Assembly (NCBI RefSeq): GCF_021869535.1
Contig: NW_026262745.1
Coordinates: 85,064,001 to 85,128,000 of the forward strand
DNA length: 64,000 nucleotides
Source of the DNA: Mytilus californianus
Lineage: Eukaryota
Reading direction: 5' to 3'
Shown piece by piece: positions 1-64,000 of the stretch. Each line of letters begins with the position of its first letter. Within the stretch, counting starts at the first letter, position 1. The translations under genes were made by a program, and so were the position numbers. The notes under the pieces are model-generated. The model was not told where the DNA came from, ran no database searches, and worked only from the letters and a program-made list of their open reading frames with translations.

Positions 1-1
1 C

Positions 2-2590
2 ATCAAAATTTTCCAAAATGAATTTGACAGTGGTAAAATTGCCATTTAGACAAGATGTATTCAAGGCTGTCTTCGCGTCTAACGCTTGACTACCACACTT
101 ATCTAATAACCATTCAAGTATATCTAGACTGCCTTTGGTACAAGCATTCATAAATGGTGTCTTCATGTCAATTGTTTTGTCATTAACATTGTCTAGTAAC
201 CACATTGCTAGATTTAGACCGTCTGATCTAAAACAAACGCTACTCATTGCTGTGTTTACATCTATCAATGTTTCATCAATATTTTGTACTAACCATTTAA
301 CTACATCAGCATTACCCTGTGAACACGCTTTGTTCATTCCTGTGTCCATACCCAGTAAAGTATTATTCACTTTTTCAGTTAACAATTGCACTACATCTAA
401 TCTAAGCTGATGGCATGCCTGCCACATAATCACTTTGAATTTTGTATTAGACCAAATCTCTTTCACTTCAACCCGATTTAAGAAAATACTAATCACGTAA
501 AAATAACGATTATGCACAACTTCATCTTCATTAATAACATTATATAATGCTGTTTTAGCGTCGAATAACGTATCCTCAACATTTTCCATTATCCATATGA
601 TAACATCCAGTCTTTGTAATAAACACGCTTTTTGTATTACGGTGTCTAGATCTAGCAAGGAACTATCTACTTTATCTGTCAATAATTGCAGCATGTCCCT
701 ATGATGTTGGAAGCATGAATTGATCATTAATCTTTTCCAAAAAATTATATTTGTTAAAATGTCTTTATCATTTAATTGCTTTAATAAAAATATCACGATG
801 TCCAAATCAACTTCATCATAATATCCTTCATACAAATCCTCTTCATAATCATCAATAACGTTACACATGTTATATAATGTTTTCTTAACGTCAAACAACG
901 TATTGTCAACATTTTCTACAACCCATTTGACAACATCCAGATCTTGTAATAAACACGCTTTTTTTATCACTCGGTCTACATCTAGCAAAGAACTATCTAC
1001 CTTGTCTGTTAATAATTGCAGCATGCCCCTATTACGTTGGAAGCATGAAATCTCCATTAATCTTTTTAATTTAGTTATATCTGATAAAATATCATTATCA
1101 TCTATCTGTTGAAATAAAAGTGTGATGATGTCCAAACAACCTTCATACATATCAGTATCATAATCACAATCATCACCAATTATATCATATAATGATGTTT
1201 TAACGTCAAACAACGTATTGTCAACATTTTCTAATATCCATTTGACAACATCAAATTTTTTAAATAAAAATGCTTCAAATACTACTGTGCCTACATCTAG
1301 CAAAGAACTATCTACCTTGTCTGTTAATAATAGCACCATATCCCTATTACGTCCGAAGCATGAAATACTCATTAATCTGTTTAAATGGGCTATATTTGAT
1401 AAAATGTCTTCATCATCTAATCGTTTCAAAAGAAGTGTGATGATTTCAAAATCAACATCACCATCTTCATCTAGTTCATAGTACTCTAAATCATAATCCC
1501 AATCATTATCAATAAAATAATATAATATTTTTCGAAACTCAAACAACGTAATGTCAGCATTTTCTATTATCCATTTGACAACGTCCCTTTTCTGTGCTAC
1601 AATTGCTTCCAATACTACTGTGTCTACATCTAGCAAAGAACTGTCTACTTTATCTGTTAATAATTGCAGCTTGTCCCTATTACGTTGGAAGCATGAAATG
1701 GTCAATAATCTTTCCAAATAGGTTTTATTTGATGAAATGTCTTCATAATCTAATCGCTTCAATAAAAAGTTGATCATATTAAAATTGCGATAATCATCAT
1801 TTTTTTCATCATCACCAATAGCATAATCTAAGGCTATTTTAACGTCAAACAATGTGTTGTCAATATTTTCTGCTATCCATTGGATAACATTAAAGTTACC
1901 TTCTGAGCACGCTTTATTCATTACTGTGTCAATACCGAGGAAATTGTTATCAACAGTATCTGCCAAGAATTTCATTATTTCCAACTTGCAGAGACTCAAT
2001 GATGTTTTGGTGTGAAGCAATGAATTGTCAACGTTCTCTGCTATCAACCTTACTTTTTCAAAATTGTCATTGAAACACGCATTATTCATTGCTGTTTTCA
2101 TGTCAAGCAACTTATTATCAAAATATTTTACAAAAATTTTGACTATTTCTAATTCTGCATTGTTACAAGCACGGTGGAGAATTTTTTTAATGGTCCCTAT
2201 GTCGAAAAAAGTTTGATCAATATTTTCTAATAAGACCTTAACAACTTCGAGGACTATCTTTTGATAATCGTTACCAAAGAAAGGCTTCAATGCTGCATGC
2301 ATGGCTTTATTCATGTCAAACAATTTATGATCAACGGAGGTAATCAACATGTCAAGTATCTCGAGTCTTCCATAATAACAAGATATGGTAAAAATCCCTC
2401 TCATATCTAATAAATTATGATCGTATTTATCTAACACAAGCTTTGTAATATCTGGCATATTGAATGCACTTGCCTTTTGCAATATATAATTTATTGTTGT
2501 GATATCAAAGGCAGAATTACGAACACTTTGCAAAAGCAGTTTAATCAAATCAGATCCTTCAAAACATTGACATGTATCGATCGATGAGAA
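2..2590 (-). pseudogene. Exon 3, part c: about 863 further codons of ankyrin-like repeats after a frameshift; open to the window edge and not in the ORF track
   Basis: I read every codon in this frame (codon starts 1 mod 3) from 2590 to 2 and found no stop. Translation continues the same repeat grammar (LLDMKTAMNNAC, LFDVKTAL, ACSQGNADVVKWLVQN). Confidence 0.9.
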
Positions 2591-3693
2591 TCATTGGTAA
2601 TTAACAACTTAACAATGGCGAGATTGTTTCCATCTATCGCAATGGCAGTTGCTGTTTGCATATCTAATTGTTTGTGCACAACATTTTGTAGCAAATACTC
2701 TACTACCTTTATTTTCCCTTTTCCTTTACACGCATTATTCAACGCCGATTTTAAATTAAAGTAATTATTCGAGTATGTGAAGAAAGAGGATTGCAGATTT
2801 TCTATTAACCATTGAATTATCTCCAAATTTCTATTTTTCAATGCTTTCCTTGCACAGTCTATGATTTCAGGCAGTACAACAACACTAACAATACGCAATA
2901 GTTGGCCAACAACATTATCCCGGCCTTGTTGACACATTATTACTAAAATGTTCATATCGAATGAGAAAGGTTCGATACTGTCTACTATTAGGGAAATTAC
3001 ATCATGTTTATTACTGTTGCAAGCTTCTAAAATCGCAATGTTGAAGTCAAAAAACGACGAATCTGTGTTTTTTATTAACCATCTTGCTACATTAATGTTT
3101 CCTCCACGACATGATGCATTCAAAGCAGTTTTTACATCGAAAAAGGAGGTAGAATTGTATTTTTGTATCAACCATTGAACGATGTCTATGTTCCCTGTTT
3201 CACAAATTTCACTAATTGCCGTTCGCATATTAAACTTTCCTATATCGACATTTTCACAAAGCCACTGAATAATCTCCTGGTTTTTCGCATTGACATTTGC
3301 GTTAGCTAACTTGTTTGAAAGTTTTATTATGTCTATTAACCATTTAACAACTTCATATCTACCAGAACGACATAAGTCTCCGATTGCACCTGTTAAGTCA
3401 ATGCCAGAAGTGCTCTGATCTTTCTTTAGTAGTGGTAAAACGTTTGTCCAGTTTCTCAAGCAAATTTCAAAAAAAATCTTTTGAAGATCAACGAATTTCA
3501 TATCAATACTTCGGAGCAGTAACATCATCATTTCATCGTTTCTTGGTGGTGTTAAAAGTATGACTTTTGTGAAGTAGCAGTCGTAATCATTCGTTAGTTT
3601 GAAATCGTTTATTATATGCAAAATCAAAATAACTATTTCATTCGTATTTTCTTGGACAACAGCAGACAAAAATGCTGACAAAACAGACGCTTT
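2545..3693 (-). pseudogene. Exon 3, part b: ankyrin-like repeats in frame with the NTPase after the TGA at 3694-3696
   Basis: Reads IVQS*KASVLSAFL in the same frame (3696 and 3681 both 0 mod 3). Repeated FD(V/M)KTALNxAC..G..++V.WL+ units. Confidence 0.85.
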
Positions 3694-5195
3694 TCAACTC
3701 TGAACAATATCGATTTTGCTTTCTCGTTGAAAAATATAACGAGTATGTTCTAACAATGGAACTAATGATTCAAAGAGATGCTTTTGTGTGATAACATGTT
3801 CAAGTAAAGCGGCGGGGAGATAAAAATTTACTGATTCATGATCATCTGGAAGTGCAATCATGGTTGTCATGTCCTTCAGGGGTAATAATCTATGAGCTAC
3901 TTCAATCAAATTTTTAACAAAAGTTATATCATTTTGTCTCATAATTTCTGAATCGCATAAAAGCTGAATTAGATTTTGAGATCTCAGACGATATTCAGTT
4001 TGGAGAATTTCGATTATGCGTTCACAAAGATATGGGTAATACCTGGCAGGAATATTCAAGACTACTTCTCCTTCTTTTTCTTGAAAGCCCTCAAGGCGCA
4101 CCATTTCTCTGATAAAATGAAACGCTAATTTAGATAAAATTAGCACAGGATTTATTCTACTGTATGAAATAAATACACTCTCGAGTACTGTCTGATGTTG
4201 AAATTTGTAGGAATTGGTGTCATATCCTTTTATTAGATATTGACCAATCATTTCATCAATTGCATCGTACAGATAATGTTCTAAAATATTATTTGCACAA
4301 TTATGGTAGCAAGAGGTTATAATTTCGCTCATTTGGTTGAAGTTTATTTGATTTGTATCCAACAAATCTCCATTTAGGAGAACATATACAAGCAGAGAGT
4401 ATTTTATTTTGTCAGAAAATTTCTCTTTGCCAGATTTCCGTAAATTCTCGATCTCTTCTGTCAGACAACTAGATGGGTGTTTGAAGAACGCTTCCCCTAA
4501 TCTAGTAAATTTTCTATTTCCTGTGAAAAGGCAACATGTCTGTGGAAAACCTAGTATTGGCTCAGTTTTTATAATCTGATTTAAAGTAATTAGATTTAGT
4601 TTGACTGTAACTTTGTCGTCTAAAATTACCTCGTCTTTAAAATTTTCTATTTCATTCAGTCCCACTATCTTAAACTTATTAACCTGACAATACCCGACAA
4701 ATAATGCCTTCTTTTCCTCTTCCTTTAATTCGAATTCCTTTGAGCAAATGTCTACTTCGACAAATTTATAAAAAAGTCTATTGGAGGAAAAGACCCAGTT
4801 ACATGACCGTTTAACAATATCTCTAACTGTAAATACTATTTTTGTGTTTCCAATGTTAACACAAGCATTTACCCTATTAAGTATTTCAACATCTGAATTT
4901 TGAGTAAATACATTATTGGTCCTACCAAATATGTCTTCACACAGGATGACGGTCTTAACTTTTGGTAAAAAAATGTCTTCAAAATCTTTCAGGTCTGTTA
5001 ATTTAATGATCTGATAACCTTGCGTTTTACACTGGTGTAGAATTTCTAAACTGTTTCTGCTCTTTCCTGATCCAGCTCGTCCTGTCAATACTAAAACATT
5101 GTTCTCTCTCAGTAACTGTACACAAGATGGGACCACAGATGTCGTTACGAATGTATTTTCCTTTTTGTGATGTTCTATTTCTAGCATGGTTAAAC
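3694..5195 (-). CDS. Coding exon 3, part a: nSTAND3-type STAND NTPase plus winged-helix region, ending at an in-frame TGA
   Basis: Phase-1 acceptor TTTCAAAG|GT TTA ACC ATG matches the exon 2 donor (DEK-G-LTMLEIE). Walker A GRAGSGKS, Walker B-like VILCEDIFG, sensor TVR, HQTV motif. Confidence 0.85.
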
Positions 5196-8100
5196 CTTTG
5201 AAAGATCAGTATTTTAAAGTATTACATATTAAAAGGAAGATGTTAAAATCTGCATTAGTCATTTTTTTTAATTAAATGAGATGTAAGGGTCTGTTAATAG
5301 TATATTTAGGTCAAGCATACCATTTTACTGTAAAACACTTTACATTCCTGAAACCCAAAACTCATCCAAAAAATTCTAGAGTTAAATGGATATAATGAAC
5401 AACTTGGAAAATTATAAATCACATACCTTAAGATCAAATTTACATAATAATGTGTAATATTTAAAAAAAAATATATTAAGGTTATCTGTTTCTTTCTCCC
5501 GAGTATTACAGAAAACATAACGATAAAGATATTTTGAATTCTTTTATGGAATCAGGTTTTGAAACAAGCCCCATCTTCATTTTAAACATAAGTATTTACA
5601 ATCTTCTTGTCACTGATGCAACTGTTGAAATAAACACAAACATACAGGTACACACACTGATATGCACACACATTTGCATCATTACAACTCTATTATAACG
5701 ATTGATTCTTTTTGTCTAGATACATCTAGTTGGTGGCCATGTTCGTACGATACGTCAACATGTCAATTATGATAATAAGTATATGATATGTTCGATTGTT
5801 TTGATAGGTAATATTTCCTTTCAGAAACAAACAGATATGGCACAAACAACGACATACTATAATGATTACTTATGTCAGACTTTGTAATGCCTGTTTTCGT
5901 TTTGAATTTAAACTACTATACTCCTAGATGCAAACCTCAAACATGCATTCGTATGTACTTCATTTGACGAAGAAAATGATCCTACCGGATTAATTTGACT
6001 GCAAAACAAAAACGCCTACTTGTATATTATGACGTTTACTACATTTTATGTTTAAAAAAACACTTAGGAAATAACGGGAAAATACAATAAAGTAATAGCT
6101 AAGGCTCCTGAAATGCCTGAGTGTTCATACATAAACTAATGGTGCAGATTTACTTATGTTTACCGTAAAATTTAAATTAACTGTAGAACAATAAATATGT
6201 TACTGTTGTCCTGCTACACTAAAGCTGATAATAAAACTTCGACTCTTGTAGTCGTTAATTATAAACAGATGATAAATCAAGAATAAAGTACATACCAATG
6301 AGCTTTGATCTCTTGGAAAGACCTAAATGAGAAAAGTATACTGAATTAATCCCTCAACAAAAGCAGTCCTAGGTATAAATTAATGTGTTTTTAATACAAA
6401 ATAAGGCATCTAACATGGGTTAAAACTTTTTACTCAGTCGAAGGAAGTGTTGCGTTCATGCTTTGTGCATTCTTGAAACGGAGAGTCACCTACATAACAT
6501 TGGATTGTAAAACATTTAATTGTACATAATCGTCCAAGGAGTATTGCAATGTTATAACGGGGGAATTCAACTGCGTTTAACGAGGAGAAAAACATGTCCT
6601 CCATAGAAACAAAATGGTATAGAGTGACGTCAGGTTATAAAAACCCATTGTCATACTATTGTAAAAGGATTGAACATGGAAGGAATCTGATAAAAAGTCT
6701 CTTATTGTGAATAATCCAATATCACATTTTGAAAGTAATGTCGAAATTATTGAAACAGTATCTGGTACGGCCATTTCTAGAAAAAGAAAACAAGCTTCAG
6801 GTACTGATAAAGCGACTTGTTTTCGTAAGAGGTGACGAAGCAACCGAAAATGTGGTGGTGCGATGACGTCAATATCAAACGGAAAGTTGTAAGAATAAAG
6901 TTATTAATTCTTTTAAATTCTGATTCGTACGCTTCAGAGAGAGTCAAATAATGAAGAATTATGTCATTACCAAATCTCAGATTATGACCTCCTCTGGACA
7001 GCATATGTTTTTACTATAGAAAAACATCACATATCGTTTCATCTGGGAATCTAATGCACGTGTATGATAGTGTTTAACTCGCAGTGTATATCCAAACTAG
7101 TTACATTCCATGATACATTTATTTTTCCTTAATGTAACCTGTATCATGTTTATGTGTTGTACAACTTATCTTCTGGTGTTCTAACTAGTTTCATTTGAAT
7201 TATCAAAGACCTTATCATTTATTTCATAATAAAGTATATGACAGAATGGAATATTAATATTTTTGGAATGATTTTAATGAATTGGGCGTGTTTTGTGGTC
7301 CTTTTTAATCGAGTGTCAGTTATGACATTTCAACTATATAAACTACACTGCTCCACAATCGTGCCCTTTAATAGTAGACGTGTATCATAAATGCATTGAT
7401 CCACAGTGTATGGTCAAACTCATTAAATTCCATGTAAGTGATACATCTTACTATAACTAACAGTTACCTTCATGATATTTTTTTATTAGATGATAAAAAT
7501 TTCTCTAAATATGATACTTCGACAATGACCTTAGGTAACCGACTTTTATTTTAAATATAAAGCAAATATAAACAGCTATAACTATCCTTTCCTTGATTAA
7601 GTTCATTTTGTTTTACAACGAAAACTCTTCACAAAAATTTATGACAAAATCGACAATTTTTTCCCCCGGTTACAACTTTTTTGCTATGATGTTCCTTTTG
7701 TCACATCGTACGCTGTTCATATATCCCAATTTATCTATTTTGAAGTTTTTTTGTAGTCACGTTCTAGATTTAAATGAACGTAGTTGGTTAATGTATTACT
7801 GGTGAATTATTAGGTGAAAGATTTCGTTACCACAAAATTAATAATCATTAACCTTTACTCACCTATTAATACAAAAAGTAAAAAGATACAAAAAATTGGT
7901 TTTGATAAATTAAGACAAAACTATATAAACATGATAAATATAAATATGTTATTACTCTATTGTTTTAAGCATTGCACGATGTCATGCTTTTTCAAAGACT
8001 GTTAATGCCATTGTGTGTGTACTGATTGATATTTTAGTCTGGGAAACCTGATTTAAGCATGTTATGTATTAGTTATAATTGGCTTTGATAAACGTTTATT

Positions 8101-8738
8101 AACAGCGAGAATTCAAAGATCAGTAATTTGTGTGTTTAGTCTTTTTTAGTTTTTTTGTGTTTTGTGTTGATATGATGAGTCAAGCCAATCACAACTGATT
8201 TTTCTCAGTTTTTTTTCGAATATTAGGCTAAACATCAAGTGTCAAATATCTCTGGCATGTTCAAAACAAAAACAAATCAAGGAAATATACAAAATGTAGG
8301 TCCTGTAATATTGGTTGACCAGGATGAAGGGCGGGTAATTTTGACTACCAAAGCACAATGAGAATATATTAGATTGGAACATAAGTTTTGTCGCCTTGCA
8401 ACAGGCCAAGCCAAATACGAACCAATAAAGAGTTTTTTTAAAGATACTCCCTCTTCACAAGATATTGGATATCACGTAAGCATTCTGACTGGACGTGGCT
8501 TCGTAATTGTACATAACGCACAGCGAAACAGACGTTCCATTTTTCCTAGGGTTTTACTGCAGATATGTAGGCGAATAAATGTGACCATATTTCTATTCCT
8601 AAGCCAACGTTGGGTACAAAGTTTTCATGAAACTTATGTGAAAGTATAGCCTCTATGCTGAAATACAGTAAAATTTTAATCTTATGCTCCTAATTATTGA
8701 TCCATTTTTATTAAATCGGAGGAACTTAAGTTTATAAA

Positions 8739-11700
8739 TGTTAACGGCAATACGTGAAATTAGACATTACGCTTAATTCCTAGGTAATAAACTAACGCCT
8801 AGGCTGATGATGATTATTCAATCTATTGCCGAACATAATTCGGTAATTTATTCTTGATATAAAGTAGTTTCTTAATTATATTCCAAATATTAATATACAT
8901 TCATTTAACAGATCTTCAAATTTTAGATATTTTCATATTCAAAAATGAATTAACTCATACTTTTTTGTGGTATCACAAAAAGTAAAAAAAGATTTAAAAA
9001 AAAGTGATTGTATCCAACGAAAAACAGGGAGGGTGAGGTCCTATATATTAATTATGATAATAATTGTTTTTTTTTACACTTCACTAGTCGAGCTGGTCTG
9101 ATCTGGTCAAAAGTAGACAACATTAATAAGATATGATTTTTTTGCTCACACCATGTTTCCAGTGTTTTAATTGGATAAGTAAATTTTCTTTGTTAAAATT
9201 TTTGTTAAAAACCCCAAGGCCATCTTGTCTTTTTAACTTCATTATCTGGATTATTAGCATTAAGTGACAGCATGTCTATTAAGGACAAATTTCTTGAATC
9301 TTTGCGGTATAAATTCGAATCTGGGGAAAAACAAGAAACATATACCATAGAGAAATGTACCATGATCTTTTGGCAAAGATTTAACTTTTAGAATCATCAG
9401 AAAAGAAGGCAACTAAAGATTGCTACAATTTAAAAAGGTATGATATTTTTACCATTGGAGGTTTTAAGAGGTTGATAACAAAGTCAACGAGAATGATGAG
9501 GGAAATTGCAGAATTTTATGTCTTTCTAGAGGAACTCTATAGTATTTTGGACATAAAGAAACAGGTCATGGCAGCAGAGACCGCATGATTAAATATGAAT
9601 ATGCTAATATTTCCCGGAATTCTATTGAACTATTTCATTCACTTTTTGAAAATTGTAATATGAAAAAAAAAAAACATATAGGGAAGGGAGTAGTAGTCAA
9701 GCCCATTTTATCTAAAGACTTTAACAGAAGAGGACAAGTTGAATTGATGGATTACTATAGATTTCTTATGGTTTTCTAAAATCACCTTACAAAATTTTGT
9801 AACATTAAAGCTCTTACGTCAAAATGTGCCTTAGAGGTGGCTTTTAATCTTAGTGATATTTTCACAATTTTTGGTACGCCTCATATACTGCAAAGTGACA
9901 ATGGTCGGGAATTCACAGCTTTTGTCATATCCGAGTTAAAATTAATGTGGCCAGAACTAGTTATCGTTCATGGGAAGCCGAGACATCCCCAATCACAGGG
10001 TAATATTGAGCAATCGAATGGAGATATCCATGACATGCTTACTGCATGGACGAGGGACAATTAATCAACAGTGGTCAATTGGCATCAAGTTCGTCCATAT
10101 TCAAAAGAATTCAGATAAACAAAAAGGCATTGGACAATCACCCTATAAAGCCTTTGTTGGTAAATGTGCAACTATTGGATTAACATCAGAAACCAAAATT
10201 TCGAAAGATTATATATTCAAAACGACTCTTTAATCTTGGAGGGAGCCTTAACTAAATCATTACAGTACTTCCATGTAATGTATAACGGATAAAAAACGAG
10301 AATCTTACCAGAAGCTTTAGAACAAAATATCTGCATCCTTTCGTTCAGCATGACATAAATCTGACCGTTAGTTTTGAGTTGTTTCACGTTTACAATTTCG
10401 GGCCTTTTATAGCTTAATATGAGAAAAAGGTTTTCGTTGAAGGCCGTATGGTGACCTATAGGTCTAAACTTATATATCAGTCTGCCTCTGGCGGAGAGTT
10501 GTCTCATTGGCAAGCATACCACATCTTCATATTTTTATATTGAGTTTAAGTGGAACGATCTTTATGAACACAAACGTCATTATCACAAAATTGTACGTAA
10601 ATTTGAAAAAAAAGTTTTATTTCAGTACGGCTTTATAAATATTTCTAATTACACAAAATTACATGTTTTTAAGCTGATTTTTTATTTAATCTGTTTTTCA
10701 GGATGTCTTAATTAAAGTGCTATGTATGTAAAAAAGGATACCTCGGGAGCTCATATGACTAGTAAATGTGACAAACACATTAATGTTATATGTGGAACTA
10801 CTCGTAGTGAAGACGGGTACGGTTCGAAGGTGTTAAGTCGCAACTTTACGATTGATACCAACAGATTTCGCCATCGTTCTGGAGCTATGGACAGTCAACT
10901 GAAGCAGACAAACACTATAATAGCAAGGAGCAAAACAGAACTAGAGACACCAGAAGTTTGTCAAACAGTGGCCGTTCCAATACCTATGTTTAATCCAGGG
11001 AAGGGCGACAGTAGAAATTTACTCGGCCGAGTCATTGAGGTAAGATATTTTATCAATAGTTTGACTGCATCATTTAATATGTCATGTATATTGAATACAA
11101 AACAGAAAAAAAGAGTAAAGGTGAATATGTTTATGTAATCAGAGAGGAATTTAGGAGGGGTATGGGCCCAGGCTTCCCCTATGGAGCTACAAAAATGATA
11201 AATGCAAAGACGTTATAAGTATCATTCAAAACATTGACTTGTCAGGCCCCTCTCCCTCGTTTTGAAAAATCCATGATCTGCACCTGGGGAAAATCAGATG
11301 TGGATCAATGCCACAAAGACAGTACAACGTCACCTTTGCTATACGGATTTGTTTTGTATTTCAATGAAAATAATTGCAAATAACTAATTATTCCGACTCT
11401 CACAAATATTTTTTTATCGATATTTTAATGAAAATACTCAAACTGCCTTCTGTAAGCAAAAATTAATTCTAGAAGAGGAAATCAATTGTGAAACAAATTT
11501 AAGTGTACGTGAGGCAGCCCCTTCAGTCAATGTCCGGGGGGTCAAGGATTTTTCCATAGTGCTTGTAAATCCAAATGTTTTAGTGACAGGTGCAAATGCG
11601 AGTTTTATTTGATGAGTTTTAATATCAATAACATATTTTATCAGTGATCATTTCCGGTAGTTGACATTTTAAAACTCAGTTCTTATAATGTTATTATATA

Positions 11701-11929
11701 ACAAAGCTATTTTTATTTAAATGAATAAATGTCTTTCATTTACTTGCATTCATATTTTAGGTACAATGTATAAGGATTAATGTCTGCACACATTTTTCAG
11801 GTTTTAAGATTAAATCCTAGGATTTAAAGTAATGCGTAACATCATTTAGGCAATAGACTTACTGCCTAGGCGTTAGCTTATTGTCTAGGATTTAAGCTTA
11901 ATGCCTAATTTCACTTATTGCCGCTAACG
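8739..11929 (+). mobile_element. Degenerate Ginger2/Tdd-like DNA transposon (KRBA2/SCAND3-type integrase) inside intron 2
   Basis: ~65-bp imperfect TIRs (TGTTAACGGCAATACGTGAAATTAG at 8739; inverse ending ...TATTGCCGCTAACG at 11929). Flanks TAAA/TATA. Fragments of H2C2 (HKETGHGSRDRM), GQVELMDY, LQSDNGREF, PQSQGNIE, PIP..GKGDSRNL and a C-terminal CKSKC..RCKC; many stops and frameshifts. Confidence 0.8.
10372..10540 (+). repeat. Fragment of an abundant bivalve interspersed repeat nested in the Ginger element
   Basis: Ends in GAGAGTTGTCTCATTGGCAAGCATACCACATCTTC; the same motif recurs near 17940, 19085, 19280(-), 41850(-) and 54960(-). Confidence 0.7.
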
Positions 11930-12351
11930 TATACAAAGTAAAATAGTTAAATAGACGATATCATTTTTACTGGAGCTTACTAAGTCAGCTTGGTTGTTTA
12001 CTAAAATTTATTCGAAATCCAAAATAAAATAATTTAATTCAAAATAAGATAGATTTGTCACGAATGCCATTCAGACAACTTTAAGCAGAAGGCAACAGGG
12101 CAAAAAAATATAAACAACTTCAAGTGTCAGCTGTTCGGTCGTCAATAATGCGCCAAATGTTGACGGTAAAGTTATTTATGAATAGTCCCAGATTAATACA
12201 AAAGTGTAACATGTGATTCAACTCAAGCGAGGAAACCAAATTTAGCATGTGTCTCGTAAGTTTTTGAAATATGTTAAACATTTCTGCTGGCAAGAGATAT
12301 AATTTCAACTTTCCGTTTAAACAACAATGTGCATTCATAAAATATAAATAC

Positions 12352-12754
12352 CCTTTTCATCTATGCATTTCTCTACTATTTTTGGTATGCTATTTGCAAG
12401 TTCTTCAACATTTTTCGAAATCATTCCTACTGTATTTTCAACTGTATCCAAACGCGTGTCCATATTTATTTTAAAATCTCCAATTGACTCTACAACGGTA
12501 TCAATTCGCTGTTCTACTTTTTGTGATTTATCTTTACATTGTCTTGCTAATTTAACCGTATAATGCTGGACAGTTCTCTGCTGTCTGCGACTTTGCATGT
12601 AATATTTGTCAAGTTCACGGGGAATGCGAATTTTGACTTCATTGGCAACTGCTTCAACTGTTTGTTCATTTGCCAGTTTAGCCATTTTTTTTGAAAAATC
12701 TTTTCCAAGTTTTCCTACAGATGCCTTTACCTCTTTACAACAAATTTCAACATT
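12352..12754 (-). CDS. Coding exon 2: coiled-coil linker
   Basis: Acceptor TTACAG|AAT at 12754 (phase 0, matches exon 1). Open frame NVEICCKEV...VEKCIDEK with heptad-like pattern. Phase-1 donor AAG G|GTATTT at 12352/12351. Confidence 0.8.
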
Positions 12755-13424
12755 CTGTAAGATATAAAGTATAAAAATGCAGAAGTGTTTTTTTTATATA
12801 TCAAACATATAAAACATTAATGTAAAAGATGTAAAAAAAACTGTCACAATGTATGTTTTTCACAAAATTTTAGTATGATAAATAAAATAAATAACATTCC
12901 GAAAAATATGACAAAAAATTAGTGTGTCGCTAGGGTTAATTATCACTGGTTTTCACTTTTTTTATAAAGCATAGTCATTGACAACGTCTTGGTGACAGGC
13001 TTTTGTGTTTTATGTCATACTAGTGAATCAAAAATTTCTTTCATCGGAGAAATGTTTTACTCGAATGAGAAATCACGGTATTTTATTGCATCAAAAATTA
13101 AACTTTATTCATTTCTCTTTTTACAAACATTGTGTAATCAACACATGATTAATGTGTTTTGCTATTTAGAGCATTTGGTGTTGATGGCTGATATTATGTA
13201 TTTTTTTTCTTTTATATTTGATTCAAAAACTGACGATTTCAAGCTTGATTTAATGTATAGTAACAATCTACTGTATACGTTTTTTTTTATTTCGTCCAAG
13301 ATTTCTTATTGTTATTGTTTCGATGTGTTACTGTCTCGTTCATGTATATCAGACACTCTCCTCCTTTCACATTCTTTATAGAATAACTAATCCAAGAATT
13401 CAAATACAGAAAAATATTAAACGA

Positions 13425-13484
13425 GTGACCGAACAACATATCAATTGCGAGTGCATGATTTAATTATAGGTGTTGTTCGGTCAC
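13425..13484. repeat. Inverted repeat/hairpin in intron 1
   Basis: GTGACCGAACAACA (13425-13438) and TGTTGTTCGGTCAC (13471-13484) are perfect 14-bp arms, with imperfect extension outward. Confidence 0.8.
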
Positions 13485-13772
13485 GAGTTGAACATTTTTC
13501 GATATTTTGAATTGGTTATTCTTTTTATTAAATTGACCATGGACTTATTAATGAAAAATAAAGTAAAAAAATGAAATGGAACAACATCTTTTTTTCTACA
13601 TATTTTAACTGTTATGATGGATAGTCATCAACAAAGTCTGGACAGCACCCATTCTTGTATGCCGTCAGGGGAGTGAAATTATTAGATTTATTTCACATGA
13701 AATCATCGGTTTTCATTTCACTGGGAAATCAAGATAATTAATCATTGTAATAATGACAAGTATCATACTTAC

Positions 13773-14771
13773 ATCTTTTATTTCATTCGCATAACGAAGA
13801 TGGTCTAAAAGGGAATTCTGATACTGGAGACATAACGTTTTATCTAATGTCCTTTTCTGTAAATCTTGAAGACTCTGTTTTACTTCACCTACATTTCCAC
13901 ATACGGATGCTATTGCCGTCAGGTTATTTTCTATTTCATAGAAAACTTGTTTGTAATCTGCATCAGACATTCTTGCTTCTTGAACATGACCGTATTTTAT
14001 GTTTCGTATTTCAGCTAGATCTGTCACACTTTTCCGCAATGGACAACAGTACTGAAGAATTATTCCTTGTAAGTTTAAATCTAAATGATGAATACAAATC
14101 CATGGTGTGGCCGATACAGAACATATACTGGTCGTTCCCTTATATGAACGTTTTCTGTCGTTTGCACAAGGTAATAAAAGAGACGAAAACATCTTGTTCC
14201 ATTCTAATTGATTGATCTGAGGTCGATCACATGGAAATACGAAACCTAGTGGACACTGACAGCAATTGGTATTATGATGCATGAGGTGGTATATAGTATG
14301 CTTGTTTGCGTTCAGGAAATCTTCCAGAGTTGTTCGTTGGAATGTTAAGCAGCTGTACCAAAAGACCTCATGACAAAAGTTTGTAAGGATACATCGTGCC
14401 AACGATATATCTAGCACATTCGTTGATATTCTCGTTTGTGCTAAACTACAACATACTGGTGGCAGTGTTCTAAGTTTCACAATACGGCCATGACAGGTTA
14501 ATTTGGGTGATAATTTGTCATATAAAAGTTCTAGCTGGGCTGGATATATAACACGAACTGATGGTAAAATATAAGAATGAACACACTGACAGCATTTACC
14601 TCTATTGTAACATAAATGGTAAGCTTCATGTCGGTTTTTATTGAGAAATTGTTCAAATGTTAAGCTTTTGTTCTGAAGATCTAAATCAACCAATGCAATC
14701 AAAGATGTCTTCGTATGATCGACAATTAAAATGGCATTCTTTAAAAAGTTTTCTTGCTCCTTCTGTGTCAT
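13773..14771 (-). CDS. Coding exon 1 of HEPN-coiled coil-nSTAND3-ankyrin gene: DZIP3-like HEPN domain with duplicated Cys/His-rich module
   Basis: Acceptor TTAACAG before 14780; ATG at 14771 (MTQKEQENFLKNAIL). HEPN motif R-N-I-K-Y-G-H at 14006-13986, preceded by LDISL..IL.N.C. Phase-0 donor GAT|GTAAGT at 13773/13772. 333 codons. Confidence 0.8.
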
Positions 14772-14899
14772 TTTTCTCACCTGTTAAAATAAACACTTTT
14801 GTAAAAGCTTTCGTATAATTTATATATAGGTACATTTTCTTTTCAAAATTTCTCCTGTGAAGTCATTTTTAAAAGTATTTGAATCTTAATATCAATTAA

Positions 14900-15426
14900 T
14901 CTAATATCTATTATGGCTTCTGCAAAAAATGGATACAAATCATCTTTATTTACAAATTCTCTCTATCTATAATGGTTTCTGCAAAAAATGGATTCAAATC
15001 ATCTTTCAGGGGCAAAAACTTCCCTAGGCAGTCAATTGACAATTTTTGCTAAGTTGATCAACTCAAATATCTGTTTTTGCTGCTTATTTTGTTCACCGAT
15101 CTTTTTAAATCCTGTTTTTGGTTCTGGTGTTGGTTTGGTTTATGAGCATGATGAGATATAAGCCAAAAACTGCATTTAACTCTGTATGTTCCTTTTTATT
15201 TAAACAGCGGCCTTGTTGGTTGGCGGATCCGATCCCCGGATACCATTTTATTCTAGATGTCACAAAAAAAAAACATCCAGATAAGGGTTAATAATATTTT
15301 GCCTAATAGTTTCAGAGGATAAGATTTTTTTTATAAAAGTTTACGAAGACTGACAGACAGAAGGACGACGACGAGAAGAACCAAGTAATGAAAAAAGCTC
15401 ACATGGTCTTTAGACCAGATGAGCTC
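14900..15426 (+). mobile_element. HINE-like (Helentron-associated) non-autonomous element remnant
   Basis: ~60-bp internal direct repeat (CTGCAAAAAATGGAT.CAAATCATCTTT), GAC(A/G) microsatellite, 3' hairpin AGCTCA..TGGTCT TT AGACCA..TGAGCT at 15396-15425. Confidence 0.6.
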
Positions 15427-15849
15427 AATAGCAAAACAAATAACTAACAAAAATACTAAAGTCGCAAAGTGCCAGTCTGAGAATAGTTGCGTTTTCCAAG
15501 ACAGTGCAAGTATCAACTTATAAAATATGATTATATCTCAAATCTTTTAAACGAAAAACGAAAATGTTATTACAAAGTATAACTAGTACTGAATATGCTT
15601 TAAATAGGTATACCGTATAATGGTAATTAAAATCAAACTGTTTAATTTTTTGTATAAAAAGAACTATAATTATAGATAAATTTAAATGAAATTTACACTA
15701 GTTCGGCTAATTTAAGTAAACAAATATACTTGTTCATGTATCTTTCACATGTTTCAAGGGAGCTGATATTTTTGTATTCCGATAAACCTGATATAGTGGC
15801 AAAAAATGGCATTGATTGGAATCACAATAGTTTTACAAATTTACAAATA

Positions 15850-16090
15850 TATGAAGGATTCTGGTACTGAGATGACCGATTATGTCAAGTTCGAAGTATG
15901 AGTCGTCTAAAATAAGGCAGAGGAAGCCTAGTATCTTGTTTCCTTAATGTCTAGTATATTAATGGAATCCGAACAGAAAAGTTTGGATTGATAACGCAGA
16001 GAACATCATCAACCATGACAATATATCTCAATGTGAAATTAAATACAATATGGCTTCTTTGATCTTCTTGTTTTTGACAACAGACATTTC
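15850..16090 (-). pseudogene. Penelope-like element reverse transcriptase fragment
   Basis: Degenerate translation VKNKKIKEA...RYI..DDVL..INP...DIKET...ELDIIGHLSTRI matches the FRYIDDVLSxNN/IYPxELEIKET pattern I recall for bivalve PLE RTs. Confidence 0.6.
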
Positions 16091-16285
16091 ATAATGGAAT
16101 TCTCAAATATCGATAATCACCCATCAATAAAGAACCTTAATTGTTACATTTTGTACTAGTTGCTCAGTTTGATGATGACTCTTTTTGCGCAAACATACAA
16201 GTACCTTTAGCCTCCCGAAAAAATATAATTTCTTCCTCAAAAAAGACAAAGAATGATATTGTAATGTACATCCATTTTCCTTATA

Positions 16286-16322
<37 letters not shown>
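16286..16322. repeat. (CT)n microsatellite
   Basis: Directly visible ctctctct run with one interruption. Confidence 0.95.
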
Positions 16323-16323
<1 letters not shown>

Positions 16324-16959
16324 ATTAAATGAAATTGGTATCTTACCGTTTGCTGCTCTGGTGTCTTCTTCTTAATCTAAGACTAGAATGAGCTGGTGAC
16401 CTATGATAGATACAATGAGTATATTAATGAAAAATAACTAAATAAAAGATAGATCTGAGCACATAAAATTTAGTTTTGGGAAGCCTCTTTTTATTTTTCA
16501 TAGATTAAGCTGTTTTTGTTAATCTTTAATATGAGGTTACATACCAACAAATTTACACAGTAAAAATAAATCCCATAGTTTGCCATTTGAACAAAGAAAA
16601 AGCAGCAAGCTGATTTAAAACATACATATGTTTCTCCCTGTGTTGTTTTAAAAATTTCTGAACAAATAACATACATGTCATAACTTACAGATCGTCATTT
16701 AAACATGTTTAATACCATTATCTATATGCAGCTTTGTATTTTCTTTTCAAACGGGATGTATAGAGACACACACACGTTCATTTTTATCTATAAAGAAGTC
16801 ACTCCTAACTATCCTACTACCTGTCGATACATTTATTTTTGGTATAGCACAAGTCATGTCTTCTTTGACTGTTCATGACGTTGAAATACTAAATCCCTGG
16901 GATGTATTTTAGTTGATTTTAGTCTCTGATGCATGATTTTTTATTATTAATTGTTTTGG

Positions 16960-17975
16960 CTTTTAACTAGCTGTCAGTAACTGCGAGTACTCTCAAATCG
17001 TACTTTCTTTTTATTTTGACCTGTTGATACTATTTGTAATGCTTTTTTGTTATTTACTGTTAACATGGATCTTGTCTATATACCAGCTTTGATTATTTGG
17101 TATTTAATTTACTACAAATTTTCACTTCTTCGTACTATGAACATCAAAATTATTTCATTTTTCCTTAGATGCTGTTCTTGGACCTGTACAGGAAGTTTTA
17201 TCTAGCACTAATTGTATATTTTTATTGTTGATATTCACCCCATATGTGCCAAGTGTAATATTAGTTTTATTGATATTAAAGAAATTTCTTGGTATTCCTA
17301 AACGGAAGATTTTATACACACAGAAGAAGAAGTATACTTAACAATAAAATTATTTTCATTTACCTGTGTATAATATGACGCAGGTTTCTTCAAAAGTGAT
17401 GATTTTCTAAAAATTGTTTGAAATTTCACAGTGATATCATACTTTAACTTTGTTTAAACCTGTTTATTTACTTTTGACTTTAATTATTTATCCCTTGTAA
17501 TTTTTTATTAACTGTGTATTTGCATTCAGTGTCACAGGTCAAATTTATTCGTTCATTGTGTGTTAATTTACGTTTTTTGATTGAGTTAAGCCTTCCAATT
17601 GATATTTTATAGTGTGTTTTTCTATGTTGTGATGTTATACTATTGTTTCAGAAAAGGGAAAAGGTTTGGTACCATTAAATCGTTTAATCCCGCTGCAAAT
17701 GTTTGCACCTGTCCTAAGTCAGGAATCTGATTACAGTAGTTGTCGTTTGTTTATGCAGTTCCTACGTGTTTCTCTTTTTTATATAGATTAGACCGTTGGT
17801 TTTTCCGTTTTAATGGTTTTACACTAGTCATTTTTGGGGCCCTTTATAGCTTGCTGTTCGGTGTGAGCCAATGCTCCGTGTTGAAGGCCGTACCTTGACC
17901 TATAATGGTTTACTTTTATAAATTGTAACTTGGATGGAGAGTTGTCTCATTGGCACTCATACCACATCTTCCTAT
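16960..17975 (+). repeat. Long copy of an abundant bivalve interspersed repeat
   Basis: Begins TTGGCTTTTAACTAGCTGTCAGTAACTGCGAGTACTCTC, contains CCTGTCCTAAGTCAGGA, ends GTTGTCTCATTGGCACTCATACCACATCTTCC. Confidence 0.7.
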
Positions 17976-19279
17976 ATCTATTGGCTTAAAATTATGCTTT
18001 TTTTATTTGTCCTTTGTAGGCTGTGCCTAAAATTTGTTGCCATGTTATGCTTTCGGCTTCATTTAACAGCGGAATCAATTCAAATATTGATCGAATGAGT
18101 ATAAAATGTATCTATGGATAAGGAGTTTTAGTATGTACATGTTATTACAACATAAACCAAAACGGATATGGACTGACAAGAAATACTTCAACGGCATTTA
18201 GTCTTTGCTTGAGAATTTATCTTTTGCAATCTAACCACATCTTCTTTTTTGTGTAATGAAGATGTAAGCTAAATAGTTAATCGTCCGCTCACTGGAGTTT
18301 TTCTTTTGCACACAACTAAAAAATATGTTCAAACTCGGAAATATAAAATATTGAGGAGACGCCTTCCTTTATCTCAAGAAGAAACCTAAATATACCAATT
18401 TTAGTTTGTACCTTATAATAGATATATTAATGAGTTGCAAAAAACATATATGAATTAGCGAGAAAACTGGTTTGAAAATTAAATATATACTGGAACACAC
18501 ATTAAAACAGTCATAATTTACCAACCAGCGTCCAGATCGTCACTTTTTTTTTTCGTGTCATTTAAACAGTGGTTGTTGTTTTCATTAAAACAGATTTATC
18601 ATAGTTTGTACTTATGTTATAATATGAATCTTCTTCTAACAATCATATTCACCCAAAGATATTTCCTTGCAAACAATATTTTTGAAAAAAAAAATGTCTG
18701 ATGTGTATGTCAGTTTTAAAATATGGCTTAAAAAGAAACACAGTTGTTAAAGATTTCAGTACTAGGAGATTTTAGTGAATATGAAATACATGATTTAGAA
18801 TTAATATCAGAAGTTAATTTCGATAAAACATAAATAATAACCACAGGAAATAAAGAAGTTCGCAATCTTCTACTATAGTCTTAGATAAGAACATATCATT
18901 TAAGATGACTCGATAAAAAATCTGTAAAACACAACATTTTTTTTCGAATTTAGGGTTTTCCTTTGAATGGATTACATTTGTCCTGTCTGAACCTTTTATA
19001 TACAATATACGTGTTGTTCATTGTTGAAGACCATACGGTGACATATAATATATATCAATCCACGTTTTTTGGACTCTGTTGGAAAGTTGTCTCAATGGCA
19101 AACATACCGCATCTCCTTATCTTATGTGTTATACGATTTGTCTGAATAGAAAATGCATGTGAAATACAAATGTTGGCCTGCATTTCTAACTATGATTATT
19201 AATAGGTTATTTCGGACTGATAACTGTCGAAATAACTTGATGCAGTCAATTTGTTCTTGTGAGTATCAAAAAAAGAAGA

Positions 19280-19815
19280 TGTGTTATTATTGCAATGAGA
19301 CAATTCTCCCCCAAGAGACTTAATGAAATGGAAGTTAACAACTATATGTCACCGTACGGCCTTCAATAATGAGCAAAACCTATGCCGTATAGTCAGCTAT
19401 ATAAGACCCCGAAATGACAAAATGTAAAACAATTCAAACGAGAAAACTTACAGCATAATTTATGTACAAAATAATGAACGAGAAACAAATATGTAGCAAC
19501 AAATGACAACCACTGAATCATGTGAATTATAGACTCCTGACTTAGGACAGGCACATACAGAATATGCCGGGGTTAAACTAGTTTGAAGGCACCAACCCTC
19601 CCCTTACCTGGAACACTGGTGTAACAGTATAACATACGAACAAACTATAAGAATCAGTTGGAAAGGGCTTAAATCATCAGATCAATAGAAAACAGATTAC
19701 ATCAAACAAAAACACAGACCGGACGTGGCAGTGTACTTATACATTTCCACAACAAAACAGACTACAAATGTAGGTCTGAGAGTACTTGCAGTTACTGACA
19801 GCTAGCTAAAAGCCA
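19280..19815 (-). repeat. Second, inverted copy of the same repeat family
   Basis: Reverse complements of both terminal motifs of the 16960-17975 copy (GAAGATGTG..ATGAGACAA at 19280; GAGTACTTGCAGTTACTGACAGCTAG..AAAAGCCAA at 19780-19815). Confidence 0.7.
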
Positions 19816-20084
19816 ATAATAAGGTCCATTTTGCTCATAAAGCTCCTAAAGTTTACAAGTTTTTGTATATGCTTTTGGGTTTAGGCGTGCCTAATGAATG
19901 TGTTTCGGATGCAACACATTGATATTGTGTTATTTTCATTAATAACAGGTCAATGTGTTACTGGTACTAAGATATGTGTTTAATTTAGATTCATAATGAA
20001 AATAAAAGGTGAATAAATTATGAAGATATAATAATAACATCGATTTTAAAATTAATAGAAACATTTTGAGCTATGCCATACAAT

Positions 20085-21345
20085 AATGATTTGATTTTGA
20101 TTTTTGGTGTTTTATCGCCACTTTCACTACAAAAGTCCAAAAGTCTGAAAAGACCAATTGTTGTCCTAATTTGCATGAACAATTACTCGACATTCTCCAA
20201 AAGTATGACTTGTGTCTTAATTTTTCTTGACAAATTCTAATTTATATTAAATTTGTATGAAATTTACTCGACAAATTCTCGACATTCTGAATATGGTCTT
20301 AAAATTTCTTAACAAATTCTTGACATTTGAATACTGTCTTGAAATTTCTCGACTGAGTCTTGAAATTTCTCGACATATTCTCAACATTCTTATTTTTTCT
20401 CAGTATGGCTTGACATATTCTGAACATTTTGAATTGTGTCTTAAATTTACTTGACAATTCTGAGTTTTACAAATCATGACCAGTATACATGATATAACTT
20501 TATCTTTATTTCTTTTTATATAATATACTGTTATTTCAAGTTTCACTTATTACAACAAAACAAAATTTGGGCATGTAAATATTTTTATAATTAACAATTT
20601 GGGTATATAAATATATTGATGAATACAAATGTGGGTATGAAATTTGAAATATTAACAAATATGTTGATATAAACCAATTTAAATGTAGGTTTGTGAATAA
20701 TTACAAAAGTTGATTCATAAATCTTATAAATAATTTCTAAATGATTAAAACCAATCATACTGTAGACATTTCATTCTTCATGCATAATATGCAATGTTAA
20801 TATAGTAAAAAACAATTATTTTACCAAAATGTGTCTTTTATTAATTAGCAAAGTATTATTGTATCCTAATTCTTCTAAGTTTAGTTTAGCGAGGATAAAA
20901 ATTGAGTATATGTATAACAGCAAAAGAAATTGGTCGAGACTAATCAAGACTCTTATCAGATGATACAAAAAGTGTCGAGAAATTTTAATACAATGTTAAT
21001 ACTGTCAAGACATTTGTCAAGAAAAATTAAGAACTTCATTAGACAAATTCATACTTTGTTAAGATTTTTTATTAAATAATTCAGAGACAAAGAAAGAATG
21101 TCGAGTAAAAATTCATGCTAATTCAGACAAAAATTGGTCTTTTCAGACTTTTTGACCTTTAGTGTTTTAAGCACCGCTTTTGGCTATTTCGTGGCGGCCA
21201 GGTTTTATTGGTGGAGGAAGCCGGAGTGCCCGGACAAAACCACAGACCTTCGACAGGAAAACTGACAATCCTATTCAATTAAGATTGGAATCGAGTGCAC
21301 CTGCACGAGCGGGGTTCGAACTCACAACCTCAGTGATGACTGCTA
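20085..21345 (-). mobile_element. tRNA-derived SINE (V-SINE/RUDI-like core) split by the CACTA element
   Basis: B-box GTTCGAACCC and core GGTTTTGTCCGGGCACTCCGGCTTCCTCC at 21165-21345; 3' end AAAGTGGCG..AACACC plus (ATCAA)n tail at 20085-20124. Confidence 0.75.
20125..21164. mobile_element. Non-autonomous CACTA/EnSpm-type element
   Basis: CACTA...TAGTG termini. ~65-bp imperfect TIRs sharing AAAAGTCTGAAAAGACCAATT. Repeated subterminal CTCGACA motifs on the left, TGTCGAG on the right. TTT on both flanks. Confidence 0.8.
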
Positions 21346-21439
21346 CCAAAGCCCCTACCATACAATATTTGATATCTGTGGGATCGATGTATTTATAATA
21401 CAGGAGACATTCGATATTTCACTGAGTATACTTATTCAC

Positions 21440-21600
21440 CGTTCCTATGAAGCAGGATTCATAACAGAAAGAAGAAATGCACACGCATCTTGCAAGGGTC
21501 GCTAATTTCACTTTCAGATATACTGATGATGGCATATCACTCAACAATATCTCAGTGAGTACTTGCAACTCATATATCCAGTGAACTGAAGCGTAAGTAG
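21440..21600 (+). pseudogene. Penelope-like RT fragment
   Basis: YEA.FI...HLARVANFTFRYTDDGISLNN, a degenerate (F)RYIDD motif. Confidence 0.6.
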
Positions 21601-22178
21601 AGAGACCAGAATAGTTTATTTTGTCCGCCATTTTGTTTTCCAGTTGACAATTTTACTAATATTCAAAGAAATTGAAATATTATTTTCTTGTTGTTCCCGT
21701 ATATCCTAAGTGTCATTATATTGTTAAAATGAAGGATGAAAGGTTGTGTTTTCTATTATAATAAACTATTTTGATTACTTGTAGTAATAAATTTTCATTT
21801 TCAGGCGAATTCGCGATGTTTTTTCAAAAGAACGTCATCCGCGGCACGCATTTCGAGCAGGGATAGCCCTCTTCAAACTGAAATAGAAATATGTTCCTGA
21901 CGTCATATCGATCTAATTTTGTTATCCAATGAAAGAGCAGGGTTTCTTTTTACTTTTGGTACCAGTCAAATTTCATCTTCCGGTTTCTATGACCTTGCAA
22001 TTTCAATAACAAAAGTTCAAGTCGAACATTTACCAGATTAAGTAAGAATTTTACTTTTTTGACCGAGATATTTTTAATCTTCAATATTTTATCTTTAAAA
22101 TGATCTAAATCTCTCCTTAAAATTTAACCGGGAACATATTTCTTTTCAGCGTCGAGTAATAACAGTGCCTACGTGAAA

Positions 22179-22272
22179 ATGTCCAGTGAACAGGAATGTT
22201 GGAAACGGCTGTCGGAGTTCAACGTTAATCGTGAAACAGTGGTCGCTTTGTTGAAGGACGAGAATTATACCG
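22179..22272 (+). CDS. Putative exon 1 of a large DDE transposase
   Basis: ATG at 22179 (MSSEQECWKRLSEFNVNRETVVALLKDENYT). Phase-1 donor G|GTTAGT matches the phase-1 acceptor TTTCAG|AT at 23212, giving NYT-D-GWSLEK. Confidence 0.6.
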
Positions 22273-23211
22273 GTTAGTTCTCATATTTAATGCTTTTAAC
22301 TTTTTTTAAGCTTTAGAAATTAGGAAAATAAAAGAATTTGAATAACGATAAAGCAAATAAATTGGGGCAATAGGGGGTGGGGCATAGATATAAATGTAAG
22401 TTCATCGTGAAAAAGGAACCGATATAGGGAAGTTTCAATGAGACTTAAGTGTCAGGTCAATAAACAAAGGGTTCTGGTTCATTTTTTAGCAAAGATACTA
22501 ATAATGTTATAGTTTATCGGAAGCTTGTCACTGATTATAAGATAATTTCTAAAATTTAAACCTAGATCATGCACATGTTACTTTAATATACCTATCTTTA
22601 GGTAGAGGAAATTCCTTACATAAATATGTTTCAAATTTAGCAACGGATATCCAATCCACACTTGAACAGGGTGTTTTTATGTTAATTTTTACATAAAATT
22701 AAAAAAAAATAATACTGCATCATTTTAATAAATGTATGAATCATGTTCCATGGCATTAGAACCTTTTCTTTGTGGTCCCTTCTTTGTGTTTTTCAGCTTA
22801 ATGGATATTTAGAATTGTTCGAACATCTAGAATGTCAGCAAATTTGGATGATGTAGCCTCTAATAGATGTTGTATTGCTGGATGATGAAACTATATGAGT
22901 GAACTCATTGCTTGACAAGTCAATATATGATAATGCCATACCATCGTAGAAATAGAAACCATACTTATCTCTTACCATCACCAACCAATGATCATGATGT
23001 CATATTATTTTCACCATCGCTGGACGATGACAATTTAGACCATGGTATATTTGTAACACGTACCTGATGAAATAATAGGTGAGGTATTTTAAACAGTAGA
23101 ATGTTTAACAAATGGGCACATATGTGGGGTATATGTTCATGAGACAGCAACAGATTAACTGGCAAAGTTTTTAATATACTTGTTTATTTTTGGGTACGAT
23201 TATTATTTCAG

Positions 23212-26200
23212 ATGGTTGGTCGTTAGAGAAATTAAAGAGCCCAATTTGGAAAGAATTTTATTTCTGGGATGCAGTCATTAAAGTTGTTGAAGAAGAAGAA
23301 GAAATGTCAATTAAAGAGAACTTACCAATAGCTTTTAAGAACTTTGATATTTTAATTACTTCTGTGTCATCTTTTGTAAGAAAAATTAGAAACAGAATGG
23401 CTCTGATTTTAAAACGCATTGATGTTACTTTAGGTTATGATGTAGTTTTTGGAAATGAAATTTTAGTGAAGTAGGGCCCTATTGTATGAAATATGGTATT
23501 TCATTACAATGGTTAAAGAACCCCTCTAAGTTGGAAGGTATTTTGAATTTACCAATTGGTTTAATTGTAGAGTTACGAAAACTCAGACTCCGACACAATT
23601 TCACTTTTAAAGATTTTTCTGTTTGGATAAAATTAATGTTGGGTCTCGATTATTGTCCTGATGTCGGTTTTTTGAGGAGACAAATGGAAAGTTTTTATAA
23701 AAGGCAGCTAGCTCTATCTAAAAACAGTAAAATAGATCAAGACATGTACTTGGATAGTATATATGTACCCCCCCCCAAAACCAAATATAATGCTACAGGG
23801 AAAAATGAAGGTGAAGGCCTTCAACAAAGGCGTCCTTGTTTAAACACTGTAGATGGAGAGAAATGTATGTTGAAAAAGAATGTACAAAATCTTGAAAACA
23901 AATTGAAAATTGCTAGGCATGCAAGAATGAATGCAAATTTAAAATTAAATGAATTAAAGAAGAGCAATGTGAAACTGAATAAAAAATATGCTACATGCTG
24001 TATAAAACTGTCCAACTTTTCTACAAGAAATGTAAATAAAAAGCTAAAGCGGAGGCAAAAGAAAATACAGTTTCTTCAGTCAGAAAATAGCAAACACATT
24101 ACAGAAAAAAAATTAATAAAACAGAAGTCAGAAATAAGCAAACAAATTCATAAACAAACATCATCACTATTGAAATATTACCGCGACAAGTATAGAAATT
24201 TGAAAAAAGCTAAAGTCACTCAAAATTTAACACAAAAAACATGCAACAAGGAAAACATTGAGGTTTCTTCACTTAGAGAGAAAGTTTCATATTTAGAAAA
24301 TGAAAATTTTATTCTCAAAGATGAATTGGAAGAACTTTCACAATCAAAAATGGTCACTACATTTCATGAAGGTAAATACACAGATGATGTACGGGAGGTG
24401 TATGCTACATTGTTATCTATGAATGTAGGCGTGAAAAACATAGAAAATGTCATGAAAACAGTTTTAGAAAAACTTGGAGGTTTAAAAGTAGAAAGGCTTC
24501 CCAAAAAAACCTTTGCAGAATATATGATGATTGAAGCTAAGGCATTAGCTCAAATTCAAGCTGCAGAAGCTATGTTAAATAGTAATTTTAATACGTTACA
24601 TACAGATGGGACAAAACGTATGGGTGGGGAATTTGGGGGGCTTCAAGTTGGTACCGATTCCGGGCAACTCTCTTTAGGTATTTCGGAACTTGTGAGTGGC
24701 AATACCGAAAGCTTTTTAAAAATGATTGACCAAATTTTAAGTGATATGGGTAGTTTATTAGAAACTGATTAGGATATAGCTGTAAAGAAGGCAAAACTAC
24801 TTTTGTCAGTCAAAAATTTAATGACAGATCGTCATATTGTAAATACCTGTTTGAAAAATTGTTTAGAAAAAATGCGTTTTGAGTGTATACCGGAAGATGG
24901 GGATACACCGGAGAAAGTTAGAAAAAAAGTTGCTACATTAAATGGTTCTAAATGTAATTTGCATGTTATTGTAAAGTTTGCTTCCCAGGCAGAAATTGGC
25001 CTTAAACAATGGGAAAAAAATATTTCGAATTTAGATAATGTTGAAGATAATAATGTTAATTTTACTTATAATCAGTCAACAACTGATTTTATTAGAGCTT
25101 GCTGCAAACTTTGTGTACCAGGTGCTGATGAAAAGTCTGGTTACGGTTCATTGTTTCGAACATTTTTGAGTGATAATAACATTGATCTTAAGTTGACCAC
25201 TTTTCACGGTCATCGTATTAATTTGCTTTTTGCTATGGGTGCATCTGTGTTTTTTCACAAAGATAATATTTATGAATTTATTGATTTGTATTTTGAAAAA
25301 GAGAATAGACATAATTTATTAAAAGCTGTTGCTAATTATGTTAAAAATCCAATGTATTTGGATGGTTGTCGAGCTTTTGGAATAGTTGACAAGTTATTTA
25401 CTGGTCCTTTGTGGCGTATTATAGAAAATGCAGATCATATCTTAGATTTAAATCAGGTGTGGGAACAATTTAAAGGGTTTTTAGAGATTTATTCTCAAGA
25501 TGCTACTGATTTAGTACAAGGAAAAATATTGTATAAAAACTATACTAATATTGATGAAATTTTTGGTTGTTTATTTGCTGTTGAAGACGAAGAACACAAC
25601 ATTCTTACTACTGAAGCTCTTCAAATTATTTTATTAAACTTTCAGTTCATTCTAGAGAGACAGTTAAGTGACTGTCTTCCTGGAGGAATATTAAATGAAA
25701 AAACTGATGGGATTGATATAAATTTAAGAGAACAAAGCAAATCAGTTGCTACTACCAATATTATTTCGGAAAGAGATTTTGCAAATTTAGACAGGCTTCA
25801 AAGGGAAAAACCAAATGCCAATTTAATTGCACTGGAAGGTATTATTTTGTTTGCTAACAACAAAACAGTTAAGTGGTTGAATAATTTAGAAAGTGAAAAA
25901 AAATCTGAATATTTTAAAATAGCAAGACAACGTACACCAGAGATCATTAAACAGTTTAAAGAAAGAAAGATTGAAATAAAAAATCAACATTTATTATTAC
26001 TTAAGAAAAGAGAGGCAGATAAATTAAAAAAACAATTGCAAAAGCAGCAAGAAATTGAAAAAATTTCAAAAGACATTCAGAACATAGGTGGTCTTTGGCA
26101 AAATATTGAAGACATTAATAAATTTTTAGTTAACTTAACTCAAAATGAAAAGATTGAAGCGGTAAAAACTCAACTTAAGTTTAGGAAAAAAGTTTTACAC

Positions 26201-26890
26201 ATGAATGTTGAAGATAAAACACTTTTACAATTTTCTTCTAATAATATTTCATTTTCTTTAGCAGAGCTTATTTCTAATTTGAAAGTTCTTATACATTTGA
26301 ATATTAATGTGAACAATGCACAATCTGGAACCAAAGATGCATGTATTATTTTTTGTATTAAATCAAAAGAAGAAAGGGAGCAAATTATGGAAAAACAAAG
26401 AGAACTCATTTGTATAAAGCTCAATGAAATAAAAATTAAACAGAACCATTCAGTCTGTGACCCAGTACAGAAAAAACCAAGAAAATCAAACAGTAATAAA
26501 GCTAATTATCAGAGTCAAAATCATGATAATGTAGAAGAAACTGATTTTGTTGTTAGCAAACCTTCAGAAACATATACTCCAAAGTCCATAGTTTTGAAAG
26601 CTGGACAGTATGTAGCTGTAGCATATATTGATACCTGGCATCCAGGTCAAATTTTATCTGTTAAAAATGATTTACTGGTTCAGGTAAAAATTTTGTGTCC
26701 ATCCCAAAATATGGGCAATTTGTTTAAATGGCCACAAAAAGATGACATTAGTGTTGTGGAAAATATTTTTATTTTCTGTTCAGATTTCGAAGTTAACGCA
26801 AAAGATTCAGGTGGAAGAACTTGGGTTTTAACAAATTATGATACTATTTGTTCTGAATATAAGAAATATTACAATACCTATTTTGTCTAG
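23212..26890 (+). pseudogene. Unclassified DDE/RNase H-fold transposase (about 1257 aa reconstructed) with coiled coil and C-terminal Tudor/SH3-like domain; one frameshift, one in-frame TAG
   Basis: HTDGT (D at 24605), MTDRH (D at 24827), CNLH (24953), TNIISERDF (E at 25769). 1-nt frameshift near 23459-23471; in-frame TAG at 24770-24772 (ETD*DIAVK). C-terminal YVAVAY..WHPGQI..V..KWPQKDD. Confidence 0.75.
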
Positions 26891-27699
26891 GGTTTATGAA
26901 ATCATGTGTTTACATGCTATGTCATAAATTTATGTAAACAGATATCATAAATTTCTGTGTAGTAGTCATATATATTTCTTTCTATTGCTGCTAATATTAC
27001 TATGATTTAATATAAACTTTATCTTAATAAATAAGTATAGCATATTAATAACTTTTTTTTTTTTTCTTGTGATGTTTTAGTCTGGATCCCATAGATGTAA
27101 GCTTGACCAGCAATTGCATTGCAAATTTGGAAAAATGTCATGGAATGGTAACCTATCAATAGAACCTTGAGGAATCTCGGACTCAGTAGTGGTACAACTT
27201 CAAATGATTCAGTGATGCACTGATGGTACAACTTCAACAGAATTATCCAATTGATATGTTATTGATGAAGAAAATGATGATGCAGGCATATAACAGTGCT
27301 AGTAGTGAATTTATTAGAGCTGTTTAAAAAATAAAATACATTATATGCTGGAATTTTTTTTCATGAAATCATCAAATATCACATGTATCAGGCATAATTT
27401 GTTTCAGTCGATGAATCAATAACATAATGACATTTTATTATTTGGCTCCAGTAACATCCAGTGGCAAATATTTCAAGCATATTCAGGATGAAATATACAA
27501 CATGTAAATGCATAATTTGATATGCCATGTGCATGTTTTTTTACAAATGAACTCAGTCTCAGGATGGGTAGTCAATTCCTGTTGCCGGTTTGATAACTTG
27601 TGTTAAGATATTTAGTTGAATACCAATATTACAAAACTCAGCTGAAAAATGAGAGAATAATGAAGATAAAACATAGATCGTGATGTAAAAACTTGGGAT

Positions 27700-28200
27700 T
27701 ACCTTCAAATGGGAGCCATTTTGGATCATTCAAAACCTGATACCTTGTATTAAAACAAACAATTTGATACCAACATTGCAAAAATCAGTTGAGAAATGAC
27801 TGAGTATTGATGAAAAATGTTTAATCGAAACAGAAAAACTCCGAAATGGGAGCCATTTTGAATCAAAATTTCTGCCATTTTGAGTTGTATTGTCACAATT
27901 CATTCCAAAATTGGTACCTTGTGTTAAGACAAACAATTTGATACCAGCATTGCAAAAATCAGTCAAAAAAATGACAGAGTAATATGACAAAAAGCATTTA
28001 ATCGGGATAGAAAATCTAAAAAACGGGAGCCATTTGGAATCAAAATGGCTACCAATTTGAGCTGGATTGTCCCAATACAATAAAAAATTGGTACCTTGTA
28101 TCGAGACAAACAATTTGATACCAGCATTACAAAAATCGGTCAAGAAATATGAGAGTAGGACTAAAAAATGTATAAATTTCATTCAAAAGTTATGAAATTG
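27700..28200. repeat. About 177-bp tandem repeat, 3 copies
   Basis: ACAAACAATTTGATACC recurs at ~27755, 27929 and 28106; GGGAGCCATTT recurs with similar period. Confidence 0.85.
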
Positions 28201-30769
28201 GCGGCCATTTTGATTAAAAATGGCCGCCATACTCGCTCTTTTAAGCACAAAGAAATAACCATCACATGCATTGATAACTGTTTTAATCTCATGAAAAATT
28301 TCATGAACACATCTTTAGTAGTTTATGAGATATTTCCATTTTAGTGCTACCATTGGACACTACAATACTTATTGTTGTAATATTGACCTCGGTGCCATTC
28401 ATCATTTTAATGTCAAAGAGGCTGGGAGTGCAAACTGAGCCTTATTTTTTTTTATGTCCTTCAACCTACTTGTCCAATTTTTCATAATTGTACCATTTGT
28501 GATGAGTTGCAGGGTGAAATCAATCTATAATGTTATATGCATACCATCATTTTTGATAATTGATAGAGCTATATGGTTATCGTGTCCCATTATGCAAGGC
28601 AGAAAACAGCACTTTATGGAAATTTGTATGGCTGTTAAATTTTTTGAGAGCATATCATGGACAACTCTGAACTGTAATATAATAGAATGTGGTATACACT
28701 GTCAGAAAACAAGCAGTATGTGGTTGATATATGTCAATGTGGATCAATATTAACCTTCCAAAAGGGACTTCAATGTCTATAAAATGGCGGCCATCTTGGA
28801 TAAAAAAGGGGGGATGAATTGGAAACTCTGAACACTCGTAACTTTTGAACCAGATATCCGATTAAGACAAGTAATAGCTCAAAATGTTTGTCTTAATGAG
28901 CTTTATCCAATAACATACATAAATGACAATATATTCCCTGTAAATAAATAGGCCTGGCCTCTCTAGCGTAAGGATACTTCCATGCTAGTTCTTTCTTTCT
29001 AAGCAATAACATGCCCTCTGTCCTATTGTATGGTGTAAACATATTTTGATTAATACGTTACGGGCTAGCATTTTCACACTATATGGTTATCATCACAAAT
29101 TGGATTTTGTATCTTTTTTTTACGATTGTGACGGTTTGACTGATTGTGGATTCGCATGGCAGATGATACATGCATGAGACGCTTACCATGTCGACTCCTC
29201 CGGTCCCGCTCCTTTAATGGGTTAGTTCGACTCAATATTTCAAATTCAAAGCCAATTTTGCCATCTTCAACTTGCAATATGAATTTGATGTTAATTTTCT
29301 CTCCGTGAAAGAAATGTGACAAATTTCACTTATGCAAAATATGGCCTTGAATTTCAACCACGACCGACGTCAAGTGATGATAATAGCTCACCTGACCCTT
29401 CGGATTAGGTGAGGTTAAAATTAAATATTCAAATCAACGAATAAAAGTTTTTAAATTGTATATCTATATGTATTTCAGTTTCCGTATTTACAATTGTGTT
29501 TATACAGTTGTTTGTTTTAAGTTGACCGATTATCGTGTTTAATATATTTATTGTAATGAAAATTCAACGAAAGAATGACATCGTTCTAAAAAAAATATAA
29601 TCCTGTAGTGGCACATTACGTAGCGGTAGTGTTGTTAATTTGAAAACAAAATGCTGATAGACTAAAGAAACCTATGAACACATAGAATTTGCCCTTTCAT
29701 GGAATTGTTTTAAAGCTGCCTTAGATCAAATTGCTGAAGACGCAGTATTGTACTGATATTTCGTTAAAGTTTGAGATAAATATAAATACTAATTGTAGGA
29801 CCGCTCAAAAGAACTAGATCAGAAGTTTTTGCTGGTGAGAAAATTAAAGTTAGTATGTCATAGTCATCCCGGCTCTTATTTAAGGGATTTAGAATTAGTG
29901 AAGGTACATGGTTCATTTGATCGTCTAATAACAAAAATGACCTCGATACACAGAACAGACTATTCAAACACAAGCTAATACTCAGGGGACACAAGAAAAA
30001 TTAAATTAATGCACTAGTAAATAAATCACTTCGAAAAAATAGGCAAAATACATTATGTTACAAAACAAAAAATAAACAGAAAAGTCCACCACGAGTCATA
30101 ACTTTTGTTAATGTAATCACTTATTTAAGTAGTTGGGAAGACGAATAAGAAAACACTGGCATTTGATTGAAGATCATGCAACCGCTAAACATCTTTTCCC
30201 CAGACCGCCTATAATTGCTTATCGTAAACACAAGAATGTGAAGGAGTACTTGACCTCGGCAAAATTATAAAGTAATAGATAAGGAATGGACATTAAACTA
30301 TAAGTGTATTACAGATTCACCAGGTGTAGTGCCCCAAAAATGTAACTGCATTTGATACGTTTCACGAAAAAAATATATTGATTAAAATTAAAAAGTATTC
30401 ATCATCGAATATTATAGTGAAAAAATACCTGATGAGCATGTACGGCCATGGTCGAATATGACCTAAATGATACCCGAAACACCAGATGTAACCTCATCAA
30501 ATCAAAGAAATATTTAGTAAATTATTTGATTACCACAGTCCATTCCTTTCAAATATATAGATGTGTAAAATTTAATAATTTATCACAGAACAATGTGCCG
30601 AAGAAAGGTCAAATCAGGTCTCATTAATTTAAGAAAGTGAAGTGAATATATATACTTCAGGCGAAACATCTTATAGACAATGATAATAGTAAGTTTTGCT
30701 GGAATTGGTTCTTGGACACGAATAGTTATAAAATATAAAATATGCAAATAATCTATTTATAAATTGACA

Positions 30770-32560
30770 GATGCATGCAGTCATGCAATGAACGCTTAGA
30801 AGTGTCAGGAACGTATTACCTGGATGCATCCATCTTTTTTCATTCTAACAGATTTTTGACGGAAGTGTGGTGTTAAAAATCACTTGTTGTTTTGAGAAAT
30901 GATGAGTATTCCAATTGTCTGTTCGTTATATAGAATACCATTTCAAAGATCAGCAATTATCCATTTTAACATATCAAGTTCCCCCTCTTCTTAAAATGAA
31001 GAACACGTGGCATAGATTTTCGTTGTTCTCCGTTGAGTATCGACTTTGTAGCTACACTACAATGTATATTTAATTTGTTCACGTATTAGAACGTCAGTTA
31101 AAGTCACAGTCCACAACCCAGACAAGTTGAGAGAAGTATCAACACGCATTTTAAATTTCCTCGGTTCATTGTCCGGGTAATAATCCTTAAACTTCGAATT
31201 GTCAATTCCTACGTTAAATAAAATCTTGCAGACATGTTTGTAGTTTGATACTCCTACATTTGTAACGTCCGAATCGTTGACCAGTTGTTGAGTGATCAAC
31301 GAGGAGTCGCACTAACTACTACCAACTACTGCAGTACGTCTATGTATCTATGCATCTTATTCCGATTGAACTATCTATATATCATAGTCTTCAAAGTCGG
31401 GGTGAGTCTATCCACATAATAGGCTTTGACCTCATTTTAGGTCACGAGTTGATAAATATGTATGTTCTTTGATAAAAAAAATTCACCCAGCTATTGTTAA
31501 ACTCAGATCCTCCATTAGTACGAATTTTCAGTGGTTTGACTTTGTCATGTATTTTCAACAAATTTCTTTTCAACTTCTTTGGCAGTCTTATTTTTCAGTG
31601 ATTCGACCCAAACATATCGAGAAAACACATCGATGGCCTACAACAAGTACTTCACACTCTCGTTGTCTTTTGGAAAAGATTGCGTGTCTATATATATAGC
31701 TAATAAGTCGACGTCCAATTGTGCATCTGGACCTTAAACAATCACTTGAGCTCTTTTGAAATTCCGACTTACCAGCTTTTATAAACTGTAATCGTCTGGA
31801 TACTGCATCCATTTTATAATTTTGTAGATACCAGGCCTGTCGTATTACAGATTACGTATGATTTTGTGGATCTTTTCGGGTCCACGATATGCTCTAGGCT
31901 TTGAAGGATTGATAAATACATTTCGTATAATTTCCTCTATGGTCATGATGCATTTACATGTCAAGTATAGATAAAATTTTGACGGCAACTCTTATTTGTT
32001 TATATCATTCATATCGAACATTTATCCTCGTCATTTTTCTAACTACCATGCTGATTTAAAAGTGTTTATGAAGTCTTTACCTATGATTTTGAAACGTCCG
32101 ATTGTAGTGGATATTTTATAAACTGACCACGAATGTTCTTCAGTTCAACACATTTATTAGCTTCGTCGAAGGAGAATGTGAAAATGTTCTGATCCGGTAA
32201 TTCCGTAAACATTCTTTTTATATGCATTCTAACTCTAACCTGGATTCGTCATTCCTCGTCCAAAAAGTGTAGAATTGATCGAATAAGCAGTGGAAACATA
32301 TCAGGGAACGCTGAAGATTATCATGAGCGCTATTATTTCCCTCCTCCTCATATCAAGTTGAGAATGTGATAGGTATCGAATCCATTGCAAATCTGGCTCG
32401 ATTTTTGATCTTAACCGAGTTGCTGATTTGTACTGTTCTCCGAAATTTTTTCGAGCTATTAAGGACAAAGCTAAAACTTAATAGTTTATGATGAATGGAA
32501 TCATGATCCCCCTGTGAATTGCAGTTGCAAGATAAATATTTGTCCAAAAAAAAAAGAATT
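30770..32560 (-). mobile_element. Decayed Polinton/Maverick fragment: accessory ORF, retroviral-like integrase, minor-capsid (penton/PX)-like gene start, small ORF
   Basis: Integrase from ATG 31946: NPSKPRAYRGPEK...GPDAQLDVDL...KYLL*AIDVFSRYVWVESLKNKT...RT(N)GGSEF...KAYYVDR..TLK...RYIDVLQ. From 31235: SKFKDYYPDNEPRKFKMRVDTSLNLSGLWTVTLTDV. Upstream FPLLIRSIL...FSFDEANKCVELK.IRGQL. Confidence 0.75.
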
Positions 32561-34801
32561 TTGAATATACGTTAGAAATTTTTGTATAGATTTAAAATTA
32601 CATAGTTTTTAAATTTAAAAATTAATTTGTTTTAACATATTGCTGAAAATACAACAGATGTTATTTGCCTTCCGTTATGAATAACATTTATGTATTTAAA
32701 TGTTGGTTAACAAAATCTTAAGTATCATAGATTTTGTATTTTTTTATCGTATTAAAATTTAATTCGTTTTTGATTTTAAGAAATTTGAGTTTGCTGGCGT
32801 ACTATAATATATTGTTATCAGATGGAGATTTTCATTTCATTTGTTTGTGACACAAATAATTTAATATCCTTATCCATCGTTACATTACAATAGGGGTTTC
32901 ATCTGTCATTTAATTTCTTTACCTATGACTGATTTCACATAAAGGTCTGAGGCTCGGTATATCTCACATAACTCAGAGCAATAGGAGAACAATAGATTGA
33001 TGACGTACTTCCTGCCGCAAAGTTATACAAATTCCTGACGCAAGTTTAAGGGATTTTAACCTATGATTTGCTCCGCTTAATGTTGCTATTTCAGTGAAAA
33101 TGGAAGACAAATGACGTTTAAGCGATATCCCGATATTGTCAAAATTATTATGAATTCATGTTTTAATGGCTTAAAATATTTCATCCAATAAAGTTGAGGT
33201 TGCGCATGGGTAAAATAGCAATGCAATTCACATAGAGCTACGTTTACGCCCAAAACTGTGCCACTGTCATTATTGCTTATCAATATATAGGGTTGTAGGG
33301 CCTTTGTTGACATTTTTCTGTCTGCAATTCCTTACAATTCAAGCTTATACTTAAAATTCACATGAGTCTTCCTTGTGTTTTTTTTTACGTTATAAACCAG
33401 TTTGTACAGTGATGAAATACATTTGTAATTTTTGAGATCGAACAAAGGGATTATCTAAATACGGAATCAACACAATTATTGAATATATATTTAGAATCAT
33501 TAATAACTCTCAAACTATTAAAACATAATAAAAGAAATCAATTACGTTTGTGTACTTACATCGGACTGCAGTTCAACGTAGGAGCCATTTAAAGGTTTTA
33601 CCCAAACCTAAAAATAGTAACAAAATCATATGCATGTTTGTGTTTGAGGAAACACATACTAAACATTGACTAGTGATATAATGAAAATGTTCCGAAAAAA
33701 ACAAATAATACATAAAAAAGTAGAAGGAATTATCTGAAACAGAATCACACAGTAGATAAACATGTTTGATTATCGAAATTTGGAAAAAAAATCCTTACTT
33801 AATACATATACATGTAAGATGTTGAGAAAAATGAGGTTACGGAAACATTATATTTTAATGTCAAGACGAATCACTATACATGTGCATTTAAAAAGTCATT
33901 GATATTTTAATCTTATAACCGTCAATTATCTTTTTTTTTCTTTTGAGGTATGGAATTATCTTTTATCTCTTATTATAACCTTAAAAGCACTTTGTCTTGT
34001 TTGTGATTTAGATATTAGGTACGAAGTAGTATTATATTATGCAAGAAAAGAAAATGGAAACAAGTCAGAAATAAAATAAAAAACTCTTAAATAAGACAGC
34101 AAATATTTATACACAAATTGCAAGACTATTTTATTTTTGTTTAATCGATATGCATTGTTATTTTTAAAACAAGCATCACTCAAAACTGTTTCTCAACATG
34201 GTGACATGAGGTTGATCATCATCTGCTAGCTTTTCCGTGGTTTACTCAATGTATATATATATGCTTTCTTATCTTTTTTGTTTTGTTTTGTTTAATGTTC
34301 ATTACTTTTAGTAAATATTCCAAAGTAGTTTAACTTATTTTCACTTCTTTAATGTGTTCTTGCTTTTTTCATAGGATTTTACAATACTAGTAGTTAACAT
34401 ATGCCACCCATTTGATCTTATATTCATTCCACAACATGCACAAGGCAGGACAGATAAAAAACTTAAATATCGTATGTATCTGCTCATCTCGTGTACAATT
34501 TATGCACCATATTTTCCTTAAATCATACAAATTGTGATATGCAGCAGACAAGACTCACCTTTTTTCTGTTAGTGGTTTGTATGCACAATCACTCAGCTAT
34601 CCAGAAGTTTCAATTTTCACTTCTCGATAGCTTACATTTCGACAGCCGTGATAACTGATGATGGAGGATTTGTTAGAGGCGCCCAAGGTGGTGCATGAAA
34701 TCATAAAGTCATATAAGTTCGAAATGCATGTTTCCCTGATTTTTAATGGCGGCAAAATTTAGACAAAAAATGGAACCTTTCAAACTTATCGTCGCTATCC
34801 T

Positions 34802-35013
34802 AGGGACCTCGGTGGTCGATTAGTCTAAGTACTTGAACTACTGTATCGCAAGTCTGTCAACACTGGGATTGTGAGTTCGAGTCCTGCTTATGCCAGGTGC
34901 ATTCAAATCTTAATTAACTTTGGCGGTCGTTGGTTCTCTCCGGTACTCCGAAATCCGTCCGCCACAATAGTGCTGAAAGTGGCGTTAAACACCAAATAAT
35001 CAAACAATCGGTC
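34802..35013 (+). mobile_element. tRNA-derived SINE with intact 14-bp target-site duplication
   Basis: ATCGTCGCTATCCT at 34788-34801 and 35014-35027. A-box-like TGGTCGATTAG, B-box GTTCGAGTCC, 3' GAAAGTGGCGTTAAACACC and ATCAA tail. Same family as the 20085-21345 SINE. Confidence 0.85.
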
Positions 35014-35837
35014 ATCGTCGCTATCCTCACTGACAGCAATAGAAGAATAATGTTCACAAATATATGACGAAGTGTCAAATCTGACTCTCATGCATGTCTT
35101 GGATACAATGCATGCCGATGCACACTTTATGGCAGACTTTTCAACAAAAGTCTGAATGACTTCAAATGTTTGACATCCCGATTGTATTTTTTTTTAATGT
35201 CATATCTGATTTTGGTTGCAAAACCGCCCGCTTGTTAAAACTCCGAAGAAAGGAACAATGTGCGACGACTTTAGCTGGTGAAACAGAAGCTGCTATTTTT
35301 TCTTGATAGGTTTGTATTGTTAAATCTGTAATTTACTATGTAAATGAAAAAAAATCTGTTTAAAATACAGATCATGTGTCTAAGCTAAGCTTACATGGAT
35401 CTGAATACGATCCGTTCTACTTTCTGCTTTTTATACCTTTTGGGATCCTCTGATTTTGTTAAAATGTTGCACACCTTCAGAAATTTGAAGTGGAGATTTC
35501 ATTGGGTAATGTAAACATCCCCAGAACAAAGAGTAAAATGGAGTGTTGTCAGATCTTTGTGAGCATAGCTTCGACATAGGATCTGTATTTTATTCAGATT
35601 TTAATTGAAAATAGCTAGTTATAGATTTCTTTCGTCCGTATCGTTTTTTTTTTTCGAATAAACATCAGCAGGAACACTCAAACCAAAATTTTTGAAAGCA
35701 GGGCTATATAAATATGTAGAAATATTGGGAGCTAAATGACCAAAAAGATGCATCAAGACATAGCAACATGTATTCAATATTTCTTTTATACTGGTTTATA
35801 CTGCATTTTAGTCTTTTCCACTCTGCTGTTATTTTGT

Positions 35838-36440
35838 ATTTTTCCCTCGGCTATGATTTTGTGTTTTCCCCTCAGCTATTCTTTTGTCCATTTTTTCCTC
35901 GGCTATGATTTTGTCTTTTTTCATCATATATGATTTTTTTCTTTTTCCCTCGGCTATGATTTTGTCTTTTCCCCTGGGCATTGATTTTGTCTTTTCCCCT
36001 CGGCATTGATTTTGTTTTTCCCCTGGGCTATGATTTTGTCATTCGCCTCGGATATGATTTTGTCTTGTTCCCTCGGCTTTGATTTTGTCTTTTCCCCTGG
36101 GCTAGGATTTTGTCTTTTCCCCTCGTCTTGGGTTTTGTCTTTTCCCCTCGGCTGGGATTTTGTGTTTTCCCTCGGCTGGGATTTTGTCTTTTTCCCGTGG
36201 TTATGATTTTTTTTTCCATCGGCAATGAGTATGTCTTTTCCCTCGGCTACGATTTTGTCTTTTTCCTTCGTCTAAGATTATGACTTTTATCCTCGGCTAG
36301 GAATTTGTCTTTTCACCTCGATTACTTTCCGTCGGCTAGGATTTTGTCTTTTTCCCTCGTCTAGGGTTTTGTCTTTTCCCCTTGGCTAGGATTTTATGTT
36401 TTTCCCTCGGCTATGAGTTTCTTTTTTCCCCTCGGCTATG
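35838..36440. repeat. About 24-bp minisatellite (TTTTCCCTCGGCTATGATTTTGTC)n, roughly 25 degenerate units
   Basis: Head-to-tail units visible directly, with no unique spacers. Confidence 0.9.
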
Positions 36441-36792
36441 ATTAGATTAGTGCTTTCTATACAAATGTTCACCTAGAATTCAGGCAGAAATACATGTATT
36501 TCAGAAAATAAAAAAGTAAAATGCATTATTTTTCGATTTTCTGTTAAATAACAAGGCAAAAGTTGAATGCAAAATGTTTTCCAAAATTGTTGACATAGCC
36601 CATTTACTATAACTTGACCTTAAATATTACATGTCATGAATGTCATTTTGGTATTATCACATTAATTTAATGGATATTTTGGCATAAATCATTCAGAGGA
36701 AAACAATAATCTAATTAAAATTATACAATGCATGTTGCTTTTAAACTTATCTCACATTGCATATTAAAAAATCATATTCAAATGGCAAACTA

Positions 36793-37347
36793 TGGTGGCC
36801 GGTTTCGCGATTTCGCCTTTTGCATTACATATTCTATAGGACGAAATCGCGATAACGCGAAAACGCAAAATGATTTCACTTCCATTTTCGAGCTTCCGCG
36901 ATTTCGCATGTTTTTGCGTTTGTCGATTACTGTCCCCTTCTGTCAGTCATTTTGTTTCTTTTATCTGATTGGATAATGATTAAAAATTTGAAGATAACCT
37001 AACTGGATACTAACATTTTCTTGACAGCCTTATTGAAAATTAGTTTAATCTACATGAGGAACTCTCTTTAAATAAAGATATTATTATTACTATTATTATA
37101 TAGATTAAACGCAAAACGCAAAAAACCCAAAAAATGCGAAAACGCTAAGTCGCGAAAACACGAAAACGCAAGAGCGAAAACGCAAAAACACCAAAACGCG
37201 AAAGCTAAAACGCGAAGTTCAAAATGCGAAAACAAGAAGTTGAATCATTTCGCGATTTCGACTTCGCATTTTCATATTTTCGACTTCGTGTTTTCGCCTT
37301 ATAGAATATGAAAAGCGAAAAGGCGATATGGCATTAACCGGCCACCA
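36793..37347. mobile_element. MITE with TA target duplication (Tc1/mariner-like)
   Basis: Termini TGGTGGCCGGTT / AACCGGCCACCA, TA on both sides, mirror-oriented subterminal (TTTTCGC)/(GCGAAAA) repeats. Confidence 0.8.
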
Positions 37348-37889
37348 TACAAAACATACTTTCATTTGGCAGCAACGTAGTTAAGTTCACAATGTTTGAA
37401 TCATTCAATTCGACAGATCCGTCCAGTTCATGAAAGCCCAACTATCTCTTTGCTAATGAATGCATTGTTCTTTATTATTAATGATGTTCTATTGAAGAAG
37501 TAACAGTAATTTTTAAGATAAAATGCCCCGACAGTAATTATACATAGAAAGATAATTAATGTAAGTAATTAGTTTTCCTTGAAGACGAAGAACACCAACA
37601 ACAGCTTTGCTTCTTTGGTAAATTTGTACTTATCTTATCTCTTTGTAAAATATTGTCTCGCTTACCTTTGCAGCAATGTTTTTTTTTTTTTTTTTTCTAA
37701 GAAAAACGGTATAAATCTACGGCAGTAAAGTTCGATTGTATATCTACTATTTTCGACACTTTTGGCATTTTCCACGTTGCTTCTTCTGATTAATATTGTT
37801 TTACATTGCGGAAATGACATGATACTAGAATATATATGAAAACTTACAATGTAATTACGCTTCTCAATAAAATTTCTACGAAATGTTGT

Positions 37890-38355
37890 ATCCCCTCTTT
37901 TCGTTGACCCAAAACATCGTAATCTCCCGGTCCCTTTTTGCCCCCAGGCTAACTGAGGAATAGAAATATGGTCGCTCTTGGTCTTCTTCTTTCCGGTATT
38001 TAAACCCTTGCCAAAGGTGGGCTTCCGTTTGGCTGTGCGAGATGTATAAATACGCAGCCACGTCTGGTCAGAAAGTGGACTTTAAATTCGATGCATCGTT
38101 TACATTTAGTGCACTTTAAGAACCCTTGCAACAACTCTTTGAGGGGTCCGTAGGTGGCCTGTTGCAAGGCAAACCTTATGTCCTTTTCCAATATACTCTC
38201 ATTTTCCATTGGCAGTCCAAATTTGCGTACCTTCATCATGGATGACCCCTATTTCAGGACTTAACTAATTGTAATTAATGAAAATTTGTTCTCGTCCTGA
38301 ACATGCATGAAATATTTGCCACTGGACGTTAAGAAACCAACAATCAATCAATCAG
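37890..38355 (+). mobile_element. SINE-like repeat (possibly CORE-type) with (CAAT)n tail
   Basis: GCACTTTAAGAACCCTTG core-like motif; ends GAAATATTTGCCACTGGACGTTAAG.AACCAACAATCAATCAATC. Similar tails at ~27450(-) and ~60650. Confidence 0.55.
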
Positions 38356-41300
38356 GATCTAACTTTTTTGTCATGGCTATGTGAAAACATGCAAGCAAAT
38401 TACCGTTGACACAGTTTCTTTTGTATGTCAGCTATATCTTGGTTCGATATATGCGTTACATCCTATATTGTTCATAAAAATTATGCAAATATTTGGAACT
38501 TTCTTTGTCCTTCCCCATTTTATTAATATTAACAAGTCTTTGAAAAAAAGGTTGACCCACACCCCCATCGGCTTTTGTAAAAATATATCCCCATTTTCCT
38601 TATAATAGGAAGATAAGTTATCTCCATTACCGTTCCAAGGTTAAGTTCGTTAATTATCTCATATATACGTGTGTAAATAAACAAAGAAACAGAAAGACAG
38701 TTAAAAATCCTCCAAAAAGAAAATATATTATTTAATATCATAGATGGGGCTAATGAAATCATATAAATTAATACAGAATAACAAGATTTTTTTCAACATT
38801 AGTGGTCGGCACGTTATTATTAGTATTTCCTATTATACGTCTTTGGAAATAAACTTATGTTCTTTTTGTAATACTCTCACTTATAAGACCCGTGTCCGAT
38901 TATTTATACACGAATCAAATAATATCAGGAGGATAACATTTCTTTAGAAACAAAACCAAATTGTTGACTAAGATAAAAGATATACAGTCACATGGGCTTT
39001 TCCCACCAATCAGTTAAGCATTTGCTATAGAGAGGCGTCTGTCTGTCTGTTTGTCTGTACGGGTTGTATAAATACTCAGCTACATTCGGTTTGAACGAAG
39101 CAGTTCAATTCTATGGCTTGAGTAGAAATAATGCCACACCGTCTTCACTATACAGAACCTTTGTACATTACTCATTGAAGGGTTCGTAATTTGCCTGTTT
39201 GCAAGACAAATTTTCTGTCTATATTAATATTCAAAATATTCCTACTTTCCAGTAGCTCTAAGCTATCAAAATTTCCTGTTCGTCATTTTCGTCGACTAAT
39301 ATTGAAAAACCTACATACAAGATTTTCTTTTTATGTATTAACGTCCTGAAATTGGTTGAAATATTGGCCACTGAACATTGAGTAATAGGTTTTTTTTTTA
39401 TATTTATGGGTGTGTGTATAAAGGACATCAAATTATACATTTCAAAAACAAACAGATCTCAAAGAATAAATCTAGTAAACAACGACCAGCAAATGATAGA
39501 TTTCAAACTTTATTCAGCAATTATATAGAATGTTTCAGAAGGTAATTTTCTCTCATATAGTATACATGTGACACAAAGCAATCTAATTTTTCATCATTCA
39601 GATCATTGTTAGCAACACATATATTTTTTACTAGTATTCGATATAAACATTGAACAATTTAATTGTCGTAAGTAAAACTTTAAATTCGATTTATCAATAT
39701 TTTTTTACTACAACTATGAACATATAAAATGTGTAAATATTTTTGGGGTATTCTCCATCGATAAAAATTTATAGACTTCCATTTAACAATTTAAGGGTTT
39801 CGTACGTGGCATGTTGGAAGGCTAAATTGCAGAACCTACCTGAAACCTATTTGAAACCAGACGATAACCAAACAGCAACAAATCAATGTTTTATATTCAA
39901 TCAAACTAATTTCCCTTGTTTTCGTATAAACTCAACTGTCTGTATCTCATTCTCGGGGGAACTTTTCATACTAGAGGATAAAATGTGACAGGTTCTGATA
40001 TCGCATGTTTAAAATTTCGGTCCTATCAGTCTGGGTTTTTTTTTCATAATAGTTTGGTCTTGCTATTTCGTTTAAGGATCCTCCTGTAAATCTTGAGAAT
40101 CAGTTTATATTCTACTACACATTATTGATTTTTGTTCATTGTTGTAGGTCGTACGTTGCTTATGTCATTTGGTCTTTGCTGAATAGTTGTCGCATTGTCA
40201 ATCTTACTAAAGTTTTCTGTATGCCAATCAAAGCGCCAATCAGCTCCACATCACTGTATCAGGCTATTTCGATTGACATAAAAACCTAGAAAATGTGCTC
40301 ATGGTTTGAAAAACAGGTAATATAAATTATGTTAAATCGATTTTTTTTTTAATTTGAAACACAGTTCAATATATTTTTTAAGATATTCAGAATATCCCAG
40401 CTTAATGTTGTCATATAAGTTTAATTTTTCTTTTTATGTACTATATGCACCTTTAAAAATCCAAACTGTATATTCATTCGAACATATACAGTATATCGAT
40501 ATTACACTTAACTGTGGCCAAGCTTAGCGAAAGGCCGTGCGACATAATCAGTCAAACAAACTTTATTAGATTAACATGTTAAGGAACGATCGTTGTCATT
40601 GGTCAATTGACACCTTCGTCCTCAAATAAACTTTCAAGCCCCGCCCAAGCACACCTGCGAAAATAGAACACGCGTACATTAACCGATCGAAAGTTGAATG
40701 GACTGGTCACGTACAGGATTGTCATGCCAATTCTAGCTTATATACGTGCATGTAAAATTTATCTATATTATAATTTTGTGCAATAGTTCTAATATGGTTC
40801 TTTGTTTTAAATTTTTGAAATTGATAACAAAGATTCTTTAATAACGGATTCCGCGAAATATTGAACCCAACTGTCTCCTCTCAGAAATAGTTCTGGACTA
40901 ACCCCGTGCACTTTTTCAATCTGTTAAGTTACATCATTATGTGTTTGCAATGATAACAAATTAGGAAATATGAATGAAATTGCTCGATAATGTTGGATAA
41001 ACGCAAATAAGACCGTAACTTCAAAAATAGCCAAATTACATGTACATAATAAAGATATAATTGATCGATTTTACAGTAAATAGGGTGGTAAAATAAACTG
41101 CTCATTGTTCATATTCTATCGTCAGTATATCATAGCTCCCTCCTCGACCCTATAACTAGGCTCACTTATACAAAACTTTTTTTATAAATATGAAACTACA
41201 TAGAAATAAAGAAATGGAATCCAAATGACTAGTTTTAAATGACAACTTAAATTTACATCATTGCATGGAATAATCCAGTAACTTTTTCAACAGGGATGCT

Positions 41301-41975
41301 TGGGGTGTTAGGGATTCGACTTTGGAGAGTGTGATTTGTTTTTCTAATTCAGTTATTTTTTTTTATAACTCCATAAATTCTATGTAAATTCAGAGCAGGT
41401 AACCATGCTTAGTTTGGAGATGACAAAACATTGGCCGCAGTGAAAGGAAATGTACTTTATGTAACTCAGGCGATATAGGTTATTAATTTTTATTTCATGA
41501 TATATTTTGCTATTCTATGTTAAAAAAGAATGTACATTATATTATGTAAATGTTTACATAGACCAAGTATTCTGTCAATTAACTCACTGTTTGGTAATGA
41601 AAAACAATCAGTTTAAAGAAGTGTGTTTATTCATTAAATGTATCAATAAAAAGAGGATCGAATCCGTCCTTGTACATGTATTTTGTCATCCTTAATTTCT
41701 AAATATTTCGTTTAACAGCTTATTATACATGTATGATGTTGTACTTCATTTTAACCTCATTGTTATAAGTTTACTGAGAAACATACAATATTAATAAAAT
41801 ACAATAAAATTGAATGTAAACAAATTCAGTATATACGAAAATAAGGAGATGTGGTATGATTGCCAATGAGACAACTATCCACCAAAGTGATATATAGGAC
41901 GCTTATTTAAAATGAAGTCACAATGTTATCAAGACGAAGTATTTAAAAAAAAATTCATTAGCGGATTCAGATGTA

Positions 41976-42423
41976 GGGGTAAATTCAGTAAAAAATCTCC
42001 CATTGACTGTAATGCTAATCTATGTCTTGAATTAAATTTATACCTGATTTACCTTTAGAAATTAGAAAATTTCATATATCATTCATGAAAGTACAAATGT
42101 AGCCCTATCATTTGCAACAATAAAAACATAGGGTCATGCGGCATTTTTGGGCATTCACATGGCCTTGTTTACAAACACTGTAGATTCGCACTTAATTCCT
42201 TCACTGACCCCATTACTTTTCAACCCTGTAGTAAAAAAATTTAGTACATTCAGCATTTATTTTTTATTTTTTTTCAACTCTAGTTTTTATCCATCTATCA
42301 AAAAATATTTATTACAAACATTATCTACCAATCAGAAGAGCACATGACTTCAGTTTTATACAGAAAGCTCTCCCCCAAATGGGCGGTCCCTGATGACGTA
42401 TATTTATTTACTGAATTTACCCC
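41976..42423. mobile_element. 448-bp TIR element, copy 1
   Basis: 17-bp perfect TIR GGGGTAAATTCAGTAAA; left flank TGTA, right flank TATA. Confidence 0.9.
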
Positions 42424-43665
42424 TATAAGGGACTTTTTAGTAGCTTTTCCCTCTTTTTTTGTAATAATCATGTAATGTATCCAATTTTCAAGTTCCAGTT
42501 TCAATACAACATTCATAAATGCTGAACTTGTAAAGATAGAGGAAAATTTATACTACAGCCCATACTGCGGCCAATGTATATTTGGTATATAAAGTTGCAT
42601 ATTGACTGTTTGTAAAAGAATGGTGTAAAATACTATGCTTAATAAATATGAATTGTTTTCTGTGTTTGCTTTGACCAGTATTGCAAGTACATCTAGAAAC
42701 TAAAGTCTTGATGTACTCTTAGTTAAATTTTGCCTTATATGGAAGTTTTTTATTAAATACCCTGAAAAGACCACAAAAACACTTTTCAAAGGTTTTTTTA
42801 AGCAGTTTCATACAAAAAAAACCAACAATTATGTTTCATTTTACTAAATTTGTGTTTTAATTACTTGTAAAGTTCACAAAATGCCATTGACAATCACTCT
42901 GCAGAAATTCCTGTTACCCCAACATCAGGATGGTTTCTTCGCCAAAACTAGACAGACAAAACTGAAGTAGAAAAAAGTGCCAAATATGAAAAAATAAGAC
43001 TGGGTATGACCAAACTTTGCATTTGGAAGATTAAAGTAACAATTTAGAATATTTAAAAGCAATTATTTAACATAGTAATCCAATTACAAACATTTCAACA
43101 CTAGTTTCATAGATGAAGGGCATGTAATCATATAAAGTTATCTACAATTTTTTTTAAATAAAGAAACGCAATGCGTTATGTAAAAATAAATGAATATCTT
43201 CATGCGGTCAGATTATTCAAGTGTTAAAATACTTGAAAAGTGCTTATTTACAACTTGTTCTACAACTTAACATGGTGAAACACAGCTAAAAAAAATACAC
43301 TGTCAAAGGGAGGTAATTCTGATTTTCCATATGATTTTACACATAATGAGGAGAAATATGTGCAAAATGTGTTGTAAAATGGGGGGAATATTTATGCCTT
43401 TCATTGATATCATAACTCTCAAGTGTAATTTCTATTGTTTCTTTCAATCTGGACACAAAAACTGATTTTTACCATATACCCCATGCTTCCTCTCACAGTA
43501 CACTCAGTGCATCTTCGATAGCCGAATTAACATAGAAATTTGTGTAAAAAACAACTTCAAATGACTCCAAAATGCTTCCATTACATTAATATACACAGGA
43601 AATAAGTTTTGTGATTATTGTGTGGCCTTGGACAAGTACAGTGACAGAATGCATATTTTCCTATA

Positions 43666-44113
43666 GGGGTAAATTCAGTAAAAAATCTCCCATTGACTGT
43701 AATGCTAATCTATGTCTTGAATTAAATTTATACCTGATTTACCTTTAGAAATTAGAAAATTTCATATATCATTCATGAAAGTACAAATGTAGCCCTATCA
43801 TTTGCAACAATAAAAACATAGGGTCATGCGGCATTTTTGGGCATTCACATGGCCTTGTTTACAAACACTGTAGATTCGCACTTACTTCCTTCACTGACCC
43901 CATTACTTTTCAACCCTGTAGTAAAAAAATTTAGTACATTCAGCATTTATTTTTTATTTTTTTTCAACTCTAGTTTTTATCCATCTATCAAAAAATATTT
44001 ATTACAAACATTATCTACCAATCAGAAGAGCACATGACTTCAGTTTTATACAGAAAGCTCTCCCCCAAATGGGCGGTCCCTGATGACGTATATTTATTTA
44101 CTGAATTTACCCC
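43666..44113. mobile_element. 448-bp TIR element, copy 2 (direct orientation; one substitution seen versus copy 1)
   Basis: Same TIRs; A42195 corresponds to C43885; left flank TATA, right flank TGTA. Confidence 0.9.
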
Positions 44114-45509
44114 TGTAGGATACTGGTAGTACTTATAGAAAGATATTTTATTCTAATATTTTTAAGATTTGGAAAAATAAAATATCTTTCTATAATTATG
44201 TACTTGTAACGATGTTACATTTCAATCCTTTTAGACAAACATTTTATTTTCGTAGTAACCATGATAGTACCATACACATCTATGATAGTACATTCCATAC
44301 TACGTCAATTATGTTCATTCACTTGCACAATACGATCATTGATGTTTTGTTTCTACCTTTCGATGAATGAATGGGACAATGTGTTTCGTTTGTGATACGT
44401 TCTTTCTGAATGACAAAACGCTTAGCTTCTGTATGTTCGTTTTATAGCATGAAAAAAAAATGTGCAACCCATCATAAATCATATTATTATGAGATCCTTA
44501 TTACATGTAGCTACGACATTGTCAGGACAATAACCTAGTATATGATTGTGTCCCGTCAGTATGAAAGAAAAATAAAAGTGGTTCATATATTCATCCATAT
44601 AAAAGTGGCACTTGTGTTTATCCTTATATTTTTTTCATAATCCGGTACGTCATGATAACTGTGTTGTTGCTTAAAGAACATTTCTAAATAAAAAATATCA
44701 CAAGTTTAATATTTCGACCCCACTATTTGAAAATCAGGCGACAACACAGCATTTTTTAATTCTTATTACGTTCGTAGTAACATTGTACATTCTGTTGTCT
44801 GTCACCTGTGTCAATTCACGTGCACACTACGATTGTTATTCTATTTAAATCTTTGTGTGTTTGTGAAACGCCAGAATGTTATCAATGAATTGTCAAACGC
44901 TAAACTTGACTGCAGTTCAGTGTAATACTATTGAACGGTGTTTTATCTCATAACAGTATTTCACTTTCATATATAAGCCTTGCAATAGCATGCATATCAC
45001 AAGAGAGGCAATATAAACCAAAGGGATATTCAAACGCATCAGTAGAAAACAAACTGACAATGCCATGGCAAAAAAAACAGAAAAACGACGGAAAGACAAA
45101 CATCAGTACACAAAACACAACATAGAAAACTAAAGACATCAAATGGCATTCTCCATACAATTGGTAAAGTACTTCATCAAGCAAACGTATAGACTTCCTG
45201 CTATCATAACTGTGCTACGTGGATTAACACGGGTTTCTATTGGCCATTTATTGGCTCAGTAATGCCTTTTTATTAAATCATATCAATAAACAAATGCATT
45301 ACATCTATTTTATTATTTCATGACTTTATAAGGTTTATGTTCAATGAATTGAAAATGCTTCATGTATGCCCATCGTCCCATTACATCGGCTGGTAATCTC
45401 TTCTAAAATAAAAAGATAAAATATAATCAAAAGTACAGACATACATACAGACAGACAGACAGACATGTATATATAAGTACATTATGTAATAGAGTACTAT
45501 GAATATCGG

Positions 45510-45533
45510 AGAGAGAGAGAGAGAGAAAGAGAG
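45510..45533. repeat. (AG)n microsatellite, next to a short (ACAG)n run at ~45445-45465
   Basis: Directly visible. Confidence 0.9.
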
Positions 45534-45608
45534 ATAACATAACTATAACAACGTTATACAGTAACGTAACCGTATCTGTTATACCATTACTGTACGTGCA
45601 AATAAAAT

Positions 45609-45941
45609 CATCATAGATACCAGGATTGAAATTTTGTATTTGCGCCAGACGAGCGTTTCGTCTACAAAAGACTCATCAGTGACACTGGAATAAAAAAAAG
45701 TTAAAAAGGCAAAATAAAGTACGAAGTTGAAGAGCATTGAGGACCAAAAATTCCTAAAAGTTTTGCCAAATACAGCTAAGGTAATCTATTCCTGAGGTAG
45801 AAAAGCCTCAGTTTTTCAAAAATTCAAAGTTTTGTAAACAGTTAATTTATAATTATGACCATATCAATGATAATTCATGTCAACACAGAAGTGCTGACTA
45901 CTGGGCTGGTGATACCCTCGGGGAATAAAAACTCCACCAGC
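45609..45941 (-). mobile_element. Penelope-type terminal repeat (pLTR-like) carrying a hammerhead ribozyme
   Basis: Contains the hammerhead motif listed separately; a related degenerate copy lies at ~47085-47260. Confidence 0.65.
45642..45685 (-). ncRNA. Minimal type I hammerhead ribozyme
   Basis: Minus strand GTGTCA CTGATGA GTCT TTTGT AGAC GAA ACGCTCGT C TGGCGC. Full catalytic core, 4-bp stem II, stem I GUGUCA/UGGCGC, short near-palindromic stem III, GUC cleavage triplet (cut after 45648). Confidence 0.85.
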
Positions 45942-47566
45942 TGCAAGACAACTTACATTCACACATGTCCTTATAAATGAGAAAAGTATTTACATAAACA
46001 TACATCACAAGCGAATTTTTACAGTCAACATTTATTTAAAAAAACCTAGGCGATTTTTACGTTACATGTCATGCTTATTTATCAATTTTTGTTTATCATA
46101 TATAAGGATGATAAGAAAAAATGACGTTTACGTCCCTATGACAAGTATTGAATGATTTTTAAAGGCTTTTTAGACGAAAACACATTGCGAATGATGTCGT
46201 GATATAGATAATTATGTTTTCAATTTTCAGATTTAATACTTTAAAAAGTTATACAAATAACTAAGTTTTAATTAATAGCTTTTTGTGATTGGATATGGCA
46301 AACTGTTTTTAACTTTTAAATGAAAATATCAGTGTAATTTTTTTATGTATTCGAGTCTGTCGTCTATATTAGATAACTGGTATTACTTACTGCTTTTTGC
46401 AACAGTGAATCAACAAGCACAAAGCCAGAGTAAACGTTATAACTATTGAATAAATTAGGATTCCAATCATCGCCCAATAATACGATGTTGATTTATCTCT
46501 TGCATCTACAAAAAAGTCGTAGAGTCTATGTTCACATACAATGGTAAATTATATTTGTTTGTTATGCTTGACACAACAATTAACCCATATGGAGACATAG
46601 AGGTGAATACACTAACAAATTATTAAGTCATTTTATCAATTCTTATTGCTTAGCCGATTTTGTCTAATTGGACTCTAAAGACCCGAAAGAGGAAACAAAT
46701 TATCTTAAATTTACAGAATTACATGTTAAATTTAAAATATTGCAGCTTCAGTTAAAATTATAGCCTTCATATGTTTAAGTCAGCCACACAATGGCGTTTA
46801 ATTACAAAAAAATGGAAAATTGGATAAAAAAATCGGAAAATTTGACTCGAACAGGAAACAGTATCAAGCACAACTGTTGCCAAATAAATATGCGCAATTT
46901 TTATATATATATTCAATTTACAAAATGATTTGTTGGGTTACGCGTTTATTCCGGTAAGTTGACTATTTTTTGTTTAAATTTCTAATTTCCCTTCTGACAT
47001 CACTTTAATGACGTCAAAGGCGGGAGTGTCTTCAAGATTTTCTAATAATCACATTTGGTGAATTACACCGCTAATTAAAAATTTATTGAAGATACCAGTC
47101 CTATATTTAGTAACATCAGATGCGAGTTTCGTCTAAATATGCCTCCTCAGCGGCGCTCGAATTAAAACAGTCTGAAGGCCATATCAAACACGAAGTTACA
47201 GAGCATTGAAAAACCTAACATTTCGACATACTGTACCGAAGACCCTATATTCCAGTGGTGAAACCCTTTGCATTTTGAATAATTGAGTATAAGTGAAGTA
47301 AAGGCAATTCATCACGTTTGTATTAATAAGACACTCGGTCTGTTTGCGTAAATGTATTGTCTAAAGGTGTCTCCTTGTGGTACAAAGTGAATCGAAGAGT
47401 TGTCGATTAAGAACTTAGCATTTATATAAAAAGATCTGCTAGTATCTTAAATCTGTAAACAGGATACATTAAGATTATTTTAAATGTATTGAGACTAAAA
47501 TATGAATCTATTTCCTTGCATATGAAAATTTATATTTAACTTTTACATTAAATAAATCTAAAATTA

Positions 47567-49648
47567 TTAATTACCATCATTTAACGAAGTGCCACAAATT
47601 TGAAATCCATTCGGGACATTTGGATGATTTGTTGGTGACTCATTTATCATCATCCCCATACCATTGGTATTGTGTAAATCTATATGACAATGAAAAAACC
47701 ATACTCCTGGGTTATCGGCCTTAAATCTAATGACAACGTAACCACCAGTTGGAACGATAATTGAATCTTTTTGAGGTGGATTATTCCAATTAAGAAAGGG
47801 ATGAGATCCGTTTGACCATGAGTTGTTTCGCCATTTTGCATAAGAACAAAATATTTTCGGGTCATTGCAAATTAAATCTTGATTGTCCTGACCTCCATTT
47901 TGAACAAGCCTGCCTGAATTTTTATCGTAGTTACCAAATGCCATTTTCATGACATAAAACGAGTGTCCATGCAAATGTATCGGATGAGACCAACCAGAAC
48001 CATTTCCAATATTAGTCAACACAAACTGGTATATCTTGTCTTTATTTGGACTATGTAATGTTACAGCATAAGTGCATTGACAAATAGTGGTTTCATTACA
48101 AGCATCACAGTTGTAGTCTACTGTATCGGGATGTTCGTATGCACCAACTGATGGCGGTTGAAACTGGTGACCATTCACTGACCCTGGTGTGTATCCTTTA
48201 TCGCCAGGGAATGCAAAATTAAAAAAGTGTTCAATTGCATCGCCTTCTACATCCTCTGTGTGGGAATTAGGGTCTGCTGATCTGACATCATTCAATGAGA
48301 GACATCTTCGATTTTCAGCTGCAGGATAATACGCAAATGGACAATTAAAAACTGTTCACGTTGTTAAACAGACTTCCTCTTTGGCCTTTGCTGGATTTAG
48401 ATTTATTTTGTTTTGCGAACTGTTATAAAAGATAATTGCTTCGGCAACATGATATTGATTTCTTTGTTTGGCTTCAACTTCTAATGTTTCGGCAACTAGT
48501 AAGTACGTTCCTGGAGTTTGGTTAGCAACCATTAAAAAATCGATCCTTTCACCAGGATGGATTATGAAGGATTCAACTGGTTCCTTTTCTATTTCAAAAC
48601 CATCTGATGCTACTATATATATTGATTGGTGTTGCTGTACAAAAACCCGAAATGGATATAGAGTAGCTGCACTAATTACTCGGAATCTATAAGTCTGATT
48701 ACTTTGTACTACAAATCTTGTAAGTGGAGAGCCATTGGTTTGGTTGTTTGTAAGATAAAAACGCCCTCGACCATTGATAAGACCGGAATGGAATTGAAAT
48801 CTACTGTACATGGCACCAGATAAGTCTGACGTTGTGTTATATAGACGTCCTGTGTTCATGTCGTAATCACCTACCAGCATTTTCTGGTACAGAACATCAG
48901 CATCGTCGTTATGATTCCAGTCTTGTATAGCTACAACAAATACATTGCTTCCTTCTTGGGGCTGAGAAATATTTTGACCACGCATTGGAAGAATAATCAG
49001 CGGTCCATACAGACCCATTGTCCTTTGATCCCCGATATGGGCATGGTAAAAACTGGTCCCAAATGGTTTTCCTTTAAACTGGTATGTGAAATTTTGTCCT
49101 GGGAGTATAGGACATTGCGAAACGAAGGCTACCCCATCTGACCAAGGTGTATTTTTCTGTTGCATACCATGCCAGTGAATGGTTACAGCATCCGTATGCA
49201 ACAAGTTACGAACGTGTACAATTATATCTTGATATTCATACGCAGTGATTGCAGGTCCAGGAAATCGTCCATTTAATAATATAACGATTTTCGAGTGATT
49301 TCCATCAGCTAAAACAAATGTGTCTTCTTTTTGTTGATCGTATGTCTGCCCAGTATGATAGTTAACAGCCCTTCCATTTAATGGCTTTAACAGTATTGCC
49401 TGTGTTGAATTGGGTCCTTTGTAAATCATACTAAGTTTATGGTCTACAGTCAGAAAGCATTCACAAATTAAGTCGGTCTCTCTACATGTTCCTTCTTTAC
49501 AAGCAGTTCCATTTTTTTGAAGTTGATCGAATAAATCTTTGTCTGTCATTTCTGATGTTGAAATATCCACAAATACAATAACAGTAAAGAAAAAGCAAAT
49601 ATGTCTGAAAACAAAAGAATAATAATTAGTGTGTATCATCAAAAACAT
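47567..49648 (-). pseudogene. Intronless secreted multicopper oxidase (laccase-like), 693 codons including one in-frame TGA at 48356-48358
   Basis: The two listed ORFs share a frame (EEVCLTT*TVFNCPFAYYP). Copper motifs TIHWHG, FYHAH, HPIHLHGH and WFFHCHIDLHNTNGM (axial Met) all present; hydrophobic N-terminus. Confidence 0.9.
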
Positions 49649-51649
49649 GAATCGTTTAAATTTGATTAGACAATGTTTTAATTTTGAAAAAAAGAAAAAA
49701 AACTGCGGTGTTTTGCTTTATGTTCTCTAGTAAGACATCATCTTAATGCCTTTGCTTCAATACGGGGTTATTGTATCATGGTTATAATGACTTTATACTG
49801 CCTTTTCGTAAATTTTCTTTGTTCGTGGTGTATTCTGTTTTTCATCGACTTTTTTTGTTCATTTTCACGTTGATATTTGATCCCTTTTCTTAAGAAAAAC
49901 GAAACATATTTTTATTAAATTTTTGTATTTTCTATTCATATCGTATCTGATCAAATGAGTACTTGTCAATAAAACAATCAAACTATAAGTCTTTAAGTCA
50001 ACATTGGTATCATTTTAAAAACTTTTATAAATATTTTATCTATAATGGGTTTTGTTAACATTGAAACTTTATAAAAGTTAAAACTGTGAGGATTGATTTT
50101 TGCATATTATTACATTGCATAGGCGTAGCATTCCCGAAAATAATGGTACGGTTTTGAAAATTAGACATGAGGGACACGAATTGTTCCTCAAGCCTCGCAA
50201 AGCGAGGCTTCATTATGGCAGGGGGTCTGGGGGCCGCTCAAGGCCCCCATAAGCTCTGGGGTTAATAGCGTTAAAATCCTGCATTCTAGGTGTTTCCTGG
50301 CACTAAAAATTGTTTTTGAAAAGCAGCATGTTTTACTTGACAACTTGAAAAAAAAAAAAATATGAATGTCTGTGTTCCAATCACTTGCGGGTTTTGTAGT
50401 TTTAAATTTTTTCCCCATTTTTGTGTAATTTACATAGCAAGATCGGTGAATGAGAACAACACGAGCATATTATACCTTGCCACTTCACCACAAATCATTG
50501 CGTAAAGTTCATGATTTATAAGATACTTCTATCAGTTTATTTGTAATAAAATCTTAGTATTTTTTTACAAATTGAAACAATAGTGTGCTAGCAACTATTG
50601 AGCTATAGTTAATAGAAAAGTGAATTGAAATGGGAAATGTGTCAATACAATACCGGAACCCTTACACACTGGGGTAGGCTGCATCCGGCCACGAAACAAC
50701 GATGTAAACTGGTTCAGAGGAATTCACTCTCTTCAAAACTCCATAACACACAAAAGAACTAAAACTGAAAACAATACAGGAAAAACAAAGGCCAGAGGTT
50801 CCTGACTTGGGACAGGCGCATAATTTCGTTGGGGTTAACATGTTTTAATGTGAACTTTCAAGACAACCACTTAAGTCGACACTATGGGGGTCGTCTTGAC
50901 CTTGTAGGATATGAAATTTTGAAAAACATGCAGCGACTGTCAAGACGAAGAAATGAAATAAAGCACTGTGTTTCTTGATTATTTGTATCTTGTCTATATG
51001 TATTGTGTACGATTTTGTCATATGCACATTTACTCGAGAGCCCGTCGCAATTACCGTGATTTTTTTGGATGTCTTGCACTTACCCTTCTGGAGCACCTGA
51101 GGTCGACCCAGTTTTTTTTCGGGGTCCGTGTTTCTTATTTGTTTTTAGTTTTCAATGTTGAATGGTGTTGTTTGTCCTTGTGTGTCATATTTGTTCCCTG
51201 GTTTGTCTTTTGTCCATTGATCGCGATTCTTTTTTGAATGTCGCTTCGGTTGTCAGTTAACTACATAACACCTTTTTAACATGTTGGTGGCTTTGTAATT
51301 TTCTGATTGAAAACTTTATTACATAAGAAATCACTTTTCAGATTTCAAAGGACTAATGATATTTACCGGTAGCGGTTGGGGGATCTCCCCATCTCTGATT
51401 TTACTTCGATGAAAAATACCAAAATCACCTTTGCAAAAAGGAAAACTTTTTTCACGTTAGAATAATAAGGAATGTTTTCCCTACTTGTCTATTTCTAATA
51501 TAAGTTTGCATTTTTTTCCCTATCCAAAAACAAACCATGATATCCCCACGAAATGGGATGCCGCCCCCCCCTTTTCCTCCTCGGTCGGTAAAAATGATAA
51601 GCCCGTAATCAGTACACGTATCATGTTAAGAAACGTATGAAGAATAACT

Positions 51650-53816
51650 TTATTGAAATTTTCCAAATATGTTTTTCCTGTATTCTTTGAATGCAAACTC
51701 GCTTGCTACACTCTTCAAGTCCAAATTATCTGTTTTTGTTTTGTGAACATGCAGCACTATGAGATCGTTCAATCTATCCTGTTTCATGGTCGACCTTAGA
51801 TATGTCTTAATACGACAGAGTGTACTAAACGACCTTTCGCTTGTTGCATTTGTTGCTGGTACATGTAGGACTAAAACTAGTTTTAAGACTGTTACTACTT
51901 CCGACAACAACACTCGTTCTCTAAGTGCCATTCCTCTTATGAACGTGATGATATCTGCAAGTACTATACTTTCTCTTGGTGTTGCGGATTCAAAGACAGT
52001 TGCAAATAGCCTTAACTAGCATTGAAGATTTGCTTCGTGTAAATCTTCTTGATAAAACTGGCAAACTAACTTTAATTCTTCGCTGAAATCCACACCCTTG
52101 ATGCATTTTAGAAGAACTTGCTCTGTATTCAAATAGATGTTGAAGTCTCATTGTTCGAATCTATCAGTAATAGCTTGAACAATATGGTCAACAGCTTGAA
52201 AATATTTTTGACGGTTAAAAATTTTTAGGAGTAGAATGAAACTCTGCAGTTGCTGTCCCAATTTCAAATCTAGATGGCATTCTTCTTTTCCTTGGGAGAA
52301 CTGGTTCTTCAACTGACTTCCGTCTGGATTTCATAACAACATTTTCCCAGAACAAATCAAAGCACTGATCATCTCTCAAGCTTTTCAGAGTTTGAACTGT
52401 CTTCTGGGCAATAGATTTACTTTCAGCAGCTGATAAATCTTTACACTGAAGAGTCCTGCTTAAATTGTCTGCATTTCTAAGCAGAACCTCTGCCAAGGAT
52501 GATCCAAAGTAAAATTCGAATTTCTTCATATGAGCTTGAACTCCCCTTATTCTAGCTTTCATGTCTGTGTCCTTTACTGTCTGCAGGGACCAATCCCATA
52601 AGTCATTAAGGGTGTCGTAGTTATCAATGATACTAAGCAAGGCATCTGCTTTCACTGTCCACCTAGTTGGACATAGAATTCTTATCTTCGAGTTCGGTCT
52701 GTCAAGATCTGTTGCAGCATCTTTACAAATCTTTTCCAGATGTGTATCACGATTGGGCGATTTCTTTACAAGTTTTGTTATCTCGTAAGCAGTATCCATG
52801 GCACTGGAAAGAGATTCATTCTTTTTGATGTTATCTGCACATGCAAGATTAAGCAAATGACCGTGACAATGGTTGTAAAGAGCTTTTGGTTCAATCTCTT
52901 TTATTCTCTGTTGTACCCCCGATTTGCGTCCCGCCATTGCGCTGGCACCATCATATGTTTGGCCTCTACAATTTCCTATGTTAACGTTAAGTCCTACTAA
53001 CACATCTTTGATCGATTCTGCTATAGTTGCAGCCTGTGTGTTGTCTACTTTATAAAGACCAACCAAGTCTTCGTGTGCCTGTAGATGATCGTCAATCCAT
53101 CGTAGACAAACAACTAACTGTTGACGGTTACTTATGTCAGTTGTTTCGTCGGCCAATATGGCAAAAAAGTTGGACTGCCGAATTTCTGTAGCTAAACTTC
53201 TAACAACCTGATCAGACATTATAGAAATGATTTCATTTTGGATCTCAGGTGAGGTATACCTATCTGTTTTTCGTTGAAGCCATTCTTTAAACTTTGGATC
53301 TTCTTGACATCTCAGGTTGTTCAACTGATAGAAATTAGAATCTTTATCATTATCAGCACCTCTGATTGGAAGACCCTGTCTTGCTAAAAACTGAATATTT
53401 GAAATAATTTTCAGGAGAGAATATCTATTTTTTTCTTTTTCTTGACTTGACTGAGTAACTAATGCTTCATCAATGTTTGAATTACTTTTCTCAAAAACCA
53501 GTCTTTGTGTTGATTCTCGATGGCAGTTTGACAGCTCATGTTTATTCAATCCTCTCACAGCATCATTCCAGTTCGTAAATCCAGATGATATGAACTTTTG
53601 TTCTATAGTTCCAGTTGTTATCATATTTTTTTCATATGCAACTGCACAAGGATGGCAATATACTTTATCCTCTTCCTCGCTATAGTGAAGCCATCTATAT
53701 TTCTAAAACCATTGTGGCTGAAATTGACGAAAACGAATCTTATCCTTCCCAAAAGCCCGTTTCGGAAATTTGAACACTTTTGGTTGATGTGGGGTTTCAA
53801 AGCTACTAAGAGGTGT
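51650..53816 (-). pseudogene. hAT transposase, ZMYM1-like (TTF zinc finger, DUF4371-type region, dimerisation domain)
   Basis: Acceptor TTTCAG at 53817. WF*KYRWLHY..VYCHPC, ADETTD, YDGA, HCHGH, PTRW, PATNATSERSFS. TAG at 53703-53705, frameshift near 52215-52225, two more stops downstream. Confidence 0.9.
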
Positions 53817-55444
53817 CTGAAAAAAAGAGAAAATGTAAATTACATTCCCTATCCAAAAATTCATTTGGTTTTGCTGGTGTCGTCAATTAAATTTTATTTA
53901 TACATTTTTTTTAGCATTTATGTTGACAGTTTTTATTTAAATTTAAATTGAACGTTAAACACAAACTTAGGTAACATTTTGATAAAGTTTTAAGATTTAA
54001 CTCAGGTTCGGTCTAGCATCAGAAACAAGCTGCATATCTCTTTTTCAAACTGAAAATACAAACATGGATCACAGAACTTTAGGCATGCACACACGGACAG
54101 ACTAAACAAAAAACCATAGTGCCCAGACCACAAAAGGAATGCAAAAATGTACTTTTATATTAAAAGTTGGAATACAAAATTTTAAAAGCATTGTTATGTT
54201 ACGTCTTCAATTTAAGTCTAAACGTTTTTTAATTAGAAAGGTCTACTGCTGCTTGTCTTTGCTCATCTTCCATGACTGGCTTATTTTTCTTGGGCTAAAA
54301 AGATAAATAAACTTGAGTTTATTCGGACAATAGAGGATTTTTTTTATCCCAATAAATTACGTCTACGATATACTGTCCGAAAATTTCTAAATTTCCAATC
54401 ATCATCAACGAAGAAAGCACTAGCTAGAACTCATGATAACGTTTCCGAATCATTCACTGTTTTACAAATTATAAGACAAATGTTCATACAACAATTCCAT
54501 GTGCATATTTTTTTTTTAATTCTTTCACATTAAAACTGAAAAATGCAGTTAGATCTTTGATTTGTTTTATGTCAGTTATTATTTATTTAACTTTTATCGG
54601 TATGCTTACCCTAAAAAAAGTCATCAATTGTACTGCGCCGCGTTTTATCCTTCCTCCTTGTATTATCGCCATACTTAGGAGATGCAGTGAGTGTTTCTTC
54701 ATGGTCGGTTGTACATGCTGTATGACTTTCCCTTTGACTGTTTTGACTTCCTATAATAGGAATTGGCTAATAAGAATGAACTCAATATATATTAGCTGTT
54801 GTTAACATATATGCAGTCTAAGAAACTAAATAAGAGCACAATTTGAGCTGTTGCCCAGAATAGAAAAAGAAGCCAACAGATCAGGGCAACATGAAGAAAT
54901 CCACTTGTCGTGAGATGTTTATATTCGAATTTAATTAAATATAGAAATAGAAATAAGAAGATGTGGTATGAGTACCAATGAGACAACTCTCAATCCAAGT
55001 AACAGTGTATTAAAAGTTAACAGTTATAGGCTAAAGTAAGGTCTTCAACGCGGAGCCTAGGCACACATTGAACAGCAAGCTATAAAGAGCCCAAAAAATG
55101 ACAGTGTAAAACAATTCAAACAGGAAAACCAACGGTCTAATCTATATACAAAACGAGAGACCAAAAACACCTAGTACGAACCACGGATGACGGACATAAA
55201 GTGACGAAAATAGCTCACAACGGCCTTTGGTCAATTGAGCTAACAGTTTTCCTTACCTTCTTTGAGAAAGACAAAATGATTTGGTGTGAAGTTCTCATGG
55301 GGAAGAGCACCATCGACAGACCATAATATGTAGAGTGGTTTAGCTAAGTTACATTCTTCAAATGGTGTATACAGTCTGTTAAACACGTGTCTATATGGAA
55401 ATCCCGTCTACAAACAAAGATGTTTATATTTAAAAAGTTAATAT

Positions 55445-56460
55445 AACTAGAGGCTCTCAAGAGCCTGTGTCGCTCACCTGTATTTACTGATGCTTTGGAA
55501 ATCATGTAAAATAAGGTTAAAATCATAATTAATAGTATTAGGTATAAGATATTATAATGATATCTCAGATAATAACAAAAAACTGCAAAATTTCTGTAAA
55601 ATTACTAACTCAGGGGCAGCAACCCAACAACGGGTTGTCGGATTCGTCTGAAAATTTCAGGGCAGATAAACCTAAATCTGATGAACATTTTTGACACCTG
55701 TCAGATTTGCTCTAAATGCTTTAGTTTCAGAGATATAAACCAAAAACTGCATTTTACCCCTATGTTCTATTTTTAACCAAGTCGGCCATAATGGTTGAAA
55801 GGCGGGGTCATCGGACAAATTTTTTAAACTAGATACCCTAATAATGATTATGGCAAAGTATGGTTAAATTTGTCTCAGTAGTTTCAGAGAAGAAGATTTT
55901 TGTAAAAGATTACAAAAATTTACGAAAAATTGTTAAAAATTTACTATAAAGGGCAATAACTCCTAAAGGAGTCGACTGACAATTTTGGTCATACAACTTA
56001 TTTGTAGATCTTACTTTGCTGAACATTATTGCTGTTTACAGTTTATCTCTATCTATAATAATATTCAAGAAAATAACCAAAAACTGCAAAATTTCCTTAA
56101 AATTACCAATTCAGGGGCAGCAACCCAACAACAGATAGTCAGATTTGTCTGAAAATTTCAGGGCAGATAGATTTTGACCTGATAATCAGTTTTATCATGT
56201 CAGATTTACTCTAAATGCTTTGGTTTCAGAGATATAAGCAAAAATCTACATTTTACCCCTATGTACTATTTTTAGCCATTGCGGCCATCTTGGTTGGTTG
56301 GCGGGGTCATCGGACACATTTTTAAAGCTAGATACCCTAATGATGATTGTGGCCAAGTTTGGTTATAATTTGGCCCAGTTTCAGAGGAGAAGATTTTTGT
56401 AAAAAGCTAACGACGACGGACGACGACGACGACGACGGACGACGGACGCCAAGTGATGAG
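55445..56460 (+). mobile_element. HINE-like element with 500-bp internal duplication and (GAC/GACG)n microsatellite, truncated at its 3' end by another repeat
   Basis: AACTGCAAAATTTC..AAAATTAC...CAGGGGCAGCAACCCAACAA at ~55581 and ~56081; GACGACGGACG run at 56410-56450. Confidence 0.75.
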
Positions 56461-56804
56461 TACAAAAAATGAACGAAAAACAGATATTTAACACATAAAC
56501 AAACGACAACCATTGAATTACAGGCTCCTGACTTGGGACAGGCACATACATACAGAATGGGGCGGGGTTAAACATGTTAGCGGGATCCCAACCCTTCCCC
56601 TGTGACAGTGGTGTAACAGTAAAACATAAGAGCGAACTATAAAATCAGTTGAAAAGGCTTAACTCATCAGATGGATTCAAATACAAATACTACACGGAGT
56701 GGACATTTTTATTCCACGTTGCATACATAAAATAGTATTTTCCCGATATCCGATGTACAACTATACCAACTTTGAAGAGAAGTAACTTCCCCTCATCCCC
56801 ATGA

Positions 56805-56870
56805 CCCCCCCCCCCTCCCCACCCCCCCCCCCCCCACCCCACCCCACCCCACCCCACCCCACCCCACCCG
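56805..56870 (-). repeat. G-rich tract, (GGGGT)n/poly-G on the minus strand; G-quadruplex-forming motif
   Basis: More than 10 consecutive runs of at least 3 C on the plus strand. Confidence 0.85.
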
Positions 56871-58998
56871 GTGTAAATCATTCAGTAAACCTCGGATAAT
56901 GCTAATTTGGAGACGCTTTCCATTTGCTTAAGTTTTTTTTACTCGAATAAAATACTTATATTTATGACGTGCGTTACATATTTTTAGTCTTTGAGACAGT
57001 GCGAATTTCTTCGGAGTAGTGCTGTTATAAGTTTGAAAATACAAATAAATATAGATCAACAGAATTTGAGCACCAACAACCACTATAAAATCAACATAGC
57101 TTTGCTTAACTGTCACTGGGCACTTTTACTTACATTTGACGGGTACAAGGAGTAAACCGGTCTTTGTATTACATTTGGTAATACAATGAGATGTATCAGA
57201 TTGCTCCAGGTTGGTCTTGGATTTATTGTACATGTATTGAGGGCTTCACATTCTAAAGCTTTAACTCTGAAAATATATTATATTTAACTAGAATATTGTA
57301 GTAGGCACTAGAGACTATTAAAGTACATGATTTACTGACCATATAATTGTAGTAACTATAATATATATATCCTTTTTCAAAATTATGTCAGTGCTTTTTT
57401 TAAACTCTACAGCAAGCAATAAAAACGACTACGATACATCATGAAGGGCCCGTCGGCCTTGGTCCTATTTCTCGGACATGAAAGATTGAAAACGCTTAAA
57501 AATCGAACGGGAGCTTTTTCTAGCAATGCTGTGAATGAATTTAATTTCGATCTGTCGATGCAAACTTGAGTTATCGTAAGACATAGAAAAGTGTGATGGA
57601 CAGACGAACGGACAGACGGGCGGACAGGGCGCCATACCATGGCGGACCCCGATAACGTACATCTGGAGTGGTCATCTTATCGATATCAGAATTCATCCGT
57701 ATACTGTGATAGAACCACACTTATCCTGCAGGAGTAGGAAGTCGTCTTAGTCCCACATTGATCAATGATTATTGTACATTATTAAATATTTTATTATGCA
57801 GCTAAAATGTTGTACTCAAGAGTACTGGACGGCCCCATATGTCGAAACACTCAACGGTGATAGGGTCAATGCATCGGCATAATAACTTTTAAATGGTAAA
57901 CCGTTGATATCTAGTATTCTATATGCTATTAAACAACTATCCATTGCATATTGAACGAATGGACCTCGCTTGACAAAGAATGAAAACACGACCATATGCG
58001 GGGAATAATTGATCATAAGTTTTTCCCCGTCTGATGGACGCTCATACAATCTATCTGCATGGTATGGATAATATATATATACCTGTCTTGATTTGTAGTA
58101 AAAACACGTTCGGCATTTGCAGAGAGGCACATTCTAAAGTTGTCATCCGTTATTAGGGCTTCATGTGAGGTATAAGCCTGGGCATTTATGAACATTTCAA
58201 CTGCACACAGAAGACGTAGATTTTCAGCATATGATTCATTCCCTATAATGGAATGAAATAAGGAATCGACCTTTTTCTGACATTAGATTTACGGTTGAAT
58301 CATTTATGATAAATAAGAATATCAGCCCGAACGAATTTGTATATTCCTTGCAGGTTATTGTAACTGCCCTTCACTTGTTGACAGACGGATGGACCCGAAC
58401 ACTTTATGCCCCTAAATTCGGTAGGAGGGGTATGCAAATGACAATTCAAAACATATAGATTCCTCACTTGAGATTCCTGATTTTATTAATTAAGAGTATC
58501 CGAATCATCAATGAACTAGTATATATACTTTATCAACGGAAGGGAACGACTGAACCCTGCCCTCGGGAGTGGGGTCCATGGCCTGTTGTTTAATACATAT
58601 GTCATGATTTCACACCCCGAACAGAGTTGGTCGTTGTGACTTCTAGGAAATATTATACAATCAAGATACACGTAGCTTGCTTTAAAGGGCGCAACTAAAT
58701 TTCACCAGCGAGTCTTCACGCTTAACCACAAGTCCTACGGCATTGGCTTGTAAAATTGCTTTCTGACTTGTAAAATTCTTCTCTACAAGCCAACAGAATC
58801 TAACTAAAATTTTGAAAAAATTGAGCTTTGGGCTTGTGGACTTAAAAGTTAACCGTGAAGGCTGAGCGACGGTCTCGCGATTTTCGCGCGACAATCGCTT
58901 GATTTATAATATCAATATTTAAATGACCAGAATAGTGATAAATTAATTATAAATACAATGCACTTTCTACAGAAATTCTACACCATTCCTACAGTTTT

Positions 58999-60260
58999 TA
59001 TACGACCGCAAAAACTTTTGCGGTCGTATATTGGTATGACGTTGGCGTCGTCGTCGTCATCCGAAGACACATTGGTTTTCGCACTCTAACTTTAGTTTAA
59101 GTGAATGGATCTCTATGAAATTTTACCATCAGGTTCAATACCACAAAAGGAGTTGGGATTGATTTTGGGGGTTATGGTACCAACAGTTAAGGAATAAGGG
59201 GCCAAAAATAAGCATTTTTGTAACTTCCAGACATAACTTGTGTGTTTGTGTATGGATCTCTCTGACATTGTACCACAAGGTTCCATATCACAAAGGGAAT
59301 GCTGGGATTGATTTTGGGGGTAATTGCCTCAAAATTTTAGGAATTAGGGGCCAAAAAAGGGGCAAAAAACAAGCATTTTTCTAGTTTCATGACACTAACT
59401 TGTGTGTAAGTGTATGGATCTTTCTGAAATTGTACTACAAGGTTCCATATCACAAAGGAAAAGCTGGAATTGAGTTTGGGGGTAATTGCCCAAAAACGTT
59501 TAGGAATAAGGGGCCAAAAATAAGCATTTTTCTTGTTTCCAGACAATAACTTGTGTTCAAGTGTATGGATCTCTCTGAAATTGTACTGCAAGGTACCATA
59601 CCACAAAGAGAAGGCTGGGATTGATTATAGGGGTAATTGCCTCAAAATTTTAGTAATTAAGGGCAAAAAAGGGGCAAAAAACAAGCATTTTTCTAGTTTC
59701 AGGACAATAACTTGTGTGTAAGTGTATGGATCTTTACGAAATTGTACTACAAGATTTCATATTACAAAGGGAAAGCTGGGTTTGAGTTTTGGGGTAATTG
59801 CCCGAAACGTTTAGGAATTTGGGGCCAAAAAAGAAGCATTTTTCTAGTTTCCAGACAATAACTTGAGTTCAAGTGTATGGATCTCTCTGAAATTGTACTG
59901 CAAGGTACCATACCACAAAGGGAAGGCTCGGATTGAGTTTGGGGGTGATGAATCATACGGGGGTTCAAAAAATTTGGGGGGGGGGATTTTTTTTTCTTTA
60001 AAATTTTCCATTTTAAATTGGTTATTTCTGATTTATATATAAAAGCAAATAATAATGATATGGTTTGAATAGGTAGATTATAAATTTTTAAGTTCTTAGA
60101 CCACATTCATTCTGTGTCAGAAACCTATACTGTGTCGAATATTTAATCACAATCCAAATTCAGTGCTGTATCAAGCTTGAATGCTGTGTCCATACTTGCC
60201 CCAACTGTTCAGGGTTCGACCTCTGCGATCGTATCTAGCTGCGCCCAGCGGAGCATTTTA
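58999..60260 (+). mobile_element. Apparently complete HINE-like element with a six-monomer internal tandem array
   Basis: 15-bp perfect palindrome TATACGACCGCAAAA-AC-TTTTGCGGTCGTATA at 58999-59030, (GTC)n, repeats at about 150/160-bp spacing, subterminal inverted copy TGCGATCGTAT at 60224, 3' GC hairpin. Confidence 0.75.
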
Positions 60261-60774
60261 TTCTAAATTATTGTAATGAACAATTGAAAGAGTAAATCGA
60301 CGGTTTCGCGAAAACCGCCGCCCGGTGAAGTATAGATTTTTTTAACGGTGATGTTACTGTATGCTCTGGGTTTATGCATATGTTACGGAAGGACACTTAA
60401 AGCACTACAGAAAGGGATAGGAAGGGGTCTTATCCCCAAATCACGAGTTAAAAAACATGAAATGCCGAAGTCCCGAACAAAACCAATCCCGATTTCCCGA
60501 TCGCGAAATGGTCAATCCAGAATTCCGTTTTTTTCTAATGGTCAATCCAGGAGTCTCGATAAAGGTTATTATACCCCCTTTTACAATACGGTTTCTTACA
60601 TTATTTATAAAAAAAAACATCAGCTCTCATTTCAATTGATATTATGCATGAAATATTTGAAACTGGACGTTAAGAAAACAACAACAACAATCAACCAATC
60701 AACTGATTTTGAACTTGACGTGTGTTGGTTTTATAAAAATAAAAACGAATGAAATCATTACAAAAATCAGTTAC

Positions 60775-61020
60775 CTGCTAAACCTAAGGATGTGGCATTG
60801 TATTAACATTGCCATTTCCAGTTGTTTTGATAGCTATCAGGCTTGTATCTACGACTACATCATCTGGAATCAAAATTTGAGATAATTCATTCAAAGAAAA
60901 ACTGCTGGCTTCTCCACCAAGTTGAATTGTTAAACTTAGAGAACTAGCAACATTGGTGGAGATTTGCTGAATTAGTTGGCGATTGTTGCTGGCTATAGCA
61001 TTCTTCAGATTGTCCATCAT
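60775..61020 (-). pseudogene. Vertnin/OTU-like cysteine protease exon fragment
   Basis: IPDDVVVDTSLIAIKTTGNGN, then after a 1-nt shift YNATSLGLAG and a G|GTAAC donor; matches the (T)GDGNCLYNAxS OTU catalytic-Cys motif with the Cys codon damaged. Confidence 0.6.
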
Positions 61021-61804
61021 GACATTTCAATTTATTCAGTCAGTGTCAGATTAGAGCATGATCCAGGACAACACGAAACATTATTCGCAACAGCATCAAA
61101 ACAATCGCACGATTCCGATTAATTAATAGATTAATTAATTGCTAATCAATAAATCGATTACGGTACTGTGGTTGCGTACGTTGACGTTGCTCTATACTTT
61201 TAACGTTGAGAGACGTTTTTTTTCTTTAAGAAAACAGGCAGAGGTAATTGTAAAACATTTATTGTATGGAAGTTTGCATAATATTCTAACATATTTTTTA
61301 TATATTTTGATTTTTTTTTGGTACGGTTTTCCGTACCTGCAGTTAAAAATGGTACGGTCGGAACCGTACCAACCGTACCGTGTGCTACGGCAGTGCATTG
61401 CTTTGTAAATATATGAGTTTGTCACAACCATTAAATAGAATAATACGACTATAAAGAATATCATTGTTATATACAGTAGTAGTAAATTACCACAAAACAG
61501 GAAGCGAAATATAACAAACATGAGGAAATTCTAAAATTATTAGTCAAGGAAAAAAAAAGGGAGACAACCGTAAGGCAAATGAAAAATGAAATTATAAACA
61601 AATTAAAAAACAAAACAGAGAAAATTTTAAACTTAGCAACATGCACTTCACTTAAACTTGGTAATGCTCCTGAAAGATAATCACTAAATCAGATCATTAT
61701 CCGCACGTGTTGATCAAGCGAATTGAAATCTGGTGACATATTTCTTTTGGGGAAGTCACTCTCGAACAAAAGAGAACAAGAATTTGGTTGCCACAATTGA
61801 AACA

Positions 61805-62040
61805 TATCCGTTGTCATCTGTGACACAGATATTCCATAACAGTCAACCAACATGTGATGGCGTCACTAAAACACTCAAAGTTATGACTTCACATTTACCA
61901 CTTAGAATCACTGGTTCAACAGCTTTCTTGTTAGACGCAATACTCTTTCATGAAAATCATGATAGAAATCGCAATCTCTGGAATCTTGTATCAACTAGAA
62001 GATATACACGCCATATGCAGGCGCTGCTGAAATGTTGGGC
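61805..62040 (-). pseudogene. Penelope-like RT C-terminal fragment
   Basis: PNISAAPAYGVYIF*LIQDSRDC..YHDF.ER...LTRKLLNQ...RHH.LVD.YGISVSQMTT. Confidence 0.7.
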
Positions 62041-64000
62041 CTATCAAATTTTAAGATTGATTTTTTTTACCTCCAAATTGGAATGTAGCTCTTATTGTAA
62101 CTATTATTTCCTTTTTAAAACTTTTTTTCCTGCTTAAGTAATACTTTGATTGTATCTTTGACGCACATGTTGTCAAGCAAGTAAAATATAAAAAGGTAAA
62201 TATTTACTTAAAAGTTTGCAATTTAAGATTAATCTATTGACAAAACCCCACTGCGATTCATAAATTGATATGAAACCCATGTAACTAGATTTTCACAGTA
62301 AAGTGATAATTTTGAGTACATTTTTGTTGTTTATTATTGCTGTATATGTATCGTTGTATTTTTTTTTCTTCTAAAAATTCATCAACGGTTGAAAAAGGAA
62401 CAAGAACTCATAAAAAGTAAGTTTACTATTTCGTTCATGTTGAATTATTTGTAGATCTTATTGTGCTTACGATCTTTGGTAAATGTATGACCAATTTCTT
62501 TCTATCTATTATAGTTTTGCAAAAAATGAAAACAAAAAAACACAATTATCAAGTACAGTAGCCATTTAGGCAAAGTTGATATATTAACAGATCTTATTTT
62601 GCTGAACACTTTTGCTTTTTACAACTTCTATCTATTAAAAGTGTCTGCAAAACGCTCAAAAAATGAGAAAAATTAGTACTTCAAAGGCTCTTATAAGGGT
62701 CTGCCAGGTCGACCTGTTTTGTACATCGTAATGATCTATGGATGATTACTTTTTAGAATTAATCTCTATCTACAGTTTTCAAGATGAAAACAAACAAAAA
62801 ATGCGAAATCTGCAAATAATTAAAATTTAATTTACAATAACTCAAAAATGAGTATTTTTTTCTTCAAATTTCGCAGGTTGATCAGTTCTACCATGTGATG
62901 TTTGCTCTTTAATACTTTCGTTTTTGTCGCATAAATTAAAAAAATCTTAAATGCATTATGAATTAGCACTTCAGGGGCAATACCTCACATGTTTGTAGTC
63001 TGATTTTTCTTAAAATTCCACAGGCGATAGAGCTTGACCAGCTGATCATTTGTTTATCTTAAAAAGTTTGCTCTCATTGCTTAAGTATTTTAGAAATCTG
63101 CACTTCATTCCCTATGCTCTATTTTAGCAACACCAACCTTTATTGTTGATGGATGAAACCCCCGGATATTTAGCTGTAACTGTATATCCTAAGTAACATT
63201 TAAGAAAACTTTGTTGACATATTTATTTGTTCTTATAGTGATTAAGATTATAACACAATATTGACTGCTGTACCCCTATTTTTGACATTTTTACCTATTC
63301 TGTCTGTTTGTTTTGTTCACACATTGTTGTCAATATAATGGAATTGTATGCTACTTTCATAAAAGTGAGGGGTTTAGCTAGCTATAACACCAGGTCTAAT
63401 CCACCATTTTCTACATAAGAAATGCCTGTACCAATATAGGAATATGACAGTTGTTATCCATTTGTTTGATGTGTTTGAGATTTTGATTTTGCCATTTGAT
63501 TAGAGACTTTTCGTTTTGAATTTTCTTTCGAATTCGATATTTTTGTTATTTTACTTTTTTGTAAGCATTAGGCCAAGCAATTTCAGGGGTGAAAGTTATT
63601 TACACGAATCACGTTTCAGTGGAGAAGATTTCGTTTACCTGACGACAACGGATGGACGGATAGACGTCGGATGAACATACTGTTGACGATGGACGAAAAG
63701 TGATGGCAAAGCCTTTGTGGTTTTATAGACCAGTTGAACTTATCTTCAAAATATCCCGTTAAAGGTGGATTGGAGTAAACACTAAATGGCAGCATATTGA
63801 GCCACGGGAAGGAAACCTTGTACTACGGGAAATGTCTCAGTGTATGTTTGTCGCACATTTTTGTTGTTGCTATTTTTACCAAACATACGGATGACTACAA
63901 ATAATGAGTTGATTTTGATTGTCAGTGTAGTATTATAGTTTATAATACGAATATCATTAAATATATAACTGACTTCAACGTCCGATTGGATTTATTATTT

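Follow-up and report, generated by a model that had tools for sequence, protein, structure and literature searches.

The window, a 64,000-nt stretch of the Mytilus californianus genome (contig NW_026262745.1, positions 85,064,001 to 85,128,000), contains a real gene on its minus strand with at least four coding exons, one of them a micro-exon of 27 nt. Judged from its sequence, the encoded protein begins with a DZIP3-like HEPN head, followed by a helical linker, a STAND NTPase of the nSTAND3 type and a very long ankyrin array, which continues past the window edge and places the C-terminus outside the window. Both this identity and the presence of a broken allele in the window are very probable. 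The features are, roughly in the order of transcription:

13773..14771, minus strand: coding exon 1, 333 codons from ATG (ORF, donor G/gtaagt, HEPN_DZIP3 match just under the Pfam cut-off)
13986..14006, minus strand: RNIKYGH (R256-N257-x4-H262), the HEPN R-x4-6-H motif (Rx5H), conserved in homologues
12755..13772, minus strand: intron 1, GT..AG, phase 0; the join is copied in the gene models of the relatives P0001 and P0185
12352..12754, minus strand: coding exon 2 (403 nt) for a charged, putatively helical linker that had been called a coiled coil; block conserved in comparison with paralogue L001
6296..6322, minus strand: micro-exon, 27 nt, in-frame (X7 contig record 18; AG at 6324-6323, GT at 6295-6294)
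1..5195, minus strand: last exon seen, with nSTAND3 NTPase and ankyrin array; acceptor AG at 5197-5196; leaves the window at 1
4690..5151, minus strand: nSTAND3 P-loop domain (Pfam PF20720, 87.1 bits, E 1.3e-24)
5059-5082, minus strand: Walker A, GRAGSGKS (sequence motif)
4933-4947, minus strand: Walker B, ILCED (sequence motif)
4819-4833, minus strand: conserved Arg in FTVRD, after strand 4 (sequence motif)
3694..3696, minus strand: in-frame TGA of the window allele; TGT (Cys) in other individuals
2..3693, minus strand: ankyrin-repeat array, ~1,215 aa in two frames (Ank_2, Ank_3, Ank_4 and Ank_5 matches)
2565..2566, minus strand: site of a 22-nt deletion causing a frameshift in the window allele (frame change; X1 has 22 extra nt)
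533-1774, minus strand: 333-bp (111-aa) tandem duplication inside the array (TRF: period 333, 3.8 copies, 76% matches)

Open reading frames on the minus strand occupy 13713-14780, 12335-12685, 3694-5187 and 2545-3681, and a further frame is open from 2500 to 2. The original prediction had joined three fragments through GT-AG splice sites with phases 0 and 1, and both pairs of dinucleotides are present, at 13772-13771 / 12756-12755 (phase 0) and at 12351-12350 / 5197-5196 (phase 1). The junction between exons 1 and 2 is predicted solely from the splice signals and the gene models of relatives. The start, formerly set at a GTG (14780), is now placed at the ATG at 14771, as relatives begin with MTQKEQENF. 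A direct junction from 12352 to 5195 had also been assumed, which overlooks the micro-exon: the sole transcript seen, contig record 18 of the public run X7, inserts 6322-6296 between exon 2 and 5195. This contig connects 5193, 6294-6323 and exon 2 with GT..AG ends, with a loose end at 6323 leading into the 3' end of exon 2, and X7 depth is absent over 5301-6200, in the intron before the last exon. X7 is taken to be RNA by inference from the spliced contig itself; in this one run the gene is transcribed and spliced.

The micro-exon adds basic residues of the LSKRSKLIG type immediately N-terminal to the NTPase. Paralogue L001 retains 26 of its 27 nt together with both splice sites, and a peptide resembling its product is found in the gene models P0155 and P0065. 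It is missing from some public gene models of relatives, e.g. P0001. Skipping of the micro-exon would likewise preserve the frame.

The single continuous frame that had been claimed does not hold for the window allele, which is interrupted by the TGA at 3696-3694 and by a frameshift near 2565. The spliced window allele terminates at codon 977 and, owing to the stop and the frameshift, cannot yield the full protein; the longest product open to the haplotype would be a protein of 976 aa comprising head, linker and NTPase, without the ankyrin array. Other individuals differ at these sites. Position 3694 of the plus strand changes from T to A in both X7 and X1, giving TGT at 3694-3696, whereas X4 agrees with the window. 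X1, a DNA run, additionally carries 22 nt inserted behind 2565, and as 22 = 3x7+1, this insertion brings translation into the open downstream frame and thereby restores continuity. A version unbroken at both sites is thus present in other individuals (X1), and X7, which has no contig over 2451-2750, likewise reads TGT at the first site. The window therefore represents a disrupted allele, whereas the gene is intact in other individuals. Selenocysteine insertion or readthrough at the TGA was considered and is rejected, because other individuals carry TGT.

Assembly errors in the gene of the sequenced animal, which would itself be intact, are a highly improbable cause of the two lesions. A TTTT run does adjoin the frameshift and other runs have unbroken letters, but a clean indel of 22 nt together with a substituted base is unlike a homopolymer slip, and both lesions are reproduced exactly by short-read contigs of X4, one of which agrees with the window letter for letter over 2086-2678. 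Even if X4 derives from the assembled animal itself, as it may, the letters are confirmed by a second type of data. The presence of both lesions in X4 as well would also suit a decaying pseudogene devoid of present function, like many copies of the family, such as the M. galloprovincialis paralogue L001, which is split into at least six ORFs. Such decay is nevertheless improbable for this locus, given that X1 is unbroken at both sites, that the spliced X7 transcript has Cys in place of the stop, that the TGA is the only stop among 2,208 codons in the window, and that the Walker motifs and the putative catalytic motif are unbroken even in the window allele. A pair of alleles, broken and unbroken at both sites, could be used as a natural knockout in association studies or under challenge.

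The product of exon 1 is the DZIP3-like HEPN head, which contains two internal H-x3-H-x7-CC-x-C modules that arose by an internal duplication (BLASTP E 4e-11). In Pfam, HEPN_DZIP3 (PF18738) reaches 26.7 bits, just short of the cut-off at 27.0 bits (E 5.4e-6), covering only the C-terminal half of the profile, and the same family is matched by 40 of 51 homologues with a best E of 5.7e-13. R256, N257 and H262 are each conserved in at least 90% of the 51 homologues. The AF2 model of the head is an all-helical bundle (pLDDT 91.9), and the clusters closest to it in the ESM Atlas belong almost without exception to HEPN_DZIP3 (TM 0.5-0.58), consistent with the HEPN fold originally assigned to the N-terminal domain. 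Among the top 40 PDB representatives, 11 are HEPN proteins with Z 5.6-7.7, although for helical bundles a Z of less than 8 does not by itself settle the fold; HEPN proteins among the top fold matches include Csm6, the AF_0298 HEPN, Swt1, the sacsin HEPN, Cas13 and AbiF. Foldseek gave no PDB match to the head model at E<=0.001, and neither phmmer nor the 51-sequence profile retrieved anything for the head from the PDB sequences.

The NTPase matches PF20720 with 87.1 bits, far above the gathering score of 27.2, over profile positions 1-152 of 155; NACHT had no Pfam match at E<=0.01. Alongside Walker A, Walker B and the conserved Arg, an FQH motif is retained, and comparison with 14 relatives shows conservation of G42, G44, K45, D88 and R125. 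With the NTPase model, Foldseek returned a probability of 1.00 and 77 matches at E<=0.001 (E down to 8e-7), including NLRP14, NLRP3, EfAvs5, SAMD9, NLRC4, NOD2, ZAR1, Dark and Apaf-1. This model, whose quality is medium (pLDDT 79), displays the arrangement of nucleotide-binding, helical and winged-helix domains seen in NLR, Apaf-1 and Avs proteins. Searches of the NTPase piece against PDB sequences by phmmer and profile yielded only chance-level RNase J matches. The ~1,215 aa of ankyrin repeats bear out the predicted array of more than 1200 aa, and the RNIKYGH, GRAGSGKS and CEDIFG motifs are all present. Pfam, conserved motifs and two structure models thus agree on the NLR-like layout of effector head, STAND NTPase and repeats. 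By domain content, the protein is not an NLR in the strict sense of NACHT plus LRR, as nSTAND3 takes the place of NACHT and ankyrin repeats that of LRR.

The family comprises 191 representatives, every named one of which is from Mytilus, and on sequence grounds the gene is part of an expansion of NLR-like genes that is specific to Mytilus. The search for homologous proteins returned 4 matches per search, dominated by ankyrin and P-loop words, within a length window that shut out full-length relatives (>2,200 aa). The closest head is that of P0185 from M. coruscus (92% aa identity); at that locus, exon 2 is only 79.5% identical, and no matching exon 3 was found within 10 kb downstream. The same head also occurs on P0111 (WWE and PARP) and P0130 (a BIR/RING XIAP-like cluster). 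In paralogue P0054, the same kind of head is followed by a Death domain and then by nSTAND3 and ankyrin repeats, so that the earlier contrast between an RNA-cleaving output and signalling through a death-fold domain was drawn too sharply.

In an intact allele, the ankyrin array would hold the NTPase in an inactive state until a ligand is bound. Nucleotide exchange would follow and lead to oligomerisation, bringing the HEPN heads together. HEPN RNase activity requires two R-x4-6-H motifs side by side, and the assembled heads would therefore cut RNA, by which a virus would be blocked or the cell killed. Ligand-triggered oligomerisation that activates a putative RNase is a reasonable, if tentative, proposal. 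In the literature searched, neither a test of this sequence of events nor an endoribonuclease assay of any DZIP3-like HEPN was found. For DZIP3-HEPN NLR-like proteins, a defensive role through RNA degradation had been hypothesised earlier (PMC3710099, PMC9646362).

Alternatively, the head could act as an RNA-binding or protein-docking module that does not cleave RNA, with the oligomerised receptor signalling via partner proteins. The occurrence of the same head on proteins with other outputs (P0054, P0111 and P0130) would fit this possibility, as would the two conserved Cys/His modules, which are foreign to a minimal HEPN. Human DZIP3 points in the same direction; it is known as a ubiquitin ligase that binds RNA and is not known to be an RNase. 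The retention of R, N and H among the 51 diverged homologues, however, is expected for a catalytic site, and the R-x4-6-H motif is likewise kept in 194 of 202 DZIP3-HEPN proteins of a pearl oyster (PMC9646362). A non-cutting head is accordingly considered rather unlikely. Taken as a whole, a member of an NLR-like family, present in the window as a broken allele and acting through a HEPN-RNase mechanism, is the best explanation and is modestly favoured. If the mechanism is true, an animal NLR-like receptor would have direct RNA cleavage as its output, and bacterial Avs/STAND defence, RNase L and the expansions of immune genes in invertebrates would be linked. The locus by itself contributes little to the question of RNA cleavage; what it contributes is a revised gene model that includes the conserved micro-exon of 27 nt, evidence of transcription and splicing, and a natural allele pair.

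This kind of architecture is already catalogued, and its novelty was initially overrated. Animal fusions of DZIP3-HEPN to NACHT, ankyrin, Death or LRR domains, which are expanded in oyster and Nematostella, were described by Anantharaman et al. 2013 (PMC3710099), and more than 50 HEPN-NACHT proteins were found in a pearl oyster by Takeuchi et al. 2022 (PMC9646362). In bivalves and cnidarians, STAND/NLR-like proteins with heads of the DZIP3-HEPN type have thus been known from 2013 and 2022, encoded by genes that combine HEPN_DZIP3 and NACHT with LRR, TPR, WD40 or ankyrin repeats (PMC3710099, PMC9646362, and PMC10236652 by Noel et al. 2023). For the exact combination of DZIP3-HEPN, nSTAND3 and a long ankyrin array, no describing paper was found, and UniProt/NCBI annotation consists of domain names only. 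The mussel protein resembles these bivalve and cnidarian proteins in its N-terminal head with a conserved RN..H, its central STAND NTPase and its C-terminal repeats, and the genes resemble each other in their lineage-specific expansion and in their haplotype and presence/absence variation. It differs in that its NTPase is nSTAND3 (PF20720) instead of NACHT, its repeats are ankyrin in an unusually long array (>1,200 aa), and its head carries a duplicated Cys/His module.

Bacterial Avs5 (AVAST type 5) consists of SIR2, nSTAND3 and TPR/Sel1/PPR repeats, and its NTPase belongs to the same Pfam family as that of the mussel protein. Both are built from three parts, an effector, a STAND NTPase and a set of helical repeats, and filament structures of EfAvs5 and AVAST5 are among the best fold matches of the NTPase, with the highest TM by query (0.37-0.38). 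The effector of Avs5 is a SIR2 NADase, whereas that of the mussel protein is a HEPN head; the repeats are of different types, and one protein is animal and the other bacterial. PADLOC matched no Avs model and retrieved only PDC-S73 (E 4e-13) and a weak RecD-like match. With a HEPN head in place of the SIR2 effector and no match to the Avs5 family model, the mussel protein does not classify as an Avs5. A more far-reaching reading, which is doubtful, would regard mussel nSTAND3-ankyrin proteins as functional animal counterparts of Avs5-type sensors whose output has been switched to a HEPN RNase. Ligand binding to the fast-evolving ankyrin array would trigger assembly into a filament or ring and RNA cleavage, and mussel populations would retain intact alongside null alleles, such as the two seen at this locus, on account of the cost of an active receptor.

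RNase L combines an ankyrin ligand sensor with a HEPN-superfamily RNase and is activated by ligand-induced dimerisation. Its HEPN type is listed in the KEN family row in Table 1 of PMC3710099. RNase L and the mussel protein have no detectable sequence relationship, and their HEPN domains are of different families, KEN in the former and DZIP3-like in the latter. The order of domains is also reversed, with the ankyrin repeats of RNase L at the N-terminus, and the switch is a pseudokinase in RNase L and a STAND NTPase in the mussel protein. What both have in common is the combination of an ankyrin-repeat array with a HEPN-superfamily domain.

The minus strand of the window carries a gene whose long open frames, in DNA of ~31% G+C, are unlikely to have arisen by chance. 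The ORF listing, translation, splicing and motif positions, including every motif quoted in the original prediction, place its parts as follows.

13713-14780, minus strand: long ORF
13986-14006, minus strand: RNIKYGH motif
12335-12685, minus strand: long ORF
6322-6296, minus strand: 27-nt micro-exon, from the X7 contig; AG at 6324-6323, GT at 6295-6294
3694-5187, minus strand: long ORF
5059-5082, minus strand: GRAGSGKS motif
4924-4947, minus strand: ILCEDIFG motif
2545-3681, minus strand: long ORF
2500 down to the window edge, minus strand: open frame

The closest relatives begin with MTQKEQENF, which assigns the start codon to the ATG at 14771. Among the domains originally proposed, Pfam matched nSTAND3 where the 3694-5187 piece begins (87.1 bits, E 1.3e-24) and ankyrin families in 2548-3693 and 2-2500; HEPN_DZIP3 on first-exon residues 249-312 scored 26.7 bits, slightly below the cut-off of 27.

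The predicted splice signals and phases are present: intron 1 has the donor G/gtaagt after 13773 and the acceptor ..acag/ before 12754 (phase 0), while the signals at 12352/5195 are the donor G/gtattt and the acceptor ..caaag/ (phase 1). Support for the 13773/12754 junction, at the level of sequence, consists of these signals, exon-shaped conservation and the same join in two gene models, P0001 from a paralogous M. galloprovincialis locus (L001, UYJE01009914.1) and P0185, the closest head, from M. coruscus. The direct junction 12352/5195 had to be revised after alignment of four public sequencing runs to window positions 2001-6500. Record 18 of run X7 (913 nt) is a single spliced contig that spans 4771-5193, then 6294-6323, and continues into the exact reverse complement of the exon 2 3' end (..GATGAAAAG). 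Together with the canonical ends, this contig defines a 27-nt exon at 6322-6296 between exon 2 and 5195, which is in frame and contributes LSKRSKLIG immediately ahead of the NTPase. X7 depth is present over exon 3 and absent in the intron (5301-6200); X7 thus has the profile of an RNA run, which makes this a transcribed, spliced gene.

No stretch is better conserved relative to L001 than the micro-exon block (87.6% identity over 137 nt); L001 retains 26 of the 27 bases and both splice sites. The Mytilus gene models P0155 and P0065 also have a comparable basic peptide ahead of the NTPase. P0001, the first model at L001, skips the micro-exon although the DNA retains it; this paralogue (9992-25184) is likewise split, with six or more ORFs that the annotation treats as five distinct genes. 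Upstream of the gene, the block 14941-15996 shares 83-85% identity with sequence preceding the head exon in both L001 and a second locus, L002, at differing distances; it may be a promoter or 5' UTR exon that they have in common, or else a repeat.

Exon 3 had been read as part of one continuous frame, but in the window it contains an in-frame TGA at 3696-3694 and a frame shift near 2565, between two recognisable ankyrin helices, and the spliced window allele terminates at codon 977. The sequencing runs differ at these sites.

X1 (DNA): A at 3694 (plus strand), giving TGT (Cys); 22 additional bases behind 2565
X7 (RNA): A at 3694 (plus strand), giving TGT (Cys); no contig over 2451-2750
X4 (DNA, other study): window letter at 3694 (TGA); as the window at 2565, with a contig over 2086-2678 without difference

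As 22 equals 3x7+1, the additional bases of X1 bring translation into precisely the frame that stays open beyond this site. Two haplotypes therefore exist, one broken at both sites (assembly and X4) and one unbroken at both (X1), and the Cys codon is carried by a transcript (X7). An assembly error is an unlikely source of the stop and the frame shift, both of which recur in X4, a run that may itself derive from the assembled animal. X4 also yields a second, divergent contig at 4676-5462 (787 nt with 34 differences and 4 gaps), altered around the exon 3 acceptor (5195, 5200) as well; it represents a third haplotype or else a close paralogue.

Across 14 relatives the NTPase retains Walker A, Walker B (with an invariant D88), the Arg that follows strand 4 and, in what is presumably the winged helix, an FQH motif. 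Its model (pLDDT 79) matches NLRP14, NLRP3, EfAvs5, SAMD9, NLRC4, NOD2, plant resistosomes and Apaf-1/Dark at a Foldseek probability of 1.00. The ankyrin array that follows covers ~1,215 aa in the window, continues past its edge and contains a 333-bp tandem duplication (533-1774).

For the head, exon 1 searched against 1.84 billion representatives yielded no more than 191 relatives (E<=0.001), and those with a name all come from Mytilus galloprovincialis, M. edulis, M. trossulus or M. coruscus. Across 51 aligned relatives, R256, N257 and H262 are kept in >=90%, and HEPN_DZIP3 is matched by 40 of these sequences. AlphaFold models the head confidently (pLDDT 91.9, pTM 0.89); the ESM Atlas clusters nearest to this model (TM 0.5-0.58) are almost all HEPN_DZIP3 from molluscs and cnidarians, and include NACHT-LRR and Roc-COR proteins. 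Foldseek against the PDB returned no match for this model at E<=0.001. Against 48,161 PDB representatives, HEPN proteins are enriched in the top rows, with Csm6 the best of these (Z 7.7), followed by the HEPN-containing N-terminus of Roquin, AF_0298, Swt1, sacsin, Cas13 and AbiF; all fold matches lie below Z 8 and are not decisive alone. The head is internally duplicated (BLASTP E 4e-11), and each copy contains H-x3-H-x7-CC-x-C (residues 48-63 and 158-173), invariant or nearly so in the 51 relatives, a pattern suggestive of possible zinc-binding inserts.

As in NLRs and Avs proteins, ligand sensing would fall to the repeat array, the STAND module would then exchange nucleotide and oligomerise, and the clustered HEPN heads would build composite R-x4-6-H sites and cleave RNA. 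In RNase L, too, an ankyrin sensor is joined to a HEPN RNase, which provides a precedent. In the chief rival explanation the head would be non-catalytic and serve RNA binding or docking, in line with the presence of this head type on Death-nSTAND3-Ank, WWE-PARP and BIR/RING (XIAP-like) proteins (P0054, P0111, P0130), a distribution that marks it as a shuffled module.

Other parts of the window carry unrelated features.

22179-26890, plus strand: adjacent long ORFs 23486-24772 (428 aa) and 24803-26890 (695 aa), neither with a Pfam match at E<=0.001
27730-28182, minus strand: 150-aa ORF consisting of roughly three internal repeats (..FLTDFCNAGIKLFV..); probably tandemly repeated DNA and not a gene
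47567-49648, minus strand: multicopper oxidase (laccase-like) gene over two adjacent ORFs, with Cu-oxidase_3 and Cu-oxidase at 48356-49648 and Cu-oxidase_2 at 47567-48295 (Pfam)
52215-53624, minus strand: 469-aa ORF matching DUF4371 (E 3.7e-25), a domain characteristic of hAT/ZBED-type transposase relatives, whether domesticated or active

The gene is real and is a new member of an already known kind; UniProt lists its Mytilus relatives as 'Novel STAND NTPase 3 domain-containing protein'. What the locus adds is a revised exon structure, together with a broken and an intact allele that occur naturally. The DZIP3/hRUL138 HEPN family is fused in animals to ankyrin, CARD, NACHT, Death and LRR domains, is expanded in Nematostella and oyster, and has been proposed to degrade RNA in defence (Anantharaman et al. 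2013, PMC3710099). The pearl oyster has >50 HEPN-NACHT proteins with strong haplotype variation (Takeuchi et al. 2022, PMC9646362), and corals contain NLRs with HEPN heads (Noel et al. 2023, PMC10236652). Among bacterial defence systems, PADLOC models matched the mussel protein with PDC-S73 only, while the highest TM by query for the NTPase model in Foldseek belongs to the structures of Avs5, whose NTPase is of the same nSTAND3 family (bioRxiv 10.1101/2025.07.08.663546).

What the first reader, a model, noticed from the sequence alone, without database searches (positions are those of the whole stretch)
41972..44117. Composite transposon or cointegrate signature: two near-identical TIR elements with reciprocally swapped TSDs around 1.24 kb of cargo
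Seen: TGTA-[E]-TATA...1242 bp...TATA-[E]-TGTA. E is 448 bp with 17-bp perfect TIRs, and I saw one difference between copies. Neither copy has matching flanks alone, but the outer pair (TGTA) and inner pair (TATA) match. Flanks beyond 4 bp differ, which excludes simple tandem duplication. Inference: either both copies moved together using their outer ends, like a bacterial composite transposon, or a circle carrying TATA-[E]-TATA integrated into a TGTA-[E]-TGTA site (recombination or IS26-like cointegration). Either route moves unrelated DNA in an animal genome and could help generate presence/absence variation.
Basis: partly seen in the sequence, partly recalled or inferred. Interest (0 to 1): 0.72.

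Follow-up and report, generated by a model that had tools for sequence, protein, structure and literature searches.

The report
Non-autonomous KolobokP transposon copy
This is one ordinary copy of a known mussel jumping gene (KolobokP), normally built as two identical ~450-base end pieces around a middle piece, so the "cargo" is the element's own gutted middle and not captured host DNA.

Summary
Two 448-bp direct repeats lie at 41976-42423 and 43666-44113. They differ at one base and each has a 17-bp perfect TIR. They flank 1242 bp. The outer flanks are TGTA/TGTA and the inner flanks TATA/TATA.

It is not a one-off composite around unrelated DNA. The same repeat-middle-repeat unit recurs at 20 or more loci in this 1.65-Gb mussel genome. 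The outer 4-bp duplications differ between loci but match within a locus, and the inner TATA is constant. There are also solo repeats with 4-bp TSDs, and tandem multimers up to satellite size.

This is the published KolobokP architecture (Kojima & Bao 2022, PMC9587614): LTDR-INT-LTDR.
- The repeat is collinear with the LTDRs of autonomous KolobokP-4_MyCo and KolobokP-8_MyEd.
- The "cargo" matches the 5' and 3' ends of the KolobokP-4_MyCo internal region and has no ORF, so it is an internal-deletion derivative.
- A candidate autonomous partner lies at C88:85.18 Mb, with the same LTDR ends, a 3609-bp internal region and a His-Me nuclease ORF.

The two LTDRs of a copy are sisters: 4 differences in 13 copies against 31 expected for random pairing. 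This favours whole-unit transposition over a circle joining an unrelated resident LTDR.

Verdict: known kind. This non-autonomous family is not among the Mytilus rows I read in the paper's table. Interest is low.

The parts
41972..41975 (.). Left copy of the 4-bp target-site duplication, TGTA
   Evidence: It matches 44114-44117. Outer 4-mers match at 14 of 20 related loci.
41976..42423 (+).
   Evidence: Collinear with the published LTDRs of KolobokP-4_MyCo and KolobokP-8_MyEd. An exact 25-mer and an exact 31-mer taken from them hit at 42123 and 42385.
41976..41992 (+). 5' terminal inverted repeat of the left LTDR (17 bp)
42407..42423 (-). 3' terminal inverted repeat of the left LTDR (17 bp)
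42328..42410 (+). Promoter-like string at the 3' end of the LTDR: CCAAT (42328), GGGCGG (42381), TGACGTA (42394), then an AT-rich TATA-like stretch. It faces the internal region. This is inference only.
   Evidence: Read directly. The last ~60 bp are the best conserved part against the published Mytilus LTDRs. No expression data were available.
42424..43665 (+). It starts and ends with TATA and is a deletion derivative of an autonomous KolobokP internal region.
   Evidence: No ORF of 50 aa or more lies wholly within the INT; the one overlapping ORF (63 aa, minus strand) runs into the LTDR. No Rfam hit. Short probes from the published KolobokP-4_MyCo-I hit collinearly at 42556, 42809, 43302 and 43567, each with 0 expected by chance. 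The sequence is multi-copy in the genome at 98-99% identity.
43666..44113 (+). Right LTDR, 448 bp, one substitution (position 220, C) relative to the left LTDR
44114..44117 (.). Right copy of the 4-bp target-site duplication, TGTA

Best explanation
41972-44117 is a monomer (LTDR-INT-LTDR, 2138 bp plus a 4-bp TSD) of a non-autonomous family of KolobokP. KolobokP is the lineage of Kolobok DNA transposons whose normal architecture is an internal region between two ~450-bp long terminal direct repeats, each with its own short TIRs.

The 1.24-kb middle is what remains of the autonomous internal region after loss of the transposase and His-Me nuclease genes.

The copy most likely arrived as a whole unit. 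A Kolobok DDD/E transposase supplied in trans by autonomous relatives would have used the outermost TIRs (left end of the left LTDR, right end of the right LTDR) and duplicated the target TGTA. The inner TATAs are the fixed ends of the internal region.

Shown: the structure, family membership by architecture and by homology of both LTDR and INT, the TSD rule, and the existence of a likely autonomous partner.
Inferred: the enzyme, and the route of this particular copy (about 0.7 whole-unit, 0.2 circle into a resident LTDR). The confidence given is for the identification as a non-autonomous KolobokP.
For: Architecture. The 448-bp LTDR, 17-bp TIR, GG...CC termini and 4-bp TSD match the published definition: LTDR about 450 bp, TIR 11-18 bp, 5'-RR..YY-3', TSD 3-5 bp.

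All four published insertion forms are present here:
- monomers and solo LTDRs with TSDs;
- (LTDR-INT)n-LTDR multimers;
- LTDR-(INT)n-LTDR with a single TATA at the INT-INT joint. The paper describes the same single TATA for KolobokP-1_MeMe.

Homology. The LTDR is collinear with the KolobokP-4_MyCo and KolobokP-8_MyEd LTDRs (exact probes). The INT is collinear with the 5' ~1.4 kb and 3' ~200 bp of KolobokP-4_MyCo-I (probes).

Autonomous partner. At C88, on the minus strand, an E-type LTDR 3' end joined to TATAAGAGAC sits at 85187332-85187358. An E-type LTDR 5' end sits at 85183707-85183732. That gives a 3609-bp internal region; by subtraction KolobokP-4_MyCo has 3616. A PF05551 His-Me nuclease frame lies at 85183947-85184183 on the complementary strand, 215 bp from the right LTDR. 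This is the published gene layout. Similar pairings occur at C57:11.58 Mb.

Whole-unit route. In 13 intact dispersed monomers the left and right LTDRs differ at 4 sites in total. Random left-right pairings give 31 (permutation p < 5e-5). Both LTDRs of a copy also share locus-specific variants.
Against: - The transposase itself was not seen.
- Comparison with the published consensus sequences was by eye on machine-read supplement text plus short probes, not a full alignment.
- Left-right identity could also come from gene conversion after integration.
- For this copy alone, 1 difference is compatible with either route; the mean solo-versus-monomer LTDR difference is 2.2.
- No reads could be laid, so no empty-site or solo-LTDR allele was examined and the assembly at this locus was not checked independently.
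Confidence: 0.92

Rival explanations
1. Circle (translocatable-unit) route. A circle of one LTDR plus one INT, released by recombination from another monomer or multimer, joined a pre-existing solo LTDR that already sat at this TGTA site. The joining was by homologous recombination or IS26-like targeted integration. The old TSD would be kept. This rival concerns the route only; the element would still be a KolobokP.
For: - It gives exactly the observed flank pattern.
- Solo LTDRs with 4-bp TSDs exist as possible targets.
- Multimers that could shed such circles are abundant.
- Kojima & Bao propose this route (their Fig. 5b1).
- This copy's single left-right difference is within the range expected for a resident and an incoming LTDR.
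Against: Under this route the two LTDRs of a copy should differ wherever the resident and incoming LTDRs differed. Across 13 intact monomers they differ at 4 sites against 31 expected. Private variants are present in both LTDRs of the same copy, for example at C46:1.40 Mb, C143:23.18 Mb and C157. This would need frequent later gene conversion.
Confidence: 0.2
2. True composite capture. Two copies of a 448-bp MITE inserted independently on either side of unrelated host DNA, and the pair then mobilised that host segment.
For: The LTDR alone has both TIRs, and solo copies with TSDs exist. The paper argues that solo LTDRs can be excised.
Against: The middle is homologous to the internal region of an autonomous KolobokP from another Mytilus species, at both its 5' and 3' ends. 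That autonomous region also begins and ends with TATA next to the LTDRs. So the arrangement is inherited from the autonomous element, not assembled from host DNA.
Confidence: 0.02
3. Non-autonomous LTR retrotransposon (TRIM- or LARD-like): E is an LTR, the middle is the internal region, and the 4-bp TSD comes from an integrase.
For: Direct terminal repeats, a 4-bp TSD, solo repeats and tandem repeat-internal-repeat arrays also occur in LTR elements. TRIMs are known in bivalves (PMC6934838, listed).
Against: - The repeats end GG...CC with a 17-bp perfect TIR, not TG...CA.
- There is no tRNA-complementary primer-binding site after the left repeat and no polypurine tract before the right repeat on either strand (read).
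- There are no tRNA-like or other Rfam hits.
- Both the repeat and the middle are homologous to a DNA-transposon family.
Confidence: 0.01
4. Assembly artefact, or a stray piece of the 1.24/1.69-kb tandem array mis-placed here.
For: The same units form very long arrays elsewhere. No reads could be laid on this locus.
Against: - The unit ends precisely at LTDR termini and is bracketed by a matching TSD in unique flanks.
- The same monomer form with different matching TSDs is seen at 14 or more other loci.
- This copy carries 8 private substitutions in its middle, so it is not a collapsed copy of an array.
Confidence: 0.02

Closest known systems
KolobokP-4_MyCo (Mytilus coruscus, 4509 bp) and KolobokP-8_MyEd (M. 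edulis, 4536 bp), autonomous KolobokP families of Kojima & Bao 2022
   Same: LTDR of 447-450 bp, a 16-17-bp TIR starting GGG(G)TAAATTCAG, and a 4-bp TSD. The LTDR sequence is collinear over its whole length. The internal region starts and ends with TATA next to the LTDRs. The 5' ~1.4 kb and 3' ~200 bp of the internal region are homologous.
   Different: Here the internal region is only 1242 bp and has no transposase or nuclease ORF. It lacks ~430 bp within the 5' part and everything between about 1.4 kb and the last ~200 bp. By eye the LTDR is only about 80-85% identical to either published consensus, so this is a different family or subfamily.
Non-autonomous KolobokP families (for example KolobokP-4N1_CorFlu, KolobokP-7N2_CorFlu, the 8 oyster families of 1738-3261 bp) and KolobokP-1_MeMe multimers
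   Same: The monomer size class (2138 bp). Abundant solo LTDRs and multimers. INT-INT joints that keep one TATA.
   Different: This family reaches satellite scale here. There are at least 31 consecutive units (52 kb) at C88:15.82-15.88 Mb and mixed arrays over at least 76 kb at C110:12.54-12.62 Mb, as well as on contigs C117 and C15. The family is not among the Mytilus rows of the paper's Table S1 that I could read.
Bacterial composite / pseudo-compound transposons (IS26 translocatable units)
   Same: Two directly repeated TIR-bearing end elements around a middle. The flank pattern is the one a one-repeat circle joining a resident repeat would give.
   Different: The end repeats encode nothing. 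In the autonomous relatives the enzyme genes sit in the middle. The middle is not an opportunistic passenger. The near-identity of the two end repeats within each copy argues against the targeted-integration route as the main one.
TRIM / LTR retrotransposons
   Same: Long direct terminal repeats, short TSDs, solo repeats, tandem repeat-internal arrays.
   Different: A 17-bp TIR, GG..CC ends, no primer-binding site or polypurine tract, and DNA-transposon relatives.

Membership tests
KolobokP (Kolobok superfamily) | LTDR-INT-LTDR architecture with directly repeated long ends | tested here: met
   448-bp direct repeats at 41976 and 43666 around 1242 bp. The same unit occurs at 20 or more loci.
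KolobokP (Kolobok superfamily) | Each LTDR has its own short TIR (11-18 bp) and termini 5'-RR...YY-3' | tested here: met
   A 17-bp perfect TIR with GG...CC termini; the definition is.
KolobokP (Kolobok superfamily) | LTDR length about 450 bp (or about 660 bp) | tested here: met
   448-450 bp in all 102 copies aligned.
KolobokP (Kolobok superfamily) | TSD of 3-5 bp flanking monomers, solo LTDRs and multimers | tested here: met
   4 bp. 14 of 20 dispersed units and 3 of 4 solo copies are perfect. The consensus is T-N-T-A.
KolobokP (Kolobok superfamily) | Solo LTDRs, (LTDR-INT)n-LTDR and LTDR-(INT)n-LTDR forms; the INT-INT joint loses 3-4 bp | tested here: met
   All forms were seen. The INT-INT joint keeps one TATA; compare.
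KolobokP (Kolobok superfamily) | Sequence homology of the ends and/or internal region to an autonomous family that encodes the Kolobok DDD/E transposase | tested here: met
   LTDR and INT are collinear with the published KolobokP-4_MyCo / KolobokP-8_MyEd sequences. This rests on by-eye comparison, plus six short probes with 0 chance expectation. No full alignment was run.
KolobokP (Kolobok superfamily) | An autonomous partner in the same genome with the same LTDR ends, encoding transposase plus His-Me (His-Cys box) nuclease | tested here: inconclusive
   Coordinates alone support it: C88:85183285-85187790 has E-type LTDR ends, a 3609-bp INT, and a PF05551 frame in the published position and strand. 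C57:11.58 Mb is similar.
Bacterial-type composite transposon carrying unrelated cargo | The middle segment is foreign to the end elements (an opportunistic passenger) | tested here: not met
   The middle is the deletion-derived internal region of the same transposon lineage.
IS26-like translocatable-unit integration | The two end repeats of a unit come from different sources (resident plus incoming) | tested here: not met
   At family level the left and right LTDRs of a copy are sisters: 4 observed differences against 31 expected, p < 5e-5. This cannot be decided for this single copy.
LTR retrotransposon / TRIM | TG...CA LTR ends, a primer-binding site and a polypurine tract | tested here: not met
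   GG...CC ends with a 17-bp TIR. No primer-binding site or polypurine tract on either strand.

The most novel reading that the evidence does not exclude
KolobokP copies may regenerate both LTDRs from a single template LTDR at each transposition. For example, this could happen through the one-LTDR circular intermediate hinted at by Kojima & Bao. The ends would then be born identical, as in LTR elements, rather than carried over from the donor.

This would explain two results here. First, 10 of 15 young monomers have identical LTDRs although their internal regions carry up to 9 private substitutions. Second, LTDRs show about 2.3-fold less diversity than internal regions.

The ordinary alternatives are donor arrays with homogenised LTDRs, purifying selection on LTDRs in lineages that keep moving, and left-right gene conversion.
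Probability: 0.12. Interest if true: 0.6.

Novelty: new member of a known kind. Interest (0 to 1): 0.2.

Why it matters
For annotation, this locus and several hundred like it should be masked as a non-autonomous KolobokP family, not reported as host-DNA transduction or as a novel composite transposon.

The family is a clean, young, high-copy data set in a contiguous assembly. It includes monomers, solo LTDRs, multimers and INT-INT joints, a second subfamily, and a likely autonomous partner. That bears on the question the 2022 paper left open: how the paired-end architecture is maintained and how multimers arise.

The family also shows a DNA transposon growing into a 1.24/1.69-kb macro-satellite tens of kilobases long. 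That is relevant to how satellites originate from transposable elements in bivalves.

Tried and rejected
- ORF and Rfam scans of the element: no ORF of 50 aa or more lies wholly within the INT, and there is no known RNA.
- I first read the INT-INT joints plus E-bearing units as a host macro-satellite invaded by a MITE, with composites excised from it. I dropped this once the middle proved homologous to an autonomous KolobokP internal region.
- The DDE transposase noted by the scan at 22179-26890 of this window was checked as a possible autonomous KolobokP. It has no ~450-bp direct repeats and no E-type TIR, so it is unrelated.
The TSD sample for solo copies is therefore small.
- The exact E TIR and exact middle-end strings are absent from the paper's supplement text. 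This exact family is therefore not among the sequences held there.
- A full alignment to the published consensus sequences was left out, because they exist here only as paper text without a reference. Only short probes were used.
Full report
**Observation.**
Two 448-bp copies of an element E lie at 41976-42423 and 43666-44113 in direct orientation. They differ at one base (position 220, A against C). Each starts with GGGGTAAATTCAGTAAA and ends with its perfect reverse complement. In the 64-kb window that 17-mer occurs only at these four ends, apart from one 3-mismatch chance hit. The flanks read TGTA[E]TATA - 1234 bp - TATA[E]TGTA, and sequence beyond the four bases is unrelated. The middle (42424-43665, 30% G+C) has no ORF of 50 aa or more lying wholly within it, no Rfam match and no short-period repeats.

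**The unit is a family, not an event.**
A search of the window's own 1.65-Gb assembly with E gave 827 first-look candidates. The 40 that were scored are all 99-100% identical, and most sit in pairs or triplets about 1,691 bp apart. BLAST of E and the middle against the fetched loci showed E-middle-E at locus after locus, with the middle 98.3-99% identical to the window's.

The outer 4-mers differ between loci but match within a locus. In 20 dispersed units, 14 match perfectly: TGTA x4, TTTA x2, TCTA, TCAA, TATT, TAGT, TATA x4. Two more match at 3 of 4 bases, one is offset by a 1-bp indel, two do not match, and one was cut at a locus edge. The inner TATAs never vary. Solo E copies carry 4-bp TSDs (TAAA, TCTT, AATA). 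The pooled target consensus is T-N-T-A. A 32-mer from the E 5' end has 480 genome matches.

**Multimers and E-less joints.**
Such places are abundant (574 candidates). They lie inside long tandem arrays that mix 1,239-bp (middle only) and 1,691-bp (E plus middle) units:
- at least 76 kb at C110:12.54-12.62 Mb;
- at least 31 consecutive E-plus-middle units (52 kb) at C88:15.82-15.88 Mb;
- much of contigs C117 and C15;
- a smaller array at C2:1.12 Mb.

Arrays whose edge I could see start or end with an E.

**Identification.**
A literature search for composite transposons with TIRs returned Kojima & Bao 2022 (PMC9587614). They define KolobokP, a Kolobok lineage that is "especially rich in bivalves". 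[quoted passage not shown] The LTDRs are about 450 or about 660 bp long. Each has its own 11-18-bp TIR and 5'-RR..YY-3' ends. TSDs are 3-5 bp. Solo LTDRs, (LTDR-INT)n-LTDR multimers and LTDR-(INT)n-LTDR forms are frequent. For one family they note that the INT starts and ends with TATA and that only one TATA remains at INT-INT joints. Every one of these features is met here.

The paper's supplement (machine-read text) holds the LTDRs of the autonomous KolobokP-4_MyCo (4509 bp; LTDR 447/446; TSD 4; TIR 16) and KolobokP-8_MyEd (4536 bp; LTDR 448/450). Both begin GGGT(A/G)AAATTCAG and are collinear with E to the last base. By eye the identity is about 80-85%. An exact 25-mer and an exact 31-mer from them hit E at the corresponding positions.

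The internal region KolobokP-4_MyCo-I is collinear with the "cargo" over its first ~1.4 kb, where the window's copy lacks ~430 bp, and over its last ~200 bp. Four short probes hit in order at 42556, 42809, 43302 and 43567, each with zero chance expectation. So the cargo is an internal-deletion derivative of the autonomous INT that has lost both genes.

That step is left out.

**Autonomous partner in this genome.**
PF05551, the I-PpoI-type His-Me nuclease domain that KolobokP encodes, has at least 150 hits in the genome. Many are in tandem with 2.2-4.5-kb periods, which is what KolobokP multimers look like.

One hit is at C88:85183947-85184183 on the plus strand. It lies 215 bp from an E-type LTDR 5' end on the minus strand at 85183707-85183732. 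A probe for "E 3' end plus an autonomous-type INT start" found TTTACTGAATTTACCCC-TATAAGAGAC at C88:85187332-85187358 on the minus strand. Together these define an element with E-type LTDRs and a 3609-bp INT; by subtraction KolobokP-4_MyCo has 3616. The nuclease sits near the 3' end on the complementary strand, which is the published layout.

The same junction occurs at six more sites. Two of them are at C57:11.58 Mb, where PF05551 frames lie about 3.2-3.6 kb downstream.

**Route of insertion.**

I tested one prediction. If a one-LTDR circle joins an unrelated resident LTDR, by homologous or targeted recombination, the two LTDRs of the product should differ wherever the resident and incoming LTDRs differed. 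In 13 intact young monomers the left and right LTDRs differ at 4 sites in total, and 10 of the 15 young monomers have zero differences. Random left-right pairings across loci give 31 (20,000 permutations, none as low). Private variants are carried by both LTDRs of the same copy.

This favours transposition of whole units from donors whose LTDRs were already homogenised, such as multimers. Later gene conversion is the caveat. For this copy alone, 1 difference decides nothing. Reads that could have shown empty or solo alleles were not available.

**Other points.**
- A second subfamily exists at C1:30.5 Mb, C2:39.9 Mb, C13:70.9 Mb and C35:12.1 Mb. Its LTDRs are 3.7% and its INTs 7.2% diverged from the young one. 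It again has matching TSDs and near-identical left and right LTDRs.
- INTs are about 2.3-fold more diverse than LTDRs. Private substitutions number 54 in INTs against 7 in LTDRs (p = 0.006 or lower after length correction). This is consistent with LTDRs being needed in cis. It could also hint that both ends are renewed from one template; I give that about a 12% chance.
- The window's copy belongs to the commonest INT lineage and carries 8 private INT substitutions.
- It lies in intergenic DNA, 3.4 kb beyond the 3' end of a multicopper-oxidase-like gene.

**Verdict.**
This is a non-autonomous member of a lineage described in 2022. The particular 2138-bp family is not in the Mytilus rows of that paper's table, and its exact ends are not in the supplement text. 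Hence I class it as a new member of a known kind, of low interest.

Earlier notes of this scan recorded other Kolobok lineages in the same genome, but not this family.

Noticed in passing
G000 C88:15823727-15876000; C110:12542000-12618500; contigs C117 (10-206 kb at least) and C15 (88-113 kb); loci L043-L049: This non-autonomous KolobokP family forms satellite-scale arrays. There are at least 31 consecutive 1,692-bp LTDR+INT units, and mixed arrays of 1,239-bp (INT only) and 1,691-bp units spanning at least 76 kb. Each array has its own fixed LTDR/INT variants, so the arrays are homogenised.
   Followed up: partly
12 dispersed monomers, including window 41976-44113: LTDRs are far more conserved than the non-coding INT. 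Pairwise diversity is 0.49% against 1.14%, and private substitutions number 7 against 54. 10 of 15 young monomers have identical left and right LTDRs although their INTs carry up to 9 private changes. This could be selection on cis-acting ends, gene conversion, or renewal of both ends from one template.
   Followed up: partly
window 42328-42410 (and 44018-44100): The 3' end of the LTDR carries CCAAT, GGGCGG, TGACGTA and a TATA-like run, pointing into the internal region. This stretch is the best conserved part against the published Mytilus LTDRs. It may be the transposase promoter of the autonomous relatives. No expression data were available.
   Followed up: no
G000 C88:85183285-85187790 (minus strand); also C57:11582338-11599444 and C154:54400867-54410005: Candidate autonomous partners. 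They have E-type LTDR ends, an INT starting TATAAGAGAC, an INT length of 3609 bp at C88, and a PF05551 His-Me nuclease frame in the expected place.
   Followed up: partly
G000 C154:49955633-49996719 (4,081-bp period, 11 units); C154:57869528-57954194 (~3,689 bp); C88:39608505-39677046 (~3,718 bp); C99:49331531-49371828 (~4,450 bp); C88:132014506-132025874 (2,227 bp): Tandem runs of His-Me nuclease frames show that several other KolobokP families in this genome also form long multimers.
   Followed up: no
18 TSDs: The target consensus is T-N-T-A: T at position 1 in 17 of 18, T at position 3 in 15 of 18, A at position 4 in 15 of 18. TATA is the commonest. This is neither the canonical Kolobok TTAA nor the weak preference stated for KolobokP in the paper.
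   Followed up: partly
L052, L055, L056, L057 (C1:30.52 Mb, C2:39.88 Mb, C13:70.94 Mb, C35:12.10 Mb): A second subfamily of the same non-autonomous element. Its LTDRs are about 96% and its INTs about 92% identical to the window's. TSDs are intact and left and right LTDRs are nearly identical, so it is a separate recently active lineage rather than old decayed copies.
   Followed up: partly
L053 (C1:36688000-36697000) and L055/L060: Monomers whose INT is interrupted. One has a 3.3-kb insertion replacing INT 647-1084 (TSD TCAA intact). Two have ~130-bp insertions at INT position ~251 or ~282.
   Followed up: no
L020/L021 (C157:571515-576655): After a monomer with TSD TATA, the left flank (acagaggcTATA) and the start of an LTDR recur 1.4 kb downstream. 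This looks like a local duplication that includes the insertion site.
   Followed up: no
window 47567-49648 (minus strand): Two long ORFs (430 and 242 aa) carry multicopper-oxidase/laccase-type copper-site motifs (HWHG..., HCHIDLH). The KolobokP copy lies 3.4 kb beyond this gene's 3' end.
   Followed up: no
window 19000-30000: The DDE transposase region noted by the scan at 22179-26890 has no ~450-bp direct repeats and no E-type TIR, so it is not a KolobokP. A 175-177-bp tandem repeat lies at 27580-28230.
   Followed up: partly
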